From assembly GCA_030390025.1 (NCBI GenBank), contig CM059431.1, positions 137,332,001 through 137,396,000 on the forward strand: DNA of 64,000 nucleotides, given 5' to 3'. The notes under the pieces were generated by a model. That model searched no databases, was not told the origin of the DNA, and was given only the letters and a program-made list of their open reading frames with translations. The DNA is from Squalus acanthias (taxonomy: Eukaryota). Numbering within the stretch: the stretch's first letter is position 1; each line of letters starts with the position of its first letter. Shown one piece after another: positions 1-64,000 of the stretch. The translations under genes and the position numbers were made by a program.

Positions 1-169
1 TGATAAACAACAGTAAAAATGATAATTCAACGATAATAAGGATAAGAGCAGATTTCAGTCACCACGTGATACTCCAGTGAAGGGAATACTAAAATAATTA
101 AAGTAGTTACAGCAGGCGAGACACATAAGAAAGGTGTTAATTTAAACGATGTAAGAAAGAAGGCATTAG

Positions 170-960
170 GTAAAAGAAGTGTGTTATATACTAATGTATG
201 GGGTGTAAGAAACAAATTGAATGAATTGGAGGCTCAAATATGTCAAATGGATCCGAGTTTGCTGATGATACAAAGTTGGGTGTGAAAGTAAGGTGTGAGG
301 GCAGATGCAAAGATGATGCAAAGCGATATAGACAGGTTAAGTGAGTGGGAAAGTACATGGCAGATTGAATATAACATGGAGAAGTGTGAAGTTATCCACT
401 TTGGTAAGAAAAATAGAAAAACAGAATATTTTTAACTGGTGAGAAAACTGGTCATCTTGGAATTCATAGGGAACTGGGTGTCCTTGAACACTACAAGTTA
501 GCCTGCAGGTGGAGCAAGCAATTAGGAAAGCAAATGGTATATTAGCTTTTATTACACCAAGGATTGGAGTATCAGAGTAAATAAGTCTTACTGCAATTAT
601 CTAAGTCCTTGCTGGGCTCTGCAGTCATTGAGAATGGGGATGTTCATGGAGCCATCTCCTCCGGTTAATTGTTTAATTGTCCACAACCATTCATGACAGG
701 GTGTGGTAGGACTGCAGAGCTTTGATCTGATCCATTTGTTGTGGGGTCGCTTAGCTCAGTCTTTATCATGCTGCACCGCTATTTAGCATGCACGTAGTCC
801 AGTGCTGTAGCTTCACCAGATTGGCACCACATTTTCAGGTATGTCCGGTGCTGCTCCTGGCCTGCTCTTCTACACTCTTCATTGAACCAGGGATGTTCCC
901 CTAGCTTGATGGTAATGGCAGAGTGATGGATATGCCGGGCCATTATTAGATCGCACAGGA
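170..960. mobile_element. Decayed LINE fragments: CR1 EN/RT on + (170-610) and a second LINE on - (630-960)
   Basis: VLYTNVWGVRNKLNEL, FADDTKL and KCEVIHFG on +. PWFNEECRRA on -. Confidence 0.75.
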
Positions 961-1580
961 AACCTGGTTCCAATGATTCGAGGTTGAACCGTACTGGGGA
1001 GAGTAATTTCACTTTATGCAGCACAGGCAAGGCTTAATACATTCCAGTATTCGCACAGCAGTTTACAGAGGACACATGAGAATTATATTACTCCGTTATC
1101 CTATGGATAGAAACGCAACTGTGATTAAGCTGCGCCCTGTGATTCTGGACTCACTTCTCTCTTTGTCTCCCGGGTGTCTCCGTGAATCTTCCTGAAATCG
1201 TCCACACTTTGTGTCTATTAAAATCCCCTTGTTATGCCCTAACTCTCACTCAAAACCTTTCATATGGAGTCCTACTGAAACAATCGCATGCTGACACCTA
1301 AAAGCCCCCAAATCCAATCACAGAGATGCCACATCCGCACCAACTTGGCTTACGCAGGTTCTAGACTTATGACACACTTACATCTTCTGCTTTTGACCAT
1401 CAAGACTCATATTTGGGGTAGTTATGGCAGAACAACGGAACATGTCTCCAGGGGGAAGAGATATGGCGTCCTTGCTGTTTCTGTGAAAGGTTTATGTTTT
1501 AGTTTCACTGCAGACATCATAACATTCCAACACAGCGGCAGCGACACCTGACCTTGCTTCCCCGGCTAGCTGCACTCTAC

Positions 1581-2327
1581 GGCCCGTATGGTCCGACTCC
1601 CACGGATGTGTACGAGCTGTGTACACACCCGTAGGGGCCTTTCAAATGCCTGTTTCAGGCATGCGAAGCAAATGCGCTGAAAACCGGCACTTTCGATCTG
1701 ATCCTCCGCCTGCCCTGGAGAAGATCCTCTGCGAGTGGAGAGTTCCGCTTTCTGCAGAACTCCACCCGCTGAAAACCTTTAAAAATCTCACGCCTGGAAA
1801 AAGCAGGTGTAAGGCCTTCTTTTACCAGCATAAGTGTTTAAAAAAGTAAAAAATATATCTTGTTTTACTCATTTATAATTTAAAAATACTTTTAAAAAGG
1901 TAAGTTTATTTTAGCCCCGTAAAAAACTTTCAATTATTGTTTTCCAAAAATTAAATTTTTGTTTAAAATATTTAATTTAATGTAATTTTAACTCATTTTA
2001 ATGACGTGATTTAAAAAACTTTATTTCATGTTTTAGTGTGTTTTTCAGTGATCCCCTTTCATACTTTTGACAGGTCTAAGCGGAGAAACCTGTCAAAAGT
2101 GTGAAGGGGAATTCCCTTCTTTATTGGGTCCCCATGGCCCACGTGATCTCAGGGACGCTTGCGAACTGCCTGCGCCCCTGGGATACCTGGGCCTCTGCGC
2201 GTACGCACCAGGAGAATCCCAGGAGCGGAAGTGTCGCGACCTACGGAGCCAGCAGGTAAGTTCGTCGATTTTTTTCCAGATCGGCAGAATCCGAATGCAG
2301 GAAGCCTCCGATCGGAAAATCCGGGCC
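1581..2327 (+). mobile_element. Non-autonomous TIR element (Harbinger-type MITE)
   Basis: TIRs GGCCCGTATGGTCCGA / TCGGAAAATCCGGGCC, AT-rich core, subterminal similarity to 14981-23007. Confidence 0.8.
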
Positions 2328-2829
2328 AAAGTCTCATTCTTACTGTGGCTGCCATCCAGCTTTCACCCACTGCATCCCTATTCGGCTATAGCATTCCTCT
2401 TTCTCCCTCAGGCTGTCTAGTTACAGCTAACTCACAGAGTTTTAATTATAAGCAAAGGATTACATGACATAAATAATTCAGGTTACAATTGCATACAATT
2501 GATGATAACAGATTTCTACATTTAATTCTTACACACGATTATAAATCCATTACTGATGATTCGGAGTGGTGGAGGGTATACAGTGGATAAGTACTTGAAG
2601 GAAAAAATAGGCAGGGCTGCGGGGAAAGGGCGGGCGAGTGGGTCCAAATGAAGTGCGCTTGCAGAGAGCCAGCACGGGCTCTACGGGCCGAATGGCCTCT
2701 TTCTGTGCTGTAAACATTCTATGATTCTATGATTAAAAGATATTTATTATTATAAGATATGAAATCAAGTGTCCTAAAAACCAGCGATTCTACCAGAATC
2801 TTGCACCATGACTTTACAGATCGTGGTGG

Positions 2830-3800
2830 TATACAATTTTGTTGCTGTTGATGGCCCACAGCGCCTCGTAGATGCTAAGATTTGAGCTGTTCCGAATCTA
2901 TCCCATGTAGCACCGTGGTAGTGCCACACAATACATTGGAGGGAGTTGTCAGTGTAAAGATGGGACTTCGTCACGACAAGGACTGTGCGGTGGTCACCCC
3001 TACCAATACTGTCATGGACAGATGCATCTGCGACATGTAAATTAGTCTCAAGTAGTTTTTGACTCGTGTTGATTCTCTCACCACCTGCCCCAAACCCAGT
3101 CTCGCAGCTATGTCCTTCTGGAAACGGCCAGCTTGGTCAGTAGTGGTGCTGCTGAGACAGTTTTGGTTATGGATATTGAAGTCAACCTCCCACAGTGCAT
3201 TCTATGAGCCTCCTACTCTCAGTGCTTTTCCAAATGTTGTTCAACATGAAAGATTACTGATTCATCACTGACAGAGGCCGGTAGGTTTCAATCAGCATGA
3301 GGTTTCCTTGCCCATGTATGACCTGATGACATGAGACTTCATGAGGTCCGAAGTCAATGTAGAATACTCCCAGTGCCGCACCTTCACGACTGTATACCAC
3401 TGTGTTGGCACCTCTTGGAGGTTTGTCCTGCTGGTTGGACAGCACATACCCACTGATAGTGATGGAGGAGCCTTGGACGTTTGCTGCTGGACTAGGCTTG
3501 TGGCAGGAGGTGAGAGAACCAACACGAGGATGAAACCTACTTGACCTCGTCCTCACCATCTACCTGTTGCAGATGCATCTGACTATGACAGCATTGGTAG
3601 CAGTGACCACCGCATAATCCCTGTGGAGATGGAATCCCGTCTTCCCACTGAGGACACCCACCATCGTGTTGCGTGGCACTACCACCGTGCTAAATGGGAT
3701 AGATTCAGAAAAGATCTAGCACCTCAAAGATGGGCTCCGTGAGGCGTGTGGGCCATCAGCAGCAGCAGAATAGTATTCTGCCAGAATCTGTAAACTCATG
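2830..3800. mobile_element. Two LINE endonuclease-region fragments in opposite orientations (2830-3480 minus, 3520-3800 plus)
   Basis: VWHYH-A-WDRF motif on both strands, SDH motif, TYRP motif. Confidence 0.7.
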
Positions 3801-3814
3801 GCGCGGCAAGAATG

Positions 3815-4430
3815 CCGTTGACAGATCGGACGCCTGCCCTGGAGAAGGGCCTCTGCGGGGGAGGGGGGGGGGGGGGAGAGTTCCGCTTTCTGAAGAGCCT
3901 CCGCCCGCAGAAAACCCTGAGACATCTTACGCCTGGTAAAAGTAGGTGTGAGGCCTGCTTTTACCATCATAAGATTTGAAAAAAGTAAAAAAAAAAAATT
4001 CCACTCATTTATCATTTAAAAATACTTTAAAAAAAGGTAAGTTTATTTTTAGCCCCGTAAAAAACTTTAATAATTTTTTGCAAGAAATTTAATTTATTGT
4101 AAGTTCAACTAGTGCTAAAAATGTGATTTTTTTTAAAATTTAATTGTTTACACTGTTTTTTGGGCGATCTCCATTCTAAAATTGAAAGATCCATCTGTCA
4201 CGTTTATGAAGTGAGATTTCCTTCGTTGATTGGCTCCCCATGACTCACGTGATCCCAGGGACGCTTGCGAACCGCATGCGCTCCTGGGATACGTGGGCCC
4301 TGCGCATTTCGAGCTGGAAAGGCCCAGGGGCGTAAGTGTCCGGACCTTGGCAGCCCTCAGGTAAGTTCGTAGATTCTTTCCAGATCGGAGGCCTCCGCAC
4401 GCGGGAAGCCTCCGATCGGAAAGTACGGCC
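3815..4430 (+). mobile_element. Second, left-truncated copy of the same MITE
   Basis: Colinear with ~1700-2327 (cgcctgccctggagaag, aaaggtaagtttatt, cacgtgat, gaagcctccgatcggaaa). Confidence 0.8.
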
Positions 4431-4444
4431 AATTTTGTTTAGTT

Positions 4445-5300
4445 CCTTTCGCAGTTCCGAGGATAATGAAGCCTACATGCAGCGAGACAAGGACAACTTG
4501 CAGGTTTGGGCTGATAAATGGCAAGTAACATTCCTGACAGACATGTGCCAGGCAATGACATTCTCCAAAAAGAGTGAGTCTAAACACATCCCGATGACAT
4601 TCAACGGCAATATCATCGTCGAATCTCCCAACATCAACATCACAGCGGCCACCATTGACCAGAGATGTAACTGGACGAGCCACATAAAGAATGTGGCTGC
4701 AAGAGCAGGTCAGAGGCTGGGTAGTCGACGGCGAATGACTGACCTCCTGACTCCCCAAGGCCTTGCTATCATCTAATAGCCACTAGTCTGGAGACTGGCG
4801 GATCAATCTCCAATTGCCTGGATGAGTGCCGCAAGAACAGCACTCAAAAAACTCGAGACCATCCAGGACAAACAGCCACTTGATTGGCACCCATCCAACA
4901 CCTTAAAAGTTCACTCCGTCCAGCACTGGCGCCCCATGGCAGCAGTATATATCATCTGCAATATGCACTGCAGCAACTCGCCAAGGCTTCTTCGGCAGCA
5001 CCTCCCAAACCCACGACCTCTACCACCTAGAAGGACAAGGGCAACAGGTGCATGTTAACACCATCACCTGCAAATGCCTCACCAAGTAACAAACCATCCT
5101 GACTTATAACTATATCGCCGTTCCTTCATAGTCGCTGGGTAAAACACCTGGAACTCCCTTCCTAACAGCACGGTGGGCGCAGCTTCATTAGACTACAGCG
5201 GTTCAAGCAGGCGGCTCACCACCACATTTTCCAGGGGAATTAGGGATGGGCAATAAATGGTGGCCTTGAAAGAGACGCCCACATCCCATGAACGAATAAA
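4445..5300 (+). mobile_element. CR1/L2-group LINE, RT C-terminus and 3' UTR
   Basis: QVWADKWQVTF...CQAMT...IDQRCNWTSHI...AGQRLG. 3' end gacgcccacatcccatgaacgaataaa. Confidence 0.8.
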
Positions 5301-6024
5301 TGTTAGAATAGGGTCACAACCATTAAAGTTAGAGGAGTGTCACCTCCAGTAACGCTAGTGTAGGGTCACCACCAGTAATGTCAGATTAAGTTCTCCATAA
5401 TTAAAGTTACTGCAGAATTACCACCAGTAATGTTAGAGTAGGGTCACCACCAGTAATGTTAACGCAGAGTCACCACCAGTAATGTTAGAGTAGGGTCACC
5501 ACCAGGAATGTTAACGCACAGTCACCACCAGAAATGTTAGAGTAGTGTCACCACGAGTAATGTTAGATTAGAGTCACTACCAGTAATGTTAGAGTTCGAT
5601 CACGACCAGTAATGTTAGAGTGGGCTGACCACCATTAAGTTTAGAGTCTGGTCAAAACCAGTAACGTTAAATTAGGGTCACTATCAGTAATGTTGGAGTA
5701 CGGTCACCACGAGTAATGTTAGAGTAATGTCACCATCAGTAATGTTAAACTAGAGGCACCTCCAATAATGTTAGAGTTGGATCACGACCAGTATATTAAC
5801 AGACAGTCACCACAAGTAATGTTAGAGCAGCGTCTCCATCACTAATGTTAGAGTAGGTTTAGCACCACTAATGTTTGAGTAGATTCAACACTAGTAATTT
5901 TAGTTTAGAGTCATCACCAGTAATGTTAGAATAGGGTCACCATCAGTAATTTAAGATTCGAGTCACCACCAACAACGTTAAATTCGGGTCACCACCGATT
6001 ATGTTAGAGCAGAATCAAGTAATT

Positions 6025-6285
6025 CGCACAGAAGAAATCGGAGCAGGAAAAGGCCATTCGCACTTTCCATCCTGCTCCGCGATTCTATAAGGTCATGGCT
6101 GAACTTCTACATCAACTCCACAATTCAGCCCGAAATCCTTATCCGTTGATTTCCTTTCTATCCAAAATCTATCGATTTCTCTCTTGAATGTATTCAACGA
6201 CTGACCATCCGCAGCTCTCTGTGGTGGAGAATTCAAAAGATTCACAAAGTTTTCTGTGAAGAAATTTCTCTTCATCTCAGTCAAA
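6025..6285 (-). mobile_element. CR1 3' fragment inserted in the 26-bp array
   Basis: TEMKRNFFT...FKREIDRF plus tail. Confidence 0.85.
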
Positions 6286-6496
6286 AAGGTTAGAGTCAGC
6301 TCACCACCGGTAATGTGAGATTAGGGTTACCACCAGTAATGTTAGATTAGAGTCATCACCAGTAATTTTAGAGTAGGGTCACCAAAAGTAATGTTAGAAT
6401 AGGCTCAACACAAGTAAGGTTAGAGATAAGTCATCAGCAGTAATGTTGTACAGGAGTTCTCACCAGTAATATTAGAGCAGGGACACCAGCAGTAAT

Positions 6497-6875
6497 ATGA
6501 AAGCAAAATATGTGGATCTTGGAAATCTGAAATAAAAAGAAGAAATGCTGGAAACACTGATCAGGTCAGGCAGCATCTGTAGAAAGAAAAACAGAGTTAA
6601 CGTTTCAAGTCGATGACCCTTCGTCAGAACTGGAAAAAGTTGGAAATAAAAAAGGTTTTTAAGCAAGTGTAGGTGCAGGGAGAGTGGGGAGGAGAGGAAA
6701 GAACAAAAGTGAAGGTCTGTGATCGGAAGGAAAGCAGAAGGGATTAAGAGACAAAAGGGATGATGGAGCAAGGCAAAAGGAGATGGTAATGGGACAAGTT
6801 AAGAAACAAAAGATGAGTCTAGATGAAGGGTAAATGGCACTGGCAGAATCATTAACAGCTGCCATGTGAAACTCC
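6497..6875 (-). mobile_element. Probable Penelope-like element terminal fragment inserted in the 26-bp array
   Basis: gctggaaacactgatcaggtcaggcagcatctg...gttaacgtttcaagtcgatgacccttcgtcag resembles the tgacgaagg...gaaacgtt terminus typical of such elements. Recognised from memory. Confidence 0.55.
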
Positions 6876-8940
6876 AACAGTAATGTTAGATTACGTTCAT
6901 CACCAGTAATGATAGAGTAGTTTCACACTAGTAATGTTATAGTAGGGTCACCACCAGACAGGAGTCCTCAACATTAAAGCAGGGACACCACCAGTAATGT
7001 TAGATTAGGATCATCAGCAGTAATTATAGAGTAGAGTCAGAACTAGTGATGTTAGAGTAGGGTCACCTCCAGTAATGTTAGAGTAGCGTACTACCAGTAA
7101 CGTTGGACTAGGGTCAGCACCAGTAATGTTAGAGTAGGGTCACCGCCATTAATGTTAGAGTTGAGTCACCTCCATTAATGTTAGATTATGGTCACCACAA
7201 GCAATGTTACAGTAGGGTCATCAACATTTATGTTAGAGAAGATTCTCTACCAGTTATGTTAGGTTAGGGTCACCACCAGTAATGTTAGTGTAGGGTCACC
7301 ACAAGATATGTTAGAGTAGGCACAACACCAGTTAAGCTGGAGTAGGCTCATCACCAGTAATATTAGAGTCGGATCACCAAAAGTAATGTTAGAGTAGGGT
7401 CTTCACCAGTAATGTTAGTGTAGAGTCACCAACAGTAATGATAGAGTAGGGTCAGCACCAGTAATGTTAGAGTAGGGTCACCATCATTAATGTTACAGTA
7501 GGGTCATTACCAGTTATGATAGCAGTAGGGTCACCATCAGTAACGTTAGAGTAGGGCCAGCACCTCTCACGTTAGAGATGAGTCATCACCGGTCATGTTA
7601 GGGTAGGCTTACCACCAGTAATATTAGTGTAGGGTCAACATCAGTAGTTTTGGTGTTGAGTCACCACCAGTAATGATAAAGAGGAGTCATCACCAGTATT
7701 GTTAGTGTAGGGTCACCCGCAGTAATGTTAGAGTCGGCTCACCGCCAGTAATGTTAGAGTAGAGTCACCACCAGAAATATTAGTGTAGGGTCACCGGCAG
7801 TTATGTTGGAGTCGGGTCACCAGCAGTAATGTTAGAGTCGGGTCACCACCAGTAACGTTACAAAAGGGTCAACACGAGTATTGTTATTGTAGGGTCATTA
7901 CGAGTAATGTTAGAGTAGAGTAACCACAAATAATGTTAGGGTAGGATCATTACCGTTAATGCTAGAGTTGTATCATCATCAGTAATCCTAGCGTACCGTC
8001 ACCACCAATAATATTAGAGTAGAGTCACCACCAGTGATATTAGAGTTGTGCCACTACCAGTAATGTTAGAGTAGGGTCACCACCAGTAATATTAGAATAG
8101 GGTCACCACTAGTAATGTTACAGTAGAGTCACCACCAGTAATATTAGAATATGGTCACCACCAGTAATGTTAGAGTAGAGTCACCACCAGTAATGTTAGA
8201 GTTGTGTCATCACCAGTAATATTAGAGTAGAGTCACCACCAGTAATGTTAGAGTAGATTCACCACCAGTAATATTAGAATATGGTCACCACCAGTGATGT
8301 TAGAGTAGAGTCACCAGCAGTAATATTAGAGTTGTGTCATCAACAGTAATATTAGAGTCGAGTCACCATCAGTAATGTTACAGTAGAGTCACCACCAGTA
8401 ATGTTAGAGTAGAGTCACCACCAGTAATATTAGAGTAGATTGAACAGCAGTAATGGTAGAGTAAGTTTCTCCACCAGTAATATTAGAATAGGGTCACCAC
8501 GAGTAATGTTAGAGTAGAGTCACCACCAGAAATATTAGAGTAGTGTCTCCACCAGTAATGTTAGAGTTGGGTCATCAGCATTCATTCTAGAGTACCGTCA
8601 GCACCAGTAATGTTAGCGTAGAGCCACCACCAGTAATTTTAGAGCCGATTCATCAGCAGCCATTATAACAGTACAAAACAAATTTTAATTATGTGATGGA
8701 TGAGTGAAGATTTCACCAAGTTAATATGAGGCTCCAAGATGCTAACGCAGAGTCCGGGAGGGATGTTCCCTTCAGGGATCACGGGGCATGCGCAGAGCAC
8801 ATTCCCTCTGGGATTACTTTCCGTTCATTGATTTTAATGGACGGAGTTTCATGGACTGAGCTGTTCAATTTCCCCAGTGGCGGCCGGGGCGCACTGAAGG
8901 TGAAAATCGCCCCTTGTTTGTTAAGTGACTGTAACTAACG

Positions 8941-8995
8941 CCAATTATTGTATAACCTGATTGACTCACCGGGCACGGATTGTTTTATAAATTGG
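8941..8995 (+). promoter_or_regulatory. Putative core promoter of the GPCR (CCAAT, AP-1 site TGACTCA, TATA box TATAAAT)
   Basis: CCAAT at 8941, TGACTCA at 8962-8968 and TATAAAT at ~8986, about 80 nt upstream of the ATG. Motif match only. Confidence 0.45.
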
Positions 8996-9070
8996 GAGCA
9001 CTTACGCATTTCAGATACACTGCAGTCGGAATCGTAAAGCTGGGCAGAATCCACACAAATCTTCAAAAAA

Positions 9071-10791
9071 ATGGCACGGCCAGCAATGCAACAGATAAGG
9101 GACATTTTCTATCATATTCTCGCAGCCTTCGGTGTTCTCGGTAAGTCAATGTCTCTTGTTGCCTAATAGCTGTTGACTATCTCACATTTAATGATTATGT
9201 AACAGATTCCGGTAATACTCTCATTGCAGAGTTATTTATCCGCCGGGATAATCGGTGAATATAATGCGGGAATTCGAGCCGTCCGCGCAGCCGCTGAGGC
9301 GCTGTTCTCCTCGGTAGGTCGTTTGCACCGGGAGCTCAGTATTCCTCCCTATACTGAGGGAGGTCGGGGCTGATTCCCCGGCACCTCCAAACGTTCATAG
9401 CCCACCACACAATGTGTTGCTCAGTGTCCATAATATTCACCTCATTTGTGCCGTTGTTCCCTGTCTACATTAAGTTGATAATTCCTCGGACTGCAGACAC
9501 CTCCACCCAACAGGGGACTTTGAAAGATAAGTTGAGAAATAATTGCCGCTCAGGAATGTGTTCCCATCCTCCCGGCAGCGGTTGGACATAAATTCAACGT
9601 TGTTGTCTGAGCTGAATATTTTATTTGAATTATATCTCTCCATTAATTGCTCTGGAATTATATTTAATACTTGACTGAAGTTTGCTGGAAGGACTGCGGA
9701 TTTTCAGTTCCTCTATATTGAATGTTCAATGATTTCATTACTTTAAATAAAATGTCGAGAACTCTTGCCTATATTAATGATAATAATCCGTGAGCATAAC
9801 GCTAAATAGGGACAGATCTGAACCTTTCCCCACAATAAGCTGTGAGATTTATCCGAGTGCCCCCGTTACTGACCTCGTCTCCCTCTTTCTCACAGCGAAC
9901 CTACTGACAATCGTGATTCTCTCCAGAGGAAACTGCGGCCTTTCCAATTGTATCTCTGTCTACATGGTGGCCATGGCAACAGCAGATCTACTGGTCATGA
10001 TCGTTAATATATTAGTGAATCGCATTTTACGTTATCACTTTCCACATTCCTTCCTGTCCTACACTGTCGTTTGTAAGATCATTCTGTATGTGCAATGTGT
10101 CACCGTGTATTTGTCGGTATGGTTCACAGTCTCGTTCACATTTGACCGATTTGTAGCTATATGTTGTGAGAAGTTAAAAACCAAGTATTGCACAGTGAGA
10201 ACTGCGGCCGCGGTTATAACAACGATTAGTGTCCTAATCTGTTTACAGAGTCTCCTGTTCTGGTTTGCATATGAACCTGAGAGAATAATTAACAATGTTC
10301 ACTGGGGTTGCCGCACTAGAGTGGAGTTTTTTTCATCGCCTGCAGGTGTGGCGTTTTCCTGGTTACAAAGCATTTGTTTTGCTTGGTTTGCTTTTGCTTT
10401 GATATTGCTGTTTAATTGTTTGACAGTCAGACGTATTTTAGTGGCCAGTAGAGCCCGCAGGGGACTTCGATGTCACAGCACTGAGAATCAGAGCGATCCA
10501 GAGATGGAGAACCGAAAGAAATCCATCATTTTACTGTTCAGTGTATCGGGCAGTTTTATACTGTTGTGGCTGACAACTGTTGTTAATTTTGTAACGAGCA
10601 GAATGACAAGCACCGTGCATTACAGAGGTGATTATGCAGCCCCTGCCTATATTGCCACAGAAACCGGATATATGCTCATGTATTTGAGTTCCTGTACAAA
10701 CACATGCATTTATGCAACTACTCAAACTAAATTCAGGGAAGAGCTCAAGCAGGTGATAAAATTCCTTGGACATTTCTTGGGAAAAGAATGA
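9071..10791 (+). CDS. Two-exon class A orphan GPCR, GPR139/GPR142-like (~321 aa); exons 9071-9140 and 9896-10791
   Basis: Exon 1 reads MARPAMQQIRDIFYHILAAFGVL and ends G|GTAAGT (phase 1). Acceptor ctccctctttctcacag|CG joins in frame to ANLLTIVILSRG. Seven hydrophobic segments, with MATADLL (TM2), FTFDRFVAIC (DRY-like) and SSCTNTCIY (NPxxY-like). The first 36 aa of ORF 9790..10791 are intronic. Confidence 0.9.
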
Positions 10792-13349
10792 AAAGTCAAA
10801 CCAAAGCTTCCAGTCCTAACTAGAGCTCAAATACAAACTGTGTTGTATTTTAGAATGTCTGCCTTTCTGTTGTGAATATTAATGATAATCCGTGTGCATA
10901 ACGCTAAATAAGGACAGTTGTGGTATCAGAAAACGTTTCTCCAACTTTGTAATCCTGTGTTTGATGTCTGATGCTTTCCCCGGGTGAACATAATCGTTCC
11001 CCGCTGAATCAGCGCCCTTCCCGCTCAAGATTCAAAGAGAACAGTCATGATTGAGCTTCCGCAGTGGAGTAGAACATGTGGCATCAGCGTTAACTACCTC
11101 ACGCTGCAGTTTAATTAACAGATAAAGTTATCTTTAGTGTAGAAATAATGTGTAACAATGGTGGTTATCTTTAATTCTGTAATCTTGGTGTGAATGTTGC
11201 AGGCGCTGGTCTCCCCATCAGACTCCACCCCCCATTGACTGCTGGAACAATAGAACGGGGCCCTGTCTCCTGACCAGTGTCTAATGATGGAGACTGCAGG
11301 ATCTTGACTCGTCAATGTGACATTAGACATCTTTGTTCACAGATATTTACTGAAAATATCAACTGGTCATCACAATGTTGGAATGTTATAACAGGGGACA
11401 GTCCATTCGACCCAATCAGTTCTTGTCGACTTTTACCCTCCACCCGCGGCAATTGTTCCATACACTTCACCCAGCCGGTCTCAACATCACTTCAACCTAT
11501 TTTTATTTAGCCGTCTATACAATTTAATCTTCAATATTGATATTATTTCTGCCTCCGTTATTTCCATCGTCTCACAACACTCCATGTAAAGGGGTTTTCA
11601 TACCTTTAGTTCTAAATCTCTTACATGTATCATTTTATCTCTGGCCGTTTGTTTTTGATCCTTCAACTAACGGAAGATTCTGCTTCTATCTATCCTGTGC
11701 CATCCTTTCTTAAAGTAAACCACCTGGGTACGACTCGCCTAAAGATATGAGTCTGGTATCAAAGCACAGTCTAGTGAAAGTCTGGAAAGTGTACCTAAGA
11801 TGGTTAATTGCAAGCTTTCTCTTGGTGATGTCTGAATCCTTGATTTGGCTGAAGAAATAAAATAATATATTTGATAGCCAGGCAAATACCCCAAACATTG
11901 TGACGTGTCGTACATGAGCAACCAGCATGCTCTATGCGTGATGAACATACTCTGAGGAACGGATCCAAAACATGGTCAGTCACGCAGACAACACCATTAC
12001 ATGAAATGGTTGTTGTGGCTCTGGATAGTGAGAACTTATGTAAAATTAATGGAAGGAGATCTGCGCAATAGAATAGGCCGAGATAGATTTATGATGCTAA
12101 GGAGATATTGTTTAGTGTTCACCTTAAATCCTCTAACGCCAACAAAGGGGGCGCTGTAAGGAAAGGATTAATCAGGTTATCATAACGAATGCTAATGTTA
12201 TATGGTATGGGTTTCTCTTTATATTGTAGCAATGTTAACCTTTAGCCTTGTCCTGTTAAGCAGGGTAGCACTGGTCTGTTTAAAGTACCGCTGGGCTATT
12301 GGGCCAGGGCAGACCCTGCAGCAATGGTCAGTTTCAGGATGAAGTAATAAGCGATTTAATTAAACACATATCATTGCAAACAGATTCACCAATTTTAGGG
12401 AACTTTAATCATTTGGTAACAATTTGGGAAGAGAGTTGGTTCTGCAAAGGAAAACACCTGGACATACATCATCATTTTCAATTTGTAGGATACAGAAACA
12501 GACAGTCTTACTGTTAAAGGTTTCACTTGGTACAATTGCAATTATATGGGTCAAGAGTGAAACTATCGATCAGATAAATGAATTAAATTATCTTTATGTG
12601 GAGTTTTATTTTAACTTTGATATCATTGTGTAAAGCAGAATTGTGAGGATTGTCAAGTAGAGGGAGTGAGAAAAATGAATAAAAACGAATAGTTTTAATG
12701 AGTATTCGGTTTGGTAAAGGCCTAAGATACTGAGCTCAGGACTGTGACATGTTTGGGTCTCCACACCAACCATCATCAGGTGTGGTTCTCATTCCTACCT
12801 TTTAATTGTGTGTGTAAGGACTATTGTATGTATTATGTGCTTAATAAACCTATGGCACCTCACGCCAATGTTCAAGAACATTATTGAAAAGCTTATGCTG
12901 AAAATAGCCTTTGTACTTCAATTGTGAATGGGCTTCATTTATTAACTGCGATTAAGTGCCCGATTTACCCGTCACGCTTTAGCGTTCCACTTGGCCCAGA
13001 TGTTCTCCAAAACCAAAATCCTCTTGGTTGCAGGGCCCCGTGGAGACCGGGCTCTGCCAGTCCGGCTGGCATCCAGCTTCTGGGGGAAGTGGTGATTAGT
13101 TGCGTGCGGTTTTGTGTAAGAGCCACATTCTCATTTACCTGATGCGGACAACCAGCAGTGTTTAGGGCCCGAGTCAGGCAGCCGGCAGAGGTTTTAGTTC
13201 CATCTGTCAGCGATGTTCTGCACCCAGCTACAATCCTGAGAAGGCGACCTGCAATCAAGCACATCATCCAAACTCCACAGGTAAAATAGAAAGCAAAGGC
13301 ATGAATAATTAACCATTACAGTACCGTGTCACATTCAATCTGGTGTGGT

Positions 13350-14675
13350 TGTGATTCCCCATCGCCTGTTTCTAATTAACCAGTTGTTGTATTCCCTTGT
13401 GTTTCTCTATTTCTAATTAAAGTTACAGTGTTTCCCTGACATTCCCATCTCCTCCATTTCTAAATAAACAGTTACTGTCTCCCCAGTCCCTTACTTTTAA
13501 ATAGACAGTTATTTACTGTGTCACCCCATGTCTCTTTTTATTCTATTTCTAATTAGACAGTTAGTTTACTCCCCTGAATTCCCTTGTCCTCTATTTCTAA
13601 TTGAACGGTTGCTGTCTTCCCCTGTCCCCTACTTCTTAATGAAGAGTTATTGTGTTCCACTGGGCCCTATTTCTAATATAATGTGCCATATTCCACTGAC
13701 CTCTATTTCTAAATAAGCCATTACTGAGTTCCCCTATATTCCTTTATTGGCCCAGAAATTAAACATGGATGGTTCCCGCGGGGGTAAGGATTCCCCGCAA
13801 TATCGCACTCCGCGCCTATCTTTTTGCTCCGGGCCCTCACGAACTTTAGTTTCAAAGGCTCGCTCTGTTGGAACCATGCAGTGCTTGCATGACCCAGAGA
13901 CGCAATTAGTTCATGCGAGCTCTGGGATCACGTGATTCAGTTAGAGCCAATGGGAGCACACCATCTTTCATTCATAGTTTTGACGGCAAGAGCTGTCAAA
14001 GCTATGAATACTACAGCCCCCCAAAAGAACAGCTAAACCTCAATTAAATTAAAAAAGCCATCACATTAATAAAATAAGTATAGTTAAATAAATTAACCAC
14101 TTTAAACAAAAAATTAAATTTTTGAAAAAATATAAATCTTTTTAAAAGTTATAAAAATAAACTTACCTTTCTTTAAAGTCTCTAAAAAAGATAAACCTGT
14201 TTAAAAAAATTTAAAATAACACTTAATTAACTACTTACCTTGTTAAAAGGGGGTCCTACGCCTGCTTTTTTGTGTGTAAAATCTTCACCACTTACCTGCG
14301 CATTCAAAGCTGAAAAAAAACTACGTGCACTGCGTGCGCACAGCCTGTAGTGCGCACGCGGATCACTTAGGAACCGCCCCCTTTTCAATTCACGAAGTGC
14401 CGGTTTCCCGCGCATGCGCAGTGCATGCAGGAAACCGGCAATTCGGGATCTAATACGCGAGAGTGCACAGTGCGTACTCTCGCCTATTAGGTTTAATTTT
14501 CGGGTCAATAGGATTATATTTCTAATTAACAGTTCGTTGGTTCCACGTAATTTACCTGTTCTCCATTTCTAATTAAACATTTACATTGTTCCCCTGAATT
14601 CCCCTATATTCTATTTCTATTTATGCTTCTCGTGTTCCGCTGAATTCCCCTGTCCTCTCGTTTTAATTCTAAAGA
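13350..14675. repeat. Degenerate ~45-bp tandem repeat interrupted by a MITE
   Basis: Recurrent TTTCTAATTAAACAGTTACTGTGTTCCCCTGAATTCCCC-like units on both sides of 13749-14506. Confidence 0.75.
13749..14506 (-). mobile_element. Related MITE in reverse orientation
   Basis: TIRs GGCCCAGAAATTAAAC / GTTTAATTTTCGGGTC. Internal motifs atcacgtg, aaacttaccttt and cgcctgcttttt are reverse complements of motifs in 1581-2327. Confidence 0.75.
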
Positions 14676-15783
14676 TTAGCAGCAAGTCTGTTCCATAGAT
14701 AAACCGTCGCTCATTGAAATAACGGTTCCAGAAATTAGTTTTGAATTTATCCCCACCATTCTCAGGCCATGCCCTCTGGTTTTACAGTTCTGGACAAGGT
14801 GAAACAGCTCGTCATGGTCCACATTACCTGGTGGATAAAGAGCAGTGTGTCGCACATATTCAGGTCCCGGATATTCCTGTGCCCTTTTTATGTTGGTCAT
14901 AGGATTGTTAACATGAAAAGGATAATGGAACTTCTGGTGCTGAGGCCAGCTACAATTCAATAGTGTCAGTGGTTTACAGTGGGCCGTATTTTGTGACCTA
15001 CGGGTGCGTACGAGGTGCGCACGCGCACGGAGGGGCCGCGGAAGTTCCGGGTTTAGGCATGCGAAGGGCATGCGATAAAATCGGAAATTGCGATCTGTCA
15101 AGATTCCTTTTGACAGATTGCACGCATCCCCAGGAGAAGTAGCACTGCTGGCGCAGATTTGCGCTAATTGTCCAACTACTGGCCAGCAGTTGCGGACGAA
15201 ACTGCAACGATAGAAAAAAAAACAGGCAGGATAAAGACCTGGAAGTCAGGGAGCTTGGAAACGGGACTGTTTTAACTTTTAAAATTAACAAAGTTATTGG
15301 TACAAAACCTGATTTAAGTTTTTAACAACTCTAATTTGTTAAATATTTCATTAGTTTTGGATCTAGTTCCGAGGAGTGTAGGTAATTTGAAGAGGAACTT
15401 TCGCTGTGGAACAAGGTAAGCATTGTATTAGATTACATTTTTTAAACTTGAAAATGACTGTTTCAAAATGATTTTGTTCACATTTACTAATGTTTAAAAC
15501 AATTATGCCAGAGTATATGAATAGTTTAAATGTTAACATTATTATGCTGTTTATAAATTTTATGTATGACTTTCTAAAAAATGTAACTTCCTAGGAATTG
15601 GTCTCGGGCGGTGATATTCATCAGGCGGGTATGACGGGCGGCCGATCCGATGGCGTCCGTTTTGCGCCACCGCCCGCCGTGAATTTCTACCCACTCACTT
15701 TATTAACATGACTTTTACAACTCTTTCCTTTTTACCCTGCATTTACTGCAGCTGTTTAAAGAGGAAACCTGTGAAGGAGAAAC

Positions 15784-18700
15784 ATGCCTCTTGACGATAT
15801 TGCCCCGATGTTTTGTGTGATTCTGGCACATAAAATCGTAAACGCCAGCGAACAACAAAGAAGCCTGAGGAACCATGACCGCCGCCTAATCAAGAAAAAC
15901 TATTACCTACCCCAGAGAGTGTACAGGGAGAGGCTGTCTTTTGAAATGATGTCAAAAGAGTTGTGTGTGATTAGGCTGCGCTTTAGCAAAGAGGCAATTT
16001 GCCGACTATGTGACATGTTGAAGGACGGTCTCCAAACACACTCGAAGACCCGCACTGCCTTGTCAGTGCCCATGAAGGGAATCACAGCATTGAACTTCTT
16101 TGCATGTGGGTCAATTGACTCAGGCACTGGTGACATTTCAAACATCACCCAGAGTGCTCGAGGGCCTGCTTTCACCAGTTGCCATATTCTGCAGGGACTC
16201 TGAGTTCATAGACTATGACTTGTCCACTCGGCGTCAAAAGGAGAGGCCCTTGCATTTTACAGGATTGCTGGCTTCCCCAAAGTGATTGGGGCCGTCGATG
16301 GAAACCATGCTGCATTGAAGGCACCAATTGATGCACCTGTGACATACATCAACAGGAAAAGGTTTCATTCATTCAATATAATGATAGTCTGTGATAAGAA
16401 CATAAGAAAAAAAGAGCAGATGTAGGCCATACGGCCCCTCTTACATGCTCTGCCATTCAATAAGATCATGGCTGATCATCGCCCTCAACTTCACTTTCCC
16501 GCCCGATCTCCATAGCCCTAGATTCCCCCAGAGTTCAAAAATCTATCTATCTCAGCCTTGAATATAATCAAAGACTTAGCATTAATAGCCCTCTGGGGCA
16601 GAGAATTCCAAAGATTCACAACCCTCTGAGTGAGGAAATTCCTCCTCATCTCAGTCTTAAATGGCCGACACCTTACCCTGAGACTATGCCCCCTAATTCT
16701 AGACACTCCAGCCGGGGGAAACAACCTCAGCATTTACCCTGTCAATCCCCTTCTGAATCTTTTAAGTTTCAGTGAGATCACCTCTCATTCTTCTGAACTC
16801 GAGAGAGTATCGGCCCATTCTATACAATCTCTCATCATAGAACAGCCCTTTCATCACAGGAATCAATCTAGTGAACCTTCGTTGCACCGCCTCCAAGGCA
16901 AATATATCCTTCCTGAGATAAGGAGGCCAACATGCTATTTGCCTTTCTTATTGCTGCATGCTAGCTTTCTGCGTTTCTTGCACGAGGACATCCAAATCAC
17001 TCTGAACACCAACATTTGAACATTTCTCAACATTTAAAAAATATTCCGTTTTTCTATTCTTCCTACCAAAGTGAATAACCTCACATTTCCCTACATTATA
17101 CGCCATCTGCCATCTTACTGCCCACTCACTTAGTCTATCTATATCCCTTTGCAGACTCTTTGTGTTCTCCACAGCTTGCCGTCCTACATAGCTTTGTAGC
17201 ATCAGCAAACTTGGATACATTACAGTCGGACTCTTCGTCTAGGTCATTAATATAGATTGTAAATAGTTGAGCTCACAACCTGATCCTTGCAGCACACCAC
17301 TAGTTACAGCCTGCCAACCAAAAGATCCGGTTGTCCTTACTCTCTATTTCCTGTCCGTTAAGCAATCCTCTATCCATGCTATGTTACCCACAACCCCATG
17401 AGCCCTAATCTTGTTTAATAATATTTTCTTTGGAACCTTATCAAATGCCTTTTAGAAATCTAAATATACTATATCCCTGGTTCCCGTTTAGCTGCCCTGC
17501 TAGTTACATTCTCAGAAAACTCTAATAAATTTGTCAAACACAATTTCCCTTTCATAAAATAATGTTGACTCTGCCGAATCATGTTATGATTTTCTAAGTG
17601 ACTTGATACCACTTCCTTAACAATTGATTCCATCATTTTCCCGACGACTGATGTCAGGCTAACTGGCCTGTAGTTCCCTGTTTTTTTCTCTCTCCCTCCT
17701 TTCTTGAATAGCGGTGTTACATTTGCAACCTTCCAATCTGCTGGGACCATTCCAGAATCTAGGGAATTTTGGAAGATCAAAATCAATGCATCCACTATCT
17801 CTTCAGCCACCTCTTTTAGAACCCTAGGATGTAGGCCGTCAGGTCCAGGGGATTTGTCGGCTTTTATTCCCATTAGTTTCTCTAGTACTTCTTTTCTACA
17901 TATATTAATTATGTTAAGTTCGTCACACTCATTAGACCCTTGGTTCGCCAACATTTTTGTTATGCTTTTTGTGTCTTCTACTGTGTAGACAAATGCAAAA
18001 TATTTTTTTAACGTTTCTGCCATTTCCTTATTCCCCATAATAAATTTCCCTGTCTCAGCATCTAAGGGACCAACGTTTACTTTTGCAACTCTTTTCCATT
18101 TTACATATTTGTAGAAACTCTTACAATCTGCTCATATTACTCGTAGTTTTCTCTCGTTTTCTATTTTTTCCCTTTTTATCAATTTTTTGGTCAACCTTTA
18201 CTGGTTTCTGAAACTCTCCTAATCCACAGGCTTACTATTATTCTTTGCAACATTATGCTCTTCTGCTTTCAATCTAATGCTATCCTTAACTTCTTTAGTT
18301 AGCCCCCGTTGGATCCCTTTTCCCGTGGAATTTTTGTTTTGCAATGGAATGTATATTTGTTGAGAATGCTGAAATATTTATTTAAATGCTAGCCACTGCT
18401 TTCTATCGCCATACCTTTTAATCTATTTTTCCAATCTACCTTAGCCAACTCGCCCCTTATACCTATGTAATTGGCTTTATTTAATTTTAAGACTCTAGTT
18501 TCGGACTTAGGCAAGTCACCCTCAAAATTAATGTAAAATTCTATCATATTATGATCATTCTGCCCCAAATGATCCTTTAATATGAGATTGCTAATTAAAC
18601 CTGTCTCATTACACAATACAAGATATAAAATAGCCTGTTCCCTGGTTGGTTCCATGACATATTGTTCCAAGAATCTGTCCCGAATGCGTTCCATGAACTC

Positions 18701-20498
18701 GTCCACCAGACTACCTTTGGCAACTTGATTTGCACAGTCGATATGAAGATTAAATTCCCCCAAGATTAACTTTGTTGCAAGAGCCTACCATTTCTTGATT
18801 AATATTCTGTCCAACGGTATAGCTGCTGTTAGAGGGGCCTATATGATACTCATATCAGTATTTTCTGCCCCTTGTTATTCCTTATCTCCACCCATACTAG
18901 TTCTACTTCCAGATCATCCAAGCCGAGTTCCTTTTGCGCTATTGTCCTTATGTCATCCTTTATGATCAGGGCTACTCCCCCTCCTTTTCCATTCTGCCTG
19001 TCTTTTCGAAACGTCAAGTACCCTGGGACATTCTGTTCCCAAACTTGGCCACCTTGCAACATATCTCTGTAATGGCTATTAGATAAAAAACATTTATCTC
19101 AATTTTTGCCACTAATGTGTCGATCTTGTTACGAAAGGTTCGTGCATTTAAATAAACAGCCTTGAATTTTTTTTTACCACTATTCCGTGCTTTGACCTTA
19201 TTCTCTGCTGCACTGCAAACATTTCACTCTCAACTCCCTTCCTGTCACATTCTGCTTATTTTTTTTACCAAATCGCTACATTGCTCTATTGCCTTGACCT
19301 TTCTCTTTAGATTTCTAAATTTCCCCTCATCTCACCACCCTCCCCCCCCCCCCCCCCGCCCTTCTTTCTTATTTTAAAGTGCTATCTACAGCCCTAGTTA
19401 TTCGATTCGCCAGGACGCTGGTCCCAGCTCGGTTTAAGTGGAGCCCGTTCCGAAGGAACAGCTCCCTCTTTCCCCAGTACTGGTGCCAGTGCCCCATGAA
19501 TTGAAACCCCTTTTTTCCCACACCACTCCTTGAGCCATGCACTTATCTCTCTGATCTGCTTGAGCCTATGCCAATTTGCGTGTGGCTCAGTTAGTAATCC
19601 AGAGAATTTACTTTGTTGTTCTACTTATTAATTCAGACCCTAGCTCCTCAAACTCCCTCAGCAGAACCTCATTCCTAGTTCTACCGATGTCATTGGTTCC
19701 TACATGGAACACGACAACTGGATCCGCCCCCTCCCACTCCAAATTCTTTTCCAGCCGTGAGGAGATATCCTTAACCCTGGCAACGGGCAGGCAACACAGC
19801 GTTCGTGACACTCTTTCGCGGCTGCAGAGAAATAATCTATCCCCCTGACTCTACTGCCCCTACTACTACCACATTCCGTCCTTTTTCCCCCCACTTGGAT
19901 GGCCCCCTGTCACACAGTGCCGTGGTCAGTTTTCCCGTCCTCCCTGCAGTCCTTTTCCTCATCCAGACAGGTAGAAAGTACCTCGTACCTGTTGGACAAG
20001 GTGCAGGGCTGAGGCTCCAGGGAAGTGCTCATGACTCCTTCGTCCTCCAGCACTCGGACTTATATGGCGCCCACAGCACATTGCCTCCAGGATCCGCATG
20101 GATGTTGGACGACAAGGGCTGCCGGCTAAAACCGTGGCTGATGACACCATACCGCAGGACAAATAATGAGGCAAAGTGGAGATACAACCGGGTACACTTG
20201 TCACACAGAAAGTGGTGGAGAGGACAACTGGGCTTCTGAAATCACGCTTCCGGTGCCTGGACAGGATAGGCGGGACTTAGCAGTACTCTCCTCTGAAACT
20301 GTCAAGGATTGTGGTGGCCTGTTGCGCTTTACACAACTTTTCCCTCTGGAAGGACTGACCCTTAACGCTACAGACGAGATCCCCGTGGAAATGGAGGACA
20401 CGGAGGATGCCAACATTGATGCACCTGTGGCCAGGCTTGATGGGGAGGAACCAAGTGCTGCAAGAGAACAGCTAGTAGCCAACACGTTTACGAGGTGA
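15784..20498 (+). pseudogene. Harbinger (HARBI1-like) DDE transposase, split into 15784-~16395 and ~20015-20498
   Basis: Motifs LRFSKEAICRLCD, TALNFFACGS, VIGAVDGNH, YINRKRFHSFNIMIVCD, then GSAHDSFVL, DDKGCRLKPWLMTPY, RYNRVH, VVERTTGLLKSRFRCLD. Several frameshifts. Confidence 0.9.
16396..20015 (-). mobile_element. 5'-truncated, decayed CR1 LINE inserted in the Harbinger transposase
   Basis: ORF1 esterase remnant (VVFHVGTND), endonuclease remnant (RKDRQNGKGGGVAL) and RT remnant (KSPGPDGLHPRVLKE, NYRPVSLTS). CR1 3' tail at ~16396-16480. Internal deletion near 16930. Confidence 0.93.
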
Positions 20499-20929
20499 TG
20501 ATTGTGTCGCCTCTTACCTCCCCCTCTCCCAGCAAGGCACAGAAAAGAACACACACAATATAAAGTGAAACAGTGAACTTTTATTGCAGCATCAAAGATG
20601 TTTGATGAACTTTTTTGACGTTCTTAGTCTTTAAATGCAAATAGCTAGCTTTTTTTTACTTTCTAAAAATTTGTAATGATAAATTGGTTGATAAAAAATG
20701 TAAACAGTTTAAAGTGCATTTTTGTGTTACTTAGTTCAATAAAGATGTAAACTAGATTTTTTCTACTTTTTAAACAGTTGTAATGTTAAATTGGTATTAA
20801 TAAAAAGAGTTAATATAATTTAAAGAGACTACAGGTATAAATATGAAACGAAATGTTTACATACACTATCAGTCACAAATATAAATTTCAAGAATTAAAA
20901 CAACACCTACATTTAAATAATAGGAAACA

Positions 20930-22540
20930 TTAAAGAATTGAACGATATGCCCCCTCGCATCTGTGCCTGAGGGTTGAAGGAGATGGATTGTGCAGAAGGA
21001 GGCACTCTACTCTCTCCTGCTCTTCCCCTTCCATGTGACCGGAGCACTTTAATGCCAAGGGCATGACCTCAGTGCGCCATCTCTTGCTCTTCAGCAGTTG
21101 ACTCCTGGCAGGGTTACTGCTGCTGCTGAAAAGTAACAATTACTTCCACCATAATTGGCGGAGCTGCTGTCTCCTGGGGTTGCACTGTGTCTGCGCTGGG
21201 AGCAGGCAAGGGGGTTTCTGAGGGAGTCCCATTAATGGCAGCCGAACCTGCTGTCCTCAACTGGAATAGTTGACTCAGAGACCCTTTAACCTGATTAATC
21301 GTCTGATAAACATGGCTCACCACCTCAGAAATGCTGTGTAAAGCCAAGACGATCTCAGTTAAAATTGTCTGTGCAGTTTTGCCGAACTGATTGATGGTCT
21401 GTAGACCGCTGTCCAACCTATTGCACATATTGCTCCAAGAACATCAATCCCCTGCCTGATAGAGGCAAGAGAGTCAAGTTTCTTCCCATGAAGAGTGAGC
21501 ATTTCTCGCCTCAACCCTGCAATCTGTTGCACCTGAGTTTCTAAATCATTCTGCTGCGCGAAACGTCTAACTGCTTCTAGCAACTGCTCTGCAGTATAAA
21601 GTCGGTGACTGGCTTTGGGACGATAGTCATCTGTGCCTCTCACAGAGCCAGAGGGGCCAGGAGATGGAGAGGGTGACGTGCAGTGTTTCATCATGGTCAA
21701 GATTCCCACTTCGCTCGGCCACCCACCCAGGTTCCAGACGCTCCCCTTCCACTAGCTGACACTCCACAAATTCCTCCTCCTCCGCCTCACTTACTGTTCG
21801 CATTTGATCTGTGACCCCTTCCCCAATGCCCCTGCAGCCGCAGACTCGCTGCACTGTTCATCCCGTGCGTACGAAGACAGCTTTCCACCTGTAGGAAGGG
21901 AACAGTAAACAGCACCACCGGCTTTCAAGGTACTATCTCTGCCGTTATGTGCCATTTTACACTGAATTGAAAACAGAAATGAAAATGAAATTCAGTATTC
22001 CTGTAGAGACCATCCACCTGCTGCAGAAACAGGACCAGATGCTGCTTTGGAGCCAGGGTATTTTTCACTAATTGAAATTTCACACCTCAAATCTGCGGAG
22101 TACAGATAAGATGTTTACAAGCACAATAGATGACCCTGACCGGCTCCAAAACCATTACATTTTACGACTAGCTCAGATGCCTAGCTAATGAAGTCACTTC
22201 GCAACAGCTATGCAACGAAACATGTTTTAAAATAGTAAAGTTACATTTTATCAAGTTTTACATTTGACATTTCTAAGAAGTGCACAATCCCTGGCAGATC
22301 GCATCAAATCATTAAATTTTCGCAGCATTGTTCCGCTGTCCGTGGAATGGTGGTGTTAGCGCAAACAGCCTCGGCAACTTCTGTCCAAGCTGTCATTTGT
22401 CCTTTCTGCGGGGCTCTGGGCTTCCTGGTCCCAATGATCCACAGATGCTTCACCTCAACCTCACTGTGGAAATTGCTGATATCATCGTCAGTGAAATTCT
22501 GAGCTCTCTTCATCATCACAAATATGCCTTCTTCTTCCAT
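20930..22540 (-). pseudogene. Harbinger ORF2, Myb/SANT-like (trihelix) DNA-binding protein, intron-containing and decayed
   Basis: ORF 22304..22540 reads KRAQNFTDDD...AWTEVAEAVCANTTIPRTAEQC. Downstream minus-strand acceptor cttcctacag at ~21890 is followed by acidic and coiled-coil ORF fragments to ~21100. Confidence 0.75.
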
Positions 22541-23007
22541 TTCACGTTGCTGTTTAAATAAAATTATTGAAAATTATTTTAAAGTTTTTAAAACACTTCA
22601 AATTGCTATAAATCTCTTCAAAAATCTTTAAAATTATTTAAAATTCTTCAAACCCAGGTAAAAGTCTTTAACATTTTCTAAAAATTTACAAAAGTGTTTT
22701 AAACCTATAAAAAAGAACTTACCATTAAGACTTACAGCTTCTTTTAATGCTGAAGGCACTGAGAGTGTTTAAAAATCGGGGGCGTGGCCTATGCAAATAT
22801 GGAATTTTGACTGGTCTTGTGGGCGGGTCTCACGTACGCATGAAGCCCGCGGCTCCGCGCACGCTGCGCTCCTGGGCGGCGTGACGTCACACGCTGCCGA
22901 GACAAAGTCCGACTCTCCGTGTGGGGACAGCTGCAGGTAGGCGCTGATTTATTTTGCTGTTCGGAGGCGTTCGCCCGCGGGAAGCCTCCGACCACAAATT
23001 CAGGGTC

Positions 23008-23320
23008 GGTACCAGTACAAGTGACCATAAAGCTGTCGGACTGTCGTAAAAACCAAACTGGTTCTCTGAGGTTCATTTAGGGAAGGAAACCTGCCGTCCT
23101 TCCCCGTTCTGGGCGCCTATATGTGATTCGAGTTCCACAATAACGTGATTGATTCTAAACTATCTCCTGAATTGGACCTAAAAATTCACTCGATTGTTTG
23201 AAACCCGCTACCAGCGGTTCAAGAAAAGGCCCACGACCATCACCTTTTCTCAGGCCAACTAGGGACGGGCAATAAATGTCGACTTTGCCAGCGACACCCA
23301 CATCTCCAGAACGAATAATA
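23008..23320 (+). mobile_element. SINE, 3' part, sharing its tail with the LINE at 4445-5300
   Basis: Ends gggcaataaatg...gacacccacatctccagaacgaataa. Homologous to the minus-strand copy at 31485-33420. Confidence 0.75.
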
Positions 23321-23669
23321 AGCAAACATTGTAAAGATTAGATTGAATTCTCCCTTGGTGACTGTGATATGAATCTGAGCTTCGAACAGGGTGTGGAGGG
23401 GAATTACTGTCAGGATTAGAGCGAAAAATCACTGTTTGTGGACTTTGCTCAGGGTGTTTTTGTTAACAGGACAAACATTCAACTGAGTAACTTCAGAAGG
23501 TGCTGCGGTACAAGGTAGGAACAAAGCAAATTATGAGAGCATGTGTATTATGGGTTTATATAGCTTATAATCTGAAAATCAGTACATTTATCCCAGTAAT
23601 ATAACTTTGGAATTGAAAGGCATAATGTATTATGTGTTTGTCAGATCACTGCATCGTTCCTTTTAAAAA

Positions 23670-24058
23670 GGCGAGGTGTGATCTATTTGAGGTGTTTAAG
23701 ATGATTAAATGACGTGATAGTTTGGTACGGTAGATAGAGAGAAACTATCTTTCCTCTGGTGAGGAAGTCCAGAACAAGGGGTCATAAACTTAAATTAGAG
23801 CTAGGCCGTTCGAGAGTGATGTCAGGCAGCATCTCTTCAGACAAAGGGTGGTGGAAAGCTGGAACTCTCTCCCCCAAAATCTTGTTGAGGCTGGCGATCA
23901 ATTGAATGTTTCAAAACTGAGATTGATAGATTTTTGTTGAGTAAGGGCATTAAATGTTACGGAACCAAGGTGGGTGGATGGAGTTAAGATACAGATCAGC
24001 CGTGAATTAATTGAATGGATGAACAGACTCGAGGGGCTGAATGGCTCCTGTTCCTATA
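23670..24058 (+). mobile_element. CR1 3' fragment
   Basis: RT C-terminal remnant plus tail gaggggctgaatggctcctgttcctat. Confidence 0.85.
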
Positions 24059-25240
24059 TCCCTGTCCCTAAGTCCCTATGACCCGAAGTCACTGTGTCCC
24101 TCTTTCACTCTGTCCCTATGTGTCTATATCCCTAAGTTCCTATGTTCCTTTGTTCCTATGTCCCTCTTTCACTCTGACCCCCTGTCATTAATCCCTCTTT
24201 AACTCTGTCTCTATATCTTCATATCCCTATGTTCCTATGTCCCTTTGTCCCTATGGCCCTCTGTGCCTCTGTCGCCCTGATCCTATGTCCCACCTTCCCT
24301 CTGTCCCCCTGTCCCTATGTCCCCCCTTCCCTCTGTCCCCTTGTCCCTATGTCCCTCTTCTCCTCTGTCCCAATGTCGTTATGTCTCTAAGTCCCGAAGT
24401 CCCTGTGTCTAATTTTCCCTATATCGCTATGTCTCTACGTCCTCCTGTACCTTTGCCCCCTTTCCCCCTGTACCTCTGTTCCCTGTCCACTTGTACCTCT
24501 GCCCCCAGTCCCCCTGTCTCTCTGACCCCCTGTAACTCTATTCCCTGACCACCTGTACCTCTGCCCTCTGTCCCGATTTACCTCTGCCCCCAGCCCCCTG
24601 TCTCTCGATCCTCTGTCCCCTGTAGCTCTGTTCCCTGTCCCCCTGTACCCCTGCCCTCTGTCCACCTGTACCTTTGCCCCCGTCCCCCTGCCTCACTGTC
24701 CCCGTCCCCATGTACCTCTACGCCCTGTCATCATGTACCTATGTTGCTATGCCTGTATTTCCCTATGTCCTTTTTTCCTCTGTTGCACAGCACCCCCGTG
24801 TCATGTCCCTCTGTTGCCCAGCCCCCCTGTCCCCCTGTCCCCATCTCCCCATGTGCCTCTGTCCCCCTGTCCCAAGTCCCCCTGTCCCCTGTCCCTCTGC
24901 CCCCTGTCCCCATGTCCCTCTGTTTCTATGTCTCTCTCCCTATGTTCTTCTGTCCCTTTGTGTCCTGTCCCCCTGTCCCCTGTTCTTCTGCCCACTGTCC
25001 CAATGTCCCTCTGTCCCTCTGACCCCGTCCCCCTGTCGCTCTGCCTCCTGTCCGCTATCTCTCTGTCCCCGTCTCCATGTACCTCTGCCCCCTGTCCGCA
25101 TGTACCTCTGTTGCTATGCCTCTATTTCCCTATGTCCTTCTGTCCCTCTGTTGCCCTGCCCCCTCCCCCCTGTGCCATGTTCCTATGGCGTTCTTTCCCA
25201 CTGTCCCTATGTCCCATGTCACTATGTCCCTCTGTCAAAA
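24050..25240. repeat. Pyrimidine-rich low-complexity repeat (TGTCCC / TATGTCCC units)
   Basis: Degenerate 6-8 bp units starting right at a CR1 3' end. Confidence 0.9.
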
Positions 25241-25604
25241 TGCTACTTTTCAGGTTTGGCATGGCGACCGACATCTCCCCTCATCAGTCGATGGTCAAAT
25301 AAATGGCTTGTTTTGAAAATAACCCTACAGGTAAGCATAGTACCAGATCTGATCTCTGGTCCCTGCTGCCTTAGCACAAAGTGGGTGGTCGGGGAAATCT
25401 TGGAATGGAGGAGGAGAAATAAAGCGTCCCCTTATTTTTCCATGTCCGGTATCCTTGCAGTTGCCCCTGTGCTGTTTAACTGCCCCGTTTTAAAATCTTT
25501 GAGCAGGAAACACGCTCGAAAGTGATGGCTCCAACTCTCCATGAACCGGATCGCACTTGCGGGGCACATTGCTCCTAGGCTTCAGCTTGTGGACAACCAA
25601 TACA

Positions 25605-26045
25605 GAACTCCATTTCTATAGTTCTATTCACGACCTCATGACGTCCCAAAGTGTTTTACACCCAATGAAATGCTTTATGTGTTGTAATGCAGGGAAACGC
25701 GGCAGCCTCTTTCCACACTGCAAGCTCGCAAAAACACCAATGTGATAGTGAGAATCTGTTTCAGTGCTTTTAGTTGATGGCTAAAAATTGGTCCTGGACA
25801 CCGGATATAACTGCCGTGCTCTTCTTCAAAATAGTGCTGTGGAATCTTTTCTGTCCAAGTGAGAGGGCAGACAGGGCCACGGTTTAATGTCTCATCCGAA
25901 CATGGCACCCGCAACAATGCAGCGAGCTGATCGGCCTCAGTGCACCTCGGTAGTGACTCTGAGTGTCAGTCTGGATTTTTGTGCTCAACTTTCTGGGTTG
26001 GGTCTTTGAACCCATAACCTTCTGACTCAGAGGCGAGAGCTCTAT
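25605..26045 (-). mobile_element. Deu-domain (SacSINE1/AmnSINE-like) SINE
   Basis: Minus strand reads gcctctgagtcagaaggttatgggttcaa...ggatgagacattaaaccg...gcactattttgaagaagagc. Similar to 30195-30610. Confidence 0.7.
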
Positions 26046-26942
26046 AATAAAAACAGAGGAGAGATAAACAGAGTTAATGTTTCCAGTAAATGACCTTTCG
26101 TCACATAGTAAGCCAAGGGTGATAGTCACTAATCCAATTTGGAGTTGGCTCCATGTGTTAGTCACTCTTTGTGTGATAATGAACTTCCTGATGACATCTG
26201 CCAATTGCTTTAGGCCGAGAAACATTTAAACTCTGAATTTGCGGTGCTTTTGGAGGGTTTGGTATCGCTGTTACCCACGCCCCTAGTGCTAGTCGCAGTT
26301 ATTGTATTGCAATATGCTCATTCTCAGACCCTAAATCTGGAGGGGAATTCAATATTCCAACTGGATAAAGTTAGGGCCTCACTGCAATGTAATTGATGTT
26401 TGTGGGAACTTGCTGCGCACACATTAGCTCCCATGATTCCCTACGTTACAACAGTGACTACACGTAAAGAAGTACGGAATAAAAGATTCACGTAAAGAAG
26501 TACGTCACTGGGTGTAACGCGTGGTGGGAGGTCCTGACGTCTTGAAAGGTGCGATATAATTGCAAGTTCTTTCTTTCCTTCCAGCGAGTAATATTGGATT
26601 TGCACTCGGTTGTTTTTTTCCCGACGGACGGATTAGGAGGAACTTGGCACACTTAAGTTTTCCGTAAGTGAGATGAGTTGTGAAACAATAATTAAAGTAT
26701 AACCTCAATAATGAAAATGGAAAGAAGTGAAGAGAGATCTCAATAATTCAGCCCGATATAATTTCATAACATCGAATTGTGATATCTACAAACTAAACTC
26801 TTTGTCGGTGTAATTTCATCCCAATAATGTTGCTGAATTAATCCACCACATAACATTTGTCGATATTTAACTATCCTAAGAAGGAAATATTATGTTTTAT
26901 TAGATTCTCAGCAGGTGCAATATTGTGGCCGAGTGATTGAAA

Positions 26943-27027
26943 ATGGAACCAGAACAATCCACATCGAGAGGTGGGAAAGGTGGAAAAGGTGCAATTCGAA
27001 AAGTGATCAACTATGTAACTGGCAATG
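26943..27027 (+). CDS. NLR coding exon 1 (MEPEQSTSRGGKGGKGAIRKVINYVTGN)
   Basis: gaaaATGg start, open frame, donor G|GTAAGG in phase 1 matching the next exon. Confidence 0.65.
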
Positions 27028-27134
27028 GTAAGGGAGGAAAAGTAAAACAGGCAGGTATCAGAGGATAGATAGTTATGGCTACATGAATGATTTAGATGTT
27101 AACTTGGCTAACAGGATGGAGCAGAGCAAGAGAG

Positions 27135-27720
27135 GATCAGGAGTAGGCCGTCCAGCCCCTACAGCCTGTTACATAGGACCAGGAGGAGGCCATTCAGCTC
27201 TTTGAGCCCCTTACATAGGAATAGGAGTAGGCCATTCAGCCCCTGGAATCCGTTACATAGGAATAGAAAGAGGTCAGTTATGCACTCGATCCTGTTACAT
27301 GGTAAGAGGAAGAAGCCAGTTAGTCTCTCGAGCCTATTACATAGGAACAGGAGCAGGCTATTTACCTCCTCGAGCCTATTGCACAGGAACAGGAATAGAC
27401 CATTTAGCTCTTCGAGCCTGTTACATAGGAACAGGGGGAGGCTATTCAGCCCCTCGAGCCTGTTACATAGATAAAGAAGTCGACCATTTAGCTCTTCGAG
27501 CCTGTTACATAGATAAAGAAGTAGGCCATTTAGCCCCTCAAGACTGTTAAATAGGAACAGGGGGAGGCCATTCAGCCCCTCGAGCCTGTTACATAGGAAC
27601 AGGAGAATAACATACAACTCTCAGAGCCTATTACGTAGGAGCAGGAGTAGACCATTCAGCCTCTCAACCCTGTTATATAGGAACAGGAGGAGGCCATTCC
27701 GCCCCTCAAACTTGTTCCAC
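27135..27720. repeat. 42-bp tandem repeat of the CR1 3'-terminal segment
   Basis: Monomer CATAGGAACAGGAGTAGGCCATTCAGCCCCTCGAGCCTGTTA, about 14 copies, continuing into CR1 body sequence at 27711-27750. Confidence 0.9.
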
Positions 27721-27923
27721 CATTCAGTCAAGTCATGGCTGATCTGTATCATAATTATATTTAGACATTGTATCAAGTGAGATTTAAAAAAAGTTGTTTA
27801 TGGCCAATTTAAAAGTGGTGCCAATCGGTTGACATTAATAGTTATTTGTATAATATTCCTACAAATGGGTGAATCATATTTTGTAAATTGCTATTTTCAT
27901 TCACATTCGCTTATTTTTTATAG

Positions 27924-28093
27924 CTGAGGATAAAGATGGAATCAGGAAAACACTGGACAGTTACAGTGACACGGAGTTAAACATTATCACCCAGTTCTAC
28001 CGTCAGAGATTAGAGGAGGCGATTTTAGAACTGGTGGAGAATATCGCCCTGGCACTTATGGCCGCAGAGTCGTTGAGTGGCGAGGAATATGGG
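27924..28093 (+). CDS. NLR coding exon 2, helical N-terminal domain
   Basis: Acceptor ttattttttatag. Reads EDKDGIRKTLDSYSDTELNIITQFYRQRLEEAILELVENIALALMAAESLSGEEYG. Donor |GTAGGT, phase 0. Confidence 0.8.
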
Positions 28094-28819
28094 GTAGGTT
28101 GGATTACACGAGTCCTGTCTTAAAACCAATTTTTTGTTAAGGCTTAATCGAACAGAAAGCTCATTTTGAGTCAAGGGTAAAGTATCAAATAATTCTTATG
28201 AAAGAGATTAAAATGGAAAGGTAATTCGAGCCTGGTCGAAATTGGACGCTCCCTGCAAGGAGGGCAATTTTCACTTTGGGAAATGCTGTAAATTGGGTGC
28301 TAGCCAATTGGTCACCCATTATACGCCATGCCCGATTTATTTCATTTAGGCGCACAACTGCTCCACTCCCCAATCACCTCCAACATGCCCAGCATTTACC
28401 AACCAAGACAGCTGGTTGGCAGTCAACTGCTGGACCCTTCCTCATGTGTCTAACTGGAGCCAGGAAATGCACGGATCCACTCCAGAGTGATTGGCTCACT
28501 TGTCTTTCCTCAGCTTCTCTTGAAATCTAAGCAGAAGCTGTATTGCAGGTTGCATTCAGCTTCGATGGAATAATGTAGGGTGCTGAAAATGAGACATGTG
28601 TCTTCGAGTTGTGGAGCAAATACCCGCAATAAAAGATCGAGGAAACTCTGCTGCAAGTGTGTAACGCTACACCTGAATTTCCTCACTGTTTTTGCTTGTC
28701 TGTCAATCCATGCCCTCAAACTTATCTCGACACATTATAATAGGTCGGCCTCCAGGCTAAAGAGTCATAAACGCGCGAATTTCCAGCAATTGTTCTGGTC
28801 AACCGACTTGTATAATTAA

Positions 28820-29240
28820 CATAGAATCTAGGAGCAGGAGTAGGCCATTCGGCCCGTCGAGCCTGCTCCGCCATTCAATACGATCATGGCTGATCATCCA
28901 AATCCAGTACCCTGTCCCTGCTTTAATCCCCACAGTACACATATCCCACCCTACCCCCGTAACCCCACGTATTTAAGTCCCCCTAACATATCCCATCCTA
29001 TCCCCATAACCACACATATTTAATCCCCCCTAACACTAAGGGTCAATTTATCATAGCCAAATCAACCTAACCCACACATTTTTGGACTGTGGGAGGAAAC
29101 CGGAGCACCCGGAGGAAACCCATGCAGACACGGGGAGAATGTGCAAACTCCACACAGACAGTCACCCGAGGTCAGATTCGAACCCGGGTCCCTGGCGCTG
29201 TGAGGCACCAGTGCTAACCACTATGCCACCGTGTTGCCCA
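28820..29240 (-). mobile_element. HE1/V-SINE-type tRNA-derived SINE with a CR1-type tail
   Basis: Minus strand has A box TGGCATAGTGG, B box GGTTCGAATC and V-domain gtgtggagtttgcacattctccccgtgtctgc. Confidence 0.88.
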
Positions 29241-29266
29241 AAATTTTAGTCGCAGCATTAATTAAT

Positions 29267-30030
29267 GGCACGGATTTTGCAGTCAGCAGCTAAGGAATGT
29301 TGCTTGTCATTCACCTCGCTGACAGCTGACGACAAAGATTTGACGGGCTTTACAGTGGAGACTTGCTCTAATTCAGAGTCTGATCCAGCGCGGTGCCCTC
29401 TACGGGGAATCTGTGGCATCAGTGAAACAGCGAGGCTCTTCAATCGATCAAATTTGAGAATCCGCACTGAGCCGCGCAGAGTGCAAACCAGGATGCATAA
29501 AGCAGTAAAATAAGTTAGATTTAAATGATGTGCCAAAAGTAAATCAAGATTGGGAAATACAGATGGGATTAAGGGAGAGAGATAAAAGTGACGGACGGGC
29601 AAAGTATATATTTTTTTTAAATCTGTAACACTAATTTTGCTCTGAGGGAATGAGACTCTACACTTGTAAAATTACTTTTTCAGGACCAGAGAGGTTGTTC
29701 AGCAGTAATTATCATTTATCACGCCGTTAAAAACTCACTTTCCCCTGAATGCTCCAGCCCTGATTTTTTCAGCTGTCTTTATGCAGAACTAGTGCGCAAG
29801 TGCAGCAAGTCATTCAGTTGCAGTCATTCTTTAGACGAGTACTGCAACAGCGCATCCTGTGGAGGAGCAGGGTATCTTTGACAGCAACTTCTGGATATCC
29901 GCGTTTAACTGCGCATGTTGGACCCCAAAATTTGCTGTCCAATTTAACCCAGATGCTGCTGTCCGATTTACCCCATAGTAACGGTGAGCGCTGATGCCAT
30001 CACCGTTATTATATCAGCAAAATCCGGGCC
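29267..30030. mobile_element. Harbinger-type MITE with a 3-bp target-site duplication
   Basis: TIRs GGCACGGATTTTGC / GCAAAATCCGGGCC (13/14 match), with AAT on both flanks. Confidence 0.8.
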
Positions 30031-30194
30031 AATAATTGTTCGAAATTATCCTCACTGAGACCTGCACTGTTTTTTCTGTTTCTTTGAATGCTAAAATTAA
30101 CCCCATACAATCCTAAACAAGGAAACCCATTGAAAGGTGTTGCTGTTGCAGCACAGGGGACGCATCTAACACATTAACTGGTGTCAGGCGTGTG

Positions 30195-30610
30195 TCAGTG
30201 CATCGCACTTCTGCCTCTGAGTTAGAAGGTCGTGGGTTCAAAGACCCACATCAGAGTCTCCAGCCCTATAATCGAGGCTGACATTCCACAATGCCAGTTC
30301 TGAGGGAGCGCTGCAGCGTCAAAGGTGCCTTCTTTCAGATGAGATATTAACCTGTCCTGCCAGATGAACGTGTAGATCTCGTGACACTGCTTCCGAAGAT
30401 AAGCTGGGGAGTTCTCCCGAATTTTCTGGGGAGAATATTTATCCCAAACCAACATCACTAAAAAATCTGAATATCTGGCCGTTATTACATTATCTGGTTG
30501 TGTGCAATACAGTTGCAGCATTTTCTGCAATACAACGGTGTGTACTTTTCCAACGTACCTCATTGGCTCTAAAGCCCTTTACGTTCTGCGGTCATGAAGG
30601 ACGTTATATA
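30195..30610 (+). mobile_element. Deu-domain (SacSINE1/AmnSINE-like) SINE
   Basis: gcctctgagttagaaggtcgtgggttcaaa...cagatgagatattaac...aaggacgttatataa tail. Confidence 0.7.
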
Positions 30611-30685
30611 ATTTTTTTTTTCATTCGGTGTTTTTCTTTCTGTCCTCCCTTTTTCTTTCTTTCGTTCTTTCCTTTATTCTTGCAG

Positions 30686-30853
30686 CTCGTCAGTAAACTG
30701 TCAAAGCATCAACGCAGAAAGGAACTCGATACCTTCTAGATGCGGTGACTGAAAAGAACGAACCGGCAGAAAGGACATTGTGGGAAACGTTGGTGAAAAT
30801 GCAGGGGGCGAGGCCAAAACTGAAACGCATTTTGAAAGAAGTCCAGAAAAAAG
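30686..30853 (+). CDS. NLR coding exon 3, second half of the N-terminal domain, frameshifted
   Basis: Long pyrimidine tract plus tgcag acceptor. The entry frame LVSKLSKHQ... stops at TAG 30737. The -1 frame reads GTRYLLDAVTEKNEPAERTLWETLVKMQGARPKLKRILKEVQKK up to donor G|GTATTG. Confidence 0.75.
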
Positions 30854-30955
30854 GTATTGCACGACCCATTATTTGTACTACCAAATCAATGTAGGTAATT
30901 TACAATATTCCCCAGAGTTAAATTCAATACTAATGAGATGAATCACATTTACTAG

Positions 30956-31021
30956 GTTCTAGTCTACTTTATAATGCCCGCAGCAGTCAGCTGGAAGAGA
31001 AGCTCCCAGAAGATCTAAAAG
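30956..31021 (+). CDS. NLR coding exon 4 (66-nt linker)
   Basis: tttactag| SSLLYNARSSQLEEKLPEDLK G|GTAAGT, phase 1-1. Confidence 0.75.
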
Positions 31022-31604
31022 GTAAGTGAATGGCCAGTTTCTGAAATAATCATAGAATGATACAGCACAGAGGAACCAATTACAGCCCATCGTGGCTCTG
31101 CCGGAATCAGATAAATGGATCATTCCATTTATATGATAATCTCCTACAGTTACTGTAAGGTGCTATTAAACTTAATACACTAAGGGGGTGAACACCGACT
31201 TGGGCAGTGGTGTAAAACGGGCTGGTATTGCATCTGCCACAAGTTATATGCCCCGTGCCCGATATTCGGTTCTGTTGAAGTAAATTCAATGGCAGATGTG
31301 CTACCCGCCTAAGTTGTGTCGCTGCCCAAGTATACGTTCACCCCACTGGCACTGAATATTTCCAGTTTCTGATGCCCGTGTGGCAGTATGGAGCTGTACC
31401 AGTGAGAAAGACCTCAGCGTTTTCTTCTGGCGTGTTCCCAGTGTGCCAAAATAAACTTGTAATTGTTTTTTCCTTTGTTCATACTTGAGATGATGTCGTT
31501 GCTGGCCAGGCCGGAATTTATTGTGCATCCCTAGTTTCCTATATACAACTTAACCCCTTGGTAGGCCCACTTAAGAGGGACTTTAGGATACGGACAGGTT
31601 GGTG

Positions 31605-33345
31605 TTGGACTGGAGTCAGATATAGGCCCAGACGGGGAAAGACTGGAATCACATATAGGTCCTGACTGGGTAAGGATGGGTGTCACATAAAGGCCCAGAC
31701 TGGGCAAGGACTGAATTTACATATATGCCCAGATTGGGTAAGGACTTGAGTCACATATAGCCCCTGACTAGGTAAGAACTGAAGTCAAATCTAGGCCCAC
31801 ACTTGGGAAGGACTTGAGTCACATATAGGCACGGGCTGTGTAAATACTAGGGTCACATTTACACCGAGATTGGGTAAAGACTAGGGTCACATATAGACCT
31901 AGACTGGGTAAAGACTAGGGTCACATATAGACCTAGACTTTGTAAAGACTATGGTCACATACAGGCACAGAATGCATAAGCACTGAAGTCAGATATGGGG
32001 CCTGGTCTGCTAAAGACTACAGACACAAATACACTCAGAATGGATACGAACTCAATTAACGTATAGGCCCAGATTGGGTAAGGACTGAAGACACATATAT
32101 GCTCAGATTGGGAAAAATTGCAGTCAAATACATACCCAGACTGGGTAAAAGACGGGAGTCCCATATAGCCCCGGACCGGGTAAGTTCTGGAGTCTCATCT
32201 AGGCCCACACTTGTTAAGGACTTGAGTTACATATAGTCCGAGACTGGGTAAGGACTGGAATCACATATAGGCCAAGACTCGGTAAGGAATGGAGTCATGT
32301 ATAGGTCCAGACGGGCTAAGGACTCGAGTCACCTATAGGCCTAGCCTAGAAACGAATTGGAGACACATATAGGCCCAGATTGGGTAACGACTGGAGTCAG
32401 ATTTTGGTACAGACAGACTAAGGACTGCAATAATATAAAGATCACGATTGGATAAGGACGAAGTCACATACAGTCCCAAACTGTGTCAGGACTGGAGTCA
32501 AATATAGTACCAGACTGGGTAAGGACTGGAATCATATATAAGCCCAGACCTGGTAAGGACTGGAGTCACATATAGGCCCAGACTGGGTAAGCACTGGAGT
32601 CATATATAGGCCCAGAATGGGTAAGGAATTAATTCACATATATAGGCCCAGTCTGGGTAAGTACTGAAATCACATATAGGACAAGACTGGGTAAGAACTG
32701 TAGTGACATATAGGCCCGGACTGGGCAAGGACTGGAGCCATAGATAGGCCCAGACTGGGTAAGGACTGGAGTCACATATAGGTCTAGACAGTGTAAGGAC
32801 GGCAGGTGTCACATAAAAGCCACACAGGTTAAGGACTGGAGTCACATATAGAGCCAGACTGAGCAAAGACTGGAGTCATAGATATGCCCAACTGGGTAAG
32901 GACTGGGGTCACATATAGGCCCAGACTGGGTAAGGACTAGAGTCACAAATAAGCCCAGACGAGGTAAGGATTCGAGTCACCTATAGGCCCAGACTGGAGA
33001 AGGACACGAGTCACATATATGCCCAAACTGAGTAAGGACTGGAGTCACATATAGGCCCAGACTGAGTAAGGACTGGAGTCACAAATAGGCCCAGACTGGG
33101 TAAGGACTGGAGTCACATATAGGCCCAGACTGGATAAGGACTGGAGTCACATATAGGCCCAGACTGGGTAAGGACTGGAGTCACATATAGGCCCAGACTC
33201 GATAAGGACTGGAGTCACTTATAGGCCCAGTCTCGGTAAGGACTGGAGTCACATGTAATCCCAGATTGGGTATTGACTGGACTCACATGTAGACCCAGAT
33301 TGGGTAAGGACTGGAGTCAGATATAGACACAGACTGTTTAAGGAC
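31605..33345. repeat. 34-bp minisatellite expanded inside a SINE
   Basis: Monomer GACTGGGTAAGGACTGGAGTCACATATAGGCCCA, about 50 copies. Confidence 0.95.
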
Positions 33346-34388
33346 GGCAGGTGTCCTGTCCTAAAAGGACATTACTGAACCAGTTGGGATTTTAGAACAA
33401 TCTGACAGCTTCATGATCACTTTTTTTATAGATGCCGGTTTTTTCGTTCCTGATGGTTATCCTGTGACTCTCTACAGATACTGCGTATATCTATTAGAAG
33501 CTGCTCAATTGGACAAGGCAGCGATAAGATTAATCGAAATCTGGGTTTTAGGGTCGGTAGGGTCATAGGAATTGCTTGAGGAGTGTTGCATAAAAGAAGT
33601 TTCCCCTTGCAAGTAGACAAAGGGAGAGAATATGAAACTAAACGAATGTAGAAATTTCCATTTGGCCATTAGGTCAGAAAGGCAGAAAAGATCGGCAAGG
33701 TGCTCCTTTGTCTCGTAGCCACCAGCATTAAGCGTTGTTACCCTGACATGGCTAACAGTCATTTCTTCTATCGGGGTTCATCTATCGTAAGTTCATCTTG
33801 GGCGGTAGTGCAAAGTGGACGAGATGGAATCAGCAGTTCGTTTAGTGCTCCACCAAGATATCCTTTCCATTGTGTGTAGTTTTAACTTTTGGCGATGATG
33901 TAAATTGGGAGATATCGAATCAGCTGCCAATTATACACGCTCCCTGATTTCCCTTTCCACTGAAGTTAATGGTCGGTAAAATTGGTCTGGGTGGATAACG
34001 GGCGACAATTCGACGTTGTCCATTTTACAAGATCTCTCGTGATTAAATGTAAACCCTAATGGAAAAGAAAATAGTTGTAGGGTGTATTTTTTTCTTGGCG
34101 GTAGCGGAAAATGGGCGGCATCTCATCTGACGTCCGTTATAGGTCCGGCCCAATATTGTCGTTAATGGTGTTGAATATCAGGCAGGGAGTACAACGGGTG
34201 GCAGATCTGATATCGCATGTTACTGCACAAGATGAATTTCTACCCCGTGGAGTGTAAAATTGGCGTACGATTCGCCCGTTTTGCGTTACCACCCAAAACG
34301 TCTGTCCAAATATTTTCCGGCCATTTCGGTGTCTAACAATATTACAATAAGAGCGACACTAATAGCATTCTTAATATTTCAAAGAAAG

Positions 34389-36134
34389 GCTTCCAAAAGC
34401 AGCACAAGGAACATCTCCTCGCCCAAAACGGGAACGTGAGCAAAGGCACGATCCGAGGAAGGGACAAAACAAAGACCTTCTCAATCGCTGATCGATACAC
34501 TGAACTGATAATCATTTCCTCTCTCTGCGAGTGGAGACTGGTGGAACACGAGATGCTGGCCAGAGGCAGGGACCACGAGGAGTGGCAGCGGAAGCATGTC
34601 AGCAGCGACCTGGAGAAAATCCGCATCGATCAATTATTCAGGAGCAGTTTCGGCCACTCCAGCCTGTCTGGGACCTCGGTGGTCAGCGGGGTGGCCGGGA
34701 TCGGCAAGACCACCATGGTGGAGAAGATGCTTCATGAATGGGCTACGGGGATCATCTATCCTCAGTTTCAATTTGTCTTTCATTTCAAATTCAGGAACCT
34801 CAACGCCATAAATGGGATCACTTCTCTGAAAGAAATAGTGCTGGATTCCTACCCTTATTTGGAAAAGATACTTGGAGATATATGGATGAGGCCGGAATAT
34901 CTGCTCTTGGTGTTCGATGGGTTGGATGAGTTCCAACACACGATAGATTTCACAGATCGTGGGGCAAATAAAGACTCTGGGAACAGCTGTACCGGACCCG
35001 AATGCAGATGTGAAGTTTCCGAAATTGTCCACTGTCTGGTACAGCAACAGATGCCAGAAGGTTGTTCCGTGCTAGTCACAAGTCGGCCAACCGCCTTGAC
35101 GCATTGGAGCAGGACAATATCAACCTCTGGGCCGAGATCCTTGGCTTCCTGACCGCCGAAAGGAAGGATTATTTCAAAAGGTTCTTCAGGAACGAAAAGC
35201 TCGCCTCCCATGTCTTCAAGCACGTGGAGGAGAATGAAATCCTGTATACCATGTGCTATAACCCTTCCTACTGCTGGATCATGTGCTCGACCTTGGGCCC
35301 GCTCTTCACTCAACCGGAGGGGAGAAGACCTCTCCCTAAAACCATCACCGAACTCTTTTCCAACTACATTTACAACCTCTTGAAAAACCACGGGCGTGAT
35401 GTTGGGGACCAGCGAGCGGTATTACTCAGAATCGGGGAGTTGGCCTACCAGGGAGTTTCCAACAGGGTCATTGTCTTCAATGAAGACCACTTATGTCAAC
35501 ATCAGCTGGAGCCCTCCAAGTTCATTTCCGGGTTTATGATGGAGATCCTGGAGCGAGATGACGCAGCAAAAAATGTTGTGTACACGTTCCTCCACCTTAC
35601 CATCCAAGAGTTCTTGGCGGCCCTCGCTCAGTATTTGACTCAAAGGCGCCAGAACGTATTGGAGCTCCTTCAATGGGCTTTTAAGAAGGTCGACGGTCGC
35701 TTTGAGATATTTATGCGATTCTTGGTGGGTCTCTCATCGTCCACTTCAGCCCGGCAGCTGGAAGAAATCCTGGGCCCGCTGTCTCACCAAACCACCTGCC
35801 AGGTGATAGATTGGCTGAAGATCAACGTTCAGGCAGAGATCAAGAACATGGACACGAACACGGGTAAGAGGAAGCTCCTGAACATGTTCCACTACCTGTG
35901 CGAGTCTCAGAACTTCGCTTTGGCCCAGAAGGTCGTCGGATCGGTGAAAAGGCTGAACTTTGGCGACTCCAACCCGCGGATCGCGCTGCGATTGAGCCCG
36001 CTGGATTGTGCCGTGCTTTCCCACGTGGTGCAACTGTGCGCAACAGTGGAGGAGCTGAATTTGGAGAAATGCTACATCCAGGAGGAAGGGATCAAGCGAC
36101 TGGCCCCCGCGATGCACAAATGCAAAGTTCTGAG
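34389..36134 (+). CDS. NLR NACHT exon (FISNA-like segment, NACHT, WHD/HD2, first LRR), with frameshift at ~35097
   Basis: Walker A GVAGIGKT, Walker B LLVFDGLDE, VLVTSRP, CYNPSYCWI, FLHLTIQEFLAA, FEIFMRFLVGLSS. ORFs 34436..35152 and 35062..36222 join at TAL/DALEQ. Donor AG|GTATTT, phase 2. The acceptor (aag|) is weak. Confidence 0.93.
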
Positions 36135-36338
36135 GTATTTATTAATGGGGGTGAAATTGAACATGGCTAGTGACGCCAAACAGGCGGTATCCCATTGGTC
36201 GCCTGTTATAGGCGCCACCTAATATTCAGTTCCCTTGACTTCAATACCTACCACTATTCTGTCTATGCGAATTTCTTTTCGGGCCACGGGTGCCTTCTCC
36301 GCCTTGCCAGATTTCTCCTGCTCACTTCAACCTCAATA

Positions 36339-36890
36339 GGTGTGGCACTGAGCCCCACACAGAGCAGGAAGGTCCCAAGTTCCATTCACGGCCTGTGCTG
36401 AGTTTGCTGATCTGACCAGGTGTGGCACTGAGCCCCACACAGAGCAGGAAGGTCCCAAGTTCCATTCACGGCCTGTGCTGAGTTTGCTGATCTGACCAGG
36501 TGTGGCACTGAGCTCCACACACAGAGCAGGAAGGTCCCAAGTTCAATCCACGGCCTGTGCTGAGTTTGCTGATCTGACCAGGTGTGGCACTGAGCTCCAC
36601 ACACAGAGCAGGAAGGTCCCAAGTTCCGTCCACGGCCTGCGCTTAGTTACCTGATCTCACCAGCTGTGGCACTGAGCCCCACACACATAAAAAACAGGAC
36701 GGGACTAGGTTCCATTTACGGCCTATGTTGACTAGTTGCTCTCATCCAGTGCAGGGCCGAGCCCCACACACAGAGCAGGAAGGGCCCAGGCTCCAACCTC
36801 GGCCTCTGCTGTTAGCGGAACTCATCCAGTGCAGGGCCGACCCCACACACAGAGCAGCTCGGTGAAAGGTTCCATCCCCGGGCTGTGTTT
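36339..36890. repeat. 80-bp tandem repeat, about 7 copies, decaying rightwards
   Basis: GGTGTGGCACTGAGCCCCACACAGAGCAGGAAGGTCCCAAGTTCCATTCACGGCCTGTGCTGAGTTTGCTGATCTGACCA at 36339, 36419, 36499 and 36581. Confidence 0.9.
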
Positions 36891-37494
36891 TTGGTTTATT
36901 TAATCTGAGTCAGGTGGTATTAGTGCAAATTCACCACATTTTTAAACTATTAACTAGTGGATATCCGGCGAAATATCAGCATTTGATATTAAATTAATTT
37001 AATTATAAATCCTCCAATTTGACCCCATTTTTAAAAATTCTGTCAACGTTTACATATGTCACACAGCAACCCCGATAGCAGTCACTTTCCTCAGGGATAT
37101 TGCAACCACTCCCACCAGGATGCTCTAAGCACCAACTCCAACGAGCGATACAACATGTACCGCCAGTGCAGCGCTACCGCCAAGATCAGTTTCCTCCACC
37201 GCAGTGCGCGTCCAACCAACGAAAATGATGCATCATCAGGTCGGGTTTTTGACCCCGCCGCTAACATGGAAATAGGACATGAAGGTTCTATATTTCAAAT
37301 CCAGGGCTTCCACGTGATGACACAGTGAAGCTGTCAGTCAATGCCCCACAGCCATCACTGAAGGAAGGAGGCAAGGTGGGATAGAAATGAAGGGCAATCA
37401 TAAACAGCAGGTAGTCAACGCTGATTTCCAAGCGGCATATTGATGCAGAAATTTGACTTGTGCGCACGTGCGAAATTGGCGCTCGCAGTCGGGA

Positions 37495-40400
37495 AGAGTG
37501 GGAAATGGGCGATAGTGGTCGGGGGGTGTGGAGAATGGGAGATAGTGCTCGGGGTGTGTGGAGAATGGGAGATAGTGCTCGGGGGGAGTGGAGAATGAGA
37601 GATAGTGCTCGGGGGGTGGAGAATGGGAGATAGTGCTCGGGGGGGGGCGTGGAGAATGGGAGATAGTGCTCGGGGGGGTGGAGAATGGGAGATAGTGCTC
37701 GGGGGGATTGAAGAATGGGGGATAGTGCTCGGGGTAGTGGAGAATGGGAGATAGTGCTCGGGGGGAGTGGAGAATGGGAGATACTGCTCGGGGGTTCGGA
37801 GAATGGGGAATAGTGCTTAGGGGGGGGTGGAGAATGGGAGATAGTGCTCGGGGGGAGTGGAGAATGGGGGATAGTGCTCGGGCGGAGTGGAGAATGGGAG
37901 ATAGTGCTCGGGGGGTGAAGAGAATGGGAGATAGTTCTCGGCGGGAGTGGAGAATGGGGGATAGTGCTCGGCTTGAGTGGAGAATGGGAAAAAGTTGCTC
38001 GGGGGGTGCGGAGAATGTGGGATAGTGCTCGGGGTGGAGTGGAGAATGTGGGATAGTGCTCGTATTCATGGAGAATGGGGTATAGTGCTCAGGGGGGGTG
38101 GAGAATGGGAGATAGTGCTCGAGGGGAGTGGAGAATCGGAGATAGTGCTCGGGGGGAGGGGAGAATGTGAGATAGTGCTCGGGGGGAGTGGAGAATGTGA
38201 GATAGTGCTCGGGGGGAGTGGAGAATGTGGGATAGTGCTCGTATTCATGGAGAATGGGGTATAGTGCTCAGGGGGGGTGGAGAATGGGAGATAGTGCTCG
38301 GGGGGAGTGGAGAATGGGGGATAGTGCTCGTATTCATGGAGAATGGGGGATATTGCTCGGGCGGAGTGGAGAATGGGAGATAGTGCTCGTATTCATGGAG
38401 AATGGGGGATAGTGCTCATGGCGGGGTGGAGAATGGGAGATAGTGCTCGTATTCATGGAGAATGGGGGATAGTGCTCATGGGAGGGTGGAGAATGGGAGA
38501 TAGTGCTCGTATTCATGGAGAATGGGGGAGAGTGCTCATGGGGGGGTGGAGAATGGGAGATAGTGCTGGGGGGAGTGGAGAATGAGAGATAGTGCTCGGG
38601 GGGAGTGGAGAATGGGGGATCGTGCTCGGGGGGAATGGAGAATGTGGGATAGTGTTTGGGAAGTGTGGAGAATGGGAGATAGTGCTCGGGGGGAGTGGAG
38701 AATGGGGGATAGTGCTCGGAGGGAGTGGAGAATGGGAGATAGTGCTCGGGTGGAGTGGAGAATGGGAGATAGTGCTCGGGGGGAGTGGAAAATGGGAGAT
38801 AGTGCTCGGGGGAGTGGAGAATGGGAGATAGTGTTCGGGGGGAGTGGAGAATGGGGGATAGTGCCCGGGGGGAGTGGAGAATGGGAGATAGCGCTCGGGG
38901 GGAGTGGAGAATGGGAGATAGTGCTGGGGGGTGCTGAGAATGGGGAAAAGTGCTCGCGGGGAGTGGAGAATGGGAGGTAGTGCTAGGGGGGAGTGGAGAA
39001 TGGGGGATAGTGCTCGTATTCATGGAGAATGGGGGATAGTGCTGGGGGGGGGGTGAAGAATGGGAGATAGTGCTCGGGGGGAGTGGAGAATGGGGGATAG
39101 TGCTCGGGGGGAGTGGAGAATGGGAGATAGTGCTAGAGTGGAGTGGAGAATGGGAGATAGTGCTCGGGGTGAGTGGAGAATGAGAGATAGTGCTAGAGTG
39201 GAGTGGAGAATGGGAGATAGTGCTCGGGGGGAGTGGAGAATGAGAGATAGTGCTCGGGGGGTGGAAATGGGAGATAGTGCTTCGGGGGAGTGGAGAGTGG
39301 GAATAGTGCTCGGGGGGGTGGAGAATGGGAGATAGTGCTGGGGGTAGTGGAGAATGGGAGATAGTGCTCGGGGGGAGTGGAGAATGGGAGATAGTGCTCG
39401 GGGGTAGTGGAGAATGGGAGATACTGCTGGGGGGTTCGGAGAATGGGAAATAGTGCTCGGGGGAGTGGAGAATGGGAGATAGTGCTCGGGGGGAGTGGAG
39501 AATGGGGATAGTGCTCGGGCGGAGTGGAGAATGGGAGATAGTGCTCGGGGGGTGAAGAGAATGGGAGATAGTTCTCGGCGGGAGTGGAGAATGGGGGATA
39601 GTGCTCGGCTTGAGTGGAGAATGGGAAAAAGTTGCTCGGGGGGTGCGGAGAATGTGGGATAGTGCTCGGGGTGGAGTGGAGAATGGGAGATAGTGCTCGG
39701 GGGGAGGGGAGAATGGGAGATAGTGCTCGGGGGGAGTGGAGAATGGGAGTTAATGCTCGGGGGGAGTGGAGAATGTGGGATAGTGCTCGTATTCATGGAG
39801 AATGGGGTATAGTGCTCAGGGGGGGTGGAGAATGGGAGATAGTGCTCGAGGGGAGTGGAGAATGAGAGTTAATGCTCGGGGGGAGTGGAGAATGGGGATA
39901 GTGCTCGTTTCATGGAGAATGGGGGATAGTGCTCATGGGGGGTGGAGAATGGGAGATAGTGCTCGGGGGATGGAGAATGGGGATATGCTCGGGGAGTGGA
40001 GAATGGGAGATAGTGCTCGGGTGTGTGGAGAATGGGGGATAGTGCTCAGGGGGAGTGGAGAATGGGAGATAGTGCTGGGGGAGTGGAGAATGGGGATAGT
40101 GCTCGGGGGAGTGGAGAATGGAGATAGTGCTCGGGGGTAATGAGAATGGGGGATAGTGCTCGGGGGGGTGGAGAATGGGAGATAGTGCTCGGGGGAGTGG
40201 AGAATGGGGATAGTGCTCGGGGAGTGAGAATGGGAGATAGTGCTCGGGGTGAGGAGAATGGGGGATAGTGCTCGGAGGGAGTGGAGAATGGGAGATAGTG
40301 TGGGGGGAGTGGATAATGAGAGATAGTGCTCGGGGGGAGTGAGAATGGGGGATAGTGCTCGGGGGATGGAGAATGTGGGATAGTGTTTGGGAAGTGTGGA

Positions 40401-43400
40401 GAATGGGAGATAGTGCTCGGGGGGAGTGGAGAATGGGGGATAGTGCTCGGGGGGAGTGGAGAATGGGAGATAGTGCTCGGGTGGAGTGGAGAATGGGAGA
40501 TAGTGCTCGGGGGGAGTGGAAAATGGGAGATAGTGCTCGGGGGGAGTGGAGAATGGGAGATAGTGTTCGGGGGGAGTGGAGAATGGGGGATAGTGCTCGG
40601 GGGAGTGGAGAATGGGAGATAGCGCTCGGGGGGAGTGGAGAATGGGAGATAGTGCTCGGGGGGAGTGGAGATTGTGGGATAGTGCTCGGGGGGAGTGGAG
40701 AATGGGGGATAGTGCTCATGGGGGGGTGGAGAATGGGAGATAGTGCTCGCATTCATGGAGAATGGGGGATAGTGCTCATGGGGGGGTGGAGAATGGGAGA
40801 TAGTGCTCGTATTCATGGAGAATGGGGGAGAGTGCTCATGGGGGGGTGGAGAATGGGAGAAGTGCTGGGGGGAGTGGAGAATGAGAGATAGTGCTCGGGG
40901 GGAGTGGAGAATGGGGGATCGTGCTCGGGGGGAATGGAGAATGTGGGATAGTGTTTGGGAAGTGTGGAGAATGGGAGATAGTGCTCGGGGGGAGTGGAGA
41001 ATGGGGGATAGTTCTCGGCGGGAGTGGAGAATGGGGGATAGTGCTCGGCTTGAGTGGAGAATGGGAAAAAGTTGCTCGGGGGGTGCGGAGAATGTGGGAT
41101 AGTGCTCGGGGTGGAGTGGAGAATGGGAGATAGTGCTCGGGGGGAGGGGAGAATGGGAGATAGTGCTCGGGGGGAGTGGAGAATGGGAGTTAATGCTCGG
41201 GGGGAGTGGAGAATGTGGGATAGTGCTCGTATTCATGGAGAATGGGGTATAGTGCTCAGGGGGGGTGGAGAATGGGAGATAGTGCTCGAGGGGAGTGGAG
41301 AATGAGAGTTAATGCTCGGGGGGAGTGGAGAATGGGGGATAGTGCTCGTATTCATGGAGAATGGGGGATAGTGCTCATGGGGGGGTGGAGAATGGGAGAT
41401 AGTGCTCGTATTCATGGAGAATGGGGGATAGTGCTCATGGGGGGGTGGAGAATGGGAGATAGTGCTCGTATTCATGGAGAATGGGGGAGAGTGCTCATGG
41501 GGGGGAGGAGAATGGGAGAAGTGCTGGGGGAGTGGAGAATGAGAGATAGTGCTCGGGGGGAGTGGAGAATGGGGGATAGTGCTCGTATTCATGGAGAATG
41601 GGGGATAGTGCTCATGGGGGGGTGGAGAATGGGAGATAGTGCTCGTATTCATGGAGAATGGGGGATAGTGCTCATGGGGGGGTGGAGAATGGGAGATAGT
41701 GCTCGTATTCATGGAGAATGGGGGAGAGTGCTCATGGAGGGGAGGAGAATGGGAGAAGTGCTGGGGGGAGTGGAGAATGAGAGATAGTGCTCGGGGGGAG
41801 TGGAGAATGGGGGATCGTGCTCGGGGGGAATGGAGAATGTGGGATAGTGTTTGGGAAGTGTGGAGAATGGGAGATAGTGCTCGGGGGGAGTGGAGAATGG
41901 GGGATAGTGCTCGGAGGGAGTGGAGAATGGGAGATAGTGCTCGGGTGGAGTGGAGAATGGGAGATAGTGCTCGGGGGGAGTGGAAAATGGGAGATAGTGC
42001 TCGGGGGGAGTGGAGAATGGGAGATAGTGTTCGGGGGGAGTGGAGAATGGGGGATAGTGCTCGGGGGAGTGGAGAATGGGAGATAGAGCTCGGGGGAGTG
42101 GAGAATGGGAGATAGTGCTCGGGGGGAGTGGAGATTGTGGGATAGTGCTCGGGGGGGAGTGGAGAATGGGGGATAGTGCTCATGGGGGGGTGGAGAATGG
42201 GAGATAGTGCTCGCATTCATGGAGAATGGGGGATAGTGCTCATGGGGGGGTGGAGAATGGGAGATAGTGCTCGTATTCATGGAGAATGGGGGAGAGTGCT
42301 CATGGGGGGGTGGAGAATGGGAGAAGTGCTGGGGGGAGTGGAGAATGAGAGATAGTGCTCGGGGGGAGTGGAGAATGGGGGATCGTGCTCGGGGGGAATG
42401 GAGAATGTGGGATAGTGTTTGGGAAGTGTGGAGAATGGGAGATAGTGCTCGGGGGGAGTGGAGAATGGGGGATAGTGCTCGGAGGGAGTGGAGAATGGGA
42501 GATAGTGCTCGGGTGGAGTGGAGAATGGGAGATAGTGCTCGGGGGGAGTGGAAAATGGGAGATAGTGCTCGGGGGGAGTGGAGAATGGGAGATAGTGTTC
42601 GGGGGGAGTGGAGAATCGGGGATAGTGCTCGGGGGAGTGGAGAATGGGAGATAGCGCTCGGGGGGAGTGGAGAATGGGAGATAGTGCTGGGGGTTGCTGA
42701 GAATGGGGAAAAGTGCTCGCGGGGAGTGAAGAATGGGAGGTAGTGCTAGGGGGGAGTGGAGAATGGGGGATAGTGCTCGTATTCATGGAGAATGGGGGAT
42801 AGTGCTGGGGGGGTGGAGAATGGGAGATAGTGCTCGGGGGGAGTGGAGAATGGGGGATAGTGCTCGGGGGGAGTGGAGAATGGGAGATAGTGCTAGAGTG
42901 GAGTGGAGAATGGGAGATAGTGCTAGAGTGGAGTGGAGAATGGGAGATAGTGCTCGGGGTGAGTGGAGAATGGGAGATAGTGCTCGAGTGGAGTGGAGAA
43001 TGGGGGATAGTGCTCGGGGGGAGTGGAGATTGTGGGATAGTGCTCGGGGGGGAGTGGAGAATGGGAGATAGTGCTCGGGGGGAGTGTAGAATGGGAGATA
43101 GCGCTCGGGGGTGCGGAGAATGTGGGATAGTGCTCGGGGGGAGTGGAGAATGGGAGATAATGCTCGGGGGGAGTGGCGAATGGGAGATAGCGCTGGGGTG
43201 TGCGGAGAATGTGGGATAGTGCTCGGGGGGAGTGGAGAATGGGTGATAGTGCTTGTATTCATGGAGAATTAGGGATAGTGCTCAGGAGGGTTGGAGAATG
43301 GGAGATTAAGCTCGGGGGGAATGGAGAATGGGTGATAGTGCTCGTATTCATGGAGAATGAGGGATAGTGCTCAGGGTGGGTGGAGAATGCGAGATAGAGC

Positions 43401-44490
43401 TCGGGGGGAATGTAGAATGTGGGATAGTGTTCGGGAAGTGTGGAGAATGGGAGATAGTGCTCGGGGGGAGTGCAGAATGGGGGATAGTGGTCGTGGGGAG
43501 TGGAGAATGGGGGACAGTGCTCGAGGGGGGAGTGGAGAATGGGAGATAGTGCTCGGGGGGAGCGGAGAATGGGAGATTGTGCTCGGGGGGAGTGATGAAT
43601 GGGCGATAGTGCTCGGGGGAGTGGAGAATGGGGGATAGTGCTCGGATGGAGAATGGGGGAGGGTGTTCTGCGGTAGTGGAGAATGGGAGATAGTGCTCGG
43701 GGGGAGTGGAGAATAGGAGATAGTGCCCGGGGGGGAGTGGAGAATGGGGGATAGTGATCGGGCTGAGTGGAGAATGGGGTATAGTGCTCGGTTGGAGTGG
43801 TGAATGGGAGATAGTGCTCGGGGGGAGTGGAGAATGGGGGATAGTGCTCGGTTGGAGTGGAGATTGGGAGATAGTGATGGGGGGAGTGAAGATTGGGAGA
43901 TAGTGCTCGGGGGGAGCGGAGAATGGGAGATTGTGCTCGGGGGGAGTGGAGAATGGGAGAGAGTGCTCGGGGGGAGTGGAGAATGGGGGAAAGTGCTCGG
44001 GGGGATTGGAGAATGGGGGATAGTGCTCCGGGGGGTGGGGGTGGAGAATCGGAGATAGTGCTCGGGGGGAGTGGAGAATGGGGATAGTGCTCAGGTTAAT
44101 GTAGAATGGGGTATATTGCTCGCGTTAATTGAAAATTGGGGATAGTGCTCGGGCTAATAGAGAATGGGGGATAGTGCTCGTATTAATGGAGAATGGGGGA
44201 TAGTGCTCGGGGGAAATGGAGAATGGGGGAAAGTGCTCAGGGGGAGTGGAGAATGTGGGATAGTGCTCGGGGGGAGTGGAGAATGGGAGATACTGCTCGG
44301 GGGAGTGGAGAATGGGAGATAGTGCTCGGGGGGAGTGGAGAATGTGGGATAATGCTCGGGTTAATGTAGAATGAGTGATATTGCTCGGGTTAATGGAGAA
44401 TGGGGGATAGTGCTCGGGTTAATGGAGAATGGGGTATAGTGCTCCGGTTAAAGGAGAATGGGTGAGTGTGCTAGGGTTAATGGAGAATGT
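37495..44490. repeat. ~7 kb G-rich 30-bp minisatellite inside the NLR intron
   Basis: Monomer GGGGAGTGGAGAATGGGAGATAGTGCTCGG, which generates the spurious GEWRMGDSAR ORFs. Confidence 0.98.
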
Positions 44491-44874
44491 GTTGCCAAGG
44501 AGCCATAGCCCACTTTGCGCTGCCTCCCATGTTGACATTTTAACCCACAATGCCTTGCAATGGATTACACCGCCATTGTGTCATTTCAGAATTATTCAGG
44601 TAGACTGGAATTTATTTCATGATTGAATAGGTACCTTTCCTTACATAGCTTGAATTTCAGCCCGTGTCTGGCTGGGATTTTAACCCGCCCAGCTGGACGT
44701 TAATAGAATATATTCGGCCAGAGGTTTTACTCCTCGCCGGGTTTTACACACCGTTGACTTCAAATGAGAGTAATATTGGCGAATTGTTCAAAGCAGCGAT
44801 GGGCACATTCCCATCAGTTTCCTGTCAAGCAATGAAATTACTCCCAAGTTTAAGTTAACATGGAAGTACTGTGT

Positions 44875-45240
44875 CATAGAATCATAGAGTGATACAGCAC
44901 AGAGGAAGGCCACTCCGCCCATCGTGCCTGTGTCGGTTCTTTGAAAGAACTGTCCAATCATCCGACTTCCTTCCTCTTTCACCACAGCCTGCAAATTATT
45001 GCCCTTAAGGCCTTTATCCCATCCCCTTTTGAAAGTTGCTATTGAATCTGCATCCACTATCCTTTCAGGCAGTGAAGTCTGGATCATAACAACTCGCTCT
45101 GTAAAAAAAAATCTCCTCATCTCTGTCCTTTGGTTTTCGAGCCTTATGCCAGTGGAAACAATTTCTCCTTATTTACTCTATCAAAATCTTTCATGATTTT
45201 GAACAACTCTATTAAATCTCCGCATGCTTCTCTGCTTCTA
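44875..45240 (-). mobile_element. CR1 3' fragment
   Basis: MRRFFFTERVV, with (CATAGAAT) tail units. Confidence 0.8.
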
Positions 45241-45344
45241 ATGAGAAACTTCTGAGAACGTTTCTTGTGACATGGAACTGATCTTTATGCAAAGAGCGAC
45301 TTTTTCCTTCCCTTATTTCTGACACTGTTTCTCTTGTCTTTCAG

Positions 45345-45431
45345 ACTGAATCACAATAATATTGGAGACGCTGGAGTCAAACTGCTGTGTGCAGCACTGA
45401 AGCACCCGGACTGTAAAACGCAGAGACTGGA
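45345..45431 (+). CDS. NLR LRR exon (87 nt)
   Basis: ctcttgtctttcag| [34 protein letters not shown], phase 2-2. Confidence 0.9.
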
Positions 45432-45599
45432 GTAAGTGACACTCCCGATTTTAAACTAACACGCCGCCCGGTGGGTGCGAGTCGAACACTTGTTTCACAC
45501 CCCTCCCAATATTACCATTGACCAATTAATGCCTGGCGGGTTAGGTTATAATAATTGTCTGTTCTTTTCCTATGATGCAGTGCTGTGCATCATTATGGA

Positions 45600-46525
45600 A
45601 ATTATGTTAGAGCTGTACAGAGCTCTGCTTAGACCCCATCTGGCGAACTGCTTTCTGTTTTCTGCACCACACCACAGAAAGGATATATTAGCCCTGGAAG
45701 GGGTGCAGCCCAGATTCATCAGAATGAAACCGGGTCTTAAATGGTTATATTATGCGGACAGGTGACTCATACTAGGCTACTATTCCCTTGAGTATAGAAG
45801 ATTAATGGGTGATCTAAATCAGGTGTTTTAGTTGATTTTAGGATTTGATAGCGTCACAGACAGAATCAGAATCACAGAATCCCCACAGTGCAGATAGAGG
45901 CCATTTCGGCCCATCGAGACTGCACCGACACATATCCCACCCTATCCCCGTAACCCCACGTATTTAATCCCCCTAACACTAAGGGTCAATTTATCATAGC
46001 CAAATCAACCTAACCCGCACATCTTTGGACTATGGGAGGAAACCGGAGCACCCGGAGGAAACCCACGCAGACACGGGGAGAATGTGCAAACTCCACACAG
46101 ACAGTCACCCGAGGCCGGATTCGAACCCGGGTCCCTGGCGCTGTGAGGCAACAGTGCTAAACACTATGCCACCGTGTTGGCCTGAGAAACTATTTCTTTT
46201 GGTGGGCGGAGTCCAGAACCAGGGCCGATAATTATAATTTAAAACTAGGCCGTTCAAGGGTCATTTCAGGAAATACTTCTTCAGACAAAGTTTGGTGGAA
46301 AGTTTGGTCGAACTCTCGCCCCCAAAATGCTGTTGAGGCTGGCGGGGGGTGGGGGGGTCAATTGAAAATTTCAAAACTGAGATTGATAGATTTTTGATAG
46401 ATAATGGTATTAAGGCTTTAGCGACCCAAGGCGGGTAGATGGAGTTAAGATACAGATCAGCCATGAGCTAATTGAATGGAAGAACAAGCTTGAGGGGCTG
46501 AATGGCCTTCTCCCGTTCCTGTGTC
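45600..46525 (+). mobile_element. CR1 3' fragment interrupted by a SINE
   Basis: LYRALLRPHL...LEGVQ. Tail gaggggctgaatggccttctcccgttcct. Confidence 0.85.
45865..46181 (-). mobile_element. HE1/V-SINE-type SINE inserted in a CR1 fragment
   Basis: Nearly identical to 29030-29240, with an (ATTCTG)-like tail. Confidence 0.88.
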
Positions 46526-46611
46526 CCCATTGTACTTCCTATATTCCTAATGTAATATCTTATTGCCTTTTCGAGCTGAAGTAAATCCGGATTTTAATTA
46601 TTAATCTTTAG

Positions 46612-46779
46612 ATTGCAGGATAACAATCTGACAGCTGCTTGCATTGAAGATCTCAGGACAGCATTCAGTATGAACCAATCCGTGACGATGCTGTACCTGG
46701 ACGGAAATCAGTTCACGGACCAATGTGTTCCCGATCTGAGAAATCTCATACTGAGCTGTAAAACCGTAGAGCTGATCCA
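46612..46779 (+). CDS. NLR LRR exon (168 nt, two repeats)
   Basis: atctttag| LQDNNLTAACIEDLRTAFSMNQSVTMLYLDGNQFTDQCVPDLRNLILSCKTVELI |GTGAGT, phase 2-2. Confidence 0.88.
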
Positions 46780-47437
46780 GTGAGTGCTTGTGTTCATCTT
46801 GAATTATTAAATCTGTGGATAATGCTTTCTGTTATAAAATAATATGTGTGAGATATTCTTCTGGGGCAGTGTCACGAATTGGATGATATGTCACACGTGC
46901 TGCCCGTTGTAATCTTCTCGAGATATTCCGTTCCACTGGCATCAGAGGTAAATTTCAATCTAACTGGCCGGGCGGGAACACCCGTTTTTGCACCCCGCCC
47001 GATATTGCTCTCCGCTTCCTTCAGTCGAGAGTAAACTCAGGCGGATGTAAACATCTGTGACCCAGCCAATCTTGTCAGATTCCCGACAGATGCGTTAGGG
47101 TACGATTGCTCCCGGTATTGAAGCTACAGCGCCACGTATAACAGGAGGCCTGTGTCTGTTGCACACAGCCCGAATAATTTCTACCCCACAGATTTTTACA
47201 ACATAGAGGGGATCATTCGGCCCATCAGGCCTTTTCTGGCTCTTTGAAAGAGCTATCAAATTAGTCCCAAACCGCCTGCTCTTAAACTACAGCCCTGCAA
47301 AATCATTCACTTTCAAGTATTTATCCAATTTCCCTTTCGAAAGTATAAAACTATATTTCACTTATATGATTGAAATGTTACAAGTGCTTTTGTCATTTTG
47401 TCCTAATCTGTTAGTTGTCTGTTTCCCTCTGTTTCAG

Positions 47438-47525
47438 AGTATGGAGGAACCAGTTCAGTTCAGATGGACAGAAACAGCTCAGGTCGCTGAGAAAATCCAG
47501 GGCTGGACTGCGAGTCTTTGTGTGA
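47438..47525 (+). CDS. NLR terminal coding exon
   Basis: tttccctctgtttcag| VWRNQFSSDGQKQLRSLRKSRAGLRVFV then TGA. ATTAAA at ~47623 and AATAAA at 47663 follow. Confidence 0.85.
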
Positions 47526-48089
47526 TCACGGGGCCGAGGAAGCGATTGTTAATTGGTCTGTTAACAAAGCCTGAAATGTGTTTTACTGAGATTCATGAGC
47601 AACAAAATGAGATACACGGGAGATTAAAATTAATCTAAAACAGCACCTGCTTGAACTCAAAAAATAAAACTGGAAATACAGGAAGTAGAAATGGGACTAT
47701 CTTTATTTTTAAAGATAAAAATAGCTTTATTAATTATCAACGTCCGTCGGGAAACTGAGGGAATCGGGAGCAACGCTGGTTTTACACCCCGCCCGATTTT
47801 ACTCTCCTTTGAAGTGCTCGGAAGCAAAATCGGGCAGGATGTGAAACACGCGTTGCTCCCGATCACGTGATCTCCCGCCCTGCGATTTCCGTTAACATAA
47901 GAGACACATGAGCACAAGTTTAGGACATTGATGCTTCGTCAGAATTATATTTCAAACATGAAAAATCTCTTTTATCAGATTGATTTCATGGGTTTAACTC
48001 CTTGACTGATTTTACAGCCGTTTCATCTGCTAATAACCTGCCAGCTCTGTATGTGTAAGTGTTTCACCTCCGCCAAGAAAGAGAAGTTT

Positions 48090-48385
48090 GCAGAGAGACA
48101 GGAGAGATGTGGAAAGAGAGAGGATCGCTCAGAGAGAGAGAAACTGGGATGAAAAGAAAGAGATGCAGAAATAGAGCAGATGCATAAAGGGAGAGACAGC
48201 GGCAAAACGAGAAGTAGAAAGAGATGGAAAGAAACAGAGATGTAGTAAATGAGAAATCAAGAGAGAGAGAGAGATACAGAAAGAGAGAGATATAGAAAGA
48301 GAAAGAGATAGATATAGAGAGAAATACAGAAAGAGACATTGAGAAAAGAGACCTCGCGGCACGGAGAGAGACGCAGCGATTGGAG
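48090..48385. repeat. GA-rich simple repeat
   Basis: Degenerate (GA)n tract. Confidence 0.85.
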
Positions 48386-49416
48386 ATGTAGAATATGAAG
48401 CCAAACAGAAATGTCACCGTGTAATCCTCGCCCAAAGTACAGAGCGTCCTATCTTATTGACTGTTAACGCTCATAACCGCAGACCTTTTATAACCCAAAC
48501 TTGGTGCCACTAATGGATAATGTGGAGAGGTACAGAGAGGCAAAGATGAGAAACAGGCCAGGGTCGGAGAAACTGCAGAGTGAATAATAAGAGACAATAA
48601 CCAGCGACAGTCCTATTCTGCTTTTATTCCTCGGCATCTTCCGTTCCTTCCAATGGAAGGTCAGAACAAAATACGAGAGAAGTGGTTTGCTGACGCTGTC
48701 TTTTTTCCGGGGTTTCTGGCACAATTACGGTGGGACATTCGCCAAACATCTAGGAAATTCCAAGTGAGAGCAACTGAGCGACTGAGCGGGAGTAATTGTG
48801 CAGCGTTGCTCACATTTTTTGCCGAGAAATGAGCGTTGGGTGCTGACTTCCGGGCGGCAATGTATCCGCGCCAGATCACCTCTGGAAGTGTCTTCCAAGT
48901 GTCCACGACATCCCGTCGCTACGCTGCCAAATTCGTAATCAATTGGGTGGAGCATGCGCAGTGCATGCTCCCCTCAGTTATTTCCGGTATACAATGGCTA
49001 CCGACTGATCCCTAAAGTGACCTCGGGAGGCCGCTCAGCGAAGGTAAGTAAAATAGTGTTTGACTTCCCTTAATGTGGGGTCAGGTGGAGCAGGACTGGG
49101 ACATTGATTCGCACTTACTGTTAACTCCTTTCCTTCCCCTTGGGTTTACTCGCTGGCCCTGTCTGACGAAATTTACGATGGCCCTAGCGACGAGCTGCAT
49201 CAGACGATTGGCGTTTGGACATCGCAGATTTTAGGCAGAGAAAGCACGAAGCCCAATTTTCAGTAAGCTTTGGGCCCACGGCTTTGAGCTCATGCTCCAC
49301 TTGTGCAACACACTTGGCGATGGTTTCCGGCACTGGATCATTTTATCCCGCAGAGCTGACAATGGGAAGGGAAATCGGGCGGTACTAATGAAAGGCAGCT
49401 GATCCGCATCATCAAT

Positions 49417-49985
49417 AACAACAACTTGCATTTATATAGCGCCTTTAATGTAACGATTATCAAACACAATTAGAACACCGTGAAACATCAGGAGTTATTA
49501 CGACAGGTGAACAAAAGCTTTGGCAATGATGTAGGTTTTAAGCAGCATCTTAAGGGTGGAGACAGATTAGAGAATTGCACAGATTTAGGGAGAATTTGCC
49601 GTGGTTTAGGGCCGAGGAGTCTGAAGGCACGGCCGCCAACGTTGGAGCGATAAAACCAGGGCTGCGCAAGAGGCCAGAATTGGAGGAACCCCGATATTTC
49701 TGTGGTTTGTAGGGCTGGAGAAGTTTACAGAGATAGGGAGGGGCGAGGCCTTGGAGGGATTTGAAAAAAAAAAATGAGAATTTTCAAAATGCGGCATTGC
49801 CGGACCAGGAGTCAGTGTAGGTTAGAGCGCCCAGGGGGTGATGTGTGAACGGAACGTGGTGCGATTTAGGATGACCCGTCAGAATGATGGATGAGCAGAA
49901 GTTTGCCGAGGGTGCAGGCTGGAAGACCGGCCAGGAGAGCATTGGAAAAGTCCAGACATGAGTTAATAAAAGCAGGATGAGTGAT
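49417..49985 (-). mobile_element. L2-like LINE 3' fragment
   Basis: Minus strand ends aaaggcgctatataaatgcaagttgttgtt, and the body resembles an L2 RT C-terminus. Confidence 0.65.
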
Positions 49986-51113
49986 TGAACACCTGTTTTA
50001 GGCCCCTACCTTTAGCTGAAAAACTATTACACAAAAACAGAAATAGGTCTGTGCGACTGAATGATAAGCTGTGAGTCTAGAAATTACTGCTTGCGATATT
50101 AACAGACTAAATCTAAGTTTAATATCTACAATAGAATCCCTCCGTAACATTTTAATGGTGGTTTGGAGCTTTATATCATGAATGGCTGGCGAAGTCACTT
50201 GAAATGAGTGAAGTAACCATTCCGATACCAATACTTTACAGCAAAACATCGGGGAGAAAGACCGGGCTAATCTTAACCTTCTTTCAATGGGAGAGTGAAA
50301 TCAGGCGGAGTTTAACATGAGCGGGAGACCAGAACCCGCCCGTTTACGGCCAGACCGGTTTGGTTAAATTAAGCCCCCTGGTGTTTTAACAAGTACTTTC
50401 ATAAAGAATGCCGGTGCCATGTTACTCCTTGGGAATAACTTTGTTGACTCGCTGGAAGATTCCTACCAAATTACCCAGCACCGTTCCATTTCCACAAATT
50501 GCCTGAAGAGCCCAATCATTTCCTTGTAGATGCATGTGGCTCTGTGAGCTGGAGGTCACTGCATGTGATCTTAGAGGAAGAATGCAACCTGCAACATTCC
50601 CCTTCTTTAGCGGAGGTGTTGACCAATTTAAAATGGAAATACATTATCCAATCAGGCGTCTGCTAAGTGCAAGGCCTCTCCCCAGGCTTTCAGACTAGAA
50701 CCGAAACTCCGCTCCATTTCCTCAAGCAAGTGATTTTGGATACAGGGATATGGGCACAACACGTGCACCAGCTAACATCTGCATTTCCTATTCCACAGAT
50801 CCGTCCGTTTAGGCAAACAGAGTAGGAATGCCCCAGGTTCTAGACTGGCTTAGAATTCGTTGGGAGGGGGAACAGGAAAATGATTACCGCTCTTGGAGAC
50901 AATTTTAAATTAACCTGGCAATCGGGAAACTGATGGAATCGGATGAACGTGTGTGTTGCACACCACGTTATTTCACTCTCATTGAATTCAACGGAGAGTA
51001 ATATAGAGGGATGGGAAGGATGTAAAACTGTCAGTTTCCCGCCCGGCCTGTTAAGTTCAAATTACAACAGTGCATGCTCCGCCATTTAATGAGATCATGG
51101 CTGATCCTCCAAT

Positions 51114-53980
51114 TCAGTATCCCGTCCCCGCCTTCTCTCCGTAACCCTTAACCCCTTTTGCCTGTAGAAATATATCTAATTCCCTCTTAAATATATTTAA
51201 TGAGCTGGCGTACACTGCCCTCTGTGGCAATGAGTTCCACAGGTTCACCACCCTCTGAGTGAAGAAATTCCCCCTCATTTCTGTCCTAAATGGTTTAGCC
51301 CTTATCCTTAAATTATGTCCTCTAGTTCTGTTCTCACCCGCCAAGGGAAACATTCCTTCTGCATCTAGTCTGTCTAGACCTGTCAGAATTTTATACACTT
51401 CTATGAGGTCCCCTCTCAATCTTCTAAACTCCAGTGTGTACATCCCTAAACTACATAGTCTCTCCTCATAGGTCAATCCCGCCATTCCAGGTATCAGCCT
51501 GGTGAATCGCCGCTGCACCCCCTCCATGGCAAGAACATCTTTCCTCAGATGAGGCGACCAAAACTGTACACAGTACTCGAGGTGTGGTCTCACCAGTGCC
51601 CTGTACAGCTGCAGCAAGGTATCCCTGTTCCTGTATTCCAACCCTTTTGCTATGAAGGCCAGCATACCGTTTGCCTTCTTGACTGCCTGGTGCACCTGCA
51701 TGCTCGCCTTCAGTGACTGGTGTACAAGAACACCCAGGTCTCTCTGTACTTCCCCCTCTCCCAATTTATTGCCATTTAAATAATAATTTGCCCTCCCGTT
51801 CCTGCACCCAAGGTGGATAACTTCGCACTTGTCCACATTATAGTGCATCTGCCATTTATCCGCCCAATCACCCAGTCTGTCCAAATCGCTCTGGAGCTTC
51901 CTGGTCTCCTCCTCTGAGCCCACCCCCCCTCCTAGTTTAGTGTCGTCTGCAAATTTGGAAATGCTGCATCCGACTCCCTGATCCAGGTCATTAATGTAAA
52001 TTGTGAACAGCTGGGGACCCAGGACAGATCCCTGTGGTACCCCACTTGTTACTGCCTGCCATTCAGAAAATGAGCCGTTTATTCCAACTCTTTGTTTTCT
52101 ATCTGACAGCCAGTTCTCTATCCACGTCAATACTTTCCCCTTTATCCCATGAGCTTCAATTTTCCATGCTAATCTTTTATGTGGGACCTTATCGAAGGCC
52201 TTTTGGAAGTCCAGGTACACCACATCTACTGGCACTCCCCCATCTATTTTACCAGTTACTCCCTCAAAAAATTCCAATAGATTAGTCAAGCACGATTTAC
52301 CCTTTGTAAATCCATGTTGACTCTGTCCTATCCTGTCCCCATTTGCTAAGTGCTCCGCTATTTCATCCTTAATGATGGACTCCAGCATTTTGCCCACAAC
52401 TGATGTAAGGCTTACAGGTCTGTAATTACCTGCTTTTTCCCTACCCACCTTTTTGAATAGTGGGGTAACGTTAGCTACCCTCCAATCCATGGGCACTGTT
52501 CCCGAGTCTAATGAATTCTGAAAAATCATACTTAGTGCATCCGCTATCTCTAGGGCCACCTCCTTCAGTACCCTAGGATGCATGTTATCAGGCCCTGGGG
52601 ATTTGTCCGCCTTCAATCCCTTTAGCTTCCTTAACACCATATCCTTAGAGATATTGATTTGCGTCAGTTCCTCCTTTGCCAATGTCCCTATTTTTCCCGA
52701 TATCCCAGGGAGGTTTTTTGTGTCTTCCTTCATAAAGACTGACCCAAAGTATGCATTTAGTTGGTCTGCCATTTCCTTATTTCCCATTATATATTCCCCC
52801 GTATCTGACTGCAATGGACCAACTTTGGTTTTCACCAGTCTTTTCCTCTTGATATACTTATAAAAGCTTTTGGAGTTAGTTTTTATATTTTCTGCCAGCT
52901 TGCTTTCGAAAGCTATTTTGCCCCTCTTGATTAAGCCCTTTGTCCTCCTTTGCTCTATCTTAAACTGTTCCCAATCTTCCGCTCTGGCGCTTTTTTTGGC
53001 TATTTTATACGCCCTATCTTTGGATTTTATGCTGTCTCTAATTTCCCCTGTTATCCACGGTTGAGTCACCTTTTTAGATTTCCTTTTATGCCAGATTGGT
53101 ATAAACAATTTTTGCAATTTTGTCATTCTATCTTTAAATGCTTGCCATTGTTTATCTACCTCCAGTCCTCCCAGGAACGTTGTCCAATCAGACCTACTCA
53201 GTTCCCGTCTAATGGCATCATAAATCCCCTTGTTTAAATTCAGGACCTTATCTCTGAGTCAATTTCTTCGCTCTCCATTTCGAGTGAGAAATCGATCATG
53301 TTATGATCGCTCTGACCCAAGGGTCCCCGTACAACAAGATTACTAATTAGTCCCTTCTCATAGCACAGTACCCAGTCCAATATAGCCTGTTCCCGAGTTG
53401 GTTCCTCGACATATTGATCCAGATAACCATCCCTTAAACACTCAAGGAATTCCTCCTCCTCATTATTTTTACTGATTAGGCTAGCCCAATCTATATGTAA
53501 GTTAAATTCACCTATGATGACAGCTGTGCTCTTATTGCACGCTTCTCTAATTTCCCTCGTGATGCCCTCCCCAACCTCTATTTTACTATTTGGAGGCCTA
53601 TATACCACTCCTAATAATGTTTTTCGCCCCTCGCTATTTCTTAGCTCCACCCATATAGATTCTGTATTAACTGAGTTAATATCCTTCCTTTCAATTGCAT
53701 TTATCCCCTCTTTTACCAGCAATGCTACCCCTCCTCCCTTTCTTTTTTGTCGATCCTTCCTAAATACTGAATACCCCTGTATGTTAAGCTCCCAGCCCTG
53801 CTCACCCTGCAACCATGTTTCCGTAATCCCAATTAGATCATAATTATTAACCTCTATTTCCACAGCTAATTCATCTACCTTGTTCCTGATGCTTCTCGCA
53901 TTAAGGTATAAAACCCTCAGGCTTTTTTTATGCTCACATTTTTTATGAATTAGTTTGGCCCTTTGTTTTTTGTTCCTCAC
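51114..53980 (-). CDS. CR1 ORF2p (APE endonuclease plus reverse transcriptase) with one frameshift at ~53246
   Basis: YLNARS, GITETWL, SDHN, GVPQGSVLGP, KFADDTK. Restoring one G at ata-agg-(g)tc-ctg joins the two ORFs. Confidence 0.95.
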
Positions 53981-54054
53981 CCTTTTACCATTTATTTCTG
54001 TCTGCCTTTCACTTTCCTCTATTTCACTACATAGGTTTCTAGCCCCCTGCCATA

Positions 54055-55002
54055 TTAGTTTAAATGCTCCCGAACTGCTTTATCAAAAATTACCCCGAGA
54101 ACATCAGTTCCATCTTTGCACAGGTGTAGACCGTCCCTTTTGTATAGGTCACACCTACCACAAAACTGGTTCCAATGCCTCAAAAATTTAAAACCCTCCC
54201 TCTTACACCACTGCTCAAGCCACGTATTTAGCCTAACTATCCTGTTCTCTGTACTCTTACTAGCACGTGGCACTGGTAGTAATCCAGAGATTACTACCTT
54301 CGAGGTCCTACTTTTTAGCTTGGCTCCTAACTCCCTAAATTCTACTTGTAGGACCTCTTCCCTTTTTTTAGCTACGTCGTTGGTACCAACATGTATCACG
54401 ACAACTGGCTGTTCCCCCTCCCCCTCCAGAATGTTCTGCACCCGCGCCGAGACATCCTTGACCCTTGCACCAGGGAGGCAACATACCATCCTGGAGTCTC
54501 AGTCGCGACCACAGAAACCCCTATCTATTCCCCTTACAATCGAATCCCCTATTACTATAGCCCTGCCACTCTTTTTCCCTCCCTTCTTTGCAACAGAGCC
54601 AGTCATGGTGCCATGAGCCTGGCTGCTGGTGCCTTCCCCCGATGAGTCATCCCCCCCGACAACAGCACCTAAGGCGGTGAACCTGTTGCTAAGGGAGACA
54701 ACCCCAGGGGATTTCTGCACTACCTTCCTGCCCTTGCTCTGCCTTTTGGTCACCCATGTACTATCTACGCTGGCCTTAACCTGCGGTGTGACCAACTCAC
54801 TAAATGTGCTATCCACAACCCTCTCAGAATCGTGGATGCTCCAAAGTGACTCCATCCGCAGCTCAAGGGCCGTCATGCGGTCCCACATGAGCTGCAGCTG
54901 GACACACTTCCCGCACACATGGTTGTTAGGGACACAGGAAGCGTCCCTGATTTCCCACATGTTACAGGAGGAGCATGACACAGGTCCGAGCTCTACTGCC
55001 AT
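54055..55002 (-). CDS. CR1 ORF1p (Cys-rich zinc-finger-like, coiled coil, SGNH esterase) with one in-frame stop at 54499-54501
   Basis: CSSCNMW...CGKC, IVIGDSIVR, VIHVGTND, DGLHL. ORFs 54499..55002 and 54055..54489 share a frame across RD*DSRM, likely CGA>TGA. Confidence 0.9.
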
Positions 55003-55450
55003 GACTTAACCCTTATATTACTTTTTAATTTTCTAGTTTTAGCTTATTTATTGACTTTTGTTTTCCCGAAGCTTACTTAGACCAATGTATACTGTACTCC
55101 TCTTATTCCTTTTTAAACTAACCAAATCCCACTAGTTTTAGTTTTACTTTCTAGGAAGGTTTGAGGAAAGTACTTATCAGTTAGTCTTACCTCCCTGGTC
55201 TTTCGCTGACTTCCCAGTCTTGTGTCCCCTTGGTCCTACGCCGACTTCCCGCTCCTCCCGGTAACCGTCCTGCCCTGCTGAAAAGAAACTGAGACCAAAA
55301 AATTTGTGACCTCTGTTTTTAGACTGCTAAAAGACTAGTAGGTTAGAGGAGGAGGGCGGGTGGGGGTTCCTACTCTGTAGGAACTCGGGTTTAAGCCACC
55401 ACCCTCCTTAAATGCCGTTCACCTGGGTGCTTCCCACCTGGTCCGCTTCT

Positions 55451-58400
55451 GGTCTCGTCGCTCCCGACAACAGCCTGTGAAGAAAAGCCCGCGAAAGTGA
55501 GTTCAAATACTCACAGCACCTCACAGCACCTCCGGTCTCGTCGCTCCCGACAACAGCCTGTGAAGAAAAGCCCGCGAAAGTGAGTTCAAATACTCACAGC
55601 ACCACACAGCACCTCCGGTCTCGTCGCTCCCAACAACAGCCTGTGAAGAAAAGCCCGCGAAAGTGAGTTCAAATACTCACAGCACCTCACAGCACCTCCG
55701 GTCTCGTCGCTCCCGACAACAGCCTGTGAAGAAAAGCCCGCAAAAGTGAGTTCAAATACTCACAGCACCTCACAGCACCTCCGGTCTCGTCGCTCCTGAC
55801 AACAGCCTGTGAAGAAAAGCCCGCGAAAGTGAGTTCAAATACTCACAGCACCTCCGGTCTCGTCGCTCCCGACAACAGCCTGTGAAGAAAAGCCCGCGAA
55901 AGTGAGTTCAAACACTCACAGCACCTCACAGCACCTCCGGTCTCGTCGCTCCCGACAACAGCCTGTGAAGAAAAGCCCGCGAAAGTGAGTTCAAATACTC
56001 ACAGCACCTCACAGCACCTCCGGTCTCGTCGCTCCCGACAACAGCCTGTGAAGAAAAGCCCGCGAAAGTGAGTTCAAATTATCACAGCACCTCCGGTCTC
56101 ATCGCTCCCGACAACAGCCTGTGAAGAAAAGCCCGCGAAAGTGAGTTCAAATACTCACAGCACCTCACAGCACCACCGGTCTCGTCGCTCCCGACAACAG
56201 CCTGTGAAGAAAAGCCCGCGAAAGTGAGTTCAAATACTCACAGCACCTCACAGCACCTCCGGTCTCGTCGCTCCCGACAACAGCCTGTGAAGAAAAGCCC
56301 GAGAAAGTGTGTTCAAATACTCACAGCACCTCACAGCACCTCCGGTCTCATCGCTCCCGACAACAGCCTGTGAAGAAAAGCCCGCGAAAGTGAGTTCAAA
56401 TACTCACAGCACCTCCGGTCTCGTCCCTCCCGACAACAGCCTGTGAAGAAAAGCCCGCGAAAGTGAGTTCAAATACTCACAGCACCTCCGGTCTCGTCGC
56501 TCCCGACAACAGCCTGTCAAGAAAAGCCCGCGAAAGTGAGTTCAAATACTCACAGCACCTCACAGCACCTCCGGTCTCATCGCTCCCGACAACAGCCTGT
56601 GAAGAAAAGCCCGCGAAAGTGAGTTCAAATACTCACAGCACCTCACAGCACCTCCGGTCTCGTCGTTCCCGACAACAGCCTGTGAAGAAAAGCCTGCGAA
56701 AGTGAGTTCAAATACTCACAGCACCACACAGCACCTCCGGTCTCGTCGCTCCCGACAACAGCCTGTGAAGAAAAGCCCGCGAAAGTGAGTTCAAATACTC
56801 ACAGCACCTCACAGCACCTCCGGTCTCGTCGCTCCCGACAACAGCCCGTGAAGAAAAGCCCGCGAAAGTGAGTTCAAATACTCACAGCACCTCCGGTCTC
56901 GTCGCTCCCGACAACAGCCTGTGAAGAAAAGCCCGCGAAAGTGAGTTCAAATACTCACAGCACCTCACATCACCTCCGGTCTCGTCGCTCCCGACAACAG
57001 CCTGTGAAGAAAAGCCCGCGAAAGTGTGTTCAAATACTCACAGCACCTCACAGCACCTCCGGTCTCGTCGCTCCCGACAACAGCCTGTGAAGAAAAGCCC
57101 GCGAAAGTGAGTTCAAATACTCACAGCACCTCACAGCACCTCCGGTCTCGTCGCTCCCGACAACAGCCTGTGAAGAAAACCCCGCGAAAGTGAGTTCAAA
57201 TACTCACAGCACCTCCGGTCTCGTCGCTCCCGACAACAGCCTATGAAGAAAAGCCCGCGAAAGTGAGTTCAAATACTCACAGCACCTCACAGCACCTCCG
57301 GTCTCGTCGCTCCCGACAACAGCCTGTGAAGAAAAGCCCGCGAAAGTGAGTTCAAATACTCACAGCACCTCACAGCACCTCCGGTCTCGTCGCTCCTGAC
57401 AACAGCCTGTGAAGAAAAGCCCGCGAAAGTGAGTTCAAATACTCACAGCACCTCACAGCACCTCCGGTCTCGTCGCTCCCGACAACAACCTGTGAAGAAA
57501 AGCCCGCGAAAGTGAGTTCAAATACTCACAGCACCTCACAGTACCTCCGGTCTCATCGCTCCCGACAACAGCCTGTGAAGAAAAGCCCGCGAAAGTGAGT
57601 TCAAATACTCACAGCACCTCCGGTCTCGTCGCTCCCGACAACAGCCTGTAAAGAAAAGCCCACGAAAGTGAGTTCAAATACTCACAGCACCTCACAGCAC
57701 CTCCGGTCTCGTCGCTCCCGACAACAGCCTGTGAAGAAAAGCCCGCGAAAGTGAGTTCAACTACTCACAGCACCTCACAGCACCTCCGGTCTCATCGCTC
57801 CCGACAACAGCCTGTGAAGAAAAGCCCGCGAAAGTGAGTTCAAATACTCACAGCACCTCCGGTCTCGTCGCTCCCGACAACAGCCTGTGAAGAAAAGCCC
57901 GCGAAAGTGAGTTCAAATACTCACAGCACCTCACAGCACCTCCAGTCTCGTCGCTCCCGACAACAGCCTGTCAAGAAAAGCCCGCGAAAGTGAGTTCAAA
58001 TACTCACAGCACCTCACAGCACCTCCGGTCTCATCGCTCCCGACAACAGCCTGTGAAGAAAAGCCCGCGAAAGTGAGTTCAAATACTCACAGCACCTCAC
58101 AGCACCTCCGGTCTCGTCGCTCCCGACAACAGCCTGTGAAGAAAAGCCCGCGAAAGTGAGTTCAAATACTCACAGCACCTCCGGTCTCGTCCCTCCCGAC
58201 AACATCCTGTGAAGAAAAGCCCGCGAAAGTGAGTTCAAATACTCACAGCACCTCACAGCACCTCCGGTCTCATCGCTCCCGACAACAGCCTGTGAAGAAA
58301 AGCCCGCGAAAGTGAGTTCAAATACTCACAGCACCTCACAGCACCTCCGGTCTCGTCGTTCCCGACAACAGCCTGTGAAGAAAAGCCTGCGAAAGTGAGT

Positions 58401-61400
58401 TCAAATACTCACAGCACCTCACAGCACCTCCGGTCTCGTCGCTCCCGACAACAGCCCGTGAAGAAAAGCCCGCGAAAGTGAGTTCAAATACTCACAGCAC
58501 CTCCGGTCTCGTCGCTCCCGACAACAGCCTGTGAAGAAAAGCCCGCGAAAGTGAGTTCAAATACTCACAGCACCTCACATCACCTCCGGTCTCGTCGCTC
58601 CCGACAACAGCCTGTGAAGAAAAGCCCGCGAAAGTGAGTTCAAATACTCACAGCACCTCCGGTCTCGTCGCTCCCGACAACAGTCTGTGAAGAAAAGCCC
58701 GCGAAAGTGAGTTCAAATACTCACAGCACCTCACAGCACCTCCGGTCTCGTCGCTCCCGACAACAGCCCGTGAAGAAAAGCCCGCGAAAGTGAGTTCAAA
58801 TACTCACAGCACCTCCGGTCTCGTCGCTCCCGACAACAGCCTGTGAAGAAAAGCCCGCGAAAGTGAGTTCAAATACTCACAGCACCTCACATCACCTCCG
58901 GTCTCGTCGCTCCCGACAACAGCCTGTGAAGAAAAGCCCGCGAAAGTGAGTTCAAATACTCACAGCACCTCACAGCACCTCCGGTCTCGTCGCTCCCGAC
59001 AACAGCCTGTGAAGAAAAGCCCGCGAAAGTGAGTTCAAATACTCACAGCACCTCACAGCACCTCCGGTCTCGTCGCTCCCGACAACAGCCTGTGAAGAAA
59101 ACCCCGCGAAAGTGAGTTCAAATACTCACAGCACCTCCGGTCTCGTCGCTCCCGACAACAGCCTGTGAAGAAAAGCCCGCGAAAGTGAGTTCAAATACTC
59201 ACAGCACCTCACAGCACCTCCGGTCTCGTCGCTCCCGACAACAGCCTGTGAAGAAAAGCCCGCGAAAGTGAGTTCAAATACTCACAGCACCTCACAGCAC
59301 CTCCGGTCTCGTCGCTCCTGACAACAGCCTGTGAAGAAAAGCCCGCGAAAGTGAGTTCAAATACTCACAGCACCTCACAGCACCTCCGGTCTCGTCGCTC
59401 CCGACAACAACCTGTGAAGAAAAGCCCGCGAAAGTGAGTTCAAATACTCACAGCACCTCACAGTACCTCCGGTCTCATCGCTCCCGACAACAGCCTGTGA
59501 AGAAAAGCCCGCGAAAGTGAGTTCAAATACTCACAGCACCTCCGGTCTCGTCGCTCCCGACAACAGCCTGTGAAGAAAAGCCCACGAAAGTGAGTTCAAA
59601 TACTCACAACACCTCACAGCACCTCCGGTCTCGTCGCTCCCGACAACAGCCTGTGAAGAAAAGCCCGCGAAAGTGAGTTCAACTACTCACAGCACCTCAC
59701 AGCACCTCCGGTCTCATCGCTCCCGACAACAGCCTGTGAAGAAAAGCCCGCGAAAGTGAGTTCAAATACTCACAGCACCTCCGGTCTCGTCGCTCCCGAC
59801 AACAGCCTGTGAAGAAAAGCCCGCGAAAGTGATTTCAAATACTCACAGCACCTCACAGCACCTCCAGTCTCGTCGCTCCCGACAACAGCCTGTCAAGAAA
59901 AGCCCGCGAAAGTGAGTTCAAATACTCACAGCACCTCACAGCACCTCCGGTCTCATCGCTCCCGACAACAGCCTGTGAAGAAAAGCCCGCGAAAGTGAGT
60001 TCAAATACTCACAGCACCTCACAGCACCTCCGGTCTCGTCGCTCCCGACAACAGCCTGTGAAGAAAAGCCCGCGAAAGTGAGTTCAAATACTCACAGCAC
60101 CACACAGCACCTCCGGTCTCGTCGCTCCCGACAACAGCCTGTGAAGAAAAGCCCGCGAAAGTGAGTTCAAATACTCACAGCACCTCACAGCACCTCCGGT
60201 CTCGTCGCTCCCGACAACAGCCTGTGAGGAAAAGCCCGCGAAAGTGAGTTCAAATACTCACAGCACCTCCGGTCTCGTCGCTCCCGACAACAGCCTGTGA
60301 AGAAAAGCCCGCGAAAGTGAGTTCAAATACTCACAGCACCTCACAGCACCTCCGGTCTCGTCGCTCCCGACAACAGCCTGTGAAGAAAAGCCCGCGAAAG
60401 TGAGTTCAAATACTCACAGCACCTTACAGCACCTCCGGTCTCGTCGCTCCCGACAACAGCCTGTGAAGAAAAGCCCGCGAAAGTGAGTTCAAATACTCAC
60501 AGCACCTCACAGCACCTCCGGTCTCGTCGCTCCCGACAACAGCCTGTGAAGAAAACCCCGCGAAAGTGAGTTCAAATACTCACAGCACCTCACAGCACCT
60601 CCGGTCTCGTCGCTCCCGACAACAGCCTGTGAAGAAAAGTCCGCGAAAGTGAGTTCAAATACTCACAGCACCTCACAGTACCTCCGGTCTCGTTGCTCCC
60701 GACAACAGCCTGTGAAGAAAAGCCCGCGAAAGTGAGTTCAAATACTCACAGCCCCTCCGGTCTCATCGCTCCCGACAACAGCCCGTGAAGAAAAGCCCGC
60801 GAAAGTGAGTTCAAATACTCACAGCACCTCCGGTCTCGTCGCTCCCGACAACAGCCTGTGAAGAAAAGCCCGCGAAAGTGAGTTCAAATACTCACAGCAC
60901 CTCACATCACCTCCGGTCTCGTCGCTCCCGACAACAGCCTGCGAAGAAAAGCCCGCGAAAGTGAGTTCAAATACTCACAGCACCTCACAGCACCTCCGGT
61001 CTCGTCGCTCCCGACAACAGCCTGTGAAGAAAAGCCCGCGAAAGTGAGTTCAAATACTCACAGCACCTCACAGCACCTCCGGTCTCGTCGCTCCCGACAA
61101 CAGCCTGTGAAGAAAACCCCGCGAAAGTGAGTTCAAATACTCACAGCACCTCCGGTCTCGTCGCTCCCGACAACAGCCTGTGAAGAAAAGCCCGCGAAAG
61201 TGAGTTCAAATACTCACAGCACCTCACAGCACCTCCGGTCTCGTCGCTCCCGACAACAGCCTGTGAAGAAAAGCCCGCGAAAGTGAGTTCAAATACTCAC
61301 AGCACCTCACAGCACCTCCGGTCTCGTCGCTCCTGACAACAGCCTGTGAAGAAAAGCCCGCGAAAGTGAGTTCAAATACTCACAGCACCTCACAGCACCT

Positions 61401-64000
61401 CCGGTCTCGTCGCTCCCGACAACAACCTGTGAAGAAAAGCCCGCGAAAGTGAGTTCAAATACTCACAGCACCTCACAGTACCTCCGGTCTCATCGCTCCC
61501 GACAACAGCCTGTGAAGAAAAGCCCGCGAAAGTGAGTTCAAATACTCACAGCACCTCCGGTCTCGTCGCTCCCGACAACAGCCTGTGAAGAAAAGCCCAC
61601 GAAAGTGAGTTCAAACACTCACAACACCTCACAGCACCTCCGGTCTCGTCGCTCCCGACAACAGCCTGTGAAGAAAAGCCCGCGAAAGTGAGTTCAACTA
61701 CTCACAGCACCTCACAGCACCTCCGGTCTCATCGCTCCCGACAACAGCCTGTGAAGAAAAGCCCGCGAAAGTGAGTTCAAATACTCACAGCACCTCCGGT
61801 CTCGTCGCTCCCGACAACAGCCTGTGAAGAAAAGCCCGCGAAAGTGAGTTCAAATACTCACAGCACCTCACAGCACCTCCAGTCTCGTCGCTCCCGACAA
61901 CAGCCTGTCAAGAAAAGCCCGCGAAAGTGAGTTCAAATACTCACAGCACCTCACAGCACCTCCGGTCTCATCGCTCCCGACAACAGCCTGTGAAGAAAAG
62001 CCCGCGAAAGTGAGTTCAAATACTCACAGCACCTCACAGCACCTCCGGTCTCGTCGCTCCCGACAACAGCCTGTGAAGAAAAGCCCGCGAAAGTGAGTTC
62101 AAATACTCACAGCACCACACAGCACCTCCGGTCTCGTCGCTCCCGACAACAGCCTGTGAAGAAAAGCCCGCGAAAGTGAGTTCAAATACTCACAGCACCT
62201 CACAGCACCTCCGGTCTCGTCGCTCCCGACAACAGCCTGTGAGGAAAAGCCCGGGAAAGTGAGTTCAAATACTCACAGCACCTCCGGTCTCGTCGCTCCC
62301 GACAACAGCCTGTGAAGAAAAGCCCGCGAAAGTGAGTTCAAATACTCACAGCACCTCACAGCACCTCCGGTCTCGTCGCTCCCGACAACAGCCTGTGAAG
62401 AAAAGCCCGCGAAAGTGAGTTCAAATACTCACAGCACCTTACAGCACCTCCGGTCTCGTCGCTCCCGACAACAGCCTGTGAAGAAAAGCCCGCGAAAGTG
62501 AGTTCAAATACTCACAGCACCTCACAGCACCTCCGGTCTCGTCGCTCCCGACAACAGCCTGTGAAGAAAACCCCGCGAAAGTGAGTTCAAATACTCACAG
62601 CACCTCACAGCACCTCCGGTCTCGTCGCTCCCGACAACAGCCTGTGAAGAAAAGTCCGCGAAAGTGAGTTCAAATACTCACAGCACCTCACAGTACCTCC
62701 GGTCTCGTTGCTCCCGACAACAGCCTGTGAAGAAAAGCCCGCGAAAGTGAGTTCAAATACTCACAGCCCCTCCGGTCTCATCGCTCCCGACAACAGCCTG
62801 TGAAGAAAAGCCCGCGAAAGTGAGTTCAAATACTCACAGCACCTCACAGCACCTCCGGTCTCATCGCTCCCAACAACAGCCTGTGAAGAAAAGCCCGCGA
62901 AAGTGAGTTCAAATACTCACAGCACCTCACAGCACCTCCGGTCTCGTCGCTCCCGACAACAGCCTGTGAAGAAAAGCCCGCGAAAGTGAGTTCAAATACT
63001 CACAGCACCTCCGGTCTCGTCGCTCCCGACAGCAGCCTGTGAAGAAAAGCCCGCGAAAGTGAGTTCAAATACTCACAGCACCTCACAGCACCTCCGGTAT
63101 CGTCGCTCCCGACAACAGCCTGTGAAGAAAAGCCCGCGAAAGTGAGTTCAAATACTCACAGCACCTCACAGCACCTCCGGTCTCGTCGCTCCCGACAACA
63201 GCCTGTGAAGAAAAGCCCGCGAAAGTGAGTTCAAATACTCACAGCACCTCACAGCACCTCCGGTCTCGTTGCTCCCGACAACAGCCTGTGAAGAAAAGCC
63301 CGCGAAAGTGAGTTCAAATACTCACAGCACCTCCGGTCTCATCGCTCCCGACAACAGCCTGTGAAGAAAAGCCCGCGAAAGTGAGTTCAAATACTCACAG
63401 CACCTCCGGTCTCGTCGCTCCCGACAACAGCCTGTGAAGAAAAGCCCGCGAAAGTGAGTTCAAATACTCACAGCACCTCACAGCACCTCCGGTCTCGTCG
63501 CTCCCGACAACAGCCTGTGAAGAAAAGCCCGCGAAAGTGAGTTCAAATACTCACAGCACCTCACAGCACCTCCGGTCTCGTCGCTCCCGACAACAGCCTG
63601 TGAAGAAAACCCCGCGAAAGTGAGTTCAAATACTCACAGCACCTCACAGCACCTCCGGTCTCGTCGCTCCCGACAACAGCCTGTGAAGAAAAGTCCGCGA
63701 AAGTGAGTTCAAATACTCACAGCACCTCACAGTACCTCCGGTCTCGTTGCTCCCGACAACAGCCTGTGAAGAAAAGCCCGCGAAAGTGAGTTCAAATACT
63801 CACAGCACCTCCGGTCTCATCGCTCCCGACAACAGCCTGTGAAGAAAAGCCCGCGAAAGTGAGTTCAAATACTCACAGCACCTCACAGCACCTCCGGTCT
63901 CATCGCTCCCAACAACAGCCTGTGAAGAAAAGCCCGCGAAAGTGAGTTCAAATACTCACAGCACCTCACAGCACCTCCGGTCTCGTCGCTCCCGACAACA
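55451..64000. repeat. Tandem array of 83-bp and 73-bp monomers, roughly 105 copies, running off the window end
   Basis: Monomer GGTCTCGTCGCTCCCGACAACAGCCTGTGAAGAAAAGCCCGCGAAAGTGAGTTCAAATAC(TCACAGCACC)1-2 TCC, near-identical copies. Confidence 0.98.

What the first reader, a model, noticed from the sequence alone, without database searches (positions are those of the whole stretch)
55002..64000. >8.5 kb CpG-rich monomer array fused to the 5' end of a near-intact CR1 LINE
Seen: the array starts at 55451, directly after ~450 nt of CR1 5' UTR, and its copies are near-identical, so it is about as young as the element. Known: mouse L1 5' UTRs are built from tandem promoter monomers, normally a few copies. 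Inference: this is either a CR1 5' promoter monomer that ran away into a ~100-copy satellite, or a CR1 that inserted at a satellite edge.
Basis: partly seen in the sequence, partly recalled or inferred. Interest (0 to 1): 0.75.

Follow-up and report, generated by a model that had tools for sequence, protein, structure and literature searches.

The report
Shark LINE leader repeat turned satellite
A short repeat that normally sits in a few copies near the front end of a young shark jumping gene has, next to one dead copy of that gene, multiplied into a block of more than 100 copies, showing a jumping gene's front end turning into satellite DNA.

Summary
Observation confirmed. 55451-64000 holds 106 complete units (79 of 83 bp, 27 of 73 bp; 1.2% from consensus; CpG o/e 1.01). 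They are joined by a 448-bp spacer to ORF1 of a minus-strand, chondrichthyan-type CR1 that has one ORF1 stop, one ORF2 frameshift and no 3' tail.

The unit belongs to the CR1 subfamily and is not a chance neighbour. Contigs from 4 of 4 laid public runs cross the spacer-unit junction with letters this copy lacks; in the deepest run 14 contigs do so at very high depth. Rough depth ratios suggest about 1-6 units per copy, so this locus is an outlier. ~2-kb higher-order blocks and an excess of CpG transitions point to amplification as methylated genomic DNA.

Promoter function is not shown. In one run, 15 contigs leave the unit at one position into a shared upstream sequence. The array may therefore be a variable repeat inside the 5' UTR rather than mouse-type terminal promoters.

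Precedents exist: mouse L1 monomers (up to 50), 5' subunit arrays in ORF1-less CR1-group elements, and TE-derived satellites. Verdict: a new variant of a known kind.

The parts
55451..64000 (-). Tandem array of 106 complete 83/73-bp units plus a stub, open at the window end; CpG o/e 1.01; ~2-kb higher-order blocks (24-25 units)
55448..55451 (-). Spacer-unit junction. Family contigs read C at 55450 where this copy has T; with C the junction matches the register of the unit-unit joints
   Evidence: table 3; (106 of 107 units preceded by C)
55514..55514 (-). Position 64 of unit 1, where 15 contigs of run X2 leave the unit into one shared non-unit sequence (putative 5' leader, not present here). 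It coincides with the G of a GTGAGT donor-like motif on the element strand
   Evidence: table 7
55003..55450 (-). 448-bp non-repetitive 5' UTR spacer ('tether') between array and ORF1; high-copy in run X2; acceptor-like site at 55278 and donor-like site at 55190
54055..55002 (-). CR1 ORF1 (Cys-rich N-terminus, GDSL/SGNH esterase) with an in-frame stop at 54499-54501
53240..54079 (-). ORF2, first frame: APE-type endonuclease; ends at a frameshift near 53250
51114..53258 (-). ORF2, second frame: reverse transcriptase (RVT_1, E 1.2e-30)
51072..51113 (-). 3' UTR, clipped: the terminal stem-loop and tail seen in other CR1 ends of the window are absent
51054..51064 (+). 11-mer in the flank just beyond the clipped 3' end; recurs once in the array at 56070-56080; TSD-like but not accepted as a TSD
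56070..56080 (+). Second copy of that 11-mer, in unit 8, the only unit with two adjacent substitutions

Best explanation
The 83/73-bp unit is a built-in, variable-number repeat in the 5' UTR of a young, abundant elasmobranch CR1 subfamily. The layout is putative leader - (unit)n - 448-bp spacer - ORF1 - ORF2, and a typical copy carries a few units. One copy was inserted here with its units and is now dead (ORF1 stop, ORF2 frameshift, clipped 3' end). Its unit array then expanded at DNA level by unequal exchange or block duplication, reaching more than 106 units with ~2-kb higher-order repeats, as methylated satellite-like DNA in a region rich in tandem arrays. Shown: the array, the element, the junction in other family copies, the higher-order blocks and the CpG-transition excess. 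Inferred: the typical unit number, the leader, expansion in place and methylation. Not shown: that a unit has promoter activity (about 40% on position and CpG content).
For: (1) In run X2, 14 contigs cross 55450 with C instead of this copy's T, summed depth 95,531 of 96,086. Their mean is ~6,800 per contig, against ~25 for rare-variant contigs of the same run, and the spacer bins 55264-55443 run 58,000-188,000. (2) X6 record 32 bridges the junction (55260-55501, more than 31 letters each side) and X11 record 16 crosses it by 19 letters. Both runs show C55450 and T55460, and X6 also an inserted letter at 55479; none of these letters occurs at this copy's junction or in its 106 units. (3) The unit-unit joint 55533->55451 appears in 4 of 4 runs. 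X2 shows further unit variants whose last seven letters match none of the 106 units here (table 5c). (4) Unit-loop to spacer depth is 6.0 (X11), 0.9 (X1) and 1.3-3.7 (X6), far below 106. (5) Identical runs of 4-7 units recur at lags of 24, 25 and 49 units, so blocks were duplicated after point mutations arose. (6) 8 of 12 possible CpG transitions are seen against 14 of 71 other transitions (Fisher p = 0.002); 39 of 105 mismatches are CpG transitions. (7) Tandem arrays cover 26% of window 1-51000, including a 42-bp array made from a CR1 3' tail.
Against: The tool warns that contig depth is no copy number, so the unit-per-copy ratios are rough. X2 may be the sample the window came from, and only about 55% of it was read. 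X11's low depth on this subfamily could be carry-over. No contig spans a whole array or shows a second full-length copy, and no genome is held, so copy-by-copy unit counts were not made. The leader exit was listed for X2 only (134 loose ends not shown). The far end of the array lies outside the window. An 11-mer shared by the 3' flank and unit 8 is unexplained (4 of 1,018 control tiles do as well).
Confidence: 0.7

Rival explanations
1. The unit is CR1-derived, but the long array existed already, as a satellite seeded by another copy. This CR1 copy was joined to it through its own few units, by ectopic recombination or by homology-guided 5' attachment during insertion.
For: The 11-mer at 51054-51064 recurs once, at 56070-56080 in unit 8, the only unit with two adjacent substitutions. 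Only 4 of 1,018 control tiles share an 11-mer with the array. Read as a TSD, it would place the element's own 5' end in unit 8. The clipped 3' end fits an atypical insertion or a later rearrangement. The first 15 units hold 5 private variants against 1-2 in later groups of 15.
Against: The 11-mer lies 7 bases away from the end of CR1 similarity, and a copy that lost its tail after insertion would normally lose the TSD too. Units 1-8 share non-CpG variants (T71A, T58C) with distal units. The test was post hoc.
Confidence: 0.15
2. Long arrays are normal for this subfamily: many copies carry tens of units, copied through the RNA.
For: Unit bins in X2 are as deep as or deeper than spacer bins (67,000-349,000 against 58,000-188,000). 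Unit-unit joints occur in all 4 runs.
Against: Loop-to-spacer ratios of 0.9-6.0 in the three low-depth runs. Higher-order blocks carry CpG transitions, which arise in methylated DNA.
Confidence: 0.07
3. A CR1 inserted at the edge of an unrelated satellite.
For: The window is rich in unrelated arrays (26% of 1-51000). No robust homology links the unit to the rest of the element (scoring-dependent: 2, 96 and 16 of 500 shuffles).
Against: The junction occurs in other copies, with several haplotypes, in 4 of 4 runs from 4 studies and at very high depth in X2.
Confidence: 0.04
4. The array length is an assembly artefact (a short array over-extended).
For: Only one assembly of the locus was seen; no read spanning the array was available.
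Against: The units carry 38 distinct substitutions in a nested block pattern rather than exact copies. The 73-bp form is seen independently as a joint in X2.
Confidence: 0.03

Closest known systems
Mouse L1Md monomer promoters (A, Gf, Tf) with tether. PMC6454616: passages and section 8 read; PMC9022269: abstract; PMC5381506: passages
   Same: CpG-rich tandem units at the 5' UTR joined to ORF1 by a non-repetitive tether. A few units per copy (mouse means 2.7-3.1; 99% have 10 or fewer) with rare extremes (one promoter of 50 type-A monomers, about 11 kb).
   Different: CR1, not L1, and in a cartilaginous fish. Unit 83/73 bp, not ~200 bp. At least 106 units. Copies seem to continue upstream of the units into one shared leader (15 contigs, one run), whereas mouse elements begin within a monomer. 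Promoter activity is untested here.
5' subunit arrays of ORF1(-) CR1-group elements (PMC13343379, Fig. 4 legend; passages read, one supplementary file searched)
   Same: CR1-group LINE with a repeated, species-specific subunit near the 5' UTR.
   Different: The paper reports 1-5 subunits of 100-500 bp in elements without ORF1. This element has an esterase ORF1, an 83-bp unit and more than 100 units at this locus.
Satellites derived from transposable elements: chicken HinfI/SCR1 from CR1, common cetacean satellite from the L1 3' end, PisTR-A from the Ogre 3' UTR, ENSAT1 from an En/Spm 5' region (seen only as listed in the review PMC9659126, passages)
   Same: A repeat carried inside a mobile element is amplified into a long homogenised array.
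   Different: The LINE-derived cases in the passages read come from ORF2 or the 3' end. Here the source is the 5' UTR, and the parent element is still attached in register.

Membership tests
Canonical vertebrate CR1 LINE | ORF1 with esterase (SGNH/GDSL) domain | tested here: met
   Lipase_GDSL_2 E 1.6e-10. 64 homologues at E <= 1e-30; the best named ones are from sharks and rays, up to 68% identity. One in-frame stop.
Canonical vertebrate CR1 LINE | ORF2 with APE endonuclease and reverse transcriptase | tested here: met
   Exo_endo_phos_2 E 8.1e-08 and RVT_1 E 1.2e-30, split by one frameshift.
Canonical vertebrate CR1 LINE | Conserved 3' tail with stem-loop and short terminal repeats | tested here: not met
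   This copy stops at ~51072; 3 of 3 other ends in the window continue; stem-loop in the one comparator folded. A lesion of this copy, not a different family.
Canonical vertebrate CR1 LINE | Placement in the CR1 clade on an RT tree | not tested
   No tree built; the assignment rests on domain layout, the tail of related copies and homologue names.
Canonical vertebrate CR1 LINE | Target-site duplication | tested here: inconclusive
   One 11-mer shared between 3' flank and unit 8; far end of the array outside the window.
Mouse-L1-type monomer promoter | Tandem units are part of the family's 5' UTR, joined to ORF1 by a tether | tested here: met
   Junction present in 4 of 4 runs with letters absent from this copy.
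Mouse-L1-type monomer promoter | Variable, usually small number of units per copy | tested here: inconclusive
   Depth ratios 0.9-6.0 fit, but contig depth is not copy number.
Mouse-L1-type monomer promoter | CpG-rich units | tested here: met
   CpG o/e 1.01, GC 0.547; but CpG transitions are in excess.
Mouse-L1-type monomer promoter | Elements start inside a unit (units are terminal) | tested here: inconclusive
   Leans against: 15 X2 contigs exit at unit position 64 into one shared sequence, agreement 0.76; seen in one run only, 134 loose ends not shown.
Mouse-L1-type monomer promoter | Units drive transcription | not testable with these tools
   No holder on record as RNA, contigs only.
5' subunit arrays of ORF1(-) CR1-group elements | No ORF1; 1-5 subunits of 100-500 bp | tested here: not met
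   ORF1 present; 83/73-bp units, 106 copies; definition from PMC13343379 Fig. 4 legend.
TE-derived satellite DNA | Long head-to-tail homogenised array whose unit is part of a TE | tested here: met
   At least 8.5 kb, 1.2% divergence, higher-order blocks; unit is part of the CR1 family.
TE-derived satellite DNA | Arrays that have spread independently of the TE | not testable with these tools
   No genome held.

The most novel reading that the evidence does not exclude
A shark CR1 lineage independently evolved an L1-like modular 5' regulatory array. Each 83-bp unit is a CpG-rich promoter or enhancer module that also carries a splice donor, a branch-like word and a weak acceptor. Because the leader ends exactly at the donor, unit number could tune both transcription and leader splicing. 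Copies whose array runs away become methylated satellites, so LINE promoters would be a recurrent seed of satellite DNA in sharks.
Probability: 0.25. Interest if true: 0.62.

Novelty: new variant of a known kind. Interest (0 to 1): 0.4.

Why it matters
CR1 is the dominant retrotransposon of most vertebrates (PMC13343379 abstract), yet the word 'promoter' does not occur in that survey's main text. A young, abundant CR1 subfamily with a defined 83-bp variable repeat in its 5' UTR gives a ready reporter test of where a CR1 promoter lies and whether L1-type monomer logic evolved twice. The locus also keeps parent element and daughter satellite attached in register, a clean case of a satellite arising from a LINE 5' end. 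The concept itself (monomer arrays, rare runaway arrays, TE-born satellites) is known, which limits the surprise.

Tried and rejected
No whole genome is held for this window, so copies could not be counted one by one.

The unit pattern gave 0 exact matches in metagenome contigs. Searches with an alignment of 21 of the 64 ORF1 homologues gave only distant loci: 4 in metagenomes, 3 in prokaryote genomes, 0 in viral contigs. Only L001 was checked for repeats; it has no comparable array. Rfam found nothing in the window at gathering thresholds, and the unit does not fold better than shuffles (z -0.76).

Homology between the unit and the spacer (55235-55299) looked significant in one 100-bp tile (0 of 300 shuffles). 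Over the whole spacer it depends on scoring (2, 96 and 16 of 500 shuffles; 4, 72 and 15 of 228 real tiles), so it is left inconclusive.

Splicing: no GT..AG joint was listed in the four runs. The unit's acceptor-like site fell below my pyrimidine threshold, and donor to acceptor within a unit is only 40 nt, shorter than usual vertebrate introns (own knowledge). No RNA holder was listed; this is no evidence on expression.

I first took the GEFN word in the endonuclease for a lesion. The older CR1 copy at 18494-19175 has the same word, so I dropped that. The unmethylated-CpG-island reading was rejected on the CpG-transition excess. The 11-mer was not accepted as a TSD (see rival 1).

Literature: searches listed no paper that, by title, abstract or the passages read, describes a 5' unit array in a shark CR1 or a satellite from a CR1 5' UTR. 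The library lacks most subscription journals, and Repbase/Dfam were not searchable. The one supplementary file held for PMC13343379 had no hit for the unit or for 'subunit', 'tandem' or 'UTR'; its consensus library may lie in files not held. The parrot preprint (10.1101/2021.03.08.434498) and PMC4255032, passages read, held nothing relevant.

Full report
Observation. TRF finds one array from 55451 to the window end, period 83, 106.3 copies. It splits into 106 complete units and a 22-bp stub: 79 units of 83 bp and 27 of 73 bp, the short form lacking one copy of an internal 10-bp duplication. The units differ from the consensus (identical to unit 1) at 105 of 8,528 bases, 1.2%; the mean pairwise distance among 83-mers is 2.2%. 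GC is 54.7% and CpG o/e 1.01, against 0.43 in the adjoining element and 0.55 in window 1-51000. An unrelated 30-bp array in the window reaches 0.87, so CpG richness alone is not unique here.

The element. On the minus strand ORF1 starts at 55002, 448 bp from the array, and runs to 54055 with one in-frame stop. ORF2 follows in two frames split near 53250. Pfam finds a GDSL esterase in ORF1 and an APE endonuclease and RT in ORF2. Read through its stop with X, ORF1 has 64 homologues at E <= 1e-30 among 1,491 candidates; the best named ones come from sharks and rays, at up to 68% identity. This is a chondrichthyan-type CR1 with esterase ORF1; no tree was built. The copy is dead and clipped. 3 of 3 other CR1 3' ends printed from the window continue beyond the point (~51072) where this one stops, and the one comparator folded forms a terminal stem-loop that this copy lacks.

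Is the unit part of the family? No genome is held, so I used public runs. 18 of 24 listed runs hold at least half of the words of 54700-55616, under three organism labels; none is on record as RNA. I laid 4 of those runs, from four studies, on 54634-55533; all are contigs.

In the deep DNA-like run X2, 14 contigs cross position 55450, the last base before unit 1, reading C where this copy has T (summed depth 95,531 of 96,086). Their mean is about 6,800 per contig, against about 25 for rare-variant contigs of the same run. The adjoining spacer bins run 58,000-188,000. With C, the junction has the same register as the unit-unit joints (106 of 107 units are preceded by C). X6 record 32 bridges the junction from 55260 to 55501, and X11 record 16 crosses it by 19 letters. 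These runs show letters (C55450, T55460, and in X6 an insertion at 55479) found nowhere at this copy's junction or in its 106 units, so they come from other copies. The unit-unit joint appears in 4 of 4 runs, and X2 shows unit variants absent from this array (table 5c). The longest near-identical contigs of the low-depth runs differ from this copy by about 0.4-1.1% (table 8), so the subfamily is young. Caveats: the tool states that contig depth is no copy number; X2 may be the source sample and was 55% read; X11's low depth could be carry-over.

How many units are normal? The depth of the unit loop over the depth of the spacer is 6.0 in X11, 0.9 in X1 and 1.3-3.7 in X6. These rough ratios include any giant arrays, so a typical copy probably has a few units and this locus, with at least 106, is an outlier. 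Mouse L1 shows the same shape: means of 2.7-3.1 monomers, 99% with 10 or fewer, and one promoter of 50 (PMC6454616, section 8 read).

How it grew. Identical runs of 4-7 units recur at lags of 24, 25 and 49 units, about 2 and 4 kb, so blocks were duplicated after their point mutations arose. CpG transitions are in excess: 8 of 12 possible against 14 of 71 other transitions (p = 0.002), and 39 of 105 mismatches. From established knowledge, this is the mark of germline methylation. I infer amplification at DNA level, by unequal exchange or block duplication, in methylated chromatin rather than transport of a 13-kb RNA. The region favours this: tandem arrays cover 26% of 1-51000, one of them a 42-bp array built from a CR1 3' tail. 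Unchecked earlier notes on this genome report other LINE-born arrays.

Is it a promoter monomer? Not shown. For: its place at the 5' end and its CpG content, against 0.21-0.56 in the spacer. Against a strict mouse analogy: in X2, 15 contigs leave the unit at 55514 (unit position 64) into one shared sequence (agreement 0.76; table 7). This suggests a fixed leader upstream of the units, making the array a variable repeat inside the 5' UTR. The exit was listed for one run only, and 134 loose ends were not shown. It falls exactly on the G of a GTGAGT donor-like word, and the unit also holds a branch-like word. However, its acceptor-like site missed my threshold, the implied intron is 40 nt, and no GT..AG joint was listed. 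Splicing stays a speculation. Homology of the unit to the spacer is scoring-dependent and inconclusive.

An unexplained detail. The 11-mer at 51054-51064, just beyond the clipped 3' end, recurs once in the array, at 56070-56080 in unit 8, the only unit with two adjacent substitutions. 4 of 1,018 control tiles share an 11-mer with the array. As a TSD it would mean the element arrived with about 7.5 units at the edge of an existing array of the same unit. But it does not abut the end of CR1 similarity, the tail is missing, and units 1-8 share non-CpG variants with distal units. I keep this as the main rival (0.15).

Comparison with what is known. It works like the bipartite monomer-plus-tether 5' UTR of mouse L1 (PMC5381506 passages; PMC9022269 abstract), but terminal position and promoter activity are not established, so it is not filed as a member. 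Repeated 5' subunits are already reported for CR1-group elements, as 1-5 subunits of 100-500 bp in elements lacking ORF1 (PMC13343379, Fig. 4 legend); this element fails that definition. Satellites from TE parts are well known, including from CR1 ORF2/3' UTR; the LINE cases in the review passages read are from ORF2 or the 3' end (PMC9659126). Ten searches listed no description of a 5' unit array in a shark CR1, within a library that lacks most subscription journals; repeat databases were not searchable, and supplements not held may bear on this.

Verdict. Real, and a new variant of a known kind: the 5' UTR repeat of a young ORF1-bearing shark CR1, expanded beside a dead copy into a satellite-like array of more than 8.5 kb. 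Confidence 0.7; interest 0.4.

Noticed in passing
window 27133-27707: 42-bp tandem array (13.7 copies, 75% matches) whose unit, read on the minus strand, resembles the CR1/SINE 3' tail stem-loop region: a second case of a LINE end turned into an array.
   Followed up: partly
window 54055-54064 (- strand): ORF1 ends in a TTTAAAC word directly followed by a stop, with ORF2 overlapping in another frame.
   Followed up: partly
window 16444-19868 (- strand): Older, decayed CR1 copy (45-66% amino-acid identity over ORF2 pieces) with a complete 3' tail; no unit array upstream of it. It shares the GEFN word in the endonuclease.
   Followed up: partly
window 37489-44444: 30-bp array, 234 copies, strongly G-skewed (GC skew about 0.75), CpG o/e 0.87; no match elsewhere in the window.
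   Followed up: no
window 5299-8644 and 31607-33345: 26-bp arrays flanking a CR1 3' fragment at about 6050-6290, and a 34-bp array of 51 copies; origin not worked out.
   Followed up: no
window 36338-36887: 82-bp array (4.3 copies, 94% matches) with two further decayed copies at 36759-36887. It resembles a tRNA-derived SINE head (recalled, not tested).
   Followed up: no
window 51054-51064 and 56070-56080: Shared 11-mer between the 3' flank and unit 8; TSD-like, unexplained.
   Followed up: partly
protein P0009: A protein 57% identical to this CR1 ORF1 is filed in NCBI as a Pseudomonas aeruginosa SGNH hydrolase on a 4-kb contig; probably host DNA contaminating a bacterial assembly (inference).
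   Followed up: no
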